Source of the DNA: Candidatus Enterousia sp.
GTDB lineage: Bacteria > Pseudomonadota > Alphaproteobacteria > Rs-D84
DNA length: 48,956 bases
Assembly: GCA_045651445.1 (NCBI GenBank)
Contig: JAZRSI010000056.1
Span: forward strand, 1 to 48,956
Reading direction: 5' to 3'
In this document: positions 1 to 48,956 of the stretch, one piece after another
Numbering within the stretch: position 1 is the first letter of the stretch
How the letters are laid out: every line of letters starts with the position of its first letter
Translations under genes and position numbers: made by a program
The notes under the pieces: model-generated
Told to the model about the DNA's origin: nothing
Database searches by the model: none
The model's input: only the letters and a program-made list of their open reading frames with translations

Positions 1-8
1 GATTTATT

Positions 9-120
9 CTGGTGATTATTGAGCGGGAGCCACCCTCTGTTCCATCCCGAACCAGACAGGGAAACCCCGTATCGCCGATGGTACTTTGGCTTAAGCCACG
101 GAAGAGTAGGTCGTCGCCAG
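9..120 (+). rRNA. rrf: 5S ribosomal RNA (end of an rRNA operon; 23S would lie upstream of the window)
   Basis: CTGGTGA...TCGCCAG closing helix I. Internal CCCGAACC and GATGGTAC 5S-type motifs. Flanked by an 8-9 bp inverted repeat (gatttatt / aataaatc) typical of a processing stem. Confidence 0.85.
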
Positions 121-156
121 AATAAATCCAGTTATCGATATGAAAACCGAATTTCA

Positions 157-178
157 CCGCCCATTGGGCGGTTTTTTA
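157..178 (+). terminator. Rho-independent terminator after 5S (CCGCCCAttGGGCGG + T-run)
   Basis: GC hairpin followed by TTTTTT. The same hairpin recurs at 624 and 1094. Confidence 0.8.
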
Positions 179-231
179 TTGCATATTGTGCATGATATGT
201 TAGTATAAAATATAATATATAAGGATAAAAA

Positions 232-618
232 ATGCCAATTACCCCACTGGGCGCATATCATTATGATGCTTCGGCTGCAATCAAAGTATATAATCATGAA
301 AATGGCGATGTGTATGTAACGCGTGGTGAAAATTTTTATGCGGTACATATTTTTAAGCAAACATCCTCATACAGTGAAGAATACAAGGTTCGTGGACATA
401 TGGATGCGATTGCTGCAAATGAATTCTTTGATATGGCATGCCGTTATGTTCGTGGTGAAATCGAATGGCGCGAACCCGTTCGGAATTTCAGCTGCAAATA
501 TAACCCAAATAAGTCCAAGGGCTGTACGGACAAAAATTGCCCAAAGAATCTAGGTGGCCCAAATTATCGCGAATTTTTTATGAAGTCCTGTCCGTTTCGC
601 AAGGCGCGCACACGCTAA
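232..618 (+). CDS. Hypothetical 128-aa protein, paralog 1 (variable N-half, conserved Cys-rich basic C-half)
   Basis: ORF with its own upstream AT-rich promoter-like region and downstream terminator. The C-terminal ~65 aa are nearly identical to the ORF at 702-1088. Confidence 0.6.
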   Translation: MPITPLGAYHYDASAAIKVYNHENGDVYVTRGENFYAVHIFKQTSSYSEEYKVRGHMDAIAANEFFDMACRYVRGEIEWREPVRNFSCKYNPNKSKGCTDKNCPKNLGGPNYREFFMKSCPFRKARTR

Positions 619-623
619 TACAA

Positions 624-644
624 CCGTCCATTGGGCGGTTTTTT
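624..644 (+). terminator. Rho-independent terminator (CCGTCCAttGGGCGG + T-run), copy 2 of the 5S-type terminator
   Basis: Hairpin plus T-run immediately after the stop at 618. Confidence 0.75.
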
Positions 645-701
645 GTTGCATATTGATAATTTTGCGGTAAAGTTTGCCCGATATAAAAAAAGGGACAGAT
701 T

Positions 702-1088
702 ATGTACGATATGCTAAAAAAAATGGAGCGTAGTGATTGTTTTAGGAAAACGCGTGTTTTTTATCATGAAAATGGGATGGTTTTGCTGGGGGTGGGGCAA
801 CAACATTGTTATGTTGCGGTTATAAAGCAGGAAACGCCCGCGTGTCAATTTATACGTGAACGCGGCAGACTTGATTACATCAGCGCAGAAGAATTCTTTG
901 ACATGGCATGTCGTTATGTTCGTGATGAAATTGAATGGCGCGAACCCGTTCGGAATTTCAGCTGCAAATATAACCCGAATAAGTCCAAGGGCTGTACGGA
1001 CAAAAATTGCCCAAAGAATCTAGGTGGCGCAAATTATCGCGAATTGTTTATGAAGTCCTGTCCGTTTCGCAAGGAGCGCACACGCTAA
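702..1088 (+). CDS. Hypothetical 128-aa protein, paralog 2
   Basis: Same length as 232-618. The C-terminal half (EFFDMACRYVR.EIEWREPVRNFSCKYNPNKSKGCTDKNCPKNLGG.NYRE.FMKSCPFRK.RTR) is almost identical; the N-half is strongly diverged. Confidence 0.6.
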   Translation: MYDMLKKMERSDCFRKTRVFYHENGMVLLGVGQQHCYVAVIKQETPACQFIRERGRLDYISAEEFFDMACRYVRDEIEWREPVRNFSCKYNPNKSKGCTDKNCPKNLGGANYRELFMKSCPFRKERTR

Positions 1089-1093
1089 TACAA

Positions 1094-1113
1094 CCGCCCA
1101 TTGGGCGGTTTTT
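1094..1113. terminator. Bidirectional terminator hairpin (third copy of CCGCCCAttGGGCGG)
   Basis: Lies between convergent genes 702-1088 (+) and 1112-1630 (-). Confidence 0.7.
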
Positions 1114-1630
1114 ATAATCCAAGATAGTTTTTTGCCACTTCGCCGATAACGAATGCGACGATTGATACCCCAGTACATATAATCAGCATTACAATTGCAT
1201 GTCGCCAAAATTTTCTTTTGCGTGCATATCCGATACAGACATTGCATCCAAATATCATCAGTATTGCAATAATAAAAGCACCGATTAGCGCAGTCTTTGT
1301 ATTTGGTATAATCAAGTATGGCATGACCAACAACGCGCATGTCATCAAATAAGCGATACCTGTAATTGCACCTGCGCGCAAGGGGTGTAAATTTCCATCT
1401 GTTTTTTCCGCCAAATAATTAGATGCGGCCATGGACAGTCCTGCTGCGACGGACGCAATAATTGCAGACAGAATAATAAAATGTCTGTCCGTTTGTGCAA
1501 ATGTTAGTCCTGAAATAAGTCCCGTCAGCGACACCAAAGCATCATGCATTCCCAAAACGACAGCGCCCGCGGACGCGAATTTTTTATTTTTCATAAATTG
1601 TATTTTATCGTTATGCGCATATAAAATCAT
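1112..1630 (-). CDS. VIT1/CCC1-family (iron/manganese) membrane transporter, short form
   Basis: Multi-TM protein with VIT-family-like motifs (GMHDALVSLTGLISGL, SMAASNYLAEK). The start codon is uncertain (alternative Met at 1594). Confidence 0.6.
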   Translation of the reverse strand: MILYAHNDKIQFMKNKKFASAGAVVLGMHDALVSLTGLISGLTFAQTDRHFIILSAIIASVAAGLSMAASNYLAEKTDGNLHPLRAGAITGIAYLMTCALLVMPYLIIPNTKTALIGAFIIAILMIFGCNVCIGYARKRKFWRHAIVMLIICTGVSIVAFVIGEVAKNYLGL

Positions 1631-1815
1631 CGGGAAGGTATTCTTGGTGCGTTTATTAAAAAAACTTGACTTTTGAAAAAATAATATTTGAAAAATAAGA
1701 ATTTATTGCTTGACCCGATTCGTTTGAAATTGCTACACTTTAATCAAGAAAGGAATAAAATCCGCAGAAAACCGCGGATTTTATGGGTTGTTTTTTTAAC
1801 AAAAGGAAGGGAAAA

Positions 1816-2727
1816 ATGAAGAAAGTATTATTATCATCACTTGTTGCATTAATGGCAATAACAACTGCAAACGCGGCGGGCGTGTCCGGCATCGCATCAA
1901 CAGACTATGTTGATAATGTGGTTGGTAAGATTGAAATTCCAGACCTTAAAGGTGATGAAAAAACTATCGTGGTCGAAAACGAAACGATTAAGGCAATTAC
2001 TGAAACAGGGGAAATTGGAACGAATGCTACTTCTTTGGTAACATCTGGCGCTGTTAAAACTGCGTTAGATACCAAGGCAGATAAAGAAACAACCTATACA
2101 AAAACAGAAACAGATAATTTGTTGGGCGCCAAGGCGGATAAATCGGATATTGTTACAAAGACACATACTTCGGGTAGTGCGGATACAATTACCGTTACAG
2201 ATGAAAATAACACAGTAACTGTAACTGCGAATGTTGATACTACGCCAACGGCAGATTCTGCGAAATTAATCACATCAGGCGCCGTTAAAACTGCATTAGA
2301 TACCAAGGCAGATAGCGCCACAACCTATACAAAAACAGAAACAGATAATTTGTTGGGCGCCAAGGCGGATAAATCGGATATTGTTACAAAGACACATACT
2401 TCGGGTAATGAGGATACAATTTCCGTTACGGATGTAAATAACACAGTAACTGTAACTGCGAATGTTGATACTGCGCCAACGGCAGATTCTGCGAAATTAA
2501 TCACATCAGGCGCCGTTAAAACTGCATTAGATACCAAGGCAGATCAGACAGCGGTTGATGCTTTGGCAACAGACGCAGTGCGTGTTGATGCTAATAAAAA
2601 TATGATTGTTGAAAATAATACCGATTATGGCGATTGTGCCGTTGGTGATACATGTACATTGGTTGCGGTCAGAACGGCATCTGGTATGCAATCCGTATGG
2701 AAAAAGATTTTCCCAGCCGCACAATAA
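1816..2727 (+). CDS. Exported repeat protein (signal peptide; fibre/adhesin-like TSGAVKTALDTKAD and TYTKTETDNLLGAKADKSDIV repeats)
   Basis: AAGGAAGGG SD 6 nt before the ATG. MKKVLLSSLVALMAITTANA signal peptide. Near-identical internal 80-aa repeats. Confidence 0.75.
   Translation: MKKVLLSSLVALMAITTANAAGVSGIASTDYVDNVVGKIEIPDLKGDEKTIVVENETIKAITETGEIGTNATSLVTSGAVKTALDTKADKETTYTKTETDNLLGAKADKSDIVTKTHTSGSADTITVTDENNTVTVTANVDTTPTADSAKLITSGAVKTALDTKADSATTYTKTETDNLLGAKADKSDIVTKTHTSGNEDTISVTDVNNTVTVTANVDTAPTADSAKLITSGAVKTALDTKADQTAVDALATDAVRVDANKNMIVENNTDYGDCAVGDTCTLVAVRTASGMQSVWKKIFPAAQ
2041..2520 (+). repeat. Two near-identical in-frame 240-bp tandem repeats inside the 1816-2727 gene (a partial third copy follows)
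   Basis: The sequence at 2041-2280 recurs at 2281-2520 with few substitutions. Confidence 0.85.
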
Positions 2728-2749
2728 ATATAAAATTGTAAAAAATAAA

Positions 2750-2777
2750 CACCCCAAAATCATCGGGGTGTTTTTTT
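2750..2777 (+). terminator. Rho-independent terminator (CACCCCaaaatcatcGGGGTG + T7)
   Basis: Hairpin plus T-run after the stop at 2727. Confidence 0.8.
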
Positions 2778-2788
2778 ATTGTTGTTAT

Positions 2789-2886
2789 CCGAACCCTACG
2801 GGTTCAATTCCCGGGAACGCCAAACAAAAATAAAACCCGACCACGCGGGTCGGATTTAATTTTTATGGCAGTCCCAACGGGAATGT
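2789..2886. repeat. Direct repeat copy A (~98 bp): palindromic segment, bidirectional terminator hairpin and a displaced 21-nt tRNA-Glu 3' end
   Basis: Nearly identical to 2977-3074 (period 188 bp). On the minus strand it ends CATTCCCGTTGGGACTGCCA. Confidence 0.85.
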
Positions 2887-2976
2887 ATATTCCCATCTGT
2901 GGCGCGTCGCCACAATCGGCCCCTTTCACTACGTAAGACTCGAACGTCGCGTGGCTTGTTCTCGTCAACTGACGTT

Positions 2977-3074
2977 CCGAACCCTACGGGTTCAATTCCC
3001 GGGAACGCCAAATAAAAATAAAACCCGACCACACGGGTCGGATTTAATTTTTATGGCAGTACCAACGGGAATGG
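2977..3074. repeat. Direct repeat copy B (~98 bp), overlapping the 3' end of the intact tRNA-Glu gene
   Basis: Matches 2789-2886. Confidence 0.85.
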
Positions 3075-3128
3075 AACCCGTGTTACCAGAATGAGAATCT
3101 GATGTCCTAACCGCTAGACGATGGGACC
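3054..3128 (-). tRNA. tRNA-Glu (anticodon CUC as read), CCA encoded
   Basis: Cloverleaf by hand: GGTCCCA/TC/GTCT-AGCGGTTA-GGAC/A/TCAGA-TTCTCAT-TCTGG/TAAC/ACGGG-TTCCATT-CCCGT/TGGTACT/G/CCA. There is one C4-U69 mismatch in the acceptor stem. Confidence 0.75.
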
Positions 3129-3242
3129 AAAATCTTTATATATCTTATACGTAATAATAAAATATTTCAAACGAAAGTTTTTCTTGCGCAAAAAAAATTA
3201 TTCTTCTAGCATTGTTTGTAAATAAAAAAGGTGTTTGTTGTT

Positions 3243-3986
3243 ATGAATCTTAGACGTTTTTTTGCGAATATAGTTTGTGGTTTTATCCCAAGTAAAAAAT
3301 TACGCAGCAAGGTTCGCGTTGTTCTGCGTTATCCTTTGTCGCGTTCTTATATCAAGTATGTTCGTGATTGGGCTGAAAAAAATGATGGTGGATTGAATAA
3401 ATTGTCGATTGCGTTTGGTGTTGGTTGCAAGAATTTAATTGTAATTGCAAATGAAAAAAATGTGTTCAAGTTTTCTTTGACGACCGATGGCGCCGCGGCG
3501 GCGGAACGTGAAATGCGCATAACGGATGCGTTTAAAAAAATTACCCCAATTCCAATGCCGAATATGGAATTAATAAAGTGGCGCGGTATTACAATTCGCC
3601 GTCAGGAATTTTTTTCAGGTAAATTAATCGGGGATTTTGAACCGTCTTATGTTTTAGAAAATCGTGAAAAGGTTGCAAAACAATTGGCTAATTTTTTGTA
3701 TGTTATCGGTATGTCAGATCCAAAAGAAATTTGTGATTTAAAACCATCATTGAAATCAAAGCCGGGTTATTTGTATGGTTGGTTTCATAACGATATTGGT
3801 CAAAATTTTATGATGGACGACGAATTAAATATAACTGGCTTTATTGATTGGGAAAACACAGATTTTTGTGATTGGAAGCCGACCTTGTACGCCGCGGAAC
3901 GTCATTGGGACAAAAATGGATATCGTGGTTTGATGGTGGATGTTATGTCAGAATATTCGAAATTATATTATGGAAGCCGCAAATAA
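3243..3986 (+). CDS. Phosphotransferase-family (APH/choline-kinase-like) protein
   Basis: Kinase-like catalytic motifs WFHNDIGQNF (HxDxxxxN) and GFIDWEN. The ATG at 3243 is preferred over the GTG at 3231. Confidence 0.65.
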   Translation: MNLRRFFANIVCGFIPSKKLRSKVRVVLRYPLSRSYIKYVRDWAEKNDGGLNKLSIAFGVGCKNLIVIANEKNVFKFSLTTDGAAAAEREMRITDAFKKITPIPMPNMELIKWRGITIRRQEFFSGKLIGDFEPSYVLENREKVAKQLANFLYVIGMSDPKEICDLKPSLKSKPGYLYGWFHNDIGQNFMMDDELNITGFIDWENTDFCDWKPTLYAAERHWDKNGYRGLMVDVMSEYSKLYYGSRK

Positions 3987-4015
3987 AAAAAACCGCCAAT
4001 CGGCGGATTTTTTTA
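3985..4015. terminator. Bidirectional terminator (A-run, CCGCCaatcGGCGG, T-run) between convergent genes
   Basis: Hairpin flanked by an A-run and a T-run. Confidence 0.8.
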
Positions 4016-4019
4016 TTTA

Positions 4020-4172
4020 TTAATTAGCAGCTGTTGCGGCCAATCTTTTACGTCCCGCTGCGCGACGACGATTCAAAACATCGCGACCACCGGCGGTTGC
4101 CATTCTTGCACGGAAACCGTGTGTACGAACACGACGTGTCTTGGATGGTTGATATGTACGTTTTGTTGCCAT
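4020..4172 (-). CDS. rpmH: 50S ribosomal protein L34
   Basis: Hand translation gives [50 protein letters not shown] (50 aa). It is below the ORF-track length cutoff. Confidence 0.9.
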
Positions 4173-4424
4173 GATTTCAAACCCTTGTTTAGTTTTTGTT
4201 TTTTTCTTGTTTTGTATCCCATTGTGTTTGGTCGAGCAGCATCATAACAACACATGGAATAAATCCGTTCGTGCGTCTATTTAATCATATGGAATATAAA
4301 AACGCAACCTTTTTATTTAGATTTTATAAATCCAAGTTTTTTTAGTGCCTCTAACATAATAAGGTACACGAATATACAAGCGCAAAGATTTCTTAGTGGT
4401 AAAAACATTTTTCTTTCCTTGGTG

Positions 4425-4607
4425 TTATTTCTTTTTGCCGATAACTTTTTCTATAACCCGAAGTGCGTTTTGCAAGTTTCCCAAGAACCATGTCTGATAT
4501 GTGAATTTCATTTTGTCCACGGTGTATGGGTCTTCGGCATCCCTTTGTGTTTTTGCATAATCATGCAATTCTTCGATAGTGTCTTGGGTATCTTTTATAA
4601 AACTCAT
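4425..4607 (-). CDS. Hypothetical small acidic protein (60 aa)
   Basis: Balanced, protein-like composition, unlike the Phe/Cys-rich antisense ORF. Weak AAGGA upstream. Confidence 0.35.
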   Translation of the reverse strand: MSFIKDTQDTIEELHDYAKTQRDAEDPYTVDKMKFTYQTWFLGNLQNALRVIEKVIGKKK

Positions 4608-4752
4608 GTTTTGTATTTTCCTTATTTTAATTGCGGGAATATTGTTTCACAAAACCTTGTTTTTGTCAAATGATTTTTTGGGCTTTATTTCTTGACCGAA
4701 CGCCCAAGTTTTTGCTATGTTTGGTATATGAAAAACAATAGGGAAAGGTACT

Positions 4753-7488
4753 ATGTCTGAAAATATCAATGAAGTAAACGAAGTAAGGGTTCCACAGTCG
4801 TCATTAGAACACGAAATGCGGACCAGTTTTTTGGATTATGCGATGTCGGTTATTGTTGACCGTGCGTTACCAGATGTTCGCGATGGTTGTAAACCTGTTC
4901 ATCGTAGAATTTTGTACGTTATGAACGATGTTGCGCCTGCGACAAAGCCAACGGTTAAGTCTGCGCGTATTGTCGGTGATGTTATGGGTAAATACCATCC
5001 ACATGGCGATAGTTCTATTTACGAAGCGATGGTTCGTATGGGACAAGATTTTTCCATGGGTGAAATGTTGGTCCAGGGGCAGGGTAACTTTGGTTCACGC
5101 GACGGGGACAAGGCGGCGGCTATGCGTTACACCGAAGCCAGACTTTCAAAACTTGGCGCATCCTTGATGGATGATATGGAAAAAGATACGGTTGATTGGA
5201 TGCCGAACTTTGATGGTTCGTTACAAGAACCGGTTGTGTTGCCTGCGAAGTTCCCAAATTTCTTGGTTAATGGTGGTTCGGGGATTGCGGTTGGTATGGC
5301 GACAAATGTTCCGACTTATAATTTGGGTGAAATTTGTAATGGTATTCTGGCGATTTTGGAAAACAAAGATTTGTCAGATGATGAATTGTTTACGATAATT
5401 CCGGGACCTGATTTTCCAACGGGTGCAATGATTATGGGGCGTGCCGGCGCTTACAAGGCGCATACTACGGGGCGTGGTTCGATAATTGTTCGCTCTAAAA
5501 CACATATCGAAGATTTTCGTGATCATCAGGCGATTATTGTTGATGAAATTCCTTATCAGGTCAATAAGGCCCAATTGATTATAAAAATTGCCGAATTGAT
5601 AAAAGACAAACGTATCGAAGGTATTTCTGAAATTCGCGACGAATCATCCAAGGAAGGTTTGCGTATTGTTGTTGAATTAAAACGTGATGCGATTGCGGAT
5701 GTTGTTTTAAATCATCTGTTTCAGTACACAGAAATGCAAACAAGTTTTCCTGTTAATATGATGGCGTTAAATCGTGGTCGTCCGATGTTATTTAATGTGC
5801 GTGGTGTATTGGATGCCTTTATTGATTTCAGGGCCGAAGTTATACGTCGCAGAACGATTTTTGATTTGAACAAGGCGCGTAATCGTGCACATACTTTGTT
5901 GGGCTTGTCAGTTGCGGTTGGAAACTTGGACGAAGTTATTGAATTAATCAAATCCAGTCCAAATCCAGAAACGGCACGCGAAGCGTTGATTTCACGTGGT
6001 TGGCGTGCATCTGATATTGAATCTTATATTCAATTGATTGACGATCCAAACACAGAATACAAAGACGGAATGTTTTATATGTCCGAAGATCAGGCGCGTG
6101 CGATTTTGGAATTGCAGTTGCATCGTTTAACGGGTCTTGAACGCGACAAGATTCATGATGATTTAACGAATCTTGGTGCGACGATACGTGATTTATTGGA
6201 AATCTTGGGCAGTGCCGAACGCATTATGGAAATTATTCGTGATGAAACAATTTCTGTTCGTGATAATTGGGCGTCCCCACGTCGCACAGAAATTTCTGAT
6301 GCAGAAATTGACATCGATATCGAAGACTTGATTGCGCGCGAAGATATGGTTGTAACTGTTTCTAATACGGGTTATATCAAACGTGTTGCGCTGGATACGT
6401 ATCGTGCACAAAAGCGTGGTGGCAAGGGACGTAATGCAATGGCAACCAAGGATGATGATTATGTCGTTCAAGTATTTGTTGCAAATACTCATACACCATT
6501 ATTGTTCTTTAGTTCCAAGGGATTGTGTTATAAATTAAAGACATATAAATTACCAGAGGCTGCGGCTGCGGCCAAGGGGCGTCCATTGGTAAATCTATTG
6601 CCATTGGAAAACGGCGAAACGATTACTGCGATATTGCCTGTCCCCGAAGAAGATGTCGCACGCGTTACAGAATCTGGCAAAGAACATTTCTTGATGTTTG
6701 CGACGGCGTCTGGAACGGTACGTCGTAATCGTATGTCTGATTTTGATTCGATACGTGCGAATGGCAAGATTGCAATGAAACTGGACGAAGGCGATAGTTT
6801 GATTTCTGTACTGCCGTGTAACGAAGACCAAGATGTATTCTTGGCGACATATCGTGGTCGTGCAATTCGATTCCCTGTGCCGGAAATTCGTGTGTTTGCG
6901 GGTCGCAATTCGACTGGTGTTCGTGGTATTACATTGGGCAAAGACGACAGAATTATTGATATGGCGATGTTAAATCGTGGTGAATCCGATAGTGCAATTC
7001 GTGCGGCTTATATCAAGCAATCTCGTGCGACGCGTCGTGCGGAAACCGGCATCGAAGAAGAAGCAGATTCTGACGAAGAAGAAACAACACTTGTTCTTGA
7101 CGACGCGAAAATGGCGCAAATGGCGGCGGCCGAAGAATTTATTTTGACGATTTCAGAAAATGGATTTGGTAAACGAACCAGTTCGTATGAATATCGTTTG
7201 ACCCATCGTGGTGGTGGTGGTTTCACTAACATTAAACTGGGGGGCAAAAATACGGCTGTTGCGGGTTCGTTCCCTGTAACTGATAACCAAGATATTATAA
7301 TGGTTACAGATGGTGGCAAGATTATCCGTACACCTGTTTCGGATGTAAGAATTGCTGGGCGTTCAACTGCGGGTGTTACATTGTTCCGCACTGCTGAAAA
7401 AGAAAAGGTTGTATCGGCGATTTCAATAGAAGGTGCATCTGACGAAGATGCGGATGTTGTCGAAGCGACTGAAACGGTATCGGAATAA
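4753..7488 (+). CDS. gyrA: DNA gyrase subunit A
   Basis: Canonical N-terminus ([12 protein letters not shown], active-site-region [10 protein letters not shown]) and C-terminal beta-pinwheel repeats. 911 aa. Confidence 0.97.
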
Positions 7489-7506
7489 AATTAATGGGGC
7501 GCAGGC

Positions 7507-7905
7507 ATGGAAAACAACGAATATTTTGTGTCTATAAACGAAGTATCAAAACGTTTAGGTGTGCCTGCGCATACTTTGCGATATTGGGAAAAGCAATTTC
7601 CTGTGGCGATACGTCCGACAACCGGTGCGGGCGGACGTCGTTATTATCGCAATGAAACTGTAACAAAGTTGATGGTAATCAAGGATTTGCTTTACACGCA
7701 TGGTATGACGATTGCCGGGGTCAAGAAATTGCTGCGTGATGGTAATCTGCCAGACACGACCGAGGGTTTATTGAATAGTGTAAAAAATTCCGTCCCAGAA
7801 ACGGTCGTTTCTATGCCGTCTATGCCACAGGTAAATTCATTTGATTCTGACAAGATAGATGCTGCGCTAACATTGTTAAAAAATGCGCGTAATTTATTGG
7901 GTTAG
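7507..7905 (+). CDS. MerR-family transcriptional regulator
   Basis: N-terminal HTH INEVSKRLGVPAHTLRYWEKQF. Confidence 0.8.
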   Translation: MENNEYFVSINEVSKRLGVPAHTLRYWEKQFPVAIRPTTGAGGRRYYRNETVTKLMVIKDLLYTHGMTIAGVKKLLRDGNLPDTTEGLLNSVKNSVPETVVSMPSMPQVNSFDSDKIDAALTLLKNARNLLG

Positions 7906-7906
7906 T

Positions 7907-8464
7907 TTAAAAACTATAATTTAACGAAAGTCCAATAAAATTAAATCCGTGATTAATTTCTGTAAAGTCGCCATTCGAGAAATGTAGTGTAAACAATTCT
8001 GCGTTTAAATTTTCTGCGATATGTTTTCCGACAAAAACTTTTTCACCGAAAACTAGTCTGCTTTCTACGTATTCATCTGCGCTATCGCGCATATATGGCC
8101 CAAGGCCTGCGCCAATGTACCATCCGCGCCAATTAAAAAAAGCAATATCCCATGATATCCCCAGTGCGCCGAACGACGCGCCATCATTGCTGCGGTATGC
8201 AAAATTTTGTAACAGTTGTATATTTACGCGTGATGGTAATCGCAAAAATCGTGTTGGTTGGCTATATTGTATTGCGACCATTGTCATTGGTGAAAAATCC
8301 CATTCCCAAGGCATAATCAAATGCCCCAAATCACCGTGTCCTGTACTTTGTGCGATTTGTATGCTAATAGAATTTATTTTGTGGTTTTCGAACATCGGAT
8401 TTGTGTAATTTGCCAATAACGAATTTGGCGTAGCCAGAATAATAAAAATCCAAATTTTTTTCAT
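7907..8464 (-). CDS. Acyloxyacyl hydrolase / PagL-like lipid A deacylase outer-membrane protein
   Basis: Signal peptide, small beta-barrel pattern, HFSNG (His/Ser catalytic motif), C-terminal aromatic residue. Confidence 0.6.
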   Translation of the reverse strand: MKKIWIFIILATPNSLLANYTNPMFENHKINSISIQIAQSTGHGDLGHLIMPWEWDFSPMTMVAIQYSQPTRFLRLPSRVNIQLLQNFAYRSNDGASFGALGISWDIAFFNWRGWYIGAGLGPYMRDSADEYVESRLVFGEKVFVGKHIAENLNAELFTLHFSNGDFTEINHGFNFIGLSLNYSF

Positions 8465-8663
8465 ACGTTAAATTATATTCCATAAAAAAAGATAATCCAA
8501 TCGGATAGAATTCCTGAAATAATATTAAGATTATACGTTGTTTGTTGTTTACAGACCTAAAAAAAATTGTTATAATTAAATAAATTAAACATGCATCCTG
8601 CGTGGTGTAATGCTATCGAAAGGTTGGGTTTCTGGGCCTTTTACCAGAAGACAGGGGGAATTT

Positions 8664-11237
8664 ATGAGAAGTCAAAAAATTGCAGATTCATTTAAAAATG
8701 CCATTGGTACGGTGTTTTTGTTGGCTGGTGCCTTCTTTGTTTGTTCAACATTTTTATCAATGCGTTCTGTTTTTGCAGACCCTGTTGCGCCGGCGTTTGA
8801 TCCGATGATGGTTGGACCACAATCTGGACGTGGAACGGCGACTGCGCGTGCGTCTGGTCGAACAAGCCCCCGTTCAGAAGGTACGGTATCTCGTCGTGCG
8901 GTTGCACGTACTGCGGTTGCGACGAATCCTGCGCGTACGGCTGCGGCATCTCGTTCGGTTGCGTCTCGTACGGTATCTGGTCGTGGAGCTGTTGTGGCGC
9001 CATCGCGTGCGAACGCTGTAACTACACGTGCAAATGCGGCTGCGACGCGTAATGTTGTTTCGCGTGGTGGTGGAAATGTTGCAACGTCGCGTGCGAATGC
9101 AACCCAAGCACGTACGGTTCGTGCGCGTACCGCGACAACATCTGCGGCAAATAATGCGCGTATTTCTTTACAGGGTAGTGCGATACGCGGTTCCAAGGCG
9201 GCGGTTAGCGGAACAACATCGAATTATTCGTATTTATCTGGCAAGTTATATACTGGGAATTATTCAAATATCATCGATTCTACAACTGGTTTGATATCGA
9301 ATGATGCGTTTAATAATTGTATGGAATCATACTATACATGTATGGATGAAATTTGTACGGCGCGTAACGCGGCTCAGCGTCGCTGTGCGTGTGCCGGCCG
9401 TGTAAGGGCCTTTGCAGAGGCGGAATCTGCGCTTGAAACTGCGAACGAAGAATTGATTCAAGTTTCTGGTGAATTGGCATTATTGGTCGCCAGCAAGGGT
9501 AAAGATGTATCCACCGCATTCCAATTGACCGAGGCTGAAAAGGTTATGAATTGCGTTTCCTGGAAAGAGGCTTATAAAGAAGGTACTTGGACAACGGGAA
9601 GTACAGATTCCGAAGCGTACAAATGGTGTACCAGCCACGGTATTTACGAAGGTGCGGAAACGTGTAATATGCCAACATACTGCAAAAATTCCGGTAACGA
9701 TTTTGGATTTGATATCTCTGGCTTGGATGGTAGCGGTTCTGACATTCTTGCATCCTTACAGGCTTGGGCGGACGCCAAAGATAAAACAGTTACCATTTTA
9801 ACAGATAACAAGAGCGGTCTGTTCTCTGCGTTTGAAAACGTTTCAAGTGTTGTTGGTGATTTGGCTGGCCTAAGTGGCAATTTAGATTCCACCGAAGAAA
9901 TCAAGGACAGTCTTGCCGAAACTTGGGGATATGAATTGTTTGAATACGCACATAACAATGTATGTGCCCGTGTATTGGATTCCTGCTTTAACGGAATTTA
10001 CGAGGCTTGTGGAACACCACCATCCGGCACCAAGTGCAGCAATGGTTCTGCAACCTGTCCATATAATTACAATAGCAAGATTACCGTAAACAATACTGGT
10101 TCTTATGAATTAAATTTTGTAACCGCCAGTGGTAATTATTCTGCATCAAATTCTGCAACGTGTTTTGGATACACGGCAAATTCTGGCGATCCATATTCTA
10201 ATTTACGTGGTCCTGTTGCGGACGCGCGTCGCAGTATTATGCAGAAATATGCGCTTGATGCGAATGCAGATTGCGACGTTTATGGTGAACAATTGCGTAC
10301 GGCGGCACAAAATGTTGGCTATCAAAAGGTTGCTGCCCAACAAGCATTACGTCAAAAACGTCTTGAATTTGCCCAAGAAGAAGAAGAAACAGTCTTGGCC
10401 GAAGCAATCGCTGCTGGTACAAACTTCAACGAATGTATCAGTGAAATCTTGGATTGCTATGAAACTCAGGCGAAATCCAATCGTGATTGGGCGGATGCGC
10501 GTATAAAAACATATTGTGCCCAGGTTGCAAATATTCCACATTGTTATGAAGTTATGATTTGTAACCCATCGACTGCACAGTTCAAGGCGGTCATCGACGT
10601 CGCGGATAGTGATTCTTGCTTGAATTCAACAGATTATACATTGAACACATGTCGTAACGTTGTCAGCCTGAATGACATCTTAAAGGGAACGGGCGCGGCG
10701 TTGGCGGGCGATGTTGCACCAAACACAACGGGTTCATCGATTGCAATGCGTGAACAATGCTTGCTGAATGCGGGGGTATCTGAAATCCGTACATGGCAAA
10801 GAACAGATTCTGTAAACAAACGTTGTTCTGTTGCGGAATTGTTTGAACAAGACCCGAATGCCACAGATGGTTACATCGAAGGTGGTACTTGCATCATCAA
10901 GACTTGCAATCCTGGCTATACATTAATGGACCAAAAGTGTGTTGCAAATTCAACAGATTGCACGGGTGAAATTGATAATGCATCCAAGGCCGTACGTAAA
11001 ATGGTAAATGGTGCATGGGGCGCCTGTATGGTCGTGTCGTGTAACCAGAATTACAGCGAAGTTGAAAACAAGTGTGTTGCAGACACAATGGATTGCAGTG
11101 CCACGGAATTGTCAGCATTAAATGCGCTGTCAGGCAAACGTGAATGGAATGGTACTTCTTGGTCAGAATGTGTTCCATCTAGCTGCAAAGAAGGTTATGA
11201 TTTAGAACAAGATAAATGTGTTTCTAGTCAAGGATAA
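8664..11237 (+). CDS. Large exported Cys-rich protein: Arg/Ala/Thr/Ser low-complexity region and three C-terminal Cys modules
   Basis: GGGGGAA SD before the ATG at 8664. Signal peptide ending VFA. Terminator at 11242. Confidence 0.75.
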   Translation: MRSQKIADSFKNAIGTVFLLAGAFFVCSTFLSMRSVFADPVAPAFDPMMVGPQSGRGTATARASGRTSPRSEGTVSRRAVARTAVATNPARTAAASRSVASRTVSGRGAVVAPSRANAVTTRANAAATRNVVSRGGGNVATSRANATQARTVRARTATTSAANNARISLQGSAIRGSKAAVSGTTSNYSYLSGKLYTGNYSNIIDSTTGLISNDAFNNCMESYYTCMDEICTARNAAQRRCACAGRVRAFAEAESALETANEELIQVSGELALLVASKGKDVSTAFQLTEAEKVMNCVSWKEAYKEGTWTTGSTDSEAYKWCTSHGIYEGAETCNMPTYCKNSGNDFGFDISGLDGSGSDILASLQAWADAKDKTVTILTDNKSGLFSAFENVSSVVGDLAGLSGNLDSTEEIKDSLAETWGYELFEYAHNNVCARVLDSCFNGIYEACGTPPSGTKCSNGSATCPYNYNSKITVNNTGSYELNFVTASGNYSASNSATCFGYTANSGDPYSNLRGPVADARRSIMQKYALDANADCDVYGEQLRTAAQNVGYQKVAAQQALRQKRLEFAQEEEETVLAEAIAAGTNFNECISEILDCYETQAKSNRDWADARIKTYCAQVANIPHCYEVMICNPSTAQFKAVIDVADSDSCLNSTDYTLNTCRNVVSLNDILKGTGAALAGDVAPNTTGSSIAMREQCLLNAGVSEIRTWQRTDSVNKRCSVAELFEQDPNATDGYIEGGTCIIKTCNPGYTLMDQKCVANSTDCTGEIDNASKAVRKMVNGAWGACMVVSCNQNYSEVENKCVADTMDCSATELSALNALSGKREWNGTSWSECVPSSCKEGYDLEQDKCVSSQG

Positions 11238-11241
11238 AAAA

Positions 11242-11265
11242 ATCCCCCGTTTGGGGGATTTTTTT
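11242..11265 (+). terminator. Rho-independent terminator (ATCCCCCgtttGGGGGAT + T-run)
   Basis: Hairpin plus T-run. Confidence 0.85.
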
Positions 11266-11326
11266 ATACGATATGTTTTGAATTATCTATTGACCCGAGA
11301 ATTGATTTTTTACTAACATTATTTTT

Positions 11327-12469
11327 ATGAGAAGAATGATATCCTTTTTATTATGTGTTTGTTTTGCGTTGCCGGCGTATTCTGCCCAGTATCGTGCGGC
11401 ATTGGTCGCAGATATGGAATCTGGGCGCGTTTTATACCAAGAAAACGCAAATGAATTAAATTATCCGGCTTCCCTGACCAAGATAATGACATTATATTTG
11501 ACATTTGATGCATTGGAACATGGTCGTTTAACGTTGGATGATTACTTGATTGTATCTAAGTCTGCCGCAAATGCGGAGCCTGTTAAACTTGGACTATCTG
11601 CTGGTTCGAAAATAAAGGTCGAAGATGCTATCAAGGCGGTTGCGGTTTATAGTGCCAATGATGTTGCACGTGTTTTGGCGGAAAATTTAAAGGGCGGCCA
11701 AGAAGAAACTTTTGCCCAATTAATGACGCGTGTTGCGCGTGAAATTGGCCTGACGAATACTAATTTTGAAAATTCATCGGGATTACCGAATGATGATCAT
11801 CTATCAACTGCACGTGATATTGCATTGTTATCTATGGCTGTGTACAAGCATTTTCCACAATATTGGCATTATTTTGGTATAAAATCTTGGACGTATAATG
11901 GAAAAACGTACACAAATGGGAATCGTTTATTAACGTCCTTTAATGGATGCGATGGTATGAAGACTGGTTATACCAAGAAGTCTAAATATTCCTTGGTTGC
12001 GACGGCGCATCGTGGAAATAACCGTTTAATGTCGGTTGTTTTGGGGGCGGAAAACAAAGATGTTCGTGCGAATATTGCGGCACAAATGTTGAATCGTGGT
12101 TTTTCTATGTTGAATAATGGTGATACGCCACCAGTACAAGAAATAAAAACAGATGTTAATACATCTGCCCAACCAACGACCTTTGTGGCGGCATATAACG
12201 CGGCGACTGGTGCGGCGGCACCAGTATATAACAACCCATCTGTTGCCACTGGTGGCTCTTCTGGCGTTCAATTTGGTGCATTTTCATCACAAAATTCTGC
12301 CCAGTCGCAGGTTCAAAATGTAAAGAATAAATTAGGTGTCAATGCGGTTATAGAATCAACTGGAACTGGTTTATACCGTGTTCGTGTTTATGGTATGACG
12401 GAATCTGCCGCGCAAAAATTAAAATCACAGGCAACTGCAAACGGGATTGACAGTTTCGTTTTTCATTAG
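11327..12469 (+). CDS. D-alanyl-D-alanine carboxypeptidase (PBP5/6, S11 family) with C-terminal SPOR domain
   Basis: SLTK (SxxK), SAND-type (SxN) and KTGYT (KTG) motifs. C-terminal tail VQFGAFSSQNSAQ...YRVRVYG is SPOR-like. Confidence 0.85.
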   Translation: MRRMISFLLCVCFALPAYSAQYRAALVADMESGRVLYQENANELNYPASLTKIMTLYLTFDALEHGRLTLDDYLIVSKSAANAEPVKLGLSAGSKIKVEDAIKAVAVYSANDVARVLAENLKGGQEETFAQLMTRVAREIGLTNTNFENSSGLPNDDHLSTARDIALLSMAVYKHFPQYWHYFGIKSWTYNGKTYTNGNRLLTSFNGCDGMKTGYTKKSKYSLVATAHRGNNRLMSVVLGAENKDVRANIAAQMLNRGFSMLNNGDTPPVQEIKTDVNTSAQPTTFVAAYNAATGAAAPVYNNPSVATGGSSGVQFGAFSSQNSAQSQVQNVKNKLGVNAVIESTGTGLYRVRVYGMTESAAQKLKSQATANGIDSFVFH

Positions 12470-12484
12470 TATTTTATATCTGAT

Positions 12485-13084
12485 ATGAATCCAAAAATTG
12501 AAAAGTTAATAAAATTATTTGCGAAATTACCACGTGTTGGCAACCGTGGTGGTCAGCGTATTGCCTTGGCGTTATTACAGGATAAAACCGGTCGTGGAAA
12601 TGCCTTGGCGGCGGCGATATTGGACGCAATGGAAAATATAAGTCCGTGCCCAAGATGTGGTGTATTGACCGATAGGGGGGGCGGAACCTGTGAATTTTGC
12701 CGTGATGCTACGCGTGCCAATGGTCAGTTGTGCATTGTTCGTGATTTATCAGATGTTTGGACGTTGGAAAAGTCATCTGTATTTCATGGTCGTTATCATA
12801 TAATCGGCGGTTTATTATCTGGCGCATCTGGAATTTTACCCCAAGATTTAAATATCAAGAATTTATCTTCACGTATTGGGGACGAAAATATAACGGAAAT
12901 AATTTTTGCATTACCCAACACGGTCGAAGGCAAAACGACCCAGCATTACATAATGTCAACATTATCTGATATTGAAAATGTTACGTTTACAGAACTTGCA
13001 TCTGGTGTGCCATTGGGTGGTGATTTGGATTACATTGACGATGGAACATTAACGTTGGCGTTTGGGGGACGTAAATCATTATGA
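12485..13084 (+). CDS. recR: Recombination protein RecR
   Basis: CPRC...CEFC zinc finger and Toprim region. 199 aa. Confidence 0.93.
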   Translation: MNPKIEKLIKLFAKLPRVGNRGGQRIALALLQDKTGRGNALAAAILDAMENISPCPRCGVLTDRGGGTCEFCRDATRANGQLCIVRDLSDVWTLEKSSVFHGRYHIIGGLLSGASGILPQDLNIKNLSSRIGDENITEIIFALPNTVEGKTTQHYIMSTLSDIENVTFTELASGVPLGGDLDYIDDGTLTLAFGGRKSL

Positions 13085-13905
13085 TAGATATGATATCATC
13101 TTTGCCGCCTGTATCGGAAATGATGCGCGAATGTGGCCTTGAACCCAAGAAGCAATTCGGTCAAAATTTTTTGTTTGATTTAAATTTAACTGGTCGTATT
13201 GCGCGCAGTGTTCCGAATATTGAATCTATCCCTGTTGTGGAGGTCGGACCTGGACCGGCGGGCCTGACACGTGCGCTTTTGATGGCGGGTGCACCGCGTG
13301 TTATCGCAATTGAAAAAGACAAAACAACCCAGCCTATATTATCACAGATTATTGACGCGTCATCTGGTCGTCTAAGTGTAATTTATGATGACGCGTTGCG
13401 CGTAGATTTTTCTGCGTTTGGTTTTCAAGAATATGCGATTTGTGCAAATTTACCCTATAATGTTGGCACAGAATTATTAATCGGTTGGTTAAAGAAGATT
13501 GCCAACGGTGAACCGATAAAATCATTAACCTTGATGTTCCAGCGCGAGGTGGCACAGCGTATAACCGCCAAACCCAATACTGAACATTATGGTCGATTGG
13601 CGATATTAACAACATTGCTTGCAGATGCGAAGATTTTATTTGATGTTCCCAATACTGCGTTTGTTCCGCGTCCACGTGTGCAAAGTGCGGTTGTTCAAAT
13701 AATTCCAAATCAAGACAAAATAAAACAAATAAAAAACATAAACAAATTGGAACAAATAACGGCCAAGTTATTTGGTCAGCGTCGTAAAATGATACGCGGA
13801 ATAATTCCGAATATAGATTGGGAAAGGTTCGGTTTGACGGGAACCGAACGCGCAGAAAATTTAACGCCAGAAACATTTGTGTTATTGTCAGAAAATTTGT
13901 TATAA
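13081..13905 (+). CDS. rsmA: 16S rRNA (adenine1518/1519-N6) dimethyltransferase
   Basis: KKQFGQNFL, VVEVGPGPAGLT (SAM motif), NLPYNV. ATGA overlap with recR. Confidence 0.93.
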   Translation: MIDMISSLPPVSEMMRECGLEPKKQFGQNFLFDLNLTGRIARSVPNIESIPVVEVGPGPAGLTRALLMAGAPRVIAIEKDKTTQPILSQIIDASSGRLSVIYDDALRVDFSAFGFQEYAICANLPYNVGTELLIGWLKKIANGEPIKSLTLMFQREVAQRITAKPNTEHYGRLAILTTLLADAKILFDVPNTAFVPRPRVQSAVVQIIPNQDKIKQIKNINKLEQITAKLFGQRRKMIRGIIPNIDWERFGLTGTERAENLTPETFVLLSENLL

Positions 13906-13937
13906 TAATAACAGATACGGAGTGTAGGGGAAAATAA

Positions 13938-15647
13938 ATGTCTTTATCAATACTTGCATTTTTTGCGATAATTTTTGTTTTGGTGTACACTTTGCGTGCG
14001 GCAAAGATTGGTGTATTGGTTGCTTTTTTATTAGCAGGCATTTTATCAGGACCATATGTTTTTAATTTTTTTGAATTATCTGAAACGTGGACCTTCTTGG
14101 GCGAACTTGGGATATTATTTTTATGGTTTAATATTGGTTTTGAAATAAATATTCAGCGTTTATGGCGTTTACGCAGAACAATATTTGGCTTTGGCGCAGC
14201 CCAGGTTTTAATGGTTGCAGTAATGTTGTTCCCGTTGTTATTTGGCATAACATCTTGGACCATAATGGGATGCATAATGGTTTCGTTGATGCTTGCGATG
14301 TCTAGTACATCTGCGGACTTACAATTGTTAACGGACCGTAATCAATTAAATACAAACATGGGGCGTCAGGCATTTTCCATTTTGTTATTTCAAGATTTAT
14401 TATCAATACCATTGCTTGCGATGTTGCCTGCATTTGCGGGCAAAAGTTTTAGTCTTGGTGCCACTGCGATAGATGTTATTGTTATATCAATTACATTAAT
14501 CCTGGCGGTAATAGTAATTGGTCGATTTGTTATGAACCCGCTGCTTCGCCGTGTTGCGAAACTAAAATCCAAAGAAGCTTTTTTATTGGCGGTAATGCTA
14601 AATATAGTTATTTGGGCGTTACTTTTAGACTTTATGGGATTGCCGATTGGGCTGGGCGCCTTTTTGGCAGGTATGTTAATGTCAGAAACGGTTTATAGAC
14701 ATCAAATTACGGCAGAGGTTACACCATACGCAACATTATTTCTGGCGTTTTTCTTTATATCATTGGGAATGGGGTTAGATTTACCACTAATTGCATCAAA
14801 TTGGTATATTGTTTTTGCAGGTGTCATAGGTTTGATTGCGATAAAGTTTTTTGCATTATTTATGGTCGCACGTGTTCGCAACATAAAAATTCCAGATGCA
14901 ATAATGATTGCCTTGATTTTATCCCAGGGTGGTGAATTTGCATTGCTGATGCTACAGACGATGAAGACCGCAGGGATTCAGGCAATTCCATCTATGCACA
15001 AAGAAATTCTGACGGCGATAATTGTTTTATCAATTATTGCCACGCCATTACTGTTGGTCTTGTACGATTATTTGCAACGCAAAGGTAAAATTTTGCCACA
15101 TAAATTTACAAGTTCTTTGGACGAAGCAGACAAATCCATAAATCCATCTATTATCGTATGCGGGTTTGGTCGTGTTGGTCAAATTGTTTGCCAAATGCTA
15201 GATGCGCAAAAAATACCATATGTTGCAATTGACTTGGATATTAACGCGGTAATGATGGGACGCGAACAAGGATTTAATGTTGTATATGGTAATGCAACAA
15301 ATCGTGATGTATTAATAGAATTTGGATTGTCGCCACGTAAAATACGTGGTGTTGTGGTTGCGTTGGATAATGCAACAACTGCGCGTCAAACAATATTGAC
15401 GATAAAGTCCGTTGCGCCCCGTATGAAAATATTTGCGCGTGCCAGAAACTTGGCAGATTCACAAATGTTACGTAACGAAGGTGTCGAAGTCGCTATGCCA
15501 GAAACAATCGAATCATCATTTTTCTTGGGATATAGTGTTCTGGAATATATGGGCATATCTGAACGCAAGATAGAAAATTTATTGTGCGATATGCGTTCTG
15601 ACGATTATGCGGCATTGGCGCAAGTTATATCTGACAAAGAAGATTAA
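13938..15647 (+). CDS. CPA2-family monovalent cation:proton antiporter with C-terminal TrkA-N (RCK) domain (Kef/YbaL-like)
   Basis: About 12 TM segments followed by IIVCGFGRVGQ (Rossmann GxGxxG). Confidence 0.85.
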   Translation: MSLSILAFFAIIFVLVYTLRAAKIGVLVAFLLAGILSGPYVFNFFELSETWTFLGELGILFLWFNIGFEINIQRLWRLRRTIFGFGAAQVLMVAVMLFPLLFGITSWTIMGCIMVSLMLAMSSTSADLQLLTDRNQLNTNMGRQAFSILLFQDLLSIPLLAMLPAFAGKSFSLGATAIDVIVISITLILAVIVIGRFVMNPLLRRVAKLKSKEAFLLAVMLNIVIWALLLDFMGLPIGLGAFLAGMLMSETVYRHQITAEVTPYATLFLAFFFISLGMGLDLPLIASNWYIVFAGVIGLIAIKFFALFMVARVRNIKIPDAIMIALILSQGGEFALLMLQTMKTAGIQAIPSMHKEILTAIIVLSIIATPLLLVLYDYLQRKGKILPHKFTSSLDEADKSINPSIIVCGFGRVGQIVCQMLDAQKIPYVAIDLDINAVMMGREQGFNVVYGNATNRDVLIEFGLSPRKIRGVVVALDNATTARQTILTIKSVAPRMKIFARARNLADSQMLRNEGVEVAMPETIESSFFLGYSVLEYMGISERKIENLLCDMRSDDYAALAQVISDKED

Positions 15648-15654
15648 TAAAATT

Positions 15655-15680
15655 CCCACAAAATTATTTGTGGGGTTTTT
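15655..15680 (+). terminator. Rho-independent terminator (CCCACAaaattatttTGTGGG + T-run)
   Basis: Hairpin plus T-run. Confidence 0.75.
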
Positions 15681-15740
15681 ATTTGATTTTATGTTTCTAT
15701 ATTGTTATATTTTACTTCGGAAACTTTTTAGGAAAGAAAA

Positions 15741-16277
15741 ATGAAAAAGATACTTTTAATTTTATCTGTAATTTTTGGTGTAATTATTTTCGACCAAATT
15801 ACCAAGGATATTTTTTTATATCTTATAACGGGTTCTGTTCCGTTGGTTGGGCCTGCGTTTGAAATTGTGCCTGTATCTTATTTAATGGCACATATAACGG
15901 ATTGGTTTAATTTTGTGTTTACGTGGAACTTTGGAACATCGTTTTCGTTATTCCGTTCATTGGGTGAAAGTGCGCCTATGGTTATTATTGTTGCGACTGG
16001 TGCGGTTATTGGTTTTATATTGCATTACCTGTTTGCGCGTGCGCATAATTATGAACGTCTGCCGTTGGCGTTAATTGCGGGTGGTGCGATTGGTAATTTG
16101 ATTGATAGAATACGTTTTGGTGCCGTGATAGATTTCTTGGATTTTCATATTGGTGGTTATCATTGGCCTGCGTTTAATTTTGCAGATATATGTATAACGG
16201 TTGGCGTTGGGTTGTATTTGCTAAATTGGTATATGGCGCGTCGCAAGTGTCTTAAACAAACAAAGGAATGTAAATAA
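15741..16277 (+). CDS. lspA: Lipoprotein signal peptidase (signal peptidase II)
   Basis: Four TM segments. Motifs NFGTSFS, GGAIGNLIDR and FNFAD. Confidence 0.92.
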   Translation: MKKILLILSVIFGVIIFDQITKDIFLYLITGSVPLVGPAFEIVPVSYLMAHITDWFNFVFTWNFGTSFSLFRSLGESAPMVIIVATGAVIGFILHYLFARAHNYERLPLALIAGGAIGNLIDRIRFGAVIDFLDFHIGGYHWPAFNFADICITVGVGLYLLNWYMARRKCLKQTKECK

Positions 16278-17839
16278 TGGTTCAGTATTTAGATAATAAT
16301 TCGGGTTTTAATATGTGGAATGCGAACAAGAACGCCACACAAAAGAAATCAGTTTTTTCTGGTTTTTTGTGGTGGACAATTTTGTTTATTGCCGCCTGGT
16401 GGATGATAGGTACACTAATGGCGCCGAAACAATCGGCACAGACGGCTACGGAAAATCCAATTGTCGAAGATTTATCTGTGGTTCCTGTAACTTCGATTGC
16501 GTCGGACAAGATAAATGCAAACATCCAAGGATTGCGTATATCAGATGTAAAATTATCTGATTTTGCCATAGAATCTAAATCAGAAGCCCCCGTAACATTA
16601 TTGTCAGACGACGGATATGTGGAAGTTGGATTGGTATCAACTGGAACATCTGCCCCGGTTTCTACGACCGTATGGCGTGGCACGGATAATAATTTTACTT
16701 GGAAGAATTCGGATGGTATTGAATTTAAACGTTCGATTGTTGCGGATGGTTATGTATTAACCGTAACTGATACAATTAGCAATAGGTCCAAAAAAGACGT
16801 TTCATTTGCGCCATATGCCCGCATCGTTCGTCAGAACGATATGGTATCCAGTTCTGGTGTTGAAACGGGTGCAATTTCATATGTAAATTCCGATGTAGAA
16901 ACCCTACCGTGGACAAAGTTGGACAAGAAATCATATGCGTATTCTACGACAAATGGCTTTTCTGGCTTTGCAGACCAATACTGGGAAACTGTTGCATCAA
17001 TTGGTGCGCCCGATCAAACAATTCGTATAAAAAAATCGAACGAAAATTATATTGCGGATACTGCGGCGGCGGCCATCCCTGTTGTTGCGGGCCAAGATGC
17101 GACGATTGTAACTAATATTTTTGTTGGTCCGCGTGATCAAAACGTTCTGGATTCGGTTGAAAATAAAATTACAGGGATTTCAGAAACCATAGATTACGGT
17201 TGGTTTTGGTTCTTGGCACGTCCAATGTTGTGGGTTTTAAATGGCATAAATTCAGTTGTGATGAATTATGGCGTTGCGATAATTATTATGACGATATTGT
17301 TGCGCCTGCTAATGTGGCCATTGACACGCAAGTCATACACATCAATGGCGGCAATGCAGAAGATGCAACCAGAAATGCAACGTATTCAGAAACTATATGC
17401 GAATGACAAGATGCGTTTGCAAATGGAAATGATGAAATTATATCAGACGCACAAAACATCGCCGATGTCTGGATGTCTGCCGATGCTGATACAGATTCCG
17501 ATATTCTTTGCATTGTACAAAGCACTATTGGTATCTGTACAAATGCGTCATGCGAATTTCTTGTGGATACATGATTTGTCTGCGATGGATCCGTATTTTA
17601 TCTTGCCGATATTAATGGGTGCGACAATGTGGTTGCAACAACGTTTACAATCGCCACAATCAAAGTCGGCGCAAAACGCAAATGATGCACTTGCCAAGAC
17701 CCAGCAGATGATGCGCTGGATGCCGGTATTATTTGTGATAATGTTTGCATGGATGCCAGCCGGTTTGGTCTTGTATTGGACCGTATCAAATATATTTGGA
17801 ATTGTTCAAATGGAAATAATCAAGAAACGAACAAAATAA
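16277..17839 (+). CDS. yidC: Membrane protein insertase YidC
   Basis: Large periplasmic domain followed by the conserved C-terminal 60-kDa insertase region (LLMWPLTRKSYTSMAAMQKMQPEMQRIQ...). TAATG overlap with lspA. Confidence 0.93.
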   Translation: MVQYLDNNSGFNMWNANKNATQKKSVFSGFLWWTILFIAAWWMIGTLMAPKQSAQTATENPIVEDLSVVPVTSIASDKINANIQGLRISDVKLSDFAIESKSEAPVTLLSDDGYVEVGLVSTGTSAPVSTTVWRGTDNNFTWKNSDGIEFKRSIVADGYVLTVTDTISNRSKKDVSFAPYARIVRQNDMVSSSGVETGAISYVNSDVETLPWTKLDKKSYAYSTTNGFSGFADQYWETVASIGAPDQTIRIKKSNENYIADTAAAAIPVVAGQDATIVTNIFVGPRDQNVLDSVENKITGISETIDYGWFWFLARPMLWVLNGINSVVMNYGVAIIIMTILLRLLMWPLTRKSYTSMAAMQKMQPEMQRIQKLYANDKMRLQMEMMKLYQTHKTSPMSGCLPMLIQIPIFFALYKALLVSVQMRHANFLWIHDLSAMDPYFILPILMGATMWLQQRLQSPQSKSAQNANDALAKTQQMMRWMPVLFVIMFAWMPAGLVLYWTVSNIFGIVQMEIIKKRTK

Positions 17840-17847
17840 TAAATAAA

Positions 17848-17868
17848 ACCGCCAAAATGGCGGTTTTA
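17848..17868. terminator. Bidirectional terminator (ACCGCCaaaatGGCGGT)
   Basis: Hairpin between convergent genes. Confidence 0.75.
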
Positions 17869-18288
17869 TTATCTTTGTTTATTTGTGGTCAGATTAAGCC
17901 GTTTTGTTTTGCTATGGTGCAAATCATACAATCTGATAATTTCGAAAGTAATATGTTCCATATTGTCATCTGTTATTTCTATATCGTCATAAATTTCGCC
18001 CCGGATAGGCTTTATGTTACAGCGGGCAACAATTTTGCCTTGTTGTAATAATCTTATCGTAAATGGGGATATCAGAAGTTCGAACAAAACATTACCTTTT
18101 GTATCAACCAGTTTATATTGTCCTTCGTCATTATTGTCATTAACTGGATTATCAGAAGTTATCAACACATCTGGACGTTTTAACGCGGAAAGAACCAGGC
18201 GTCTTGTCGCATTGTCTAGTGGGATTTCAGGAACTTCTTTTGCAGTTGTTTTGTTCGCAGCGTTTAAAAATTGTTGTGTTTTTGACAT
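17869..18288 (-). CDS. Hypothetical protein (139 aa)
   Basis: Strong AAGGAG SD upstream of the ATG. No family recognised. Confidence 0.6.
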   Translation of the reverse strand: MSKTQQFLNAANKTTAKEVPEIPLDNATRRLVLSALKRPDVLITSDNPVNDNNDEGQYKLVDTKGNVLFELLISPFTIRLLQQGKIVARCNIKPIRGEIYDDIEITDDNMEHITFEIIRLYDLHHSKTKRLNLTTNKQR

Positions 18289-18421
18289 ATCTACTCCTTT
18301 TGTACGATTATAACATATAATTTAGTGTTAAAAAAATAAAAAACAGCCCCGACGCGAAGTGTGGATGGCGACATAATTTTTTTATACTTTCAAATTCGGT
18401 GGAATTTTGTTTTTATTTATT

Positions 18422-18450
18422 CTGGTTGGGGTCGGTTAGCGATTTTCGTA
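18422..18450. repeat. att-like/tRNA-3'-end-like repeat (TGGTTGGGGTCGGTTAGCGATTTTCG)
   Basis: Shares TGGTTGGGG with the tRNA-Gln 3' end. Near-duplicate at 19366-19396. Confidence 0.55.
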
Positions 18451-18561
18451 CAAAAGATATATTATATTTGCTTACTGTCGGAAAGAATATCAATAATTGT
18501 TTATAAACTTGCAAAACATAAGACTATAGTATACAATAAACAGCATGAATCAGGGGAACGT

Positions 18562-19317
18562 ATGCAAATAACTAATTCAAATTTTTCAAATGCAAAAAAA
18601 ATACAAAAGGTGATAAGCAATATCCTTGACAAGGAAGCTGTGTTTAAAAATGGGCATTGGTCGTCTGCGGTAAATTTTGAACGTCGACTGGCCGAAGATG
18701 GCTTTGTTCCTGCGTGTCCGATTTCACACCAATATAAATTTCCCGATGGTATTACTGAAGCCGACTATGAAAAAAAAGTAATGAACAATAAGTATTATCT
18801 GGATTTGTTTGAACCACTGCGTATCGAAAATCCAGAACTGTATGTCGATTACTTATTCCAATGCGAAGGCGCCTCAGATGCAACAGCCAAAAAGAAACAG
18901 CAATATTTAGACTTTTTGAACAGCGTAACGGGCGAATTAAATGACGCAGAAAAAAGAAAAATAATAGCGCATTTTACAAGCAACAAAAATCAGAATGTTG
19001 CATTGAAGAATATGGAAAACATGGTTAACGAAATAAAAATGTTAAACCCCGTATTGCGAGATATCCCAGTTAACAATAATACAAATGCGTATGATTTGTT
19101 GATTGGTGTAACATCCAGATTTCACCCAAAAGACATTAAGTATTTTATAACACAATGTAATAAAGGGCTTGGTTGGTTGAACAGGATGCACCAAGACCAA
19201 AAACTTTTTTATACTGTGCTGGATTATGCGCCAAATTTATTTATGGCCCCATCACGCATTAAACAAATTGTTAATGGAATTATTTTACAAAAACAGAACC
19301 AATCAACCCATGAATAG
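18562..19317 (+). CDS. Hypothetical protein (251 aa)
   Basis: ATG preceded by AGGGGAA. The upstream part of the long ORF (from 18361) looks non-coding. Confidence 0.55.
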   Translation: MQITNSNFSNAKKIQKVISNILDKEAVFKNGHWSSAVNFERRLAEDGFVPACPISHQYKFPDGITEADYEKKVMNNKYYLDLFEPLRIENPELYVDYLFQCEGASDATAKKKQQYLDFLNSVTGELNDAEKRKIIAHFTSNKNQNVALKNMENMVNEIKMLNPVLRDIPVNNNTNAYDLLIGVTSRFHPKDIKYFITQCNKGLGWLNRMHQDQKLFYTVLDYAPNLFMAPSRIKQIVNGIILQKQNQSTHE

Positions 19318-19365
19318 AAACTTGTATTCCAAATAAAAAATGCCCCTTGTGGGCATTGTTTTATT

Positions 19366-19396
19366 TTGGTTGGGGTCGGCAAGCGAGATTCGAATA
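19366..19396. repeat. att-like/tRNA-3'-end-like repeat (TGGTTGGGGTCGGCAAGCGAGATTCGAA)
   Basis: Shares TGGTTGGGG and GATTCGAA with the tRNA-Gln 3' region at 29475-29498. Confidence 0.55.
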
Positions 19397-19401
19397 ATTT
19401 T

Positions 19402-20478
19402 TTACAAGGCACTTCGCAATATTATTTTTATTTCTTCTGGCACATCATAATCCAATGGCGTTTTTCCTGAATTATCACGCAAGCTCACATCGGCACCATG
19501 TTTTATCAGCATAGATACAATCTCTGGTGAAGTGTTGTTGTGTAGCGGGGTACCGCCGTAATTATCACGTGCATTAAGGTCGGCGCCGCACTCAATCAAT
19601 ACCTCAGCAACCTCAGAATTTGTTGCGCAGTGTAGTGGTGATAGACCAAAATAGTCTCTAGCCTGTATATCTGCGCCATATTGTATCAATATTCTGGCGA
19701 TGTTGCCATTTGTTGTGTCGTGCAGTGGTGTTCTTCCAGATTCTGTACGTGCGTTTACATCAGCGCCATGTTTTATTAAGAACTCTGCTGCTGTGGCTGT
19801 TTGGGCTCTATGTAATAATGTTGTGTTAGGGGCGTTGGGTGCGGTTGTTTTCGCTCCATGCTTTATTAAGCAATCGGCTATATCTATGTTTTGTACATGA
19901 CACAAAGGTGTAGTTCCGTATATTTTATCCTGGGCGTTTACATTCGCACCGTGTTTTATCAAAAGCTCTGCTTTTTCAGTGCTTTGAACAAAAAATAAGG
20001 GGGTATAACCTTCTAAGTCTTGCGCATTAACGTCAGCGCCATTGTTAATTAACAGCTTTGCAAAATCTATATTAGTTGTATAAAATAATAAAGTTTTTGT
20101 ATCAAAAAGAGGCGCATTTACATCTACCCCATGTTTTATCAATAATTCTGCAATTTCTATACTTTGAACAAAAGCTATTAAAGGCCACGTGTCACGAACT
20201 AGAAAGTTGAAATCCGCCCCATTTGATATTAAATATTCAGCAATTTCCACCGATTTTACAAAAGATAATGCTGTTCTGCCATCAAGATTTTGGGCATTGA
20301 CATCTGCGCCGCGTTCAATTAGTAGTTTTGCTGCATTCTTACTTTTTACGCAAAACAATGGAGTATTATCATGAGAATCTCGTAAATCAACAATGGCGCC
20401 ATTATCCAAGGCGTTTATCATTTGCTGAATATTATCATCATATATCGCTTGTATTAATTTTTTATTAGCTTCTCGCAT
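19402..20478 (-). CDS. Ankyrin-repeat protein (about ten 33-aa ANK repeats)
   Basis: Repeated G.TPL....(ae)..LI.(H/N)GADVNA motif. The ATG at 20478 with an AAGGA SD is preferred over the TTG at 20502. Confidence 0.85.
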   Translation of the reverse strand: MREANKKLIQAIYDDNIQQMINALDNGAIVDLRDSHDNTPLFCVKSKNAAKLLIERGADVNAQNLDGRTALSFVKSVEIAEYLISNGADFNFLVRDTWPLIAFVQSIEIAELLIKHGVDVNAPLFDTKTLLFYTTNIDFAKLLINNGADVNAQDLEGYTPLFFVQSTEKAELLIKHGANVNAQDKIYGTTPLCHVQNIDIADCLIKHGAKTTAPNAPNTTLLHRAQTATAAEFLIKHGADVNARTESGRTPLHDTTNGNIARILIQYGADIQARDYFGLSPLHCATNSEVAEVLIECGADLNARDNYGGTPLHNNTSPEIVSMLIKHGADVSLRDNSGKTPLDYDVPEEIKIILRSAL

Positions 20479-20759
20479 CGTATGTATCCTTTTGATTACC
20501 AATGAATTATATCACATATATAATGTCTGCGGGATAAAAATCAATGCGTTATGCTGGCCGGCCACAAGCACATTGAATAAAAAGACCGGTTAGAGCAGTT
20601 TTTTATTAGTTTTATAAGATTGTTGTTAGTTCGAATGTTTTTAGAGTGTTATACGCGGTTCGAAAGTGTAAATAACGACATAATTTTTATAAATTTGAAT
20701 TTCGAACTCGCCAAAGTCTTATATTTTTGCTCTCTGGAATGCGCTACGTTTTTGATAAA

Positions 20760-21005
20760 CTATTTCCAAAAATGTCTTTTTGCGAATGCGTGTCCGGAAC
20801 CTGTTTTAAGATATTGTTCAAATTCCAACGCGGCATCTTTCGAACTAAACGCAACATAGTTTACCAATTCCCAAGGTTTATATTTTGCCGTATGTATTGA
20901 ATATCCTGCATTATGTTGCGTTAGTCGTTTTTTTAAATCATCAGTTTGGCCGATGTATTTTTGTTCTGGATGGGAAATGCTTTTTATAAGATAGACATAA
21001 AACAT
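20760..21005 (-). CDS. GIY-YIG nuclease-family protein (small stand-alone type)
   Basis: YVYLIKS...KYIGQTDDLKKRLTQHN matches the GIY...YIG...R..H.N pattern. Confidence 0.8.
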   Translation of the reverse strand: MFYVYLIKSISHPEQKYIGQTDDLKKRLTQHNAGYSIHTAKYKPWELVNYVAFSSKDAALEFEQYLKTGSGHAFAKRHFWK

Positions 21006-21101
21006 TTATAAGTCCCCCTTCGTTAAAACTTCGGGCGACACTACTTCGCCTATGCTTCTCGCCTTGTGTGGCCTGCCACACGAAGCCTCGTAGAGGCGAA
21101 G
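21005..21101. repeat. GC-rich nested palindromic element abutting the island's left att site
   Basis: cttcgttaaaacttcg is the reverse complement of the cgaagttttaacgaag core seen at 41411 and 48779. Nested hairpins (tgtgtggc/gccacacg; cttcgcc/ggcgaag). Confidence 0.6.
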
Positions 21102-21120
21102 TGTGGTTGGGGCGCACGGA
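21102..21120. repeat. attL: 19-bp direct repeat TGTGGTTGGGGCGCACGGA
   Basis: Identical to 29473-29491, which covers the 3' end of tRNA-Gln. Confidence 0.85.
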
Positions 21121-21296
21121 CCCCAAACAAATTTACAAAGCGCCGGAATTCTGCGGTTTTTAGTCCCTGTTTTTTGTTGTTTGATACTAAAATTGGTATC
21201 AGTTTTTGTGTGTAAAATTTATACCATAAATAATTACTGCGCGCAACATTTTTTCGTGGGGCGCAGTTCTAATTATTGAAGTCCCAGGAAATGCAC

Positions 21297-21608
21297 ATGA
21301 AAATCACAAATATTGAACTCAACAATACAACATACAACAACATGTCAGATTTATTTAGCGCATTGGTTTCAATGACTATGAATGATTGTGTGGTTGTTGA
21401 TGGTATTCGCGCCGACTATTCAGACGAATTTCCCGACAAAAATGACGTGCAATACCCAGATGGTTTTCGTTTCAAAGATGAAAACGAACAAAAATTAATC
21501 AATGAACACGTATTATCAGAGATAGCAAAACACGCAAAACAACACGACAAAAAAATTATTCATGACGCAATAAGAAAAATTATGACAAACACAAACAATA
21601 AAAAATAA
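21297..21608 (+). CDS. Hypothetical island protein (103 aa)
   Basis: ORF with an AGGAAA-type SD before the ATG at 21297. No family recognised. Confidence 0.45.
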   Translation: MKITNIELNNTTYNNMSDLFSALVSMTMNDCVVVDGIRADYSDEFPDKNDVQYPDGFRFKDENEQKLINEHVLSEIAKHAKQHDKKIIHDAIRKIMTNTNNKK

Positions 21609-21972
21609 TTAGTTCTATTTTATATGGACAGCGGACGGACCCTTGCCTTTTTATTCCACAGTTGTCTATCTACTATTGGTTCGTGAGATTTGAAAAAGTT
21701 TTGGCAAGAAAACCTACCAAGTTGCACGAACCCTTGGTAGGTCTTTTTATGTTTTATGGGCAATTTTGGTTGCAAACAAAATATTTTGGAAATGGTCAAG
21801 TCTGCCTAGGGGGCTTATATTTTCAAAAGTTCATAAAACAGCATCTGACATGCTTACTCCAGCGGCTTTTTCGGCCGAAAGTCCGCAGAAATGGGCAGTC
21901 AGGTGTCAAATATCTATATTATACTCGCGCGCGTGTTGCCCCGTATATTACCCCTAAAAAAGGATAGAAGAA

Positions 21973-22491
21973 ATGAAAAAAAATCTGAAAAGAGCAAGAG
22001 TAGAAAGTATAGTCAATTCAATACAGCCAAACTATATGATAACGATACAACTACCACCGGCATACAAATCAAAAAATTTAGATAGATTTAGATTCAATGT
22101 AAAAAAGATTATGCAACAAGTTGAGAAAGATTTGTTGGGAAAGCAATGGCATAAACATCATTATCGCTTTGTGGTGTTCTACGAAAACAAGAACGGATTA
22201 GAACCTTGGCATGCACATGTGCTGTGCAACTTCACAGATAACAAAAACGGTAAAATAGAGAGCTATGACGATATAGAAAAAGCAGTAAGTCGCGCCAACC
22301 ACACTTTCCGCTGCAACAATGGATGTAAAACGGATTTGGATGTTGATGTTAGCTTGTTGGACAATATAAAATCAGTTCAAGATGCTGTGAATTACTGTCA
22401 AAAAGAAGTCTGGCAGGAAGAAAAATCTGTAGAGCGTCAGATACGATTTGAGTTTTCAGAAGAGATTTTTCCCTGTAAGCACAAAACTTAA
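21973..22491 (+). CDS. HUH-endonuclease (Rep-like, rolling-circle initiator) candidate
   Basis: PWHAHVLCNF (His-hydrophobic-His motif) and AVNYCQKEV (YxxK catalytic-Tyr motif) in the correct order. AAAGGA SD. Confidence 0.5.
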   Translation: MKKNLKRARVESIVNSIQPNYMITIQLPPAYKSKNLDRFRFNVKKIMQQVEKDLLGKQWHKHHYRFVVFYENKNGLEPWHAHVLCNFTDNKNGKIESYDDIEKAVSRANHTFRCNNGCKTDLDVDVSLLDNIKSVQDAVNYCQKEVWQEEKSVERQIRFEFSEEIFPCKHKT

Positions 22492-22596
22492 TCTCTCGCC
22501 TTTAGAACAAAAACATTACACATTCAACACCCCTTTACAGTGCTTTTCGGGGTGTTTTTGCTAAAATTTCTCAAAGAAACAATACAAATCTGACAT

Positions 22597-22636
22597 AAAA
22601 AATCCCCCTGGTTTGAAGTTTGTCAGGGGGACTTTT
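22597..22636. terminator. Bidirectional terminator (TCCCCCTG...CAGGGGGA) between Rep-like gene and lipoprotein operon
   Basis: Long GC hairpin with an A-run on one side and a short T-run on the other. Confidence 0.7.
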
Positions 22637-22654
22637 GCACATCGGTATAATGCT

Positions 22655-24136
22655 TTATTTTACACCACCGAACGCACCACCAAATCGTAATTCAGTACCG
22701 CCACGGTCTTGTTCAACATAGCCAAATGCCGCTGTTGCTTCTGTTGGTGTACCATTTGCGCCATAATATGTTGTTTCAAACTGTTGCTTGTAAACGTCTG
22801 TACCAACGATGGCCCAGTCTTCATTTTCACCCGTAAAATTAGAAAATTCAAATACCGCATCGTTATCTCCAGAACGGGTAATTTGAACATCATGCCAGTC
22901 AGAGAAAGACATATTTAGCTCTTCTGTCTGTGTGCTTGGGTTGAATGTCAGGGTCGCTTCGGCAGGGGCTAACAGTTTTTCTTCTTCTTCCAGTTTTACG
23001 TTCGCGATGGCTGTACCTGTAAACATCATCTCGGTTGCGTTATCAATATTTTTGACATCAATTTTCTTGTCGTCATATCCGCCTGCAAACATTCCATACC
23101 CAGGATTAGACGAATTGTTAGCCGACAATAATATCTGACCAAAGTCCGAATATTGCAAACCGATATCGCGCCCAAATGTTGTCATGTCTATGCTGTATGA
23201 AACTTCTTGTTCTTCCACATCCGCCAGGGTAATGTCTGATACATCTTCAATACTGCTATAGTCCTGTAATATACGTCTCAACTCTTCGTCTGTTGTTATT
23301 TTTGTAGCGGACATAAATTCGTGTCCATCAACTTCATATCTGTATCCATGGAAAGCAAATTGCGAATTAGTGTTAGAGCGGTCAAAAGTTCCGGCATCTG
23401 ACATATACATCTGTTTGATTTCGCCGTTGTTATCTAATTTGAGTTGAATGTATTCGCCTGCGTCATGGGCATTACCACGATAAAATTTTACACCACTCAG
23501 GTCAAATTCCTTGTATTGCATATCTTCTTTGGTCTGCTCAAAATCGTCTTTCAAGTCACCACCAATAATACCTGCAATAAACCCTGCCAGGCCTGCACAA
23601 TCGTCAGAGTCTAAAAAACTATCAAAATCCCCCGCACTGCCACCAATAAGCGTAAAGGCATCTTTCAGGTCATTGATAAATTTGTTATATGCAGCTTCCC
23701 CTTGTTCTTTGTACTCGTTCAGTTTGGCCAACAAATCTTCGTCCGATTTATCAAACCATCCCATGTGATTAATCTTGCCCTTAGCCCATTCCCAGCGTTT
23801 GTCATTATCCATACCATGACCTGCACGCAAAGAATATGTGGCGGCAGATGTTTCTTCGTCTTGGTATGTTTTGCCCAATGTCTGTTCAACCATATCAATC
23901 AATTCTGCACGATTGTCCAATGCAATACCTGTCACAGATGCATTTGATGCCCGAACAGTATCGCTAATCGTTTCTGTAATCAATACTGGTGCTTCTATGG
24001 TTGGTGTATCTGGGGTGTTTGGTGTTTCTGGAATACCTGGCACATCACCAATGCCGGCACCGCCACCTGAACCGCCACTGCCACCACCACATGCGGCCAG
24101 TGCTAAAACAGATGTCAATAATACAAGTTTTTTCAT
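22655..24136 (-). CDS. Surface-lipoprotein candidate 1 (TbpB/fHbp-like C-terminal barrel; putative Slam/T11SS substrate)
   Basis: Lipobox LALAAC followed by GGGSGGSGGG linker. The C-terminus (...TEATAAFGYVEQDRGGTELRFGGAFGGVK) resembles the terminal strands of Neisserial surface lipoproteins. Confidence 0.65.
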   Translation of the reverse strand: MKKLVLLTSVLALAACGGGSGGSGGGAGIGDVPGIPETPNTPDTPTIEAPVLITETISDTVRASNASVTGIALDNRAELIDMVEQTLGKTYQDEETSAATYSLRAGHGMDNDKRWEWAKGKINHMGWFDKSDEDLLAKLNEYKEQGEAAYNKFINDLKDAFTLIGGSAGDFDSFLDSDDCAGLAGFIAGIIGGDLKDDFEQTKEDMQYKEFDLSGVKFYRGNAHDAGEYIQLKLDNNGEIKQMYMSDAGTFDRSNTNSQFAFHGYRYEVDGHEFMSATKITTDEELRRILQDYSSIEDVSDITLADVEEQEVSYSIDMTTFGRDIGLQYSDFGQILLSANNSSNPGYGMFAGGYDDKKIDVKNIDNATEMMFTGTAIANVKLEEEEKLLAPAEATLTFNPSTQTEELNMSFSDWHDVQITRSGDNDAVFEFSNFTGENEDWAIVGTDVYKQQFETTYYGANGTPTEATAAFGYVEQDRGGTELRFGGAFGGVK

Positions 24137-24159
24137 GTTTTGCTCCTTTTTTGTTGTTA

Positions 24160-25518
24160 TCAGAATCTTTGTTGCATCGTGAATTCTATTGCCGTCTTGT
24201 TATATTCCCGTTGCCATATATTTGAATCCCGTTGTGTATAGCTGAATGTAATTGTTGGTACAAAGCCCCATATATCCAATTTGTTGTTTGATAGTGACAT
24301 GGCATAACGATGTGTAAAGTCCCGCTCGGTTATTTCCTTGAATTGATTGTTATCCACCGTCCAACGCGCATCGTCATACAACGACCAATACACAGACGGT
24401 TCAAAATACGCATGAAATCCCCATGGCAATTCTGCACCCACCCCTACAGATAAACTTGGTTGCCAGTATGCGTATGTTGGACTGGTGGTGTCTTCACGGG
24501 TAATGCCGGCACGAATATTCATATACACACTTGCGCTAAATGAATATGTCAGGCGCGTGTTTGCTGAATAGGTCTGACCGCTCAAAAAATCCCCGTACAG
24601 GTCATATTCGTTATTCATAGCGCGCAGATACAATCCACCCGACAACCTGCGCGTAAAGTCATAATTTGTGTCCAATCGTGCGCCCACAGACCAGTTATAT
24701 TTTTCCCACCCATACCAACGCCGCGCCACAATACCCGCCAACCAAACATCCCCACGATTCCAAACAAAGCGTGGCCCAGTTGATGCACCGATGTACATGT
24801 CGTCAAATTCGTGTTTGTCATATATGTTGCTGTATATGTTTGCTTCTGATTTCCATCGCCACTGGTCAGACAATTTGAATTCATAAGACCCACCCAAGGT
24901 CAGATTTGTCCCGATTGCAGATTCCGGTTCATTCAAATCACGACACATCAGCCCGAACATAGTCGCCACACATTCTTGACCACCGGCGGCATTATTTACA
25001 TTGTTATCTGGCGCAGCCCCAATATTGAACCATACGTTCCAATTCTTATTCTTTCGCACGATATACCGGTAATAGTTCATAAGCCCGCGTGCATTTTCCG
25101 GCAAATCTTTTCCCGCCATGGCAAGGCGCAGATGATAGTCTGCACGTGACCATTGTTCGGTGTGCATATAGCAAGTTGCCAATTCAAACCGTATGCGCGC
25201 CAGGTTTGGTTGGTCGTCCAGTATCTTGCGATATATCTTGATTGCGGATTCATAATCACCGCGTTTTTGGGCAATCTGCGCCAATAAAAACCATCGCTCT
25301 ATTTCCAATGCCACATTATTCATTTTTGGGGTCTGGGTCAGGATTTGCAGCGCATGGTCATAATCCCCATTGTCAACCATTGTTCCGGCCAGTTGCATTG
25401 CCTGTGTCGTGGTCATGGTGATTTCTTTTGGGGTATTTTTTGTTTTGGTATCAGATTTTGCCCAGGTCACCCCAGGCAAAACCATAACCAACGCAAAGAT
25501 TAAACAATACAGACGCAT
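24160..25518 (-). CDS. Slam-family outer-membrane protein (TPR N-domain plus DUF560 beta-barrel; type XI secretion component)
   Basis: Signal peptide. TPR-like helices (GDYESAIKIYRKILDDQPNLARIRFELATCY...), then alternating beta-strand region ending in ...EFTMQQRF. Flanked on both sides by lipoprotein genes. Confidence 0.72.
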   Translation of the reverse strand: MRLYCLIFALVMVLPGVTWAKSDTKTKNTPKEITMTTTQAMQLAGTMVDNGDYDHALQILTQTPKMNNVALEIERWFLLAQIAQKRGDYESAIKIYRKILDDQPNLARIRFELATCYMHTEQWSRADYHLRLAMAGKDLPENARGLMNYYRYIVRKNKNWNVWFNIGAAPDNNVNNAAGGQECVATMFGLMCRDLNEPESAIGTNLTLGGSYEFKLSDQWRWKSEANIYSNIYDKHEFDDMYIGASTGPRFVWNRGDVWLAGIVARRWYGWEKYNWSVGARLDTNYDFTRRLSGGLYLRAMNNEYDLYGDFLSGQTYSANTRLTYSFSASVYMNIRAGITREDTTSPTYAYWQPSLSVGVGAELPWGFHAYFEPSVYWSLYDDARWTVDNNQFKEITERDFTHRYAMSLSNNKLDIWGFVPTITFSYTQRDSNIWQREYNKTAIEFTMQQRF

Positions 25519-26568
25519 TTATTGGGCCGCTTTCCCACCGAACGTAGAATGGAAATGAACGGTATTGCCAATCGCACCTTCCAGGTCATACGCCCCAAGT
25601 TCAGCGGTCGCTTCACTGGCTGTGGTGTCTTCACCATAAAAATTCACCGAAACAAACGCGCCATCCATATCGTCCATAGAAATACGTTCTGACACGTTCG
25701 CCAGTGTAAATGTATCATTTATGGATACGTTGTTTGGATTAGAAAACACCACTGTTTGCCCTGTGCTATCGGTGGCATTGTTGAGTGTGACCTTATACCA
25801 TTTGTCCGCATCAGATTTTGTAAAATCCATTGCCAGTGTGTATTCCCCTGTTGTGCCATTGAATACCAGATTTGCATCGTCTGTGTTTGTTATCATCACA
25901 TCCGAGCCATCTGTATAACTGTCGGCCCCAATTACAGCCACTGCGGCACCAGTAAATGCCTTTGTCCCATTGATTGTTTGGATTTCTTTGTCTGGATTGC
26001 CTGCCAACAGTGCTGACCATGTTGTATCTGTTCCATACCCTGGTGCTATCTCTTTTACATACATCATACCAAAGTCGGCAAATTTCAGCCCAACATGTCT
26101 GCCATAAAGTTGAACCGCACCGTCTTCTAATACTCCTTCATTTTCGCCATCAGGATATTCTACACTTGAAATCTTGCCTGTTTCTGGAACGATATGATAT
26201 GTGACACTGTTTGTTTCGCCTTCTGGGGTTTCCCAAGTTTCTGCCAGTGCAACGATTTGTCCTTTGGCATTGGTTTGTATGGAAAGCCCGCCACCAAATG
26301 TGACATTTTCAACTGGTAAAAAACCATCTATTTCAGGTAAGTCAGGATTTGTTGTATCGTCTTCATTTCCAGAATCCGTCCCTGGATTGTTTGTATCATT
26401 ACCGTTGTTATTTTCGTCACCGGTATTATCGCCCGTATTCGGTGTGTCTGTATCAACGATTGGTGTGTCTGGTGTTGGGTCGCCTGTGTATCCACCACCT
26501 GAACCACCGCTGCCGCCACCACATGCAGCCAGTGCCAGAACAGATGTCAAAATCGCAAGTTTTTTCAT
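25519..26568 (-). CDS. Surface-lipoprotein candidate 2 (putative Slam/T11SS substrate)
   Basis: The first ~25 aa, including the LALAAC lipobox and GGGSGGSGGG, are the same as in candidate 1. Long Asp/Asn/Thr/Gly/Pro linker. C-terminus ...ATAELGAYDLEGAIGNTVHFHSTFGGKAAQ. The stop abuts the Slam start with no spacer. Confidence 0.65.
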   Translation of the reverse strand: MKKLAILTSVLALAACGGGSGGSGGGYTGDPTPDTPIVDTDTPNTGDNTGDENNNGNDTNNPGTDSGNEDDTTNPDLPEIDGFLPVENVTFGGGLSIQTNAKGQIVALAETWETPEGETNSVTYHIVPETGKISSVEYPDGENEGVLEDGAVQLYGRHVGLKFADFGMMYVKEIAPGYGTDTTWSALLAGNPDKEIQTINGTKAFTGAAVAVIGADSYTDGSDVMITNTDDANLVFNGTTGEYTLAMDFTKSDADKWYKVTLNNATDSTGQTVVFSNPNNVSINDTFTLANVSERISMDDMDGAFVSVNFYGEDTTASEATAELGAYDLEGAIGNTVHFHSTFGGKAAQ

Positions 26569-26594
26569 GTATAACTCCCATGTATAAAATTAGA

Positions 26595-26823
26595 CCGCCA
26601 TGGGACATCAGGCGGCCGGGGAGTTCACAAATCAGTATATCGTTGATTCTGTTGCCTTTGGGTTGCCCCTGTTGTATAGCAAACAGCTCCCCGACTTAGC
26701 AAGTCAGGGATAAATAACGACACAAAACCACAGGAATGACATCGGATAACGATGCCATACGCAATTTTGCACCGGATATACTAGGCTTGTGACAGCCCCG
26801 AACCCATATCCCTATGGATTCAA
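26595..26823 (-). promoter_or_regulatory. Conserved structured 229-nt 5' leader, copy 1 (candidate riboswitch or cis-regulatory RNA of unknown class)
   Basis: Duplicate of identical length at 40908-41136. Closing helix, conserved stems with variable loops, minus-strand-only G-U pairs, GGG-GCAA-CCC hairpin, and a 3' hairpin just before the SD/ATG at 26568. Confidence 0.6.
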
Positions 26824-26828
26824 TTCAT

Positions 26829-26857
26829 AGTGTATCAATTAGATTAATCAATTTCAA
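26829..26857 (-). promoter_or_regulatory. Putative sigma70-type promoter for leader copy 1 (TTGAAA-17 nt-TACACT)
   Basis: The -10 ends 5 nt before the conserved block. Copy 2 has the same geometry. Confidence 0.4.
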
Positions 26858-26994
26858 GCCCAAACCAATTTATCAATTATCCGTTATTTATTGACCGAAT
26901 AAATTACGTTTGTTGTCTCAAACCACCCTGAATGGACAGATTTTTTGATGTCCAAGCAAGGTCTAAGCGAGCATAGCCAGACTAGAATTTTTTA

Positions 26995-27079
26995 TTTTGT
27001 CTAAACAGAGTTTTTTTCTTGACTTTTATACACAATATCATATAATCTAAACAGATATAAAAAGATAGTTTAGACAAAA
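26995..27079 (+). promoter_or_regulatory. Promoter (TTGACT-16 nt-TATAAT) bracketed by a perfect 12-bp inverted repeat TTTTGTCTAAAC / GTTTAGACAAAA, upstream of the serine recombinase
   Basis: Hexamers at 27019-27024 and 27041-27046. IR arms at 26995-27006 and 27068-27079. A third TCTAAACAGA half-site lies at 27047. Confidence 0.6.
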
Positions 27080-27088
27080 GGACAAGAA

Positions 27089-27640
27089 ATGAAGTTTTTG
27101 TACGCACGTGTTTCTTCTTTGGGGCAAAACGAAGAACGCCAATTAGTAGATACTGAACAATATGATAGAACATACGTTGACAAGTGTTCCGGCAAAGATG
27201 CAGACCGTCCACAACTGAAAGCCATGATGGACAATTTGCGCACTGGCGACAGTATCACATGTCATTCATTGGACCGCTTGGCAAGAAATACATTTGACCT
27301 GTTGGAATTGGTAAAAAAAATCACTGAATCTGGTTGCTCTGTGGAATTCAAAAAGGAAAATCTGAAATTTGAACCCAATAAAGACAACTGCCTGAACAAC
27401 CTAATGCTGCAAATACTAGGCGCAATCGCTGAATTTGAACGCTCATTAATCAAGACTAGACAGGCCGAAGGAATCGCCATTGCAAAAGCCAAAGGTAAGT
27501 TCAAAGGTGGCAGCAAGAAATTATCCGCCTTTGATGCCGCAGAATTGAAAGAACTGGTGACTAACAAACGCATCAGCATCAAGGAAGCACAAAAGCGCTA
27601 CGGCATCTCCCGCGCATCTGTTTACAACTACATTAAATAA
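27089..27640 (+). CDS. Small serine recombinase (resolvase/invertase family)
   Basis: N-terminal YARVSSLGQN catalytic-serine motif and C-terminal HTH (ISIKEAQKRYGISRASVYNY). 183 aa. Confidence 0.9.
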   Translation: MKFLYARVSSLGQNEERQLVDTEQYDRTYVDKCSGKDADRPQLKAMMDNLRTGDSITCHSLDRLARNTFDLLELVKKITESGCSVEFKKENLKFEPNKDNCLNNLMLQILGAIAEFERSLIKTRQAEGIAIAKAKGKFKGGSKKLSAFDAAELKELVTNKRISIKEAQKRYGISRASVYNYIK

Positions 27641-27667
27641 CATCGGGGGCATGATTTGCCCCCTGTT

Positions 27668-29428
27668 TTATGGTCTCCACATCGGCATCATTGGCCACTG
27701 TCCCATTGCCATCTGCGGAGCTTTCGTTGCGATTATGCGCGCTGCTTCGCTAGAATATCCCATTTTTTCATACTGTTTGATTAGAACCCTTTTTTCTTCG
27801 TCTTCCCGTTTCAAAATCGCCAATCCAGCAGGGTCCGACACCAATTTCAATCCCTTTGGTTGCGTATTGGCATTATTCATTATTTCAGATACAGATTTTT
27901 CACTTTTGCTACTTTTTTGTTTTGCTTTTGGTGCGTTTTCTGGTTGGTCTTGGAACAGAATGTCTATATGTGGAAATGATAGTGTGTTTGCAATTTCTAT
28001 CATTTCTTCACTGGCATTATCGTAATTAATGTTGGTATAAACGCCAAGAGAAATAAAGCGCTTTGAGTGTTTTTGACCAGCAATTGCTTCACATCCAACG
28101 GCACCGGCGCGTGAAACATTTGATGTATAGAACGAGTGTTTCAGCGAATGTACGTCCTGCATAATATCGCCGTCCTTGAACCCCAATGTTTTGAATAGCA
28201 GGTTTAGATTTTCGTTTGCTGTTTGGGTTCTATACCCTGTCTTATTCTTATTTTTTACAATTTTTTCAAACAAGAACGCATCCGGTCCATATTCTTTTTG
28301 TTGTTTTTTTACAAATTCGCAAAAACCTAATAACAATAAAGCATCAGCAATAGGCACCTTGCGTTCAGAACTTTCAGTTTTTAGTTTTTTGAGAGCTTCT
28401 CGTGGGTCATTTTTCTTCAAAAGGTATTTGTCCCTGTGAATCCAGATGTAGTTTTCTTTCAGGTTTATATCACGAATACGCAGGGTATCAATAGCGTTCG
28501 CACGTGCGCCAGTAAACAGCAACAATAAAATTATATAGTAGTAATGCTCAAAGTTGTCGCGTATATTGACCAAGCGTGTGCGTTTCCCTTTGAATTCGTC
28601 ATTTGCTATTATGTCATTTATTGTGCGAAAGTTTCTGTTTTTTAGTTCGTACATCATTGTAAAAAGCTTCTGGAACTTCTTTTCACTGAATCCATCTCGC
28701 ACTGTTGAACTTTTGAAAGCATTCAGATTAATGTCTTCAATTTCTTCAAAGATGGCCGCTTTAGACTTGATAACTTTTTGTCTTCTTGCTTCTGCTATTG
28801 TTTTCTTTAGCACTTTTATTGTCTCCTTTATGGTTTTGGCGGAATATTTTTCGCCTTTGTGTGTGCCTTGTGGGATTTTATAGGCTTCTAACTTCCGAAT
28901 AGCATCGTGTATCATAAGTGGGTCTCGTTCATAGTCTTCCATATAAGGGCTAGCAAAATTATTAATCAGAAGTTCTAATCGCTTTGTGTCGCGGATATAT
29001 TGTGAGCTAGAGTTATGATTTACCCGATTTTTCCAAAAATCTACAATATTGGTTTTGGTGTTTTGTTTCACATTCTTGGTTCCTGCCATGTCGTTTCTCC
29101 TTTCAATGCAGGTTGTGGGGGCACTAACCATCGGCCCTGTTGTTATATAAGAACTGTTCGGAGAAACGTGTTTTGAAAAATAAATAAAAATTTTTTTATT
29201 TTTTTGTGCTGTGCCAATATTGTGCTCTGCATTCAGTATCTGTCTAACTAAATATCGCGCCAAATCGGGGTCACTGGTGTGTAGTGAACGCAGGTATCTT
29301 TTTCCCTTTACCATGCGGCGCAGATAAAAAATTCCATTGCGTACACACAGATTTTTTGCATAAGTGGGGGCCAATTCATTTGATGTAAAATTGGTATCAA
29401 AATCAGATAAAAAAAGAGCTGTCTTCAT
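27668..29428 (-). CDS. Tyrosine recombinase / phage-type integrase (long form, 586 aa)
   Basis: Catalytic-domain pattern (TGARANAIDTLRIRDI ... HSLKHSFYT ... LGVYTNI). Adjacent to the tRNA-Gln target. Confidence 0.8.
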   Translation of the reverse strand: MKTALFLSDFDTNFTSNELAPTYAKNLCVRNGIFYLRRMVKGKRYLRSLHTSDPDLARYLVRQILNAEHNIGTAQKNKKIFIYFSKHVSPNSSYITTGPMVSAPTTCIERRNDMAGTKNVKQNTKTNIVDFWKNRVNHNSSSQYIRDTKRLELLINNFASPYMEDYERDPLMIHDAIRKLEAYKIPQGTHKGEKYSAKTIKETIKVLKKTIAEARRQKVIKSKAAIFEEIEDINLNAFKSSTVRDGFSEKKFQKLFTMMYELKNRNFRTINDIIANDEFKGKRTRLVNIRDNFEHYYYIILLLLFTGARANAIDTLRIRDINLKENYIWIHRDKYLLKKNDPREALKKLKTESSERKVPIADALLLLGFCEFVKKQQKEYGPDAFLFEKIVKNKNKTGYRTQTANENLNLLFKTLGFKDGDIMQDVHSLKHSFYTSNVSRAGAVGCEAIAGQKHSKRFISLGVYTNINYDNASEEMIEIANTLSFPHIDILFQDQPENAPKAKQKSSKSEKSVSEIMNNANTQPKGLKLVSDPAGLAILKREDEEKRVLIKQYEKMGYSSEAARIIATKAPQMAMGQWPMMPMWRP

Positions 29429-29472
29429 TGGTTTTCTGCTAAAAACCTAGAATTCAGCCCCGAACATAAATA

Positions 29473-29491
29473 TGTGGTTGGGGCGCACGGA
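29473..29491. repeat. attR: 19-bp direct repeat TGTGGTTGGGGCGCACGGA within and next to the tRNA-Gln 3' end
   Basis: Identical to 21102-21120. Confidence 0.85.
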
Positions 29492-29548
29492 TTCGAACCA
29501 TGATAAAGAGAACCAAAATCTCTTGTCCTACCATTAGACGACACCCCA
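29475..29548 (-). tRNA. tRNA-Gln (anticodon UUG), CCA encoded
   Basis: Cloverleaf by hand: TGGGGTG/TC/GTCT-AATGGTA-GGAC/A/AGAGA-TTTTGGT-TCTCT/TTAT/CATGG-TTCGAAT-CCGTG/CGCCCCA/A/CCA. Confidence 0.9.
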
Positions 29549-29701
29549 ATTGCGACATTGATTATAATTATTTCTAAAACAAATGCAATAATAAAATTAA
29601 AATTTAATTGATGTATTTATTTTCTTTCATGGGAAATCTTTTTTTTGCTTAAAAAATAATCATATGGGAACAAAATTAAAAAAATGCAGTAATTTCAAGC
29701 G

Positions 29702-29720
29702 TTTTTTTTTTTTTTTTTTT
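29702..29720. repeat. Homopolymeric T19 tract upstream of the 29783 operon
   Basis: Uninterrupted run of 19 T, about 25 nt upstream of an extended -10 (TGATATAAT). Confidence 0.9.
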
Positions 29721-29782
29721 GCTGGGATTTGCGGCGTTTTTCTGATATAATTCACACTGTATATATACAGAGAGAATTTATC

Positions 29783-30727
29783 ATGAAATCATTATTTTTA
29801 TCGGTGCCTATTTTAATGGCGTTTGGAATAACTTCTTCTATGGCAAGTCAGGCCGCGTTGGATGATGCGTTGCGTGCGACTTATACCGCCTGTGTCGGTA
29901 TTGATGACGAATTGGCGGATTTAAAGAAGATGGCGGGCATAACCACGGCGGTTGGTGCGGTTGGTGCCGGTGTTGGTATTGGTGCGACTGTAACGGGTAT
30001 TGTTAAATCGGCCAAGGATAAAAAGGCGGAATCTCTGGAACAAATTTTAAAAGAAATCGAAGAAATGTCGCAACCGTCTGCGCCGTTGACAGACGAACAG
30101 GTTAATGCATTCTTGTTGGATTTCAACAATGCGTATGAAACGGCTTTGTCTGGCAAATCGGAAATTGAATCCGAATTGGAAAAGACCGTAAAACAATCCA
30201 AGAAATTGGGTAATTGGCGTACTGGGTTGATGGCAACAAATACTGCGACGAACGTTGCTGGCGCGATTATGGCTGGCAAGAACAAGGTTGACGCAGATTT
30301 GACTGCCCAGATAGAATCTTGCAAGGCGGCGATTGTGAACTTGCGCAATGCGGTTATGCAGGCGCGTATGAATGGCATTGATGTTACCGAAGCGACCGAA
30401 ATTGCAAACACTTGCGGTGAATATGAATACGTTGACCTATCTAAAATTAATACCAAGGCCAAAGGCGCAATGATATCTTCGACGATTGGTGCGGCGACGG
30501 GTGCGACTGGCACTGCGTTGTCTGCGGCCGCGAATAGTAACAAGGTTCGCGATGATAACACAGACGATGGCAAGAAGAAAGAAAAGTCAATGAATACGGC
30601 ATCTACGGTATTGGCGGGTGTAACTGCGGCGGCGTCTGTATCATCGACCGTGTTTAGTGGTACACAAATCAAAGCAATTAAACAAGTTGCATCAGTTGCA
30701 GAAAAATGTACGGGGGTATTAAAATGA
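29783..30727 (+). CDS. Exported Ala/Gly/Thr-rich hypothetical protein (314 aa)
   Basis: Signal peptide MKSLFLSVPILMAFGITSSMASQA. Gly/Ala-rich hydrophobic stretches. The stop overlaps the next start (ATGA). Confidence 0.65.
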   Translation: MKSLFLSVPILMAFGITSSMASQAALDDALRATYTACVGIDDELADLKKMAGITTAVGAVGAGVGIGATVTGIVKSAKDKKAESLEQILKEIEEMSQPSAPLTDEQVNAFLLDFNNAYETALSGKSEIESELEKTVKQSKKLGNWRTGLMATNTATNVAGAIMAGKNKVDADLTAQIESCKAAIVNLRNAVMQARMNGIDVTEATEIANTCGEYEYVDLSKINTKAKGAMISSTIGAATGATGTALSAAANSNKVRDDNTDDGKKKEKSMNTASTVLAGVTAAASVSSTVFSGTQIKAIKQVASVAEKCTGVLK

Positions 30728-33700
30728 AGAAAATCCTATTCGCATTATTATCATGTATAACGCTGGCATTGCCTGCCAGCGGTGCAAAGCTTACTTTGGA
30801 TAGTGTTATAGTAGAGGCACCTGTTCTTGAATATGCTGCCAAGGCATTCTTTAAGACAGAAGATTCCAGAAAACAGGTTTTGCAAAAATATCGTGATTTG
30901 TTGGGGACTGGCGCAGCAGGTTTAAATGCACAAAATGCATGGGATGTTTGTGCGGCTGGTGTTGATATTAAGTCCGCAGATGGGCGGAAACAATGTACAG
31001 ATTTTATATCTTATGTAACAAAATATAATAACAAATATTATGATGTTTGTGATAATCTAGGTAGTATTCCGGCCCAGTATCGTTCCGGTTCAAGATGCGA
31101 AAAGGATTTCTTTAATTGGACAAATGTTCAAATGTTGTCTGCGGTTGCTTTGGCACAGGAATACGCCAAAATAAAATGGAACGAAGATATTATTTGTTCG
31201 AACGAATACCGCCAAGGTGGTAATGACGACTGGGTACAGTGTCGTTCATTAAAATCAGGCGTGTTTTTTGAGTTCAAGTTCGACGATGTCCGCGAAAGCA
31301 TAGACGAGACAATAAATAAACATATTGCAAGAGCGTTATGTAAAATTTATGGCGGTGATTCGGTGCTTGAGAGTGTTTCTGGAATATCGTGTCAAAAAAT
31401 AGATAGTTCAGTTTGCCTTTCAAAGTTATCGAATTCTGCAAGTAATTTTGGTATAAATGTAAGCTGGGATACAAAATACAATAGATGTGATTTTAAATAT
31501 AGCATTGTAAATGACAAGAAAAACCTAAAAACATCTTGTGGCATTAACAATTTTATGTATTGTCGTGGAATTCAGGTAGATACAACTGTTGGCCTGCAAG
31601 GTATGTTAAAACAGAAGGTTGCAAAAGATTGTAAAATAGACGTTTCTCAGGTTCGTTGTGATAATACGTTTAAGACATATAAAGGTGAAGGGTGCAATGT
31701 TTCAACATTTGCGCCAAAGGATGATATTATATCGTGTTATTATGGTTCGGAACAAATTGACTTCGTTTTTGATGACGTTAATGAATTGAATAAAACATAC
31801 GCCAACGCAGGAAAACAGGGTGTTCTTTGTTTAAATAGCGATGGGTCTTTTGATGGAAAGAATTGTGTTGCTTTGGATAAAGCATCTTGTGATATCATGA
31901 TTTCACAATCTAAGGATACATGTCCAGAATGTAAATCGATATATTGGGATACGGAAAAAAATCTATGTGTTATTCCTGATGCGGTTACTGCCACAAATCT
32001 TGAAAAAGGATTAAAGGTTACGGGAACGATTGTAACAGTCGTTGCAGGTGTGGCACTTGGCGTGGTAACGGGTGGTGCCGCCACAGGTGTTTTGGTTGTT
32101 GTTGGGAATTCTCTTTTAATAGGCGGTGGTGCCGCAGTTATCACTAGTGAGATTGTTATACAATCTACCGTATGGCGTAATTTTGTAGAAAAGGCCCAAA
32201 AGTGCATTGTAGATAAAGATGCAAAGTGCGCAGAAGATTTGGTAACAAACGAACTAAATCGGATGATGAGCTATTCTGAAGAACTAACTGCTGCAGAAGC
32301 TGCTGCATTGGATGATGTTATGTATAAGTTAGTTGATATGATACCGGATGATTCTCCGTTTTGGACAGAATTTTTCGGTAATCCAGAATTCTTTGATTGC
32401 GACCCTAGTGGTGAAAATTGTACAGTAAAGGAATCCGCGCAGTTATGGCAGATAATCGAAGTAGCTGGGAATGTTGCAATGATTGCTGGCGGCTTACTTA
32501 ATATGATTGCGCAATTTAAAACAGCACTCCAGAAAACTTCAGAGCTAATAAAACTCCGTGTTACGCAACATCCAACTGCTAAGACACCACTGGGTCAATT
32601 AAGCTACGTTTCAATGAGTGGCGGAAAAGGACTTGTTGTTGCAAACAAAGAAATCGCAATTCTTGCTAAAGATTTAGGAATGTCCACAATTACCAGTAAT
32701 TCACAATTTGTTAAAGCAATGGGATGGAAAATTGGTCAAGAGCTATGGTTTAATCCTACAACTAAACAGTTCCTTACTTCTGTTGGGGGAGGGTCATTAA
32801 AAGGCCTTATCCCAATGACAATTGGTACAGGTGGTCTTTTGATGGAGATAGGTAGCGATAGTCCATTCTTCTTATCGCGTCCAAAGGCCAAAGACGAAAC
32901 ACCGATTGAGCCGGTAAAACCCGTTGATCCAATTGAGCCAGTTAAACCTGTTGATCCAATTGAGCCGGTAAAACCTGTTGATCCAATTGACCCAGTTAAA
33001 CCTGTTGATCCAATTGAGCCGGTAAAACCTGTTGCGCCTGTTGCTCCGGTTGAACCTGTAACACCAGTTGTTGCGCCAACGGAAACACCTGCGCCGGTAT
33101 CTGTGGCACCAATTGAACCGTTGAAAAATGTCGAACCTGTGAAAACAGAAAAGAAGCGTAATACTGCGGCAATTGCAATTGGGTCTGTGTTAGCGGTTGG
33201 GGCAACTGGTGGTTTGGTCGGCGGTTTGGTCGCCAAGAACAAGCGCGACGAACGCCGTGAAGCAAACAAGTTGACGACTGTTCCTGTGGCAACACCATTT
33301 GTCGGGGCGGGTAACCAATTAACAAATGAAATGAATGCGTTGTTGGGAACTGCCGGCGGTGTGTTGGGATATGTAAACGGAAAAGAATTGAAGTTAATCC
33401 CATTGCCAACAGTTGTTAATACATATTCAACAATTGTGCAAATTAACGTTCGCGCGGTTGTGGTTGTTGATTACAATGGATACAAGTTACCGTACTATGT
33501 TGAACCAACGGCCGGTTCTTGGCGTCCATTGTTGGGAATTGGTCAAATGGGTGGTTGGTTTAATACATATCCATCTGATACGGGAATTACCACAATTGAT
33601 TCTATTACTAATACATTGAATCAAATTTTGGCGCCTGCAAATGTATCAAAGTTTGTCGGCGGTGCGGCGGGGGCATCATTCCCTGTTGCGGCACCTGCGG

Positions 33701-33822
33701 CTTATCAAATAATAAATGCAGAATTCCCAAATGGTGTGGTCCAGACTTATAATGGAACATTCACACCGGCGGACCAAGCGTTATATAATTCAAATTATAA
33801 TAAAATGAAAAACGCATTATAA
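30724..33822 (+). CDS. Very large exported/membrane Cys-rich protein (1032 aa) with two TM-like Gly/Ala/Val segments and a Pro-rich 9-aa repeat
   Basis: Signal peptide [25 protein letters not shown] coupling to the upstream gene. Terminator at 33832. Confidence 0.75.
32902..33033 (+). repeat. In-frame 27-bp tandem repeat (about 5 copies; PIEPVKPVD units)
   Basis: ccgattgagccggtaaaacccgttgat reiterated with synonymous variation. Confidence 0.85.
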
Positions 33823-33831
33823 GTAAAAAAA

Positions 33832-33859
33832 ATCCCCCGAAACATCGGGGGATTTTTTT
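33832..33859 (+). terminator. Rho-independent terminator (ATCCCCCgaaacatcGGGGGAT + T-run)
   Basis: Hairpin plus T-run. Confidence 0.85.
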
Positions 33860-33957
33860 CTTGTATTTTTGTGCTTGCAAAATTTTCATTAAAATATATA
33901 ATGATTTTTGTTTGTAATAAACGTAATACTTTATTCCTAATTATAACGGGGGTACAT

Positions 33958-34398
33958 ATGTCGCGCAAGGAATTTATTTCTTTACTAGAAGATAATATTT
34001 GGATGTTGGACCGTTTGGCGGATAAATTGCGTCTGGATCGTGTTGAAACAACTGGTTATCCACGTCAAATGATGTCAATTTTGGTGCGTTTGCACCAGGG
34101 TGGGCGTGCGCGATTAAAAGATATCGCACGTCGTGAACATGTGTCTGCGCCAAATCTATGTGCCGCGTTTCGTAAATTGGAACAAGATGGTTTGGTTTTG
34201 CGTTCGATTGATGAAAATGATCGTCGTAATACTTGGTATTGCGTATCGGACCGTGGTGCTGCTTTGGCGTTACAGGCAATGGAACTGTTTCGTAATGGTG
34301 TTGAACAAATGTTTTCATCTTTGTCTGCGTCTGATGAACGTCGCCTGTCCGATGCGATGCGTACATTAAATGATATTTTAAAAAATATGGGGTCTTAA
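33958..34398 (+). CDS. MarR-family transcriptional regulator
   Basis: Winged-helix region (LKDIARREHVSAPNLCAAFRKLEQDGLVLRSIDENDRRN). The ATG at 33958 has a GGGGG SD. Confidence 0.85.
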   Translation: MSRKEFISLLEDNIWMLDRLADKLRLDRVETTGYPRQMMSILVRLHQGGRARLKDIARREHVSAPNLCAAFRKLEQDGLVLRSIDENDRRNTWYCVSDRGAALALQAMELFRNGVEQMFSSLSASDERRLSDAMRTLNDILKNMGS

Positions 34399-34400
34399 TA

Positions 34401-35732
34401 ATGTTAGGTATAAAAAAAATATCCGTTGTTTTATCGGCAATGGTGGGTTTGTTTTCATGCAATGCGTTTTGTTTAGATTTGTCTTTGAATGACGCGATTG
34501 AGAAAATTAGTACCCAATCGCACGATTTAAAGAAAGCGGATGCAAACGTAAAACGTGCCGAAGCGTCTTTGGATGCGGCGAATGCCAACCGTTGGTTCAA
34601 GTTGGATGGTTCTGTTTCTTATATGAATATGGTAAATGTTGAAAATCCATCTGAATCCATGGGGGTTGATTTGCCCCCAGAATTGGGTGGTTTGTTATTA
34701 GATACATTGGGCTTGCAACTTGAAAACATCGCAATCCCAGATAATATCTTTATGGCGGGCGTTTCTTTGACACAGCCAATTTATACATTTGGCAAAATAG
34801 GCAACGCGGTAAAAAGTGTAAAGTCTGCGGTCAAGATGTCAAACGCATCGCGTGAAATGACGGCGCGTTCCGTTCGATATGCCGCGGCAGAATTATATTG
34901 GACCGCGAAAATGACGGACGAAATTGTAAAATTATCTGAACAAGACTTAAATAATGCGCGTTCTGCCAAGAAGAAATTAACATCGGCCGGCCGTGCACAT
35001 CGTGCGAATTTATTGAAAATAGAATCAGATATCGCGTCCAAAGAAATAAATGTATCTGATGCGAAATTTAACCGCGACACAGCGCACAGAATGTTAAAGA
35101 TTATGGCGGGAATCGATATAGACGAAGAATTGGTTTTAACCGAAGAATTTCCAACCGAATTTTCTGTAATGGAAACCAAGAAATTGGAAACAACGCCCCA
35201 ATGGGAAATCTTGGGTGAACAGGTTAGTATGTATGAAAACCTATCCCGTTCACAGCGTGCAAATGGATATCCTACTTTGGCGGCGACGGCATCGTATAAC
35301 TATATGTCTATGGGTGATGATATTGGCCATATGTTTGACACCAAGGGCAGTCAGTCTGCCTATTGGGGTGTAGCATTACAGGTGCCGATATTTGCGGGCG
35401 GTGTAAATCGTGCCAATGCCACGGTAGAAGCAATGAACGCCATTGCCGCGCGCGAAGATTTGGCTCAGGCCAAGAAGTTGACAACCGAAGAATATAATAA
35501 TGCGATAAAGTCATATAATCATCTGCGTGGCAATCTTGCGACATTAACCAAGGCGCGCGATTTGGCGGCCAAGACATATGATTTGTCCCAAAATAGATTT
35601 GCCGCGGGACAAACATCTGCGGTTGAACTGGCGGAAGTTTCTGCGGGGTTGTATCAGTTGGACTTAGCATTATTAAATACCAAGTACAAAATTTTAATGT
35701 CTGCAGAAAATGTCAAGAAATTGGGTGAGTAA
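34401..35732 (+). CDS. TolC-family outer-membrane efflux protein
   Basis: Signal peptide and two OEP-type repeats (coiled-coil/beta pattern). Lies in an operon with adaptor and RND pump. Confidence 0.85.
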   Translation: MLGIKKISVVLSAMVGLFSCNAFCLDLSLNDAIEKISTQSHDLKKADANVKRAEASLDAANANRWFKLDGSVSYMNMVNVENPSESMGVDLPPELGGLLLDTLGLQLENIAIPDNIFMAGVSLTQPIYTFGKIGNAVKSVKSAVKMSNASREMTARSVRYAAAELYWTAKMTDEIVKLSEQDLNNARSAKKKLTSAGRAHRANLLKIESDIASKEINVSDAKFNRDTAHRMLKIMAGIDIDEELVLTEEFPTEFSVMETKKLETTPQWEILGEQVSMYENLSRSQRANGYPTLAATASYNYMSMGDDIGHMFDTKGSQSAYWGVALQVPIFAGGVNRANATVEAMNAIAAREDLAQAKKLTTEEYNNAIKSYNHLRGNLATLTKARDLAAKTYDLSQNRFAAGQTSAVELAEVSAGLYQLDLALLNTKYKILMSAENVKKLGE

Positions 35733-35733
35733 A

Positions 35734-36339
35734 ATGAAAAAGATACAAGGAATTCTTAGGGCGAAAAAAATTAAACACATCGCGTTCATTGTATTTGTTG
35801 TTGTGATGTTGGGCTGGGTTGCATTTCGTTTTGCGGTAATTGCATCTGAAAACGCCCGTGTTGTATTTAATACATCACGTTCTGCGTCCGATGTTGGTGC
35901 GCCTGTTGAAACAATGACCGCAGAATTAAAAACCGGTGTTTTATATACGCCTATATCAGTCAAAAATAATCGCGGCTATGTTTCTGCGGGAAATATATCC
36001 AACTTCAAATCTGGGCAAAAGATTGGTAACGGTAAAATAATTTCTGTGTCTAAAAACATCGATTATAACACGGGAATGTATCTTGTGCGCACCAGTGGCG
36101 TAGAAGATGGTGTTGCATATGCAGAATACATTGATAAATGTTTCTTTGTACCGTTATATGCAGTCGAAGACAATACTGTTATGATTTCGTCAAACAACAT
36201 TGCGGAAAAACGTGCCGTAAATATTACACACCAAGATTCTGAAAATGTATGTATAACATCTGGGCTTTCCCAGGGTGATATTATAATATTATCCAACGTT
36301 TCGTCTGGTCAAAAAGTTCAATTCAAGCAACAGTTTTAA
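35734..36339 (+). CDS. Short membrane-anchored periplasmic adaptor (MFP/HlyD-like, 201 aa, no obvious alpha-hairpin)
   Basis: N-terminal TM segment, beta-rich body and the C-terminal motif SGLSQGDIIILSNVSSGQKV typical of adaptor barrel domains. Positioned between the TolC and RND genes. Confidence 0.6.
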   Translation: MKKIQGILRAKKIKHIAFIVFVVVMLGWVAFRFAVIASENARVVFNTSRSASDVGAPVETMTAELKTGVLYTPISVKNNRGYVSAGNISNFKSGQKIGNGKIISVSKNIDYNTGMYLVRTSGVEDGVAYAEYIDKCFFVPLYAVEDNTVMISSNNIAEKRAVNITHQDSENVCITSGLSQGDIIILSNVSSGQKVQFKQQF

Positions 36340-36354
36340 ATAGGGGTATAGTCT

Positions 36355-39300
36355 ATGTTAAAGTTTTTTGTTCGTCGTCCAATTACCACATTAATGTTTG
36401 TTTTGGTATGGGTTGTACTTGGTTTAGTTTCTTTTCCAAATATGAACATAGAACGCACACCGTCTGTTGATTTTCCGATGGTAACGGCGACGTTTATTTA
36501 TCCTGGTGCATCACCAGAAGAAATTGAAACGCAAATTGTAAAGCGTGCCGAAGATGCAATATCAGAAGTATCCGAATTAAAGAAAATAACATCCCAAGCG
36601 TTCGAAAATAGTGCTTTTGTAATGGCGGAATTTAATCTGGGGGTAAATGTTAATGACAAATCTACGGAAATAAAAACAAAGTTAGATTCATTAATGTCAG
36701 ATTTTCCATCAGATATGGAACAACCTGTTGTTGAAAAGTTAAATCCATTACAAGAATCTGTTATGGACATTGTACTAGAAGGGGCAGATGCGCGTGATTT
36801 AGAAGAATACGTTGATGATATTTTATCAAATAAAATTACTGCGATAAATGGTGTGGCAAGTGTATCTGTTTTTGGTGGTCGCGAACGCGCAATACGTATT
36901 GCAATGTCGCCAGATTCAATGGCGGCCCACGGTGTAACGGTTATGGATATTATAACTGCGCTTGCATCTCATAATTTAAACGTCCCTGGTGGCAAGATTG
37001 AAACAACCCAAGATTCTTCGAACGTGCGTTTCATAGGTGAATTTTCATCAATCGAAGACATTTCTAATTTACGTATCACAACCGCCGAAGGGGATAACTT
37101 TATTTTATCAGACGTTGCCACAATAACAGATGCGGCGCGTGATATTGAAAATGGCGCACGTTATAATGGCGAATCTGTTGTTATTGCGTCTGTGGTCAAG
37201 GCATCAGATGGTAATGCGATAAATATTTCACGTGCATTACGTGAACGCTTGCCACAGTTACAAGAAGATTTACAATCAAGATTTCCATCTGCCAATATGT
37301 TTATTGCGTCAGATTCTTCGATAACTGTATCTGACGAAACGGATAGCACGATTAATGGAATTATATTGGGTGTTATTCTGACAGTTTTGGTTTTATTGGC
37401 GTTTACACGTAATTGGCGATCAACGGTTATTGCGGGTGTTGTAATTCCTGCGTCTTTGGTTGCTGGATTTTTCTTTATGGACAATAACGGTTTTTCCATT
37501 AACGCGATGACATTGTTGGCATATTCTTCTGCGCTGGGGACATTGGTTTCAAATGCGATTATTTTGATAGAATCTGCATTACAAGAAATGCGTCGCGGCA
37601 AATCGCCCGAAGACGCCGCGATTGACGGAACCAAGAACGTTGCGGTATCCGTATTGGCGGGCGTTGGAACAAATGTCGTGGTGTTCTTGCCATTGGCATT
37701 TATGGGCGGTATTGTTGGACAATTTATGGTTCAATTTGGTATGACGGTGGTATATTTAACCTTGTTATCATTGATGTTCTCATTCACATTAACACCGATG
37801 ATGATAGCCAAGTTTTTACGTTTGTCTGGTTCGCGCAAAGAAAAAAAATTAACAAAAAACCAAGAAAAAGAATTAAATTCCACCAGTTGGTTACGCCGTT
37901 GGTTTGCGTATCAGTATTCACATCCATGGCGTATAATTGGTTTAATGTTATTGATATTTTTTGGTTCATGCCAGATGATGAAATTTGTTGGAAATGAATT
38001 TTCGCCATCAACGGACGCGAACGAAATTACGATTACTGCCCGTGCCCCAATGGGTTCAACATTTGAAAAATCTGAATCGATTGCCATGCAACTGGAACAA
38101 GGTCTTGCACAGTTCAAAGAAGTAAAATCTACAACTGTAAAGATTGGTGAACGTGGATTACAGAATATAACAGTTACAGTTGAATTAGTAGATGTTTCTG
38201 AACGTGATATTTCTGACAAGAAACTTGCACAGAAAATATTACCAGTTATTGCGAATATTCCGGACGCAGAAATTCAAATCCGCGCGGGCGAAGCGATGTC
38301 CACTGGTATTACATCTGATTTGGTTTTAAATATTTTTGGACCGGACGATTCTATTCGTGAAGCATACGCAGAACAAGTAATCAACATTATAAATGAAATT
38401 CCCGAAGTACAATCTGCGGTACGTGCGCAACAAACACCTGCGATGGAAACTCAGTTTGTTCCAGACCAAGAAAAAATGAATTTCTGGGGCGTTCAAAATG
38501 CATACGCAGGCACAGTTTTGCGTTCTGCATTGTTTGGCAATGACGATTACAAGTACAAAGAAAATGGTGATGAATATCCAATAATTTTAGAATTTGCAAA
38601 ACCATTTAAAACACGTGCTTTGTTTGATAATGTGTATGTAAATTCTCAAAAAGGTATGGTTCCATTATCTGCACTTGGGGAAATAAAGACAGAACGCGCA
38701 ACCCCTGATATTCGTCGTGAAGATAAAAATAGATATACTGAAATTGACATTAACATTGGTAAATCTACTATGGGGCCGGTTCAATCAAAAATACAATCAG
38801 AACTGGACAAGATAGACTGGGAAAATGGTTATTACACTCAATTTGGTGGTATGTCAGACACCCAGGCAGAATCGCAATCTGAAATTGGTCGCGCATTTTT
38901 ACTGGCAACTATATTGACATTTATGTTGCTGGCGGCAATTTTGAATTCATTGGCGCACCCATTCACGATTGCTACATCTATTTTGACAAGTTTTTCTGGG
39001 GTTTTTGTGATGATGTTTTTATCTGGTGCAACGATGAATGTTGGCGCTATGTTGGCTTTTGTTATGTTGGTTGGTTTGGTTGTTAATAATAATATTTTGG
39101 TACTTGAACCCACCATCGGCAGAATTGCATCTGGCGAAAAACCATATGATGCCTTGTGGACAGAATTACAAGACAGAAAGAATATGGTTTTAATGACATC
39201 AATTGCGGTTATTGCTGGTATGGTGCCACAGTTATGGTCTGTTGACGGTATGAAGGTTGCGATGGGTGCTGTAATGATTGGTGGTATGTTGGCCAGTTTG

Positions 39301-39381
39301 ATATTCACCTTTACTTTGACGCCTGCATTGTTCTTTTTGATTGAACGTGCGCGTCATTGGCGTCCAAAATTACGCAAATAA
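36355..39381 (+). CDS. RND-superfamily efflux transporter (AcrB/AcrD/AcrF family)
   Basis: 1008 aa with 12-TM, two-large-loop architecture. N-terminus MLKFFVRRPITTLMFVLV is typical. Confidence 0.92.
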   Translation: MLKFFVRRPITTLMFVLVWVVLGLVSFPNMNIERTPSVDFPMVTATFIYPGASPEEIETQIVKRAEDAISEVSELKKITSQAFENSAFVMAEFNLGVNVNDKSTEIKTKLDSLMSDFPSDMEQPVVEKLNPLQESVMDIVLEGADARDLEEYVDDILSNKITAINGVASVSVFGGRERAIRIAMSPDSMAAHGVTVMDIITALASHNLNVPGGKIETTQDSSNVRFIGEFSSIEDISNLRITTAEGDNFILSDVATITDAARDIENGARYNGESVVIASVVKASDGNAINISRALRERLPQLQEDLQSRFPSANMFIASDSSITVSDETDSTINGIILGVILTVLVLLAFTRNWRSTVIAGVVIPASLVAGFFFMDNNGFSINAMTLLAYSSALGTLVSNAIILIESALQEMRRGKSPEDAAIDGTKNVAVSVLAGVGTNVVVFLPLAFMGGIVGQFMVQFGMTVVYLTLLSLMFSFTLTPMMIAKFLRLSGSRKEKKLTKNQEKELNSTSWLRRWFAYQYSHPWRIIGLMLLIFFGSCQMMKFVGNEFSPSTDANEITITARAPMGSTFEKSESIAMQLEQGLAQFKEVKSTTVKIGERGLQNITVTVELVDVSERDISDKKLAQKILPVIANIPDAEIQIRAGEAMSTGITSDLVLNIFGPDDSIREAYAEQVINIINEIPEVQSAVRAQQTPAMETQFVPDQEKMNFWGVQNAYAGTVLRSALFGNDDYKYKENGDEYPIILEFAKPFKTRALFDNVYVNSQKGMVPLSALGEIKTERATPDIRREDKNRYTEIDINIGKSTMGPVQSKIQSELDKIDWENGYYTQFGGMSDTQAESQSEIGRAFLLATILTFMLLAAILNSLAHPFTIATSILTSFSGVFVMMFLSGATMNVGAMLAFVMLVGLVVNNNILVLEPTIGRIASGEKPYDALWTELQDRKNMVLMTSIAVIAGMVPQLWSVDGMKVAMGAVMIGGMLASLIFTFTLTPALFFLIERARHWRPKLRK

Positions 39382-39384
39382 AAA

Positions 39385-39406
39385 ATCCCCGACTGGGGAT
39401 TTTTTT
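39385..39406 (+). terminator. Rho-independent terminator (ATCCCCgactGGGGAT + T-run)
   Basis: Hairpin plus T-run. Confidence 0.85.
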
Positions 39407-39472
39407 AATGCCTTGCAGAAATTAAAAACGTTGTTTATAATTCGTCCCGAATAAACAAAAGGTTATATCTAT

Positions 39473-40075
39473 ATGTTAAAAAAAACAGACGTTGTATTAT
39501 TTGATTTTGATGGCACATTATCTGCGGGCGATTCGAATATGGAATTTGCAAAGTATTGTTTCCGTCATAGTTTTCGTCCATGGTTATTTTTACCACTGAT
39601 TGGGATTTGTGGAATTGCAAGAATATTTAACCCAGATGGAATTTGGTGGCGTGAAAACATACGTCGTTTTGTAAGTCCAAAATTAATCAAACGTTTTGCC
39701 AATGATTTTATCAAGTTGCACAAGCGTGAACGTTTTGGTTGGGCGCGTGAACGTGTTATGGCGGAACGTGATGCGGGTCGTCGTGTTATAATGGTATCTG
39801 CCAGTCCGGATTATTTATTACCTGCATTGGTACGTGATATGAAATTTGATGCGGTATTTTGTTCAAAAACTAACAAGAAAAAACCATGGAAGTATGAATT
39901 TTTATGTTGGGGCCGGAACAAGGTTATTGCCATGGATGATTGGGCGGTTCAGAATAAAATAATACCGCACGTTGTTCGTGCATATTCGGATAGCAAATCT
40001 GATATGCCGATGATGGAAATTGCGGACGAGCAGATTTGGATTGATAAAAAAACAGGGCTAAGAAAATCCGCCTAG
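39473..40075 (+). CDS. HAD-superfamily hydrolase (subfamily IB-like)
   Basis: Motif I LFDFDGTLS. Later SASP and YSDSKSDMPM motifs. Confidence 0.75.
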   Translation: MLKKTDVVLFDFDGTLSAGDSNMEFAKYCFRHSFRPWLFLPLIGICGIARIFNPDGIWWRENIRRFVSPKLIKRFANDFIKLHKRERFGWARERVMAERDAGRRVIMVSASPDYLLPALVRDMKFDAVFCSKTNKKKPWKYEFLCWGRNKVIAMDDWAVQNKIIPHVVRAYSDSKSDMPMMEIADEQIWIDKKTGLRKSA

Positions 40076-40109
40076 TGCATGTAAAAAAATAAAGTGTTAA
40101 GTTGTTTCT

Positions 40110-40379
40110 ATGGCGGCAATCGTAGAAACACTTTTTGATGTATTAAGCGCATCCATAGGCGCGATATTGGGGGCAGTATTTGCGTTTTATCTTAATCGCA
40201 AGCGTAACCGTCGTATGGCCTCTCAACAAAGCATAACCCGTCAAGAACTAGAAAAAATAAAACTAGAAAACGAACGCTTGCTATCTCAAATAAAAGAAAA
40301 GGAAAACATAATTTTAAAAATGCAGATGCAAATTTTAGGCACAAATACCAGCGAACCAAAACGTAGCAGAAAAAAATAA
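40110..40379 (+). CDS. Hypothetical small membrane-anchored coiled-coil protein (89 aa)
   Basis: N-terminal TM segment followed by a charged helical region and a terminator hairpin. No clear SD. Confidence 0.35.
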   Translation: MAAIVETLFDVLSASIGAILGAVFAFYLNRKRNRRMASQQSITRQELEKIKLENERLLSQIKEKENIILKMQMQILGTNTSEPKRSRKK

Positions 40380-40403
40380 CCCCATGTATTTTCTTACATG
40401 GGG
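40380..40403. terminator. Bidirectional terminator (CCCCATGTAttttctTACATGGGG)
   Basis: 9-bp stem between convergent genes. Confidence 0.75.
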
Positions 40404-40420
40404 AAAATAAAATTAAATTA

Positions 40421-40876
40421 TTATTCCGAAACACCAATACTGTTGAACATTTGGATTCTCGTATTAACATTGGTACAGAAACTAAGATCTCCAATAGAAC
40501 AATACAAAGAACAGTTTTTAGAACAGTCTGTGTTAGTTGTGTGTTTGGCTCTTTGTACCCAACCTGAAATGACGGGATGCGATATTCTGCAGTAACAGAA
40601 TATACGATTTTCGCCATTTGCATCAACCCCACTTAGCCCCGGGGAAAATTGTTTTTGGTTAACCTCGGTCTGGGAAACGCATGTTGCCTCACCCGCAAGA
40701 CGTCCGTACGAAAACTGTGCCCACCACGACCATTCTGCGGCGTTGTTGCCAGTTGAACTGCATTTAACCTGTGGATCAAATACCAGCACCATAACATTAT
40801 CACGTGCGCACATATCTGTTGCATTTGCAAACATTGGTGCCGTACAAATTAACGTCGTAAAAATAATTTTTTTCAT
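40421..40876 (-). CDS. Small secreted Cys-rich hypothetical protein (151 aa)
   Basis: AGGGGATG SD. Signal peptide MKKIIFTTLICTAPMFANA. Preceded by leader copy 2. Confidence 0.65.
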   Translation of the reverse strand: MKKIIFTTLICTAPMFANATDMCARDNVMVLVFDPQVKCSSTGNNAAEWSWWAQFSYGRLAGEATCVSQTEVNQKQFSPGLSGVDANGENRIFCYCRISHPVISGWVQRAKHTTNTDCSKNCSLYCSIGDLSFCTNVNTRIQMFNSIGVSE

Positions 40877-40907
40877 TTGTATCATCCCCTGTGTAAAAAA
40901 AATTAAA

Positions 40908-41136
40908 CCGCCAAGGGATTCTAAGCGGTCGGGGAGTTCACAAATCATTCTGTTATTGATTCTGTTGCTTTTGGGTTGCCCCTATTGTATAACAAACAGC
41001 CCCCCGACTTTTATATAGTCAGGGATAAATAACGACACAAAACCACAGGAATGACATCGGATAACGATGCCCCCATATTTTGTACCGAACAGAACGGGCT
41101 TGTGACAGCCCCGAACCCATATCCCTATGGATTCAA
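40908..41136 (-). promoter_or_regulatory. Conserved structured 229-nt 5' leader, copy 2 (ends in a hairpin plus U-run terminator)
   Basis: Same length and architecture as 26595-26823. On the minus strand, CCGCTTAGAATCCCTTGGCGG is followed by TTTAATTTTTTTT. Confidence 0.6.
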
Positions 41137-41141
41137 GTTGT

Positions 41142-41170
41142 ATTTTATCATTAAAAATCTGAAATGTAAA
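41142..41170 (-). promoter_or_regulatory. Putative sigma70-type promoter for leader copy 2 (TTTACA-17 nt-TAAAAT)
   Basis: The -10 ends 5 nt before the conserved block. Confidence 0.45.
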
Positions 41171-41199
41171 ACGAATAAGAAATTGCGAATAATATCTTT

Positions 41200-41471
41200 G
41201 TCATCCCTGCGCAGGCAGGGATAGGGACTATAAGTTTCCCCGCCACCGCCGACCCCCGATGTGGGATAGTTCCCCTCCATTGGAGGGGTGTCCGCAGGAC
41301 GGGGTGGTTAGAGCGTTCGTAATTATGCACCTATATACCGCACTCTCTTACCACCTCCCGGCTGCGCCGTACTCCTCCAACGGAGGAGAACTTCTTTTTT
41401 TGCCTGCACCACGAAGTTTTAACGAAGTGGTGTGATCCCTGGGCAGGCAGGGATAGGGACCTTAAAATTTA
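41200..41471. repeat. GC-rich palindromic (MITE-like) element cluster
   Basis: TCATCCCTGCGCAGGCAGGGATAGGGAC at both ends (41201, 41433). CACCACGAAGTTTTAACGAAGTGGTG hairpin. Internal CCCCTCCattGGAGGGG and CTCCTCCaacGGAGGAG hairpins. Strongly GC-rich against an AT-rich background. Confidence 0.7.
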
Positions 41472-41501
41472 CTTGGTACTAAATAAATGTTTGCCGGCGC
41501 G

Positions 41502-42380
41502 TTATTCTTCGCCAAAATTTAAATCACGTAATTTTTCAGCACGTGGTGTAATTTTCGAAACAGATGTTTGTAATTGTTCAATATCATTTTGCGCCTGTGC
41601 AAAATGTCGCGAAACATTTTCTGCACGCCCGGCCAGTCGTGATAAATCAGTCAGCAACAGATCTAATTCTTTTCGTATTTTTACTGCAACTCGTTTAATT
41701 TTTATGTCGGATAAAACTGCCCGAATTGTATTCAGTGTTGCCCATAATGTGGATGGCGATACGATAAATACTTTTTTTCGTGCGGCATATTCAATTGTGT
41801 TTGGAAATTCGCGATGCAGTGTTTCGAATATGGATTCAGACGCAATAAACATCATTGCTGATTCTGCGGTTTTCCCAGTAATAATATATTTTTCCCCAAT
41901 TGCATCAATATGTTTACGAACGTCCAGTTCAAATTGCTTGCGTGCCATTCCATCATTCGCATCATTAATCATACGATTATAACTTTCCAACGGGAATTTG
42001 CTATCGATAATCATATCCCCCGGCGGATACGGCAGGCGTATAACACAGTCTGGTCTAACCCCGGTTTCAAGTACGGACTGAAATGCGTATGTTTCAGGTG
42101 GCATAATATCGCGCACTAAATCTTCGAGTTGCCTTTCCCCAAATGTTCCGCGTGCTTGTTTGTTGCCCATTAAAATATTTTTAAAGTTTGCGATATCGCT
42201 GCTGATATTTTTTAGTTCAATTGCATTTTGTGATAAGGCGCCAAGTCTTTCCGCCAATCGTTCACGCAAACGTGCATTATCTTCGCGCAGTCCAGAAATA
42301 TCAAAAACCGGTTTACGCATCAGTATCGCAATCAATAAAACAATAATAATTGTCAATAATACAAAAATATAAGTTGTCAT
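41502..42380 (-). CDS. rmuC: DNA recombination protein RmuC (short form)
   Basis: N-terminal TM segment, coiled coil and conserved RmuC-domain sequence (RPDCVIRLPYPPGDMIIDSKFPLESY...). Confidence 0.85.
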   Translation of the reverse strand: MTTYIFVLLTIIIVLLIAILMRKPVFDISGLREDNARLRERLAERLGALSQNAIELKNISSDIANFKNILMGNKQARGTFGERQLEDLVRDIMPPETYAFQSVLETGVRPDCVIRLPYPPGDMIIDSKFPLESYNRMINDANDGMARKQFELDVRKHIDAIGEKYIITGKTAESAMMFIASESIFETLHREFPNTIEYAARKKVFIVSPSTLWATLNTIRAVLSDIKIKRVAVKIRKELDLLLTDLSRLAGRAENVSRHFAQAQNDIEQLQTSVSKITPRAEKLRDLNFGEE

Positions 42381-42424
42381 TTTCTAATCCTTTGGTATTA
42401 TTTATTATAACAAGGGAAATATAA

Positions 42425-42928
42425 ATGTTGCAAATGAAACTTTGTGGTGATTTAGTTTTACGAACGGTTTGCGAACCGGTTGGTGAAATTACACCTGATT
42501 TATTATCTACATTGGACACAATGGTAAAAATGATGCGTGAACAAAACGGGGTTGGGCTTGCCGCACCCCAGGTTGGTTTTACATCACGCTTTTTGGTAAT
42601 GATGGACCCCGATAGCGAGGTTATATATCGTATGATAAATCCAAAAATTATTTCGCGTGGAACGGAACTTTGCACAATGGAAGAGGGCTGTTTGTCTGTC
42701 TTGGGTCCGGATGGTTTACCGGTATTTGCAAATGTTACGCGCCCAGAAAGCGTTGTTGTTGAATGGACGGACGAAAACGGTGATAGCAAGGCTGCACAAA
42801 TGTCTGGCGTTCCTGCCCGCATTGTTCAGCATGAAACAGACCATCTTGATGGTAAATTATTTATCGATTATTTGCCCGCGGTTCGTCGTGAAATGGTAAT
42901 GCGCAAGGTACGGAAGCATAAAAAATGA
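42425..42928 (+). CDS. def: Peptide deformylase
   Basis: GVGLAAPQVG, EGCLSV and HETDHLDG motifs. Confidence 0.95.
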   Translation: MLQMKLCGDLVLRTVCEPVGEITPDLLSTLDTMVKMMREQNGVGLAAPQVGFTSRFLVMMDPDSEVIYRMINPKIISRGTELCTMEEGCLSVLGPDGLPVFANVTRPESVVVEWTDENGDSKAAQMSGVPARIVQHETDHLDGKLFIDYLPAVRREMVMRKVRKHKK

Positions 42929-43731
42929 AATTAGTTTTAATGGGCACAAATGATTTCGTTGTCCCTATCTTTGAAGCAATAAGAAACGCAGGCCATGAAA
43001 TTGTGGCTGTGTTCACTCGCGCTCCAAAACCAATGGGGCGGAAACAGATTTTAACTCCTTCACCTGTACATATTTGGGCGGAAACTAACGGACTAAAATT
43101 ACATACCAATATCAATGAATATAATTATTCACCAGATATGGTTGTGGTTATATCTTATGGTGTGATATTGCGCGATAATGTTTTAAATTCTACGCCTGTT
43201 ATAAACATTCACCCCAGTTTATTGCCAAAATATCGTGGTCCATCACCAATAAGAACCGCGCTTTACAACGGCGACACAAAATCGGCGGTATGCCTGATGG
43301 CTGTAACTCCCGAATTAGATGCGGGTGATATTTATATATGTCGTGAATTTGAAATTGATATCAATGAAACTAATTGCGATATTGAAAAACGGGTTTCTGA
43401 AATCGGGTCAGATATGCTGATTGAATATTTAAAAAATCCATCTTCATATCCTGCGAGCCCACAAATTGGCGAACCAACATTTACAAAAAAATGGACCGGC
43501 GCCGATGAAGTCATAGATTGGTCGCGTGGGGATGTTGCGGTGCATAATCAGATACGTGCATTGGGGGCAGGGCGCACAAAAATAAACGGCATAGATATCA
43601 AGATTTTGAAAACGAAGTTAAATAACGACAAACTTGAAATATTGCAATTACAACCCGCGGGCAAGAAACCGATGGATTGGAAAAGTTTCCTAAATGGTTT
43701 ACGTGGTACGGACATAAGGATTGGTGAATGA
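42925..43731 (+). CDS. fmt: Methionyl-tRNA formyltransferase (short, 268 aa)
   Basis: INIHPSLLPKYRGPSPI motif. ATGA overlap with def. Confidence 0.88.
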   Translation: MKLVLMGTNDFVVPIFEAIRNAGHEIVAVFTRAPKPMGRKQILTPSPVHIWAETNGLKLHTNINEYNYSPDMVVVISYGVILRDNVLNSTPVINIHPSLLPKYRGPSPIRTALYNGDTKSAVCLMAVTPELDAGDIYICREFEIDINETNCDIEKRVSEIGSDMLIEYLKNPSSYPASPQIGEPTFTKKWTGADEVIDWSRGDVAVHNQIRALGAGRTKINGIDIKILKTKLNNDKLEILQLQPAGKKPMDWKSFLNGLRGTDIRIGE

Positions 43732-43934
43732 ATAAAAAAAATTGTGGAATTTGGCACGAAGCGATAAAAATCTCTGAACATAATGACGATGGTGCCTGTC
43801 CGTGTTTAGGGTGTTTGGGATTGCGTTGTACGAATTGTAGTGTGTACATTAAACTTGCGAATCTTACATATGAAGCGTATATGAAAGACATGCCAACAAA
43901 ATGTCAGTTATGTCGCGGGATAAAACAAAGATAA
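43728..43934 (+). CDS. Hypothetical small Cys-rich (zinc-ribbon-like) protein, 68 aa
   Basis: The start overlaps the fmt stop (ATGA). CPCLGCLGLRCTNC ... CQLC pattern. Confidence 0.35.
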   Translation: MNKKNCGIWHEAIKISEHNDDGACPCLGCLGLRCTNCSVYIKLANLTYEAYMKDMPTKCQLCRGIKQR

Positions 43935-43939
43935 AAATT

Positions 43940-44671
43940 ATGACACGATACAAAGTTGTTTTAGAATACGATGGAACAAATTTAATTGGCTGGCAGGAAA
44001 ATCGCCAAGGTCCATCTGTTCAGTCTATTATGCGTGATGCGCTGGAATCCTTTTGTGGGGTTCGTGCAGATGTGGTTGCGGCGGGGCGCACAGATTCTGG
44101 TGTTCATGCGATTGGGATGGTTGCGCATTTTGATATTGATGGCGATTATGATTCTAATACAGTTATGCGTGCATTGAATTTTTATTTAAATAATCAGCCT
44201 GTTTCTGTTTTGTCTTGTGAAGTGGTCGATGATGATTTTAATGCGCGTTTTTCATGTGTTGCGCGCCATTATAAATACATTGTTTTAAATCGTGCTGCTG
44301 CGCCGGTATTAAAGAAAGATAGGGTATATTGGGTACCACGTAATTTAGACATAGACGCGATGCGTGCGGCCGCGAAAAAGTTAATCGGCAATCACGATTT
44401 CAGCAGTTTTCGTGCATCAGAATGTCAGGCAAAATCCCCAATTAAAACCCTTGATAAAATTGAAATCATTGTTTCGGGCGACGAAATAATTTTTGAATTT
44501 TCTGCGCGTTCATTTTTACATCATATGGTACGAAATATAGTTGGCACATTGATAGAAATTGGTTTGGGCAAGCCATATGATATCGATGAAATATTTGCCG
44601 CCAAGAATCGCAGTGCCGCGGGCCCAACTGCGCCGGCAAGCGGATTATACTTTGTTCGTGCGGATTATTAA
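43940..44671 (+). CDS. truA: tRNA pseudouridine(38-40) synthase
   Basis: YKVVLEYDGTNLIGWQ and GRTDSGVHA (catalytic Asp) motifs. Confidence 0.93.
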   Translation: MTRYKVVLEYDGTNLIGWQENRQGPSVQSIMRDALESFCGVRADVVAAGRTDSGVHAIGMVAHFDIDGDYDSNTVMRALNFYLNNQPVSVLSCEVVDDDFNARFSCVARHYKYIVLNRAAAPVLKKDRVYWVPRNLDIDAMRAAAKKLIGNHDFSSFRASECQAKSPIKTLDKIEIIVSGDEIIFEFSARSFLHHMVRNIVGTLIEIGLGKPYDIDEIFAAKNRSAAGPTAPASGLYFVRADY

Positions 44672-46644
44672 TTCCATAACCTGTTATGTCTCAGGTGTTC
44701 AACACGTCCGTCTTCATAAATCAAAATTGCGCCGTTTTGAATTTTATTTGCGCATTGTTCTGATTTAATATCAAAGTAAGAAATAATATAATCGACATTA
44801 TCGTCTTTGCATAATGTTTTTATATTATTCATCAGCGGAACGAATTTTTGGATATAAACAATATTTTTATACCGATAAACACCGCGTTCATGCTTGCGTC
44901 GAATATTCTTTGTTTTTGTCGGTTCACCATTTCGCTGCTTCCAGGTATCAAAAGCAAAATAATGATTCGACGCCCTTGATTTATTAAATTCTAATTTTCC
45001 ATCATCGCGTAAAAACGCCACCAGTTCATGATCATTTGACGCATAGAATATCGGTTTTGGTGTCTTGATTACGGTTAATATTCCCGCCACAACAAAGACA
45101 CAAAATAAAATATAATTTATTTTAATTTTTATTGGTTTAACAATAGTCAATCCGATAAACGCACAAATAAAAAGAATAATCGCGATATTTGATATATGTG
45201 GCATTTGTAAATTTGCCAACGGTAAATCAGAAATATTCTTTGCAACATTTATCAAAGAATCATATGCCCAATCTGCGATATCCAACGGCAATCTGATATT
45301 AAATATTGCTGAAATTGTTCCTATTAAAACGCAAGGCATAATAACGACGGAAAATATAGGCAACAATATCAAATTTCCAATCAAACTATAAATTGGAATT
45401 TTACCGAAATGCATTGCCACAAATGGTGCGGTAAATATGGTTGCAACAACCGAAGTAAGAACACACGCATAAATAATCCTAAGGAATTTATTTTGTGGCA
45501 TTTTGGGTTTGACAATTGAATACATCCAAATTAATCCCCACACCGCCATAAAAGACAATTGAAATCCCGCTTGCATAACATAGTGCGGATTTATCAAGAA
45601 AATAAAACAAAATACGATTGCTATATTTCGCATAGAAATCACACTGCGTCCAAACGCAAATGCTAAAAACATCAGTGTTGTCATTGCGAACGCACGTACG
45701 GTTGCGACATCTATTCCCGACAAGAACAGATATAGCAGCAATCCCAACCACGCTGCACCCATTGCGGGAATTTTTGCAGGATACCTGCGCGTAATGTATG
45801 GTATTGAACGAAATATCAGATAAAATATTGCGAACAACCATCCGCCCACTAATGTCATATGAAATCCACTAATTGACCAAACGTGCCCGATACCTGTTGC
45901 AGTCCATATTTCATTATCTTCTTTTGGAACTGCGTTTTTATACCCCAGCACCAATGTATCTGCCAGAAAAGATTTTGCATTGTCGTGCAGATAATTTCGT
46001 ATTGAATTAATTCCAACAAAATTTTTGTGATTAATAATTTTTATATTGGTCGCATACCCATTTGCTGTCAGATTATTAAAATAAGCCCATCTGGCATAAT
46101 CAAAGCTTTCTGGGGCGTATGCATTTGTGGGTTTAAATAATGCACCTTGAAAATTTATTTCATCACCAATTTCTGGCAAGGGTACATCATCGGTCAAAGA
46201 AATACGAATAATTGCATTTCCAGTGCCTGCGTGAATATCATCTGCATTAACATTTAAATAAATTCTGGTTTTATCGGATACATAGTCAATCGATTTAACC
46301 ATTGCACTAATATTAACGGAACGCAAATCGTGTTTTATAATTGGCGTATTGATAAGATTTGTAAATATTGCGGCATAACAAAACCCGAATACACCCAACC
46401 CAATTGCGCGCAATAGTATAGACGTTCGTTTGAAAAATATTAAAATTATTGCGATTAAAAAGAAAATTATACACCCAATAAAATTTGGTTCTTTATCAAT
46501 GGTGAAATAAACCCCGGCGCCGGCTGCAATCAAGAACGGCACATACAAGAATAAATTTTCACGTTGATTATTTAACCATTTCCGCATAACGTTAGTATAG
46601 GATTTTAGTCGGGCTAAATTCAAGTCCCTATTAACGTCCGCCAT
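44668..46644 (-). CDS. comEC: ComEC/Rec2-family DNA internalisation channel protein (no recognisable metallo-beta-lactamase HxHxDH motif)
   Basis: Polytopic membrane protein with Competence-domain-like TM core. 658 aa. Confidence 0.8.
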   Translation of the reverse strand: MADVNRDLNLARLKSYTNVMRKWLNNQRENLFLYVPFLIAAGAGVYFTIDKEPNFIGCIIFFLIAIILIFFKRTSILLRAIGLGVFGFCYAAIFTNLINTPIIKHDLRSVNISAMVKSIDYVSDKTRIYLNVNADDIHAGTGNAIIRISLTDDVPLPEIGDEINFQGALFKPTNAYAPESFDYARWAYFNNLTANGYATNIKIINHKNFVGINSIRNYLHDNAKSFLADTLVLGYKNAVPKEDNEIWTATGIGHVWSISGFHMTLVGGWLFAIFYLIFRSIPYITRRYPAKIPAMGAAWLGLLLYLFLSGIDVATVRAFAMTTLMFLAFAFGRSVISMRNIAIVFCFIFLINPHYVMQAGFQLSFMAVWGLIWMYSIVKPKMPQNKFLRIIYACVLTSVVATIFTAPFVAMHFGKIPIYSLIGNLILLPIFSVVIMPCVLIGTISAIFNIRLPLDIADWAYDSLINVAKNISDLPLANLQMPHISNIAIILFICAFIGLTIVKPIKIKINYILFCVFVVAGILTVIKTPKPIFYASNDHELVAFLRDDGKLEFNKSRASNHYFAFDTWKQRNGEPTKTKNIRRKHERGVYRYKNIVYIQKFVPLMNNIKTLCKDDNVDYIISYFDIKSEQCANKIQNGAILIYEDGRVEHLRHNRLWN

Positions 46645-46948
46645 ATATAAAAGAATTATTTTTTGAAATTTCGATTATAGCATCAATATTGTCATTTTCG
46701 GATGTTTTTTGTCGTTTAATTTTTCCGCAAACATCACATTTATGCGTAATAATATACTTTGCCCCATCTGCTTCGACGGCGATTGGCTTCATCATCCCAC
46801 CACAAGTGGCCGCCCGATCCCCAGGATTATTATCGACATGCCTGGACCACAGGCAATTTGGACAGTGATTTGTATATCCATTACCACGAACAACTGCGCC
46901 ACAGTGGGCGCAGTTAAAATCTTCAACGGTTTTTGTAAAGCCTTTCAT
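46631..46948 (-). CDS. RNHCP-domain protein
   Basis: FNCAHCG...GYTNHCPNCLWSRHVD plus a second CxxC pair. Confidence 0.8.
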   Translation of the reverse strand: MKGFTKTVEDFNCAHCGAVVRGNGYTNHCPNCLWSRHVDNNPGDRAATCGGMMKPIAVEADGAKYIITHKCDVCGKIKRQKTSENDNIDAIIEISKNNSFIYGGR

Positions 46949-47196
46949 TATAACCCCAGTGCATTACGATACATTTGTGTTAATTCGTCTGCCTCGTCCA
47001 GTTCATCTGGGTCAAGTTTTCTTAGACGAATCATTTGTCTGATATATTTTGGGTCAAATCCTGCGGATTTAGCCTCGCTATAAATTTCTTTGATATCCGC
47101 AGCGATTGCGGCCGTATCCTCATTTAATTTTTCGATTCTTTCGATAATGCTAATTAATTGTTGATTATCGATTGCGCCATGATTTGCCTGTTTCAT
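46948..47196 (-). CDS. DUF2312 / UPF0335-family protein
   Basis: LISIIERIEKLNEDTAAIAADIKEIYSEAKSAGFDPKYIRQMIRLRK is characteristic of this family, which is typical of alphaproteobacteria. Confidence 0.85.
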   Translation of the reverse strand: MKQANHGAIDNQQLISIIERIEKLNEDTAAIAADIKEIYSEAKSAGFDPKYIRQMIRLRKLDPDELDEADELTQMYRNALGL

Positions 47197-47286
47197 TTCA
47201 GTTTTCCCCTTGTTTATTTATAAATAATATGATATATGAATATTCGTAAAAATCAAGAAAACAAATTTAATTGGGAAGAACGAAAA

Positions 47287-48657
47287 ATGAAAAGATTTAC
47301 AAAAATAACTGCATCAATTGGTCCAAAATGCGAAGACAAAGAAACCCTAACACGTATGATAAGCGCTGGTGTTAATATGTGCCGCTTGAATTTTAGTCAT
47401 GACACGGGTGATGTCCAAGGGCGCAAGATTGATATGATACGTGAAATTTCATCTGAATTAAATATGCCTGTTGCGGTAATGATAGACTTACAGGGGCCAA
47501 AGCACAGAATTGGTAATTTTGCCACCGAAGATAAATATCCACTTGAACTGGGCCAGAAGTTTACATTTGATACTGACGCGACACCTGGCGACAATACGCG
47601 TGTTCAGTTACCTGATACTGATGTTCTTGGGTCGTTAAAAGTTGGCGATAGAATATTATTAAACGATGGCAAGATTGAAATGCGCGTTGATTTTGCATCC
47701 CCATCCAAGGTTGACGCAACTGTAATTCGTGGCACGGAAATTTGGTCGCGTCGTGGCTTTAATTTACCAGATACAGAAATTGCTACATCTGTTTTAACCG
47801 CCAAGGATAGGGCAGATTTGGAATACGCTATAACCAAGAACCCGGATTGGGTTGCGATATCTTTTGTTCAAAAACCAGAAGACATTGCCGAAGTGCGTGA
47901 TTTTATAACGGGACGCACATCCCATCCTATTAAAATTATTGCCAAGATAGAACGTCCAAATGCGGTTGAACGTATTACTGATATTGCTGCGATTGCGGAC
48001 GGTATAATGATTGCGCGTGGCGACTTGGCGGTAGAGGTTCCCTATGCAGATGTTCCTGCGATATCACGTCGTATTATTCGTGAATGTCGCAAAATGAACA
48101 AGCCTGTAATTGTTGCAACGCAAATGTTGGGGTCGATGGTGAATAGTGAATTCCCAACCCGCGCTGAAATTACAGACGTTGCGAATACGGCGTATCTTCG
48201 TGCGGATTCATCTATGACATCCGAAGAAACAACAATTGGTATTAATCCAGTTAATGTGATTGAAACGATGTCAAATATATTATCACACGCAGACATGGAT
48301 ACAATTGCGAATCCTTATGATTGGTCGCGTGTTGAAAATATCCCTGAAAATGATTGGTCGCGTTCTGTGGCATCAATGGCATATTTGAACAAAGCATCTG
48401 CGATTGTTGTTTTTGCACGTGATACGGCGACTGCGACGGAAATATCTTGTCGCAAACCAGATATCCCAGTAATTGCGATATGTAACGAATCTGTGATTGC
48501 GAATCAATTATGTTTGGCGCGTGGAATTTTCCCAATATACGATAACGAATTATTTGGTATGCGCGATGCATTTAATGCGGTCCGCAGATTTCACATAAAT
48601 TCTGGCAAACTTGTAATTGTGGACGGTGAAAACATCAGTCTGCGTACACTAGATTAA
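47287..48657 (+). CDS. pyk: Pyruvate kinase
   Basis: TKITASIGPKC, NMCRLNFSH, MIARGDLAVE and VIVATQML motifs. The ATG at 47287 has a GGAAG SD. Confidence 0.93.
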   Translation: MKRFTKITASIGPKCEDKETLTRMISAGVNMCRLNFSHDTGDVQGRKIDMIREISSELNMPVAVMIDLQGPKHRIGNFATEDKYPLELGQKFTFDTDATPGDNTRVQLPDTDVLGSLKVGDRILLNDGKIEMRVDFASPSKVDATVIRGTEIWSRRGFNLPDTEIATSVLTAKDRADLEYAITKNPDWVAISFVQKPEDIAEVRDFITGRTSHPIKIIAKIERPNAVERITDIAAIADGIMIARGDLAVEVPYADVPAISRRIIRECRKMNKPVIVATQMLGSMVNSEFPTRAEITDVANTAYLRADSSMTSEETTIGINPVNVIETMSNILSHADMDTIANPYDWSRVENIPENDWSRSVASMAYLNKASAIVVFARDTATATEISCRKPDIPVIAICNESVIANQLCLARGIFPIYDNELFGMRDAFNAVRRFHINSGKLVIVDGENISLRTLD

Positions 48658-48663
48658 AATCAA

Positions 48664-48686
48664 ATCCCCCGATTGGGGGATTTTTT
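48664..48686 (+). terminator. Rho-independent terminator (ATCCCCCgattGGGGGAT + T-run)
   Basis: Hairpin plus T-run. Confidence 0.85.
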
Positions 48687-48699
48687 AATGAAAAAATCA

Positions 48700-48956
48700 T
48701 TCCCCCTGTATCATCCCGTGGCTTGACTTTCGCCCCACAAGGGGGCAGGATATCTTTCAACACCCTTTGCCCGCACCACGAAGTTTTAACGAAGTGGTGT
48801 CATCCCTGCGCAGGCAGGGATAGGGTCTATAAAATTTACCTAACTTTATCTGCACGCGTTTCACACGCATTACCTGGGTTCCGTGGCCAAACCACGGAAT
48901 GACAATTTTTTAAGCAAAAAAATTGTTCTCCTGCCCCCGGTGTGGGGCGGGTTAAT
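48700..48956. repeat. GC-rich MITE-like element with ~20-bp terminal inverted repeats (may run past the window end)
   Basis: CGCCCCACAAGGGGGCAGGA (48731-48750) versus TCCTGCCCCCGGTGTGGGGCG (48929-48949). Internally it carries the same CACCACGAAGTTTTAACGAAGTGGTG + TCATCCCTGCGCAGGCAGGGATAGGG module as 41405-41460, plus a TTCCGTGGccaaaCCACGGAA hairpin. Confidence 0.7.

Follow-up and report, generated by a model that had tools for sequence, protein, structure and literature searches.

A probable type XI (Slam) secretion operon with two lipoprotein genes and a structured leader RNA on a tRNA-Gln island of a gut alphaproteobacterium

Results

Genes and signals at the locus

Three consecutive minus-strand ORFs lie within the window (the whole 48,956-nt stretch of DNA that we analysed): an upstream lipoprotein candidate, here termed LP2, a Slam / type XI secretion gene in the middle, and a downstream lipoprotein candidate, LP1 (Table 1). 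The Slam ATG directly abuts the TAA stop of LP2, and between the Slam TGA and the LP1 ATG lies a 23-nt spacer that carries AAGGAG. A terminator-like hairpin closes the operon; it was absent from our terminator scan because its loop exceeds 8 nt. At the other end, a promoter candidate lies directly 5' of a conserved leader, at the point where leader conservation begins. An earlier sequence-only reading had described a three-gene module and suggested a single operon; its coordinates and features were all found in the sequence as described, and the abutting stop and start, the 23-nt spacer with its ribosome-binding site and the terminator after LP1 support the operon.

Table 1. Features of the operon and its island, with positions in the window.
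Feature	Position	Strand	Basis
attR-like second copy of the 19-bp direct repeat (19/19 identical)	21102..21120	.	repeat search
Operon-closing terminator-like hairpin (CCCCCTG, 13-nt loop, CAGGGGG, then ATTTTTT)	22597..22630	-	sequence reading
LP1, downstream surface-lipoprotein candidate, 493 aa	22655..24136	-	ORF, AF2, Foldseek
LP1 ribosome-binding site AAGGAG (in the Slam-LP1 spacer)	24143..24148	-	sequence reading
Slam / type XI secretion outer-membrane protein, 452 aa	24160..25518	-	Pfam domains, ORF
LP2, upstream surface-lipoprotein candidate, 349 aa	25519..26568	-	ORF, AF2, Foldseek
Structured ~240-nt 5' leader RNA of the operon	26583..26822	-	nhmmer, covariation, MFE
sigma-70-like promoter candidate (TTGAAA, 17 nt, TACACT, extended TG)	26829..26857	-	consensus scan
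Serine recombinase (resolvase/invertase type), 183 aa	27089..27640	+	Pfam Resolvase, 120 bits
Tyrosine-recombinase-type integrase, 586 aa	27668..29428	-	Pfam Phage_integrase
attL-like copy of the 19-bp direct repeat (TGTGGTTGGGGCGCACGGA on the + strand)	29473..29491	.	repeat search
tRNA-Gln(ttg)	29475-29548	-	ARAGORN

The operon is carried on an island of ~8.4 kb between two 19-bp repeats, of which the attL-like copy overlaps the 3' end of tRNA-Gln(ttg) and the attR-like copy marks the far end; the stretch just inside the latter (21171-21297) is 87% identical to positions 13315-13441 of a related locus, L001. The integrase adjoins the tRNA gene (Pfam Phage_integrase, E = 1.5e-5, 25.3 bits, just under the 27.1 cut-off), and the serine recombinase lies between it and the operon promoter. 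A 65% identical integrase homologue precedes the same module in a second relative, L007, the integrase is reduced to an 83-aa remnant in L001, and the order integrase-LP-Slam-LP recurs in a named Ca. Enterousia MAG. Relatives with Slam identities as low as 72% carry the island at the same tRNA-Gln site, and it is therefore an old or recurrent resident rather than a recent, strain-specific acquisition. The horizontal origin proposed earlier stands to the extent that integrase, resolvase and 19-bp repeats bracket the module, and does not extend to a recent or strain-specific event.

The middle gene and the lipoprotein family

The middle protein matches Pfam PF04575 (SlipAM/DUF560) at 125 bits (cut-off 22) over model positions 1-288 of 288, with the barrel domain at residues 160-452, and PF24575 (TPR_Slam) at 38.3 bits (cut-off 35.2). 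Several generic TPR families also match residues ~37-135, and the periplasmic TPR domain spans about residues 37-150. The translation begins with a signal-peptide-like N-terminus (MRLYCLIFALVMVLPGVTWA/K) and ends ...TMQQRF, its last residue, Phe, being aromatic as is typical of outer-membrane barrels; a sequence search of the PDB found no solved Slam structure. By its domain matches this is a canonical, ordinary-looking Slam, comprising a TPR domain and a DUF560 barrel, as its architecture had already suggested.

LP1 and LP2 have a common N-terminus, MKKL(A/V)(I/L)LTSVLALAACGGGSGGSGGG, with a near-identical signal peptide, lipobox and Gly/Ser linker (LALAAC, then GGGSGG). It is encoded by a direct DNA repeat of 87 nt and 84% identity (24060-24146 vs 26492-26578) within which the differences are synonymous, and conservation is therefore at the protein level. 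The LAAC lipobox and ensuing GGGSGG are nearly invariant across the family (56 and 54 members), whose sequences otherwise share ~30% identity, and M1, L11, L13, A15, C16, G17, G18 and G19 are invariant in the 56-sequence alignment. The C-terminal ~200 residues of the two proteins are homologous (27% identity, E = 7e-10), ending in FGGVK and FGGKAAQ. These common N-termini and similar C-termini were what the sequence-only reading had picked out, and both were recovered here.

Searches of Pfam, NCBIfam and the PDB with the two sequences returned no match, and PDB profile searches with the family found nothing. Neither TbpB_B_D (PF01298) nor any other Pfam family was detected in the 54 family members scanned (0/54 at E <= 0.1), no fHbp/GNA1870-type lipoprotein domain was matched by LP1 or LP2 in the Pfam scan, and Pfam domains were absent from all 120 of the 120 profile-search matches listed. 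Judged by these searches, LP1 and LP2 belong to a previously unannotated family that lacks a Pfam or InterPro-type sequence signature.

Predicted folds of LP1 and LP2

In the AlphaFold2 model of LP1 (pLDDT 85.4), an alpha-helical domain (~59-205) is followed by a beta handle (~217-353), and residues ~370-492 make up an eight-strand C-terminal barrel. In that of LP2 (pLDDT 78.9), residues 1-73 are disordered and the remainder is all-beta: a ~55-residue disordered linker (Gly/Ser, then Asp/Thr/Asn/Pro-rich) leads into a beta handle and a C-terminal barrel. The predicted barrels correspond to eight long strands that follow the beta-rich region in the modelled secondary structure (370-492 in LP1, 202-347 in LP2), and each model holds one handle-barrel unit; both models are confident over their folded portions. 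For LP1, Foldseek ranks the isolated TbpB C-lobe first (5kkx, E = 6.4e-7, prob 1.0), followed by TbpB (4o4u/3hol), HphA (8glo), fHbp (8bk2), NHBA (6cuj; TM 0.67 on target) and PmSLP (9b3e); LP2 matches HpuA (5ee4, E = 1.6e-4), TbpB (3hol), NHBA (6cuj) and PmSLP (9b3e). Probabilities to TbpB, HpuA, fHbp, PmSLP and NHBA are 0.97-1.0, with modest global TM-scores (0.2-0.5; 0.5-0.67 for barrel-only NHBA chains).

The predicted fold of LP1 and LP2 is thus the handle-plus-barrel fold of known Slam cargo, and in the literature such cargo is defined by this pattern, a lipoprotein encoded beside Slam that carries an eight-stranded barrel (PMC5449769; PMC12282271). As no Pfam or PDB-profile sequence match to the cargo barrel was found, cargo membership rests on predicted structure. 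A handle and C-terminal barrel in both models, with Slam cargoes and the NHBA barrel as top matches, agree with the earlier suggestion of Slam-borne lipoproteins; its label 'TbpB-like' holds at the level of fold and fails beyond it, given one lobe, no TbpB_B_D match and no TonB-dependent receptor partner. TbpB or LbpB proper was rejected on the single lobe, on Pfam scans of the 23 largest ORFs of the window that gave no TonB-dependent receptor, and on a promoter and leader in which no Fur box rose above background. LP1 and LP2 are probably surface lipoproteins displayed by the adjacent Slam.

Conservation among relatives

Adjacency of lipoprotein and Slam genes recurs in at least 10 distinct loci of uncultured gut and rumen Alphaproteobacteria (Ca. 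Enterousia, order Rs-D84), in agreement with the alphaproteobacterial origin first guessed from the letters; the host, a gut alphaproteobacterium with a very small, reduced genome, is close to Candidatus Enterousia. The Slams of L001 and L007 share 94-96% identity with the one described here, and those of eight further loci (L004, L008, L009, L011, L012, L016, L018 and copies) share 60-72%. A lipoprotein gene adjoins Slam in L001, L004, L007, L009, L011, L012, L016 and L017 and lies within a few kb of it in L008 and L018, and the pairing is kept in L017, with a Slam only 29% identical. Chance is excluded because the homologous three-gene arrangement recurs in independent assemblies.

Divergence within LP1 is uneven: per 30-residue block, residues 1-210 are 83-100% identical to the L001 and L007 orthologues vs 13-53% for residues 211-493, and the handle-barrel half as a whole is only ~28% identical to orthologues whose Slam is 94-96% identical. 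From these alignments, the handle-barrel half of LP1 is swapped relative to these relatives.

A structured leader RNA

At its 3' end, 15 nt before the LP2 start codon, the leader has an intrinsic-terminator-like hairpin in which GGCCGCC (26611-26617) pairs with GGCGGTC (26593-26599), followed by a U-rich run. About 90 copies were found in related loci by nhmmer; among 63 distinct copies, 96.8% of cells were paired vs 35-47% in slid controls, and 389 cells were changed on both sides vs 33-66. RNAalifold scored 22/39 pairs as covarying, and the minimum free energy is -96.4 kcal/mol (z = -5.2). The leader is a real, multi-copy structured RNA ending in a terminator; that it is structured had been claimed from the sequence, and both covariation and folding energy bear this out. 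The order leader-LP-Slam is found in L001, L004, L007, L012 and L017. LP-Slam pairs occur without a detectable leader in L009, L011 and L016, and the leader is therefore not obligatory.

The sole Rfam match of the leader was sRNA-Xcc1 (RF02221), at 37 bits, below the gathering score of 53; five leader copies scored 36.6-41.7 bits against it, always over the full model. By that threshold the leader falls outside the sRNA-Xcc1 family. In the promoter and leader the best match to a Fur box had 7/19 mismatches, equal to background, consistent with the earlier remark that no Fur-type site could be recognised.

Discussion

We consider it very probable that the three genes together form a type XI (Slam) secretion operon with surface-lipoprotein cargo, carried on a tRNA-Gln integrative island, with the leader as its probable regulator. 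Following the published Slam pathway (PMC5449769, PMC9090332), LP2 and LP1 would be exported by Sec and lipidated at Cys16, cross the periplasm unfolded and pass through or alongside the Slam barrel, with their own C-terminal barrels as the recognition module. They would end lipid-anchored in the outer leaflet, the long flexible linker keeping the folded domains away from the surface. Most likely they mediate contact with, or capture something from, host or partner cells, and are diversified by cassette-like recombination. One observation fits awkwardly: a divergent LP1 barrel beside a 94-96% identical Slam is not what would be expected of a barrel that serves as a conserved, Slam-specific address.

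Transcription would begin at the promoter ~290 nt upstream of LP2 and would have to read through the ~240-nt leader, the probable on/off switch of the operon. In the OFF state the leader would adopt the terminator-containing fold; in the ON state it would form a three-way junction like that of sRNA-Xcc1, with part of the terminator drawn into the closing stem. An effector would select between the two; this two-state model is built on complementarity and on likeness to an Rfam model.

The lipoproteins might instead be ordinary periplasm-facing outer-membrane lipoproteins, with Slam serving another substrate or role and the adjacency reflecting co-inheritance of the island. LP1 and LP2 do lack a sequence-level match to known cargo domains, and about half of the Slam loci that the literature has examined have no obvious adjacent lipoprotein cargo (PMC5449769); however, the pairing persists where Slam identity drops to 60-72%, and to 29% in L017, the genes are translationally abutted, and the predicted fold matches that of proven cargo. 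We regard this explanation as improbable.

Another role would be that of co-receptors in bipartite iron or haem piracy, in the manner of TbpB, LbpB or HpuA, capturing a host iron protein and passing it to a TonB-dependent transporter. TbpB, HpuA and the haemophore HphA are among the best structural matches, and metal and haem pathways are often found together with cluster-1 T11SS loci (PMC12282271), but the structural likeness is to a common scaffold and not to a ligand-binding site, and each protein has one lobe rather than two. By Pfam scans of its 23 largest ORFs, which gave no Plug or TonB_dep_Rec domain, the 49-kb window, island included, holds no gene for a TonB-dependent receptor, TonB or haem oxygenase; no Fur-box-like site rises above background, and the host lineage reportedly has neither a respiratory chain nor a TCA cycle (PMC12306168). 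We hold this role to be quite improbable, and LP1 and LP2 are most likely not part of a TbpA/TbpB-type iron receptor. Release as soluble factors, like haemophilin-type T11SS cargo, is highly improbable: T11SS can export unlipidated soluble cargo (PMC8406197, PMC12282271) and HphA and haemophilin are among the structural matches, yet an invariant lipobox Cys follows a typical lipoprotein signal peptide in both proteins and in essentially every family member, so lipid anchoring is predicted.

Comparison with known systems

Read as a surface-lipoprotein Slam operon, the locus can be set beside the Slam systems of Neisseria, Moraxella and Pasteurella (Slam1/Slam2 with TbpB, LbpB, fHbp and HpuA; PmSlam with PmSLP). 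It resembles them in its TPR plus DUF560 outer-membrane protein, in cargo genes that adjoin Slam, in the cargo layout of lipobox, Gly-rich linker, beta handle and C-terminal eight-strand barrel (here predicted), and in highly variable cargo beside a conserved transporter; co-occurrence with mobile genetic islands has been reported for cluster-1 T11SS genes (PMC12282271). It differs in its host, an uncultured, reduced-genome gut alphaproteobacterium, in single-lobed cargo without a Pfam/InterPro-type signature, in having no TonB-dependent receptor partner, in its long structured RNA leader with no Fur box found, and in a Slam bracketed by two cargo genes.

All 87 positions of the sRNA-Xcc1 model (RF02221) are covered by the alignment to the leader's 3' half. 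Common to both are two internal hairpins, a closing stem formed by GUCGGGGAG and CUCCCCGGC, and the motifs AUACAA and UUUGNGAAC; the leader also lies 5' of a same-orientation gene, as sRNA-Xcc1 does in APSE phage and integron cassettes (bioRxiv 10.1101/2025.06.18.660453; PMC7313666). The leader departs from sRNA-Xcc1 in carrying an additional 5' domain of ~150 nt, in which long-range helices covary and compete with the closing stem of the Xcc1-like part; it also ends in a terminator and is multi-copy upstream of exported-protein genes in Alphaproteobacteria.

The T11SS cargo catalogue of Grossman et al. 2025 includes alphaproteobacterial cases (Sphingomonas surface proteins and Rhodobacteraceae loci) and was built from genes with co-occurring Pfam domains, above all TbpBBD (PMC12282271); the LP1/LP2 family would have been missed by it. 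The cargo described there has an N-terminal effector, a beta 'pedestal' and a C-terminal eight-strand barrel, as predicted here, and the alpha-helical N-terminal part of LP1 and the long disordered N-terminus of LP2 each resemble some of its architectures (PMC12282271). Unlike that cargo, it is the pedestal-barrel half that varies between close relatives here, whereas the helical N-domain stays 83-100% identical.

Organization of a probable Slam-cargo operon

We found that the module consists of three minus-strand ORFs, at exactly the coordinates claimed in the sequence-only reading, encoding an upstream lipoprotein candidate (LP2), a Slam outer-membrane protein of type XI secretion (T11SS) and a downstream lipoprotein candidate (LP1). 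As that reading also held, the LP2 stop codon (TAA) runs into the Slam start codon (ATG) with no spacer; the Slam TGA is separated from the LP1 ATG by a 23-nt spacer containing AAGGAG, and a CCCCCTG...CAGGGGG hairpin with a T-run lies 3' of LP1. GC content is 40.1% in the window and 44.1% in the module. A repeat search found no relevant tandem repeats in the module, which rules out phase variation via simple repeats.

Features of the module, its island and neighbouring genes
Feature	Position	Strand	Description
5S rRNA gene	8-122	(+)	75.6 bits
Ankyrin gene	19402-20502	(-)	366 aa
GIY-YIG nuclease gene	20760-21005
19-nt repeat	21102-21120		exact
Island ORF	21276-21608	(+)	110 aa
Island ORF	21973-22491	(+)	172 aa
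LP1	22655-24136	(-)	ORF, 493 aa
Slam	24160-25518	(-)	ORF, 452 aa
LP2	25519-26568	(-)	ORF, 349 aa
Leader	26822-26583	(-)	~240 nt
Promoter-like site	26857-26829		TTGAAA, 17 nt, TACACT, extended TG (consensus scan)
Resolvase	27089-27640
Integrase-like gene	27668-29428
tRNA-Gln	29475-29548	(-)
Pfam-less large genes	29729-33822	(+)	332 and 1038 aa
Gene 3' of second leader copy	40421-40876	(-)	151 aa
Second leader copy	41135-40896	(-)
Palindromic segments	41200-41450	(-)	two, ~230 nt apart

The middle protein, read as Slam from its architecture, matched Pfam SlipAM/DUF560 over residues 160-452 (125 bits against a cut-off of 22, all 288 model positions), scored over the cut-off for the Slam-specific TPR family PF24575 and matched many generic TPR families at residues ~37-135; its translation has a signal-peptide-like start and Phe as the last residue. 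No solved Slam structure was recovered by sequence search of the PDB, and an identical Slam is present on NCBI contig JAZSNY010000018.1 (GCA_045536625.1). The observation of a Slam module with lipoproteins is confirmed and its interpretation supported, and we consider it likely that the window carries a functional Slam-cargo operon. So far Slam/type XI secretion has been described chiefly in pathogens and symbionts that have cultured representatives; the present module extends it to an uncultured gut lineage with genomes below 1 Mb and a presumed dependence on other cells.

A lipoprotein family recognizable by predicted structure

LP1 and LP2 have the N-terminus MKKL(A/V)(I/L)LTSVLALAACGGGSGGSGGG in common, as had been noticed, and its DNA forms an 87-nt direct repeat of 84% identity. 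Since the likeness at the DNA level is only 84%, the sharing lies at the protein level and does not reflect a recent copy; recent gene conversion is excluded by the synonymous differences (84% DNA vs. ~92% protein identity) and is further countered by the conservation of this peptide across the family. The C-terminal ~200 residues of the two proteins are also homologous (27% identity, E = 7e-10).

Against Pfam and NCBIfam, LP1 and LP2 matched only in the Gly-rich linker or signal peptide, and PDB searches with single sequences and family profiles returned only artificial GGGSGG linkers. Homologue searches recovered 72 relatives of LP2 and 83 of LP1, and a family profile run against 5.8 billion proteins found at least 138 (clusters at 90% identity); among the matches listed, nearly all are metagenomic, none carries a Pfam domain, and the sole source name is 'hypothetical protein [Alphaproteobacteria bacterium]'. 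In the family alignments M1, L11, L13, A15, C16 and G17-G19 are invariant and the remainder is ~30% identical, with recurrent C-terminal motifs (GLKYSDFG, FAGGY, FxGxAxG, a W-Y pair, YYGDNxxPxEAxG and a final FGG).

We built AlphaFold2 models of both proteins from these alignments. The LP2 model (mean pLDDT 78.9) is disordered at residues 1-73 and otherwise all-beta, mostly above 90, while that of LP1 (mean pLDDT 85.4) comprises a helical domain (59-205), beta strands (217-353) and eight long strands (370-492). The best Foldseek match of LP1 was the TbpB C-lobe 5kkx (E = 6.4e-7, probability 1.0); behind it came full-length TbpBs, HphA (a haemophore), fHbp, the C-terminal barrel of NHBA (TM 0.67 on target) and PmSLP. 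LP2 led with HpuA, TbpB, NHBA and PmSLP. These matches are the Slam cargoes established by experiment, together with NHBA, whose barrel is of the same kind. The disordered linkers and the extra domain keep global TM-scores low (0.2-0.5), and the models point to the same scaffold as known Slam cargo, not to close similarity.

The description of the lipoproteins as TbpB-like thus holds for the predicted fold but not for the sequence: in Pfam, where Slam matched DUF560, neither TbpB_B_D nor any cargo domain or related lipoprotein family was found in the 54 family members scanned. On the strength of the models, LP1 and LP2 represent a new sequence family with a predicted Slam-cargo fold, a large family that domain-based prediction misses and that is recognizable solely via predicted structure.

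A conserved transporter beside exchanged candidate cargo

By tblastn, a family lipoprotein lies directly upstream of Slam in eight related loci (L001, L004, L007, L009, L011, L012, L016 and L017) and within a few kb of it in two more (L008 and L018). Slam itself is 96% (L001) and 94% (L007) identical overall to that of the window. LP1 follows the L001 and L007 orthologues (505-510 aa) closely over residues 1-210 (83-100% identity per 30-residue block) and departs from them over residues 211-493 (13-53%), where its handle-barrel half (beta handle plus C-terminal eight-strand barrel) is ~28% identical; L001 and L007 are 92% identical to each other throughout this protein. DNA homology to L001 breaks at ~23486 and resumes only at the island end. 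The upstream slot varies as well, with 349 aa in the window, 312 aa in L001 (70% identity) and 566 aa in L007 (36%), and in L140, whose Slam is identical to the window's, with 308 aa. From a conserved Slam beside a varying LP1 half and a varying upstream slot, it follows that the transporter is conserved, with cargo exchanged cassette by cassette.

It is unusual that the swapped part of LP1 is the handle-barrel half, the barrel-side half being the conserved targeting part in the published T11SS model (PMC12282271). These loci are a natural experiment bearing on what Slam recognizes: handle-barrel modules that differ widely stand next to a near-identical Slam in close relatives.

Host and genomic island

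An alphaproteobacterial origin, suspected beforehand, is borne out by the closest named lipoprotein relatives, which belong to Candidatus Enterousia MAGs and other gut/rumen Alphaproteobacteria MAGs. Ca. Enterousia (order Rs-D84) is reported to have genomes below ~1 Mb and a fermentative metabolism, without TCA cycle or respiratory chain and with numerous hypothetical membrane proteins (PMC12306168). The remaining window is housekeeping (5S rRNA, GyrA, YidC, ComEC, pyruvate kinase and a MarR-OEP-RND efflux locus); with the 5S rRNA gene at its very start, it opens on the tail of an rRNA operon.

The exact 19-nt repeat equals the last 17 nt of the tRNA-Gln gene plus 2 flanking bases and bounds an ~8.4-kb element that holds the operon and two small ORFs. 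L007, a Ca. Enterousia MAG, has the integrase (65% identical), lipoprotein, Slam and lipoprotein in the same order; L001 carries the module beside this same tRNA-Gln, but there the integrase is reduced to an 83-aa stub, with 96% DNA identity to window 29179-29599; and in L004/L005 (Slam 72% identical) the module adjoins tRNA-Gln and the same efflux locus. The proposed horizontally acquired island is thus real, with its repeat, integrase and resolvase, but it is not a one-off acquisition, since its presence at the shared tRNA-Gln in these relatives shows that this lineage has had the site occupied for long or targeted repeatedly.

Several neighbouring genes were also recorded. The 110- and 172-aa island ORFs have no family match and stand where L001 has a Fic-domain gene, replaced along with the 3' half of LP1. 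Just outside the island and adjoining the GIY-YIG nuclease gene is a protein consisting of little else than ankyrin repeats (Ank_2, 162 bits), whose DNA shows nine unit copies with ~90-nt periodicity. Two large genes without Pfam match sit between tRNA-Gln and the MarR-efflux operon; their L001 counterpart (3836-6265, 809 aa) is preceded by a divergent copy of the leader (6280-6535), and the window genes have none.

A structured leader upstream of surface-protein genes

The promoter-like site sits just 5' of the conserved leader that precedes LP2. Fur-type control had been set aside for want of a recognizable site, and no Fur-like sequence stood out in our scan; with no Fur box in the promoter and leader and no TonB-dependent receptor in the window (Pfam), an iron-piracy reading is unlikely.

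A second leader copy in the window is 85% identical to that of LP2. It precedes a gene whose cysteine-rich product begins with a signal peptide (MKKIIFTTLICTAPMFANA...) and matches nothing in Pfam; upstream of this leader copy lie two near-identical palindromic segments (…TCCCTATCCCTGCCTGC(C/G)CAGGGAT…), which may be a REP-like element. The leader recurs 5' of family lipoproteins in most related loci; nhmmer detected none at the lipoprotein-Slam pairs of L009, L011 and L016. L001 has three copies of it within 8 kb. A pattern scan followed by nhmmer gave ~90 copies, 75 of them unique, in 120 metagenome contigs (L019-L138); as an RNA motif, the leader is abundant in metagenomes from rumen and gut. 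Downstream of it, the first long ORF mostly begins 0-30 nt away, occasionally up to ~125 nt, and mostly encodes a signal peptide or lipobox, with some GT2-type glycosyltransferases.

That the leader is structured, as had been proposed, is upheld by an alignment of 63 copies with a structure of 10 helices and 57 pairs: pairing holds in 96.8% of cells (vs. 35-47% with partners slid) and 389 are changed on both sides (vs. 33-66), values attained in 0/500 shuffles, and for several pairs all four Watson-Crick types occur (e.g. CG 23, AU 17, GC 14, UA 8). For the window copy the folding energy is -96.4 kcal/mol (z = -5.2). At its 3' end, just 5' of the ribosome-binding site, the element has a GACCGCC/GGCGGTC hairpin with a U-run.

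A known RNA is excluded, as no Rfam gathering score was reached. In Rfam 15 the 3' half matched sRNA-Xcc1 at 36.6-41.7 bits (gathering score 53), and in the whole-window scan even this weak match was gone; the matches always span the full model, with closing stem and loop motifs in common. A mobile repeat (MITE/REP) is likewise out, as every copy points the same way as the gene 3' of it, mostly at the short distance given above, and the copies covary as RNA helices.

The closing stem (GGUCGGGGAG with CUCCCCGACC) overlaps the 5' arm of the leader terminator and cannot form together with either the covarying long-range helices or the CCCUGACC/GGUCGGGG hairpin, from which we infer a two-state attenuator that would be set by an effector. 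Tentatively, and with rather more doubt than confidence in the combination, we propose that the leader would be an undescribed, riboswitch-like class of transcription attenuator built on an sRNA-Xcc1-type three-way junction and controlling a surface-protein regulon, and that Slam would accept interchangeable handle-barrel cassettes only ~28% identical. The regulon would take in Slam cargo, other lipoproteins, cysteine-rich secreted proteins and glycosyltransferases in gut Alphaproteobacteria (order Rs-D84) whose genomes are smaller than 1 Mb; if cassettes so different are indeed accepted, recognition would be by a few conserved motifs, not by a matched barrel. The leader offers a concrete handle on surface regulation in these unculturable bacteria.

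Comparison with known Slam systems

Slams are present in all proteobacterial classes, with adjacent lipoproteins bearing an eight-strand barrel as the defining pattern (PMC5449769), and serve as translocons through which cargo passes that Skp keeps unfolded (PMC9090332). A published catalogue divides T11SS cargo into effector, pedestal and barrel, includes alphaproteobacterial examples and notes co-occurrence with mobile islands (PMC12282271). The window differs in that its cargo family is undetectable by known sequence signatures and is single-lobe, without a TonB-dependent partner in the 49 kb. Whereas iron control is reported for Neisseria TbpB expression (PMC9090332), the operon has an RNA leader instead, and here a handle-barrel cassette has been exchanged beside a conserved Slam.

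Follow-up and report, generated by a model that had tools for sequence, protein, structure and literature searches.

A structured 5′ leader RNA of Candidatus Enterousia with two competing pairings before a terminator, a candidate transcription attenuator remotely related to sRNA-Xcc1

Two repeated blocks on the minus strand of a 48,956-nt stretch of Candidatus Enterousia DNA (the window) encode copies of a structured leader RNA of about 245 nt, which lies between its own promoter and the start codon of the next gene and contains two mutually exclusive pairings for one internal strand. We propose that the block encodes a cis-acting 5′ leader, which would work as a transcription attenuator, a reading to which we assign, from sequence analysis, a probability of roughly 0.6. 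Judged by sequence comparison, the RNA belongs to a family without Rfam annotation that is related remotely to sRNA-Xcc1.

Copy 1, from the first hairpin to the U run, occupies positions 26581–26824 of the minus strand (217.1 bits in a cmsearch with covariance model R1) and copy 2 positions 40894–41137 of the same strand (covariance-model match of 216.7 bits). A third copy is absent from the window, both by BLAST and with the covariance model, for which the rest of the sequence scores at most 10 bits. The first-pass annotation of this DNA had reported minus-strand blocks of equal length at 26595–26823 and 40908–41136. Alignment and covariance-model matches find them where it had placed them, and both indeed measure 229 nt, because two 2-nt indels cancel. 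The pairwise alignment of the blocks extends over about 285 nt with 83–87% identity, beyond which the flanks are unrelated. Folded as minus-strand RNA and compared with shuffled sequences, copy 1 has a z-score of -6.2 and copy 2 of -4.8, with 0 of 200 shuffles as good.

The family is much larger than this pair. A genome scan recovered at least 117 stretches, distributed over 87 MAG assemblies, and the hosts among the matches listed are all Candidatus Enterousia or other Rs-D84 gut Alphaproteobacteria with genomes of about 0.75–1.0 Mb. Neither this genus nor the Rs-D84 order has been cultured; both are common in the guts of animals and humans and have very small genomes (PMC12306168). Copies were collected by a pattern fixing GAAUCA, UGAUUU, GAAC and CCCG, so that the conservation of these four motifs in the main set is partly by construction; diverged copies came from a model search. 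A distant-mode BLAST search of plasmid and phage sequences gave no match to the block, and viral contigs held nothing with three exact 18–21-mers or the degenerate pattern. Short-read contigs break inside the element, and short derivatives resemble deletions between internal repeats.

Each copy is laid out in the same way: its own sigma-70 promoter, which ends 5–9 nt 5′ of the first hairpin, the RNA, a GC hairpin with a U run, and then, in the same orientation, a Shine-Dalgarno sequence and a start codon. Without exception this codon lies on the strand of the leader, at a median of about 14 nt after the terminator (at most 41 nt in 92 of 111 copies). So short a gap cannot accommodate a separate promoter for the gene, which must therefore be read through the hairpin. 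For both window copies a promoter scan found the -35/-10 pair with 17-nt spacer that had been noted 5′ of each block: TTGAAA-17-TACACT with TG before the -10 for copy 1 (26829–26857, minus strand), ending 5–7 nt before hairpin P0, and TTTACA-17-TAAAAT, likewise with TG before the -10, for copy 2 (41142–41170, minus strand). Equivalent promoters of differing sequence precede 89 other copies, and these upstream promoters are not homologous to each other.

Both blocks lie, as had been claimed, directly 5′ of a minus-strand gene for an exported protein. Copy 1 is followed by the Shine-Dalgarno sequence GGGAG (26575–26579) and the ATG (26566–26568) of a lipoprotein gene, read from the sequence (26566–26579 together, minus strand). 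This gene opens a minus-strand operon (22655–26568) that encodes the 349-aa lipoprotein (an ORF at 25519–26568), Slam (24160–25518; Pfam matches PF04575 and PF24575) and a paralogous protein of 493 aa (22655–24136), which emerged among the homologues of the lipoprotein (P0032). An exact look-up of the lipoprotein found no identical record, and homologues were used instead. Copy 2 precedes, with the Shine-Dalgarno sequence AGGGGA (40885–40890) and an ATG (40874–40876) read in the same way on the minus strand, the gene of a 151-aa protein (40421–40876, minus strand) whose N-terminus resembles a signal peptide and for which Pfam gives no match. The description of copy 1 as leader of the Slam lipoprotein operon is right as to its position directly 5′ of that operon, yet the element is not specific to it and heads many unrelated genes. 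Copy 1 also has a divergent resolvase gene, an integrase and a tRNA as neighbours. When neighbourhoods were examined as 8-kb loci, a tRNA gene was present in 4 of the 15 scanned, about the chance expectation for an 8-kb window.

The fold of the RNA was tested on a MAFFT alignment of 67 diverse copies, with permutation controls that leave the relatedness among sequences in place. Covariation across the 67 sequences is strong: 95.1% of the cells are paired, both sides have changed in 553 cells (shuffles: 164 ± 13), and a covariation score of 0.462 stands against at most 0.077 for slid partners. An independent MI scan placed PK, P2, P5, P0, c:d and the terminator at its top ranks. Together with the promoter scan, this covariation bears out a structured, strand-specific 5′ RNA, the central idea of the first-pass annotation.

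In copy 1 (all coordinates on the minus strand) the RNA begins with the 5′-terminal hairpin P0, GAAUCCAUA-GGGA-UAUGGGUUC (26800–26821), in which 7 of 8 pairs are changed on both sides. The local hairpin P1 (GGGCU/AGCC, 26783–26798) follows, its pair G43-C54 being replaced by A-U in copies L051 and L013. Its loop, UCACA (26788–26792), forms the pseudoknot PK with UGUGA (26625–26629), and the columns concerned, 49:310 and 50:309, hold standard pairs in 67 of 67 copies with three pair types each. Covariation is strongest in helix P2, where both sides have again changed in 7 of 8 pairs; its 5′ strand AGUAUAUC (26775–26782) pairs with GAUAUACU (26634–26641) in the loop of hairpin 2. Between the two window copies this helix is fully compensated (AGUAUAUC/GAUAUACU versus GUUCUGUU/AACAGAAU), in agreement with the earlier remark that loops vary and stems are kept. 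P3 (26718–26774), a long hairpin topped by the sub-hairpin CAUCG-UUAUC-CGAUG, is rich in G-U pairs, which fix the strand; 7 of its 8 basal pairs are changed on both sides. The helix covariation analysis thus upholds the argument that G-U pairs mark the minus strand as the transcribed one, and since the compensatory changes include G-U pairs that are valid on one strand only, selection acts on the RNA.

Further downstream, P5 (26649–26686) carries an AUACAA internal loop and a GGG-GCAA-CCC tip, as seen from covariation and from its alignment to hairpin 1 of RF02221; the tip with its GNRA loop had been recognized before and covaries. Hairpin 2 (26630–26648) has the stem AAUCA/UGAUU and carries the 3′ strand of P2 in its loop. 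Its stem is invariant in the pattern-found copies and becomes GGUUC/GAACC or AGUUC/GAACU in L063, L064 and L069. AUACAA, GAAUCA, UGAUUU, GAAC and CGUUAU are unpaired and invariant across the 87 assemblies, some of them being fixed by the search pattern.

The closing helix proposed at first had two halves. The UCACA/UGUGA half stands, with its two variable pairs standard in 67 of 67 copies, and the CGGGG/CCCCG half (a:d) does not. We rejected a:d on three observations: the 5′ GGGG belongs to P1, variants with A43 would disrupt the pairing, and it is the internal c strand, rather than the 5′ one, with which the base beside CCCC covaries. The partner of CCCCG is an internal GUCGGGG. P2 and PK cross the resulting c:d helix, so that they either coexist with it as a pseudoknot or alternate with it.

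This internal G-rich strand c has two partners. In copy 1 (minus strand), c is AGUCGGGGAG (26687–26696) and pairs either with d, CUCCCCGGC (26615–26623), which overlaps the first 3 nt of the 5′ arm of the terminator, or with b, CCCUGACU (26702–26709), which mimics d and would form with c an anti-antiterminator hairpin. Column mapping places the same strands in copy 2 (minus strand) at 41017–41024 (b, CCCUGACU, with a b:c stem of 8 bp), 41000–41009 (c, AGUCGGGGGG) and 40928–40936 (d, CUCCCCGAC, again overlapping the terminator arm). The b:c stem is 7–11 bp long in most copies and the c:d stem 9–12 bp in nearly all. Column pair 238:315 of c:d is AU in 34 copies, GU in 19, UA in 9, GC in 3 and UG in 2, and is broken in 0 of 67. 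The b:c stem has compensatory changes of its own in L070, L027 and L034. In the diverged copies L046, L050, L091 and L063 all three strands change in concert (for example b/c/d as CUCCUGACC / GGUCAGGAGG / CCUCCUGACC and CUCCAACC / GGUUGGAGG / CCUCCAACC); most nucleotides of b, c and d do not vary, so that each pairing draws its support from a few variable positions and three diverged subfamilies. Two further candidates were discarded: a leader peptide (a short ORF 3′ of c occurs in L046 only and is not conserved) and a pairing of the P0 loop with b, for which correlated change was not seen.

The RNA ends in a GC-rich hairpin and, immediately after it, a U run, as expected of an intrinsic terminator and as originally described. 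It reads GGCCGCC-loop-GGCGGUC with the U run UAAUUUUAU in copy 1 (26584–26617, minus strand; -12.9 kcal/mol) and GACCGC..GGCGGUU with the U run UAAUUUUUU in copy 2 (40897–40930, minus strand; -10.2 kcal/mol). Three of four stem pairs covary, and at least 5 U occur in the 9 nt after the stem in 59 of 67 copies; a simple terminator scan missed the hairpin in the window solely because its loop exceeds 8 nt. The loop is also complementary to the other end of the RNA, its AUGUCCC matching the P0 apex GGGAUAU (score 15.5 versus 11.7 ± 0.44; 0 of 1000 permutations as high). The suggestion of a terminator-type expression platform is thus supported and can be extended by the exchange between b:c and c:d, which overlaps the terminator arm and covaries in concert.

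In the mechanism that we propose, transcription would start at the leader's own promoter and the RNA would fold into a compact scaffold, an sRNA-Xcc1-type three-way junction of closing helix c:d, P5 and hairpin 2. The 5′ domain (P0, P1, P3) would be docked onto this junction by P2, through its 5′ strand and the hairpin-2 loop, and by PK, through the P1 loop and the junction just before d. The decision would fall in the G-rich strand c (GUCGGGGNG). In the OFF state c would pair with the mimic b (CCCYGAC) and leave d free, and the GC hairpin with its U run would stop the polymerase about 10–15 nt before the Shine-Dalgarno sequence. In the ON state c would pair with d (CNCCCCGAC), the first 3–5 nt of the terminator 5′ arm would be taken, and with the terminator crippled the gene would be transcribed. 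The match between the P0 and terminator apexes would probably contribute to this choice or clamp the ends of the RNA together.

We infer that the leader really alternates between termination and read-through, with termination, judged by energy, as the default state, and that an effector exists. The energies are -14.5 kcal/mol for b:c, -12.9 for the terminator and -17.7 for the c:d duplex, and the OFF state is the optimum of a nested model, which leaves pseudoknot energies outside, in 94% of copies. One shared cellular signal would tip the RNA toward c:d and co-regulate all copies per genome. This signal could be a small ligand or ion or, with equal reason, an RNA-binding protein, and a little less readily RNA-RNA or kinetic effects.

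Other leaders offer parallels for parts of this scheme. JUMPStart/ops with RfaH and NusG-paralogue leaders are short DNA/RNA signals acting on elongation over long distances. Like JUMPStart/ops, our element stands as one and the same unit just upstream of many unrelated surface, glycan and horizontally acquired genes, which suggests one global factor; unlike it, the element is a folded RNA of 245 nt with a local terminator of its own. In pT181 repC-type leaders, which are under counter-transcript control, and in hok-type mRNAs with their 5′-3′ fold-back, as here, a 5′ segment complementary to the terminator region or the 3′ end could pre-empt or lock a structure, loop kissing being the likely first contact. 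In contrast to those systems, an antisense promoter and a toxin ORF were not found, and the complementarity resides within one RNA.

A special case of the attenuator reading is a classical riboswitch for a small molecule or ion, in which the pseudoknotted scaffold is the aptamer and the ligand fixes c. We hold this to be a tentative option. The RNA does combine a conserved, covarying 5′-leader domain with mutually exclusive terminator and antiterminator pairings, and its size, its many invariant unpaired nucleotides, the GNRA tip, two pseudoknot helices and the terminator platform all suit an aptamer. Several copies per genome are likewise seen in c-di-GMP and T-box leaders, and known classes give no match. 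SAM-I type riboswitches use a terminator/antiterminator pair with an anti-antiterminator helix, and classical attenuators alternate 1:2 / 2:3 / 3:4 pairings. The leader RNA resembles them in its 5′ position, its large conserved fold with multi-way junction and pseudoknot, and a strand, c, common to two exclusive helices of which one overlaps the 5′ arm of a terminator preceding the Shine-Dalgarno sequence. It differs in that it matches no Rfam riboswitch, T-box or leader model, in that the regulated genes form no pathway and, to our knowledge, in that its terminator loop co-varies with the 5′-terminal hairpin. The downstream genes also speak against a ligand, their functions being unrelated and without transporter or pathway logic. 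In a Pfam scan of 80 downstream proteins the majority had no match, and those that did were surface or adhesin-like repeat proteins, glycosyltransferases, a UvrD-type helicase, Mrr and PLD nucleases and an HTH protein. The downstream genes are accessory and surface genes, with many orphan secreted proteins among their products, and do not point to a metabolite. Second-messenger enzymes, which would point to a signal of that kind, are not suggested by the window either, none being among the Pfam matches listed for it.

A second explanation takes the element for a stand-alone, trans-acting small RNA of about 245 nt, for which expression of the downstream gene is incidental read-through. It would resemble sRNA-Xcc1 as described, an RNA of Xanthomonas campestris that also occurs in integron cassettes, plasmids, prophages and genomic islands of Proteobacteria. 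The kinship with this RNA corrects the first impression that the leader has no known relative. None of 4227 Rfam models reached its gathering score, but the leader is not wholly relative-free, because its 3′ 89 nt are a remote, below-threshold relative of sRNA-Xcc1. RF02221 scores are 37.2 bits for copy 1, 34.6 for copy 2 and 44.7, 35.3 and 32.9 for other copies, against a gathering score of 53, which is reached nowhere in the window or in 15 loci, and 69–73 bits for true members. All other matches to the Rfam models, which include riboswitch, T-box and leader classes, are scattered and have E-values above 0.2. In the window copies, the 3′ 89 nt align to the whole model (positions 1–87) and have in common with it the G-rich/C-rich closing stem, the AUACAA hairpin with GNRA tip, hairpin 2 and, preceding the closing stem, a U-rich junction. 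The helices of the Xcc1-type three-way junction are therefore present, and they covary (238:315; P5 and its tip; the hairpin-2 swaps in L063, L064 and L069).

Unlike sRNA-Xcc1, the leader RNA has about 130 nt more on its 5′ side (P0, P1, the P2 5′ strand, P3 and b), engages its hairpin-2 loop and junction in two long-range helices, and possesses a competing closing-stem partner, b, and a separate terminator hairpin. In the Xcc1 of an N. vulgaris plasmid the U run directly follows the closing stem, so that closing would favour termination there, whereas in the leader RNA it would oppose termination. The ranges differ as well, Rs-D84 among the matches listed for the leader and many Proteobacteria for Xcc1. 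In place of a free-standing form of about 88 nt, we find a promoter about 135 nt upstream of c and a 5′ domain that is conserved and paired to the core.

The small-RNA explanation is nevertheless improbable. The promoter and terminator are both the element's own, contact between the complementary apexes of P0 and the terminator could make a released RNA compact and stable, and Xcc1 itself, 88 nt long, gave a single band on Northern blots (PMC2996969). However, a Shine-Dalgarno sequence and start codon lie within 41 nt in 92 of 111 copies, on the same strand and without space for a promoter, an arrangement that a free sRNA gene would not call for. By changing in concert, b, c and d retain a choice that matters to the terminator alone, and the most variable parts (P2 and the loops) pair internally, leaving no obvious target seed region. 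True Xcc1 copies in two plasmids also stand on the same strand as the next gene, 35–45 nt before a BRO-family gene or a hypothetical gene, and Xcc1 has been reported upstream of symE and of an ORF6N gene (bioRxiv 10.1101/2025.06.18.660453; 10.1101/2020.03.17.996009).

Slightly weaker still is the idea of a constitutive leader with unregulated termination, which would stabilize or insulate the mRNA or control translation, for instance by hiding the Shine-Dalgarno sequence behind d or the terminator loop. P0 is a stable hairpin at the 5′ end, a known type of mRNA stabilizer exemplified by the ompA leader, where a stable hairpin at the very 5′ end stabilizes the mRNA, and the C-rich d strand and terminator loop are complementary to G-rich Shine-Dalgarno sequences. 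A C-rich strand complements any Shine-Dalgarno sequence, however, and is hence uninformative; the conserved GC hairpin and U run before the Shine-Dalgarno sequence would block expression unless bypassed, and a stabilizer needs no two co-evolving rival partners for c. A function of the block as DNA, whether as a MITE, a mobile promoter cassette or a resolvase recombination site shuffling surface-protein genes, is barely credible: its multiple copies, the contig breaks, the deletion-like short derivatives and the resolvase gene beside copy 1, with integrase and tRNA adjoining, would suit it, but reading of the sequence, rather than a repeat tool, noted no terminal inverted repeats or target duplications, every copy abuts the next gene on the same strand, the upstream promoters are non-homologous, compensatory changes include one-strand-only G-U pairs, and plasmid, phage and viral collections are without copies. 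A plain MITE, with copies in both orientations irrespective of genes, fails because all copies share the strand of the next ORF and lie close to it.

For RNA biology, the attenuator reading would contribute a large leader with several pseudoknots, in which the case for two rival pairings is unusually clear, and it offers a testable function for the long-orphan sRNA-Xcc1, which likewise precedes accessory genes at a short distance. A practical consequence of the repeat is that short-read assemblies of Enterousia and other Rs-D84 genomes break right at gene starts. A more far-reaching combination, which we consider doubtful, would join a new class of RNA sensor (riboswitch or RNA-only switch), Xcc1 as a minimal cis-acting termination module and cross-talk between leaders. 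If true, orphan Xcc1 on integrons, plasmids and prophages would be a minimal cis-acting module that silences accessory genes by default, terminated leaders might act on other nascent leaders via their P0 and terminator loops and so couple all copies per cell, and the sensor would set surface, glycan-modifying and defence genes genome-wide in genomes of about 0.9 Mb with few protein regulators. The orphan secreted proteins of Enterousia probably mediate contact with other cells; if the reading is true, one RNA leader would be the main known regulatory device of their genes and would provide a handle on the signal to which they respond.

The two minus-strand elements of the window, copy 1 (26581-26824) and copy 2 (40894-41137), belong to a multi-copy leader RNA, new and spread across the lineage, whose core remotely resembles sRNA-Xcc1. 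The finding is real, and the reading of the first-pass annotation, which proposed a structured leader RNA, is essentially right with one half-helix mis-assigned. The regions 26560-26860 and 40870-41175 are alignable on the minus strand over ~285 nt between unrelated flanks, the shared stretch starting at TTGAATCC and ending just beyond the GC hairpin. Copy 2 is the sole BLAST match of copy 1 in the window (82.7% over 289 nt, E = 4e-79), bearing out the repeated blocks that had been described. As minus-strand RNAs they fold at -96.8 kcal/mol (z = -6.2) and -87.0 kcal/mol (z = -4.8), respectively, relative to dinucleotide shuffles. A promoter scan recovered both proposed promoters, TTGAAA-17-TACACT for copy 1 (26857-26829, minus strand) and TTTACA-17-TAAAAT for copy 2 (41170-41142, minus strand), each with TG before the -10 box. 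Copy 1 is followed by genes for a 349-aa lipoprotein, Slam (PF04575, E = 5e-36) and a 493-aa paralogue, confirming the position assigned to it before a lipoprotein-Slam operon, and copy 2 by the gene for a 151-aa protein whose start resembles a signal peptide.

Immediately upstream of copy 1 lies a divergent gene for a 183-aa serine recombinase of the resolvase/invertase type (27089-27640, plus strand). Beyond it come a 586-aa tyrosine-integrase-like gene (27668-29428) and a tRNA (29478-29548), both on the minus strand, so that the operon may sit within an integrated island. At L001, one of the homologous loci of about 8 kb that hold leader copies (L numbers), the orthologous operon comes after a tRNA, and the two recombinase genes are missing there. 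Between rmuC and the copy 2 promoter, a GC-rich stretch (41200-41320, minus strand) contains two palindromes, CCCCTCCAATGGAGGGG and CCCTGCCTGCGCAGGG, and terminates in GGGATGACAAAG; a similar motif, ...CACGGGATGACAAAC, lies upstream of the copies in L022 and L026, and this stretch could be an independent small repeat or a terminator module. Elsewhere in the window, two tandem 128-aa ORFs (232-618 and 702-1088; 64% mutual identity) stand just beyond the 5S rRNA gene (8-122), the first having no Pfam match.

The pattern GAATCAN{8,12}TGATTTNNGAACNNCCCGRCC, drawn from five distinct copies, was scanned against one genome per species and found at least 117 stretches in at least 87 assemblies. Among the 117 matches listed, all are in rumen, gut or faecal MAGs named Candidatus Enterousia, Alphaproteobacteria, 'Rickettsiales' or proteobacterium; these organisms make up the Rs-D84 order, whose members are uncultured and fermentative, with genomes of ~0.75-1.0 Mb (PMC12306168). 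A covariance model built from a MAFFT alignment of 67 diverse copies (A3, to which all column numbers refer) recovers further copies beyond the reach of the pattern. None turned up in the plasmid, phage and viral collections searched. A homologue of the lipoprotein (70% identity) is encoded in a MAG named 'Alphaproteobacteria bacterium' at NCBI, on a contig with three leader copies, each immediately preceding a different gene and sharing its strand. Several short-read contigs terminate inside the element, as expected of a repeat.

The placement before genes, claimed for the two blocks, recurs among the copies examined. In 111 of 116 the start of a same-strand ORF is no more than 250 nt from the U run, and in the other five the contig ends within 160 nt. 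The gap is short (median ~14 nt; at most 41 nt in 92 copies), and every copy has its own -35/17/-10 promoter, often with TG, that ends 5-9 nt before the first helix, P0; these promoters are not homologous among themselves. The downstream gene would thus lack a promoter of its own and be transcribed through the terminal hairpin. The anticipated GC hairpin with U run recurs as well, at least five U occurring in the 9 nt after the hairpin in 59/67 copies.

On A3, whose alignment is blind to structure, RNAalifold and a mutual-information scan with average-product correction agree on eight helices: the 5' hairpin P0; the small local hairpin P1 (GGGCU/AGCC); PK, in which the P1 loop UCNNA pairs with UNNGA ~160 nt downstream; the hypervariable 8-bp helix P2, which joins the strand following P1 to the hairpin 2 loop; the long G-U-rich hairpin P3; P5, whose internal loop is AUACAA and whose tip is GNRA-capped; c:d, pairing GUCGGGGNG with CNCCCCGAC; and the terminal GC hairpin, the terminator. 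Standard pairs fill 95.1% of 3669 cells versus 80.6% in shuffles, both sides are changed in 553 cells versus 164 +/- 13, and the covariation score is 0.462; shuffles give 0.196, and sliding the partners by 1-3 columns never yields more than 0.077. Covariation across homologues is therefore present, and frequent G-U pairs (e.g., columns 71:173, GC 31, GU 29; 75:169, AU 35, GU 20) fix the RNA strand as minus, as the first reading had it. Within P3 (26718-26774), CAUCGUUAU occurs twice (columns 101-113 and 170-185), as apical sub-hairpin and 3' base, so this region could alternatively fold as two tandem hairpins; the duplicated CGUUAU..YCC could also be a paired binding site.

The closing helix of the first-pass annotation stands by half. 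Its UCACA/UGUGA part corresponds to PK, where columns 49:310 and 50:309 form standard pairs in 67/67 sequences, each column pair showing three pair types. Its CGGGG/CCCCG part finds no support: the 5' G run belongs to P1, whose pair G43-C54 is A-U in L051 and L013, a change that would break pairing with CCCC, and column 315, next to CCCC, covaries with the internal column 238 in strand c (AU 34, GU 19, UA 9, GC 3, UG 2, none broken).

Strand c has two conserved partners, b upstream and d downstream. With b (CCCYGACN) it forms a local hairpin of 7-11 bp in most copies, with compensatory changes from G-C to A-U in L070 and L027 and from A-U to G-C in L034, and a loop-proximal pair that is U-A, C-G or A-U across copies. 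With d it forms 9-12 bp in nearly all copies, taking in GAC(CG), the first 3-5 nt of the terminator 5' arm. In three copies found with the covariance model all three strands are altered together (L046: b CUCCUGACC, c GGUCAGGAGG, d CCUCCUGACC; L050 and L091: b CUCCAACC, or CUCCAAUC in L091, c GGUUGGAGG, d CCUCCAACC), and in L063 each is one G or C shorter. Such joint change indicates that selection kept both helices, b:c and c:d, although the two are mutually exclusive; this is the logic of an attenuator. On the sequence comparisons, a terminator/antiterminator exchange is well supported. In the first state, b:c and the terminator hairpin would form, with termination predicted at the latter; in the second, c:d would form and cripple the terminator.

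In a simple terminator scan the hit falls on b:c (26688-26710 and 41001-41025, minus strand), since the P5 5' strand that follows this hairpin (GCUGUUUGCU) is U-rich, and the true terminal hairpin is missed owing to its loop of more than 8 nt; b:c might be a pause site. Two short derivatives (L100, ~4940-5038; L094, ~720-818) join P0 directly to the Xcc1-like junction without P1, P3 and b, and look like deletions between the similar motifs CGGGGCUGU (5') and CGGGGAGCUGU (strand c). Without the competitor strand, they might read through constitutively.

The c:d helix crosses P2 and PK. In L063, L064 and L069 the hairpin 2 stem, AAUCA/UGAUU in most of the family, gives way to GGUUC/GAACC or AGUUC/GAACU. 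Complementarity nevertheless persists between the 7-nt loop of this hairpin and the 5' strand of P2, as it does between the P1 loop and the junction; hairpin 2, P2 and PK are thus all selected. The simplest reading is one compact scaffold in which c alone switches partner: an Xcc1-type three-way junction onto which the 5' domain would dock via the loop-strand helix P2 and the loop-junction helix PK. In a nested-only model, which leaves pseudoknots outside, the state with b:c and terminator is lower by a mean of 11.3 kcal/mol and comes out as the optimum for 94% of copies. The component energies of copy 1 are -14.5 (b:c), -12.9 (terminator), -17.7 (c:d), -7.9 (P2) and -5.5 kcal/mol (PK). On these modeled energies termination looks like the default state, and read-through would need help.

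The P0 apex (loop and start of the 3' strand) is moreover complementary to the terminator apex (end of the 5' arm and loop), e.g., GGGAUAU/AUGUCCC in copy 1, GAUGUGAAUCUG/CAGAUUUGCAUC in L121, UGAAAAAC/GUUUUUCA in L075 and AAGAGAUUGG/UCAAUUUCUU in L047, the complementary stretch mostly starting 0-6 nt past the end of d. Over 41 unique-sequence pairs the best scores average 15.5 (7.5 bp) versus 11.7 +/- 0.44 for permuted partners and 10.9 for a parallel-orientation control, with 0/1000 permutations as high, a test inflated by the relatedness of the sequences. That the complementary pairs vary among copies argues for a real effect, which could be a kissing contact tying the RNA ends or a second antiterminator part.

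The earlier view of the RNA as unclassified holds at Rfam 15 gathering thresholds, where the window yields one 5S rRNA and two tRNAs and nothing more, but needs qualification below them. In a permissive search the 3' 89 nt of each copy give a full-length alignment to sRNA-Xcc1 (RF02221), at 37.2 bits (E = 6.6e-5) and 34.6 bits (E = 2.8e-4), under the curated 53 bits, and no other match in either copy region is better than chance. Diverged copies reach 44.7 (L063), 35.3 (L046) and 32.9 bits (L050), and none of the 15 leader loci scanned attains 53 bits, a score exceeded by true Xcc1 RNAs in three PLSDB records (69-73 bits). The Enterousia RNA is therefore not assigned to sRNA-Xcc1: the junction is common to both, but its score stays below the cutoff. 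It also carries an extra 130-nt domain, two pseudoknot helices, a strand that competes for pairing and a terminator of its own, and the closed junction would work against termination instead of bringing it about. L046 also holds a palindromic element (5164-5356) that resembles Wolbachia sRNA 46 (RF02625) on either strand, scoring 58.1 and 50.3 bits, just under the cutoff of 65.3.

True Xcc1 RNAs occur at the plasmid loci L128 (2482-2572; NZ_CP116247.1; 69.7 bits) and L129 (2498-2580; NZ_CP093017.1; 72.6 bits). In these two annotated plasmids Xcc1 lies 35-45 nt upstream, on the same strand, of a hypothetical gene and a BRO-family gene, and such elements have been reported upstream of symE and an ORF6N gene (bioRxiv 10.1101/2025.06.18.660453, 10.1101/2020.03.17.996009). 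A U run directly follows the closing stem in the N. vulgaris plasmid; in L128 the stem is followed by UUCUUCUUUUU. In X. campestris, Xcc1 is an 88-nt RNA with a single Northern band (PMC2996969). Given the same-strand genes and the U run, this 'small RNA' may itself be a terminated leader.

Signal-peptide-like starts were found by a crude rule in 64/111 downstream products, 16 of these with a lipobox. The majority of 80 distinct products lack a Pfam match; the others include Listeria-Bacteroides repeat proteins (5), GT2, GT4, GT6 and RgpF glycosyltransferases, a sulfatase-family enzyme, an outer-membrane beta-barrel protein, a TRL lipoprotein, a UvrD-type helicase, PLD and Mrr nucleases, NA-iREase1, DUF4268 and an HTH protein. 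Paralogous secreted proteins share the N-terminal motif T(S/A)xxYV(D/E)xxL/A (L076, L045 with two copies, L017, L027, L053, L015, L042), and a second set shares SRGFLDEAL..YATT (L031, L064, L103); both look like expanded adhesin- or fibre-like families. The leader-controlled genes are thus surface, glycan and defence genes that form no single pathway, for which a global signal fits better as trigger than a metabolite. By analogy, the Enterousia RNA would resemble the leaders common to surface and accessory operons in other bacteria.
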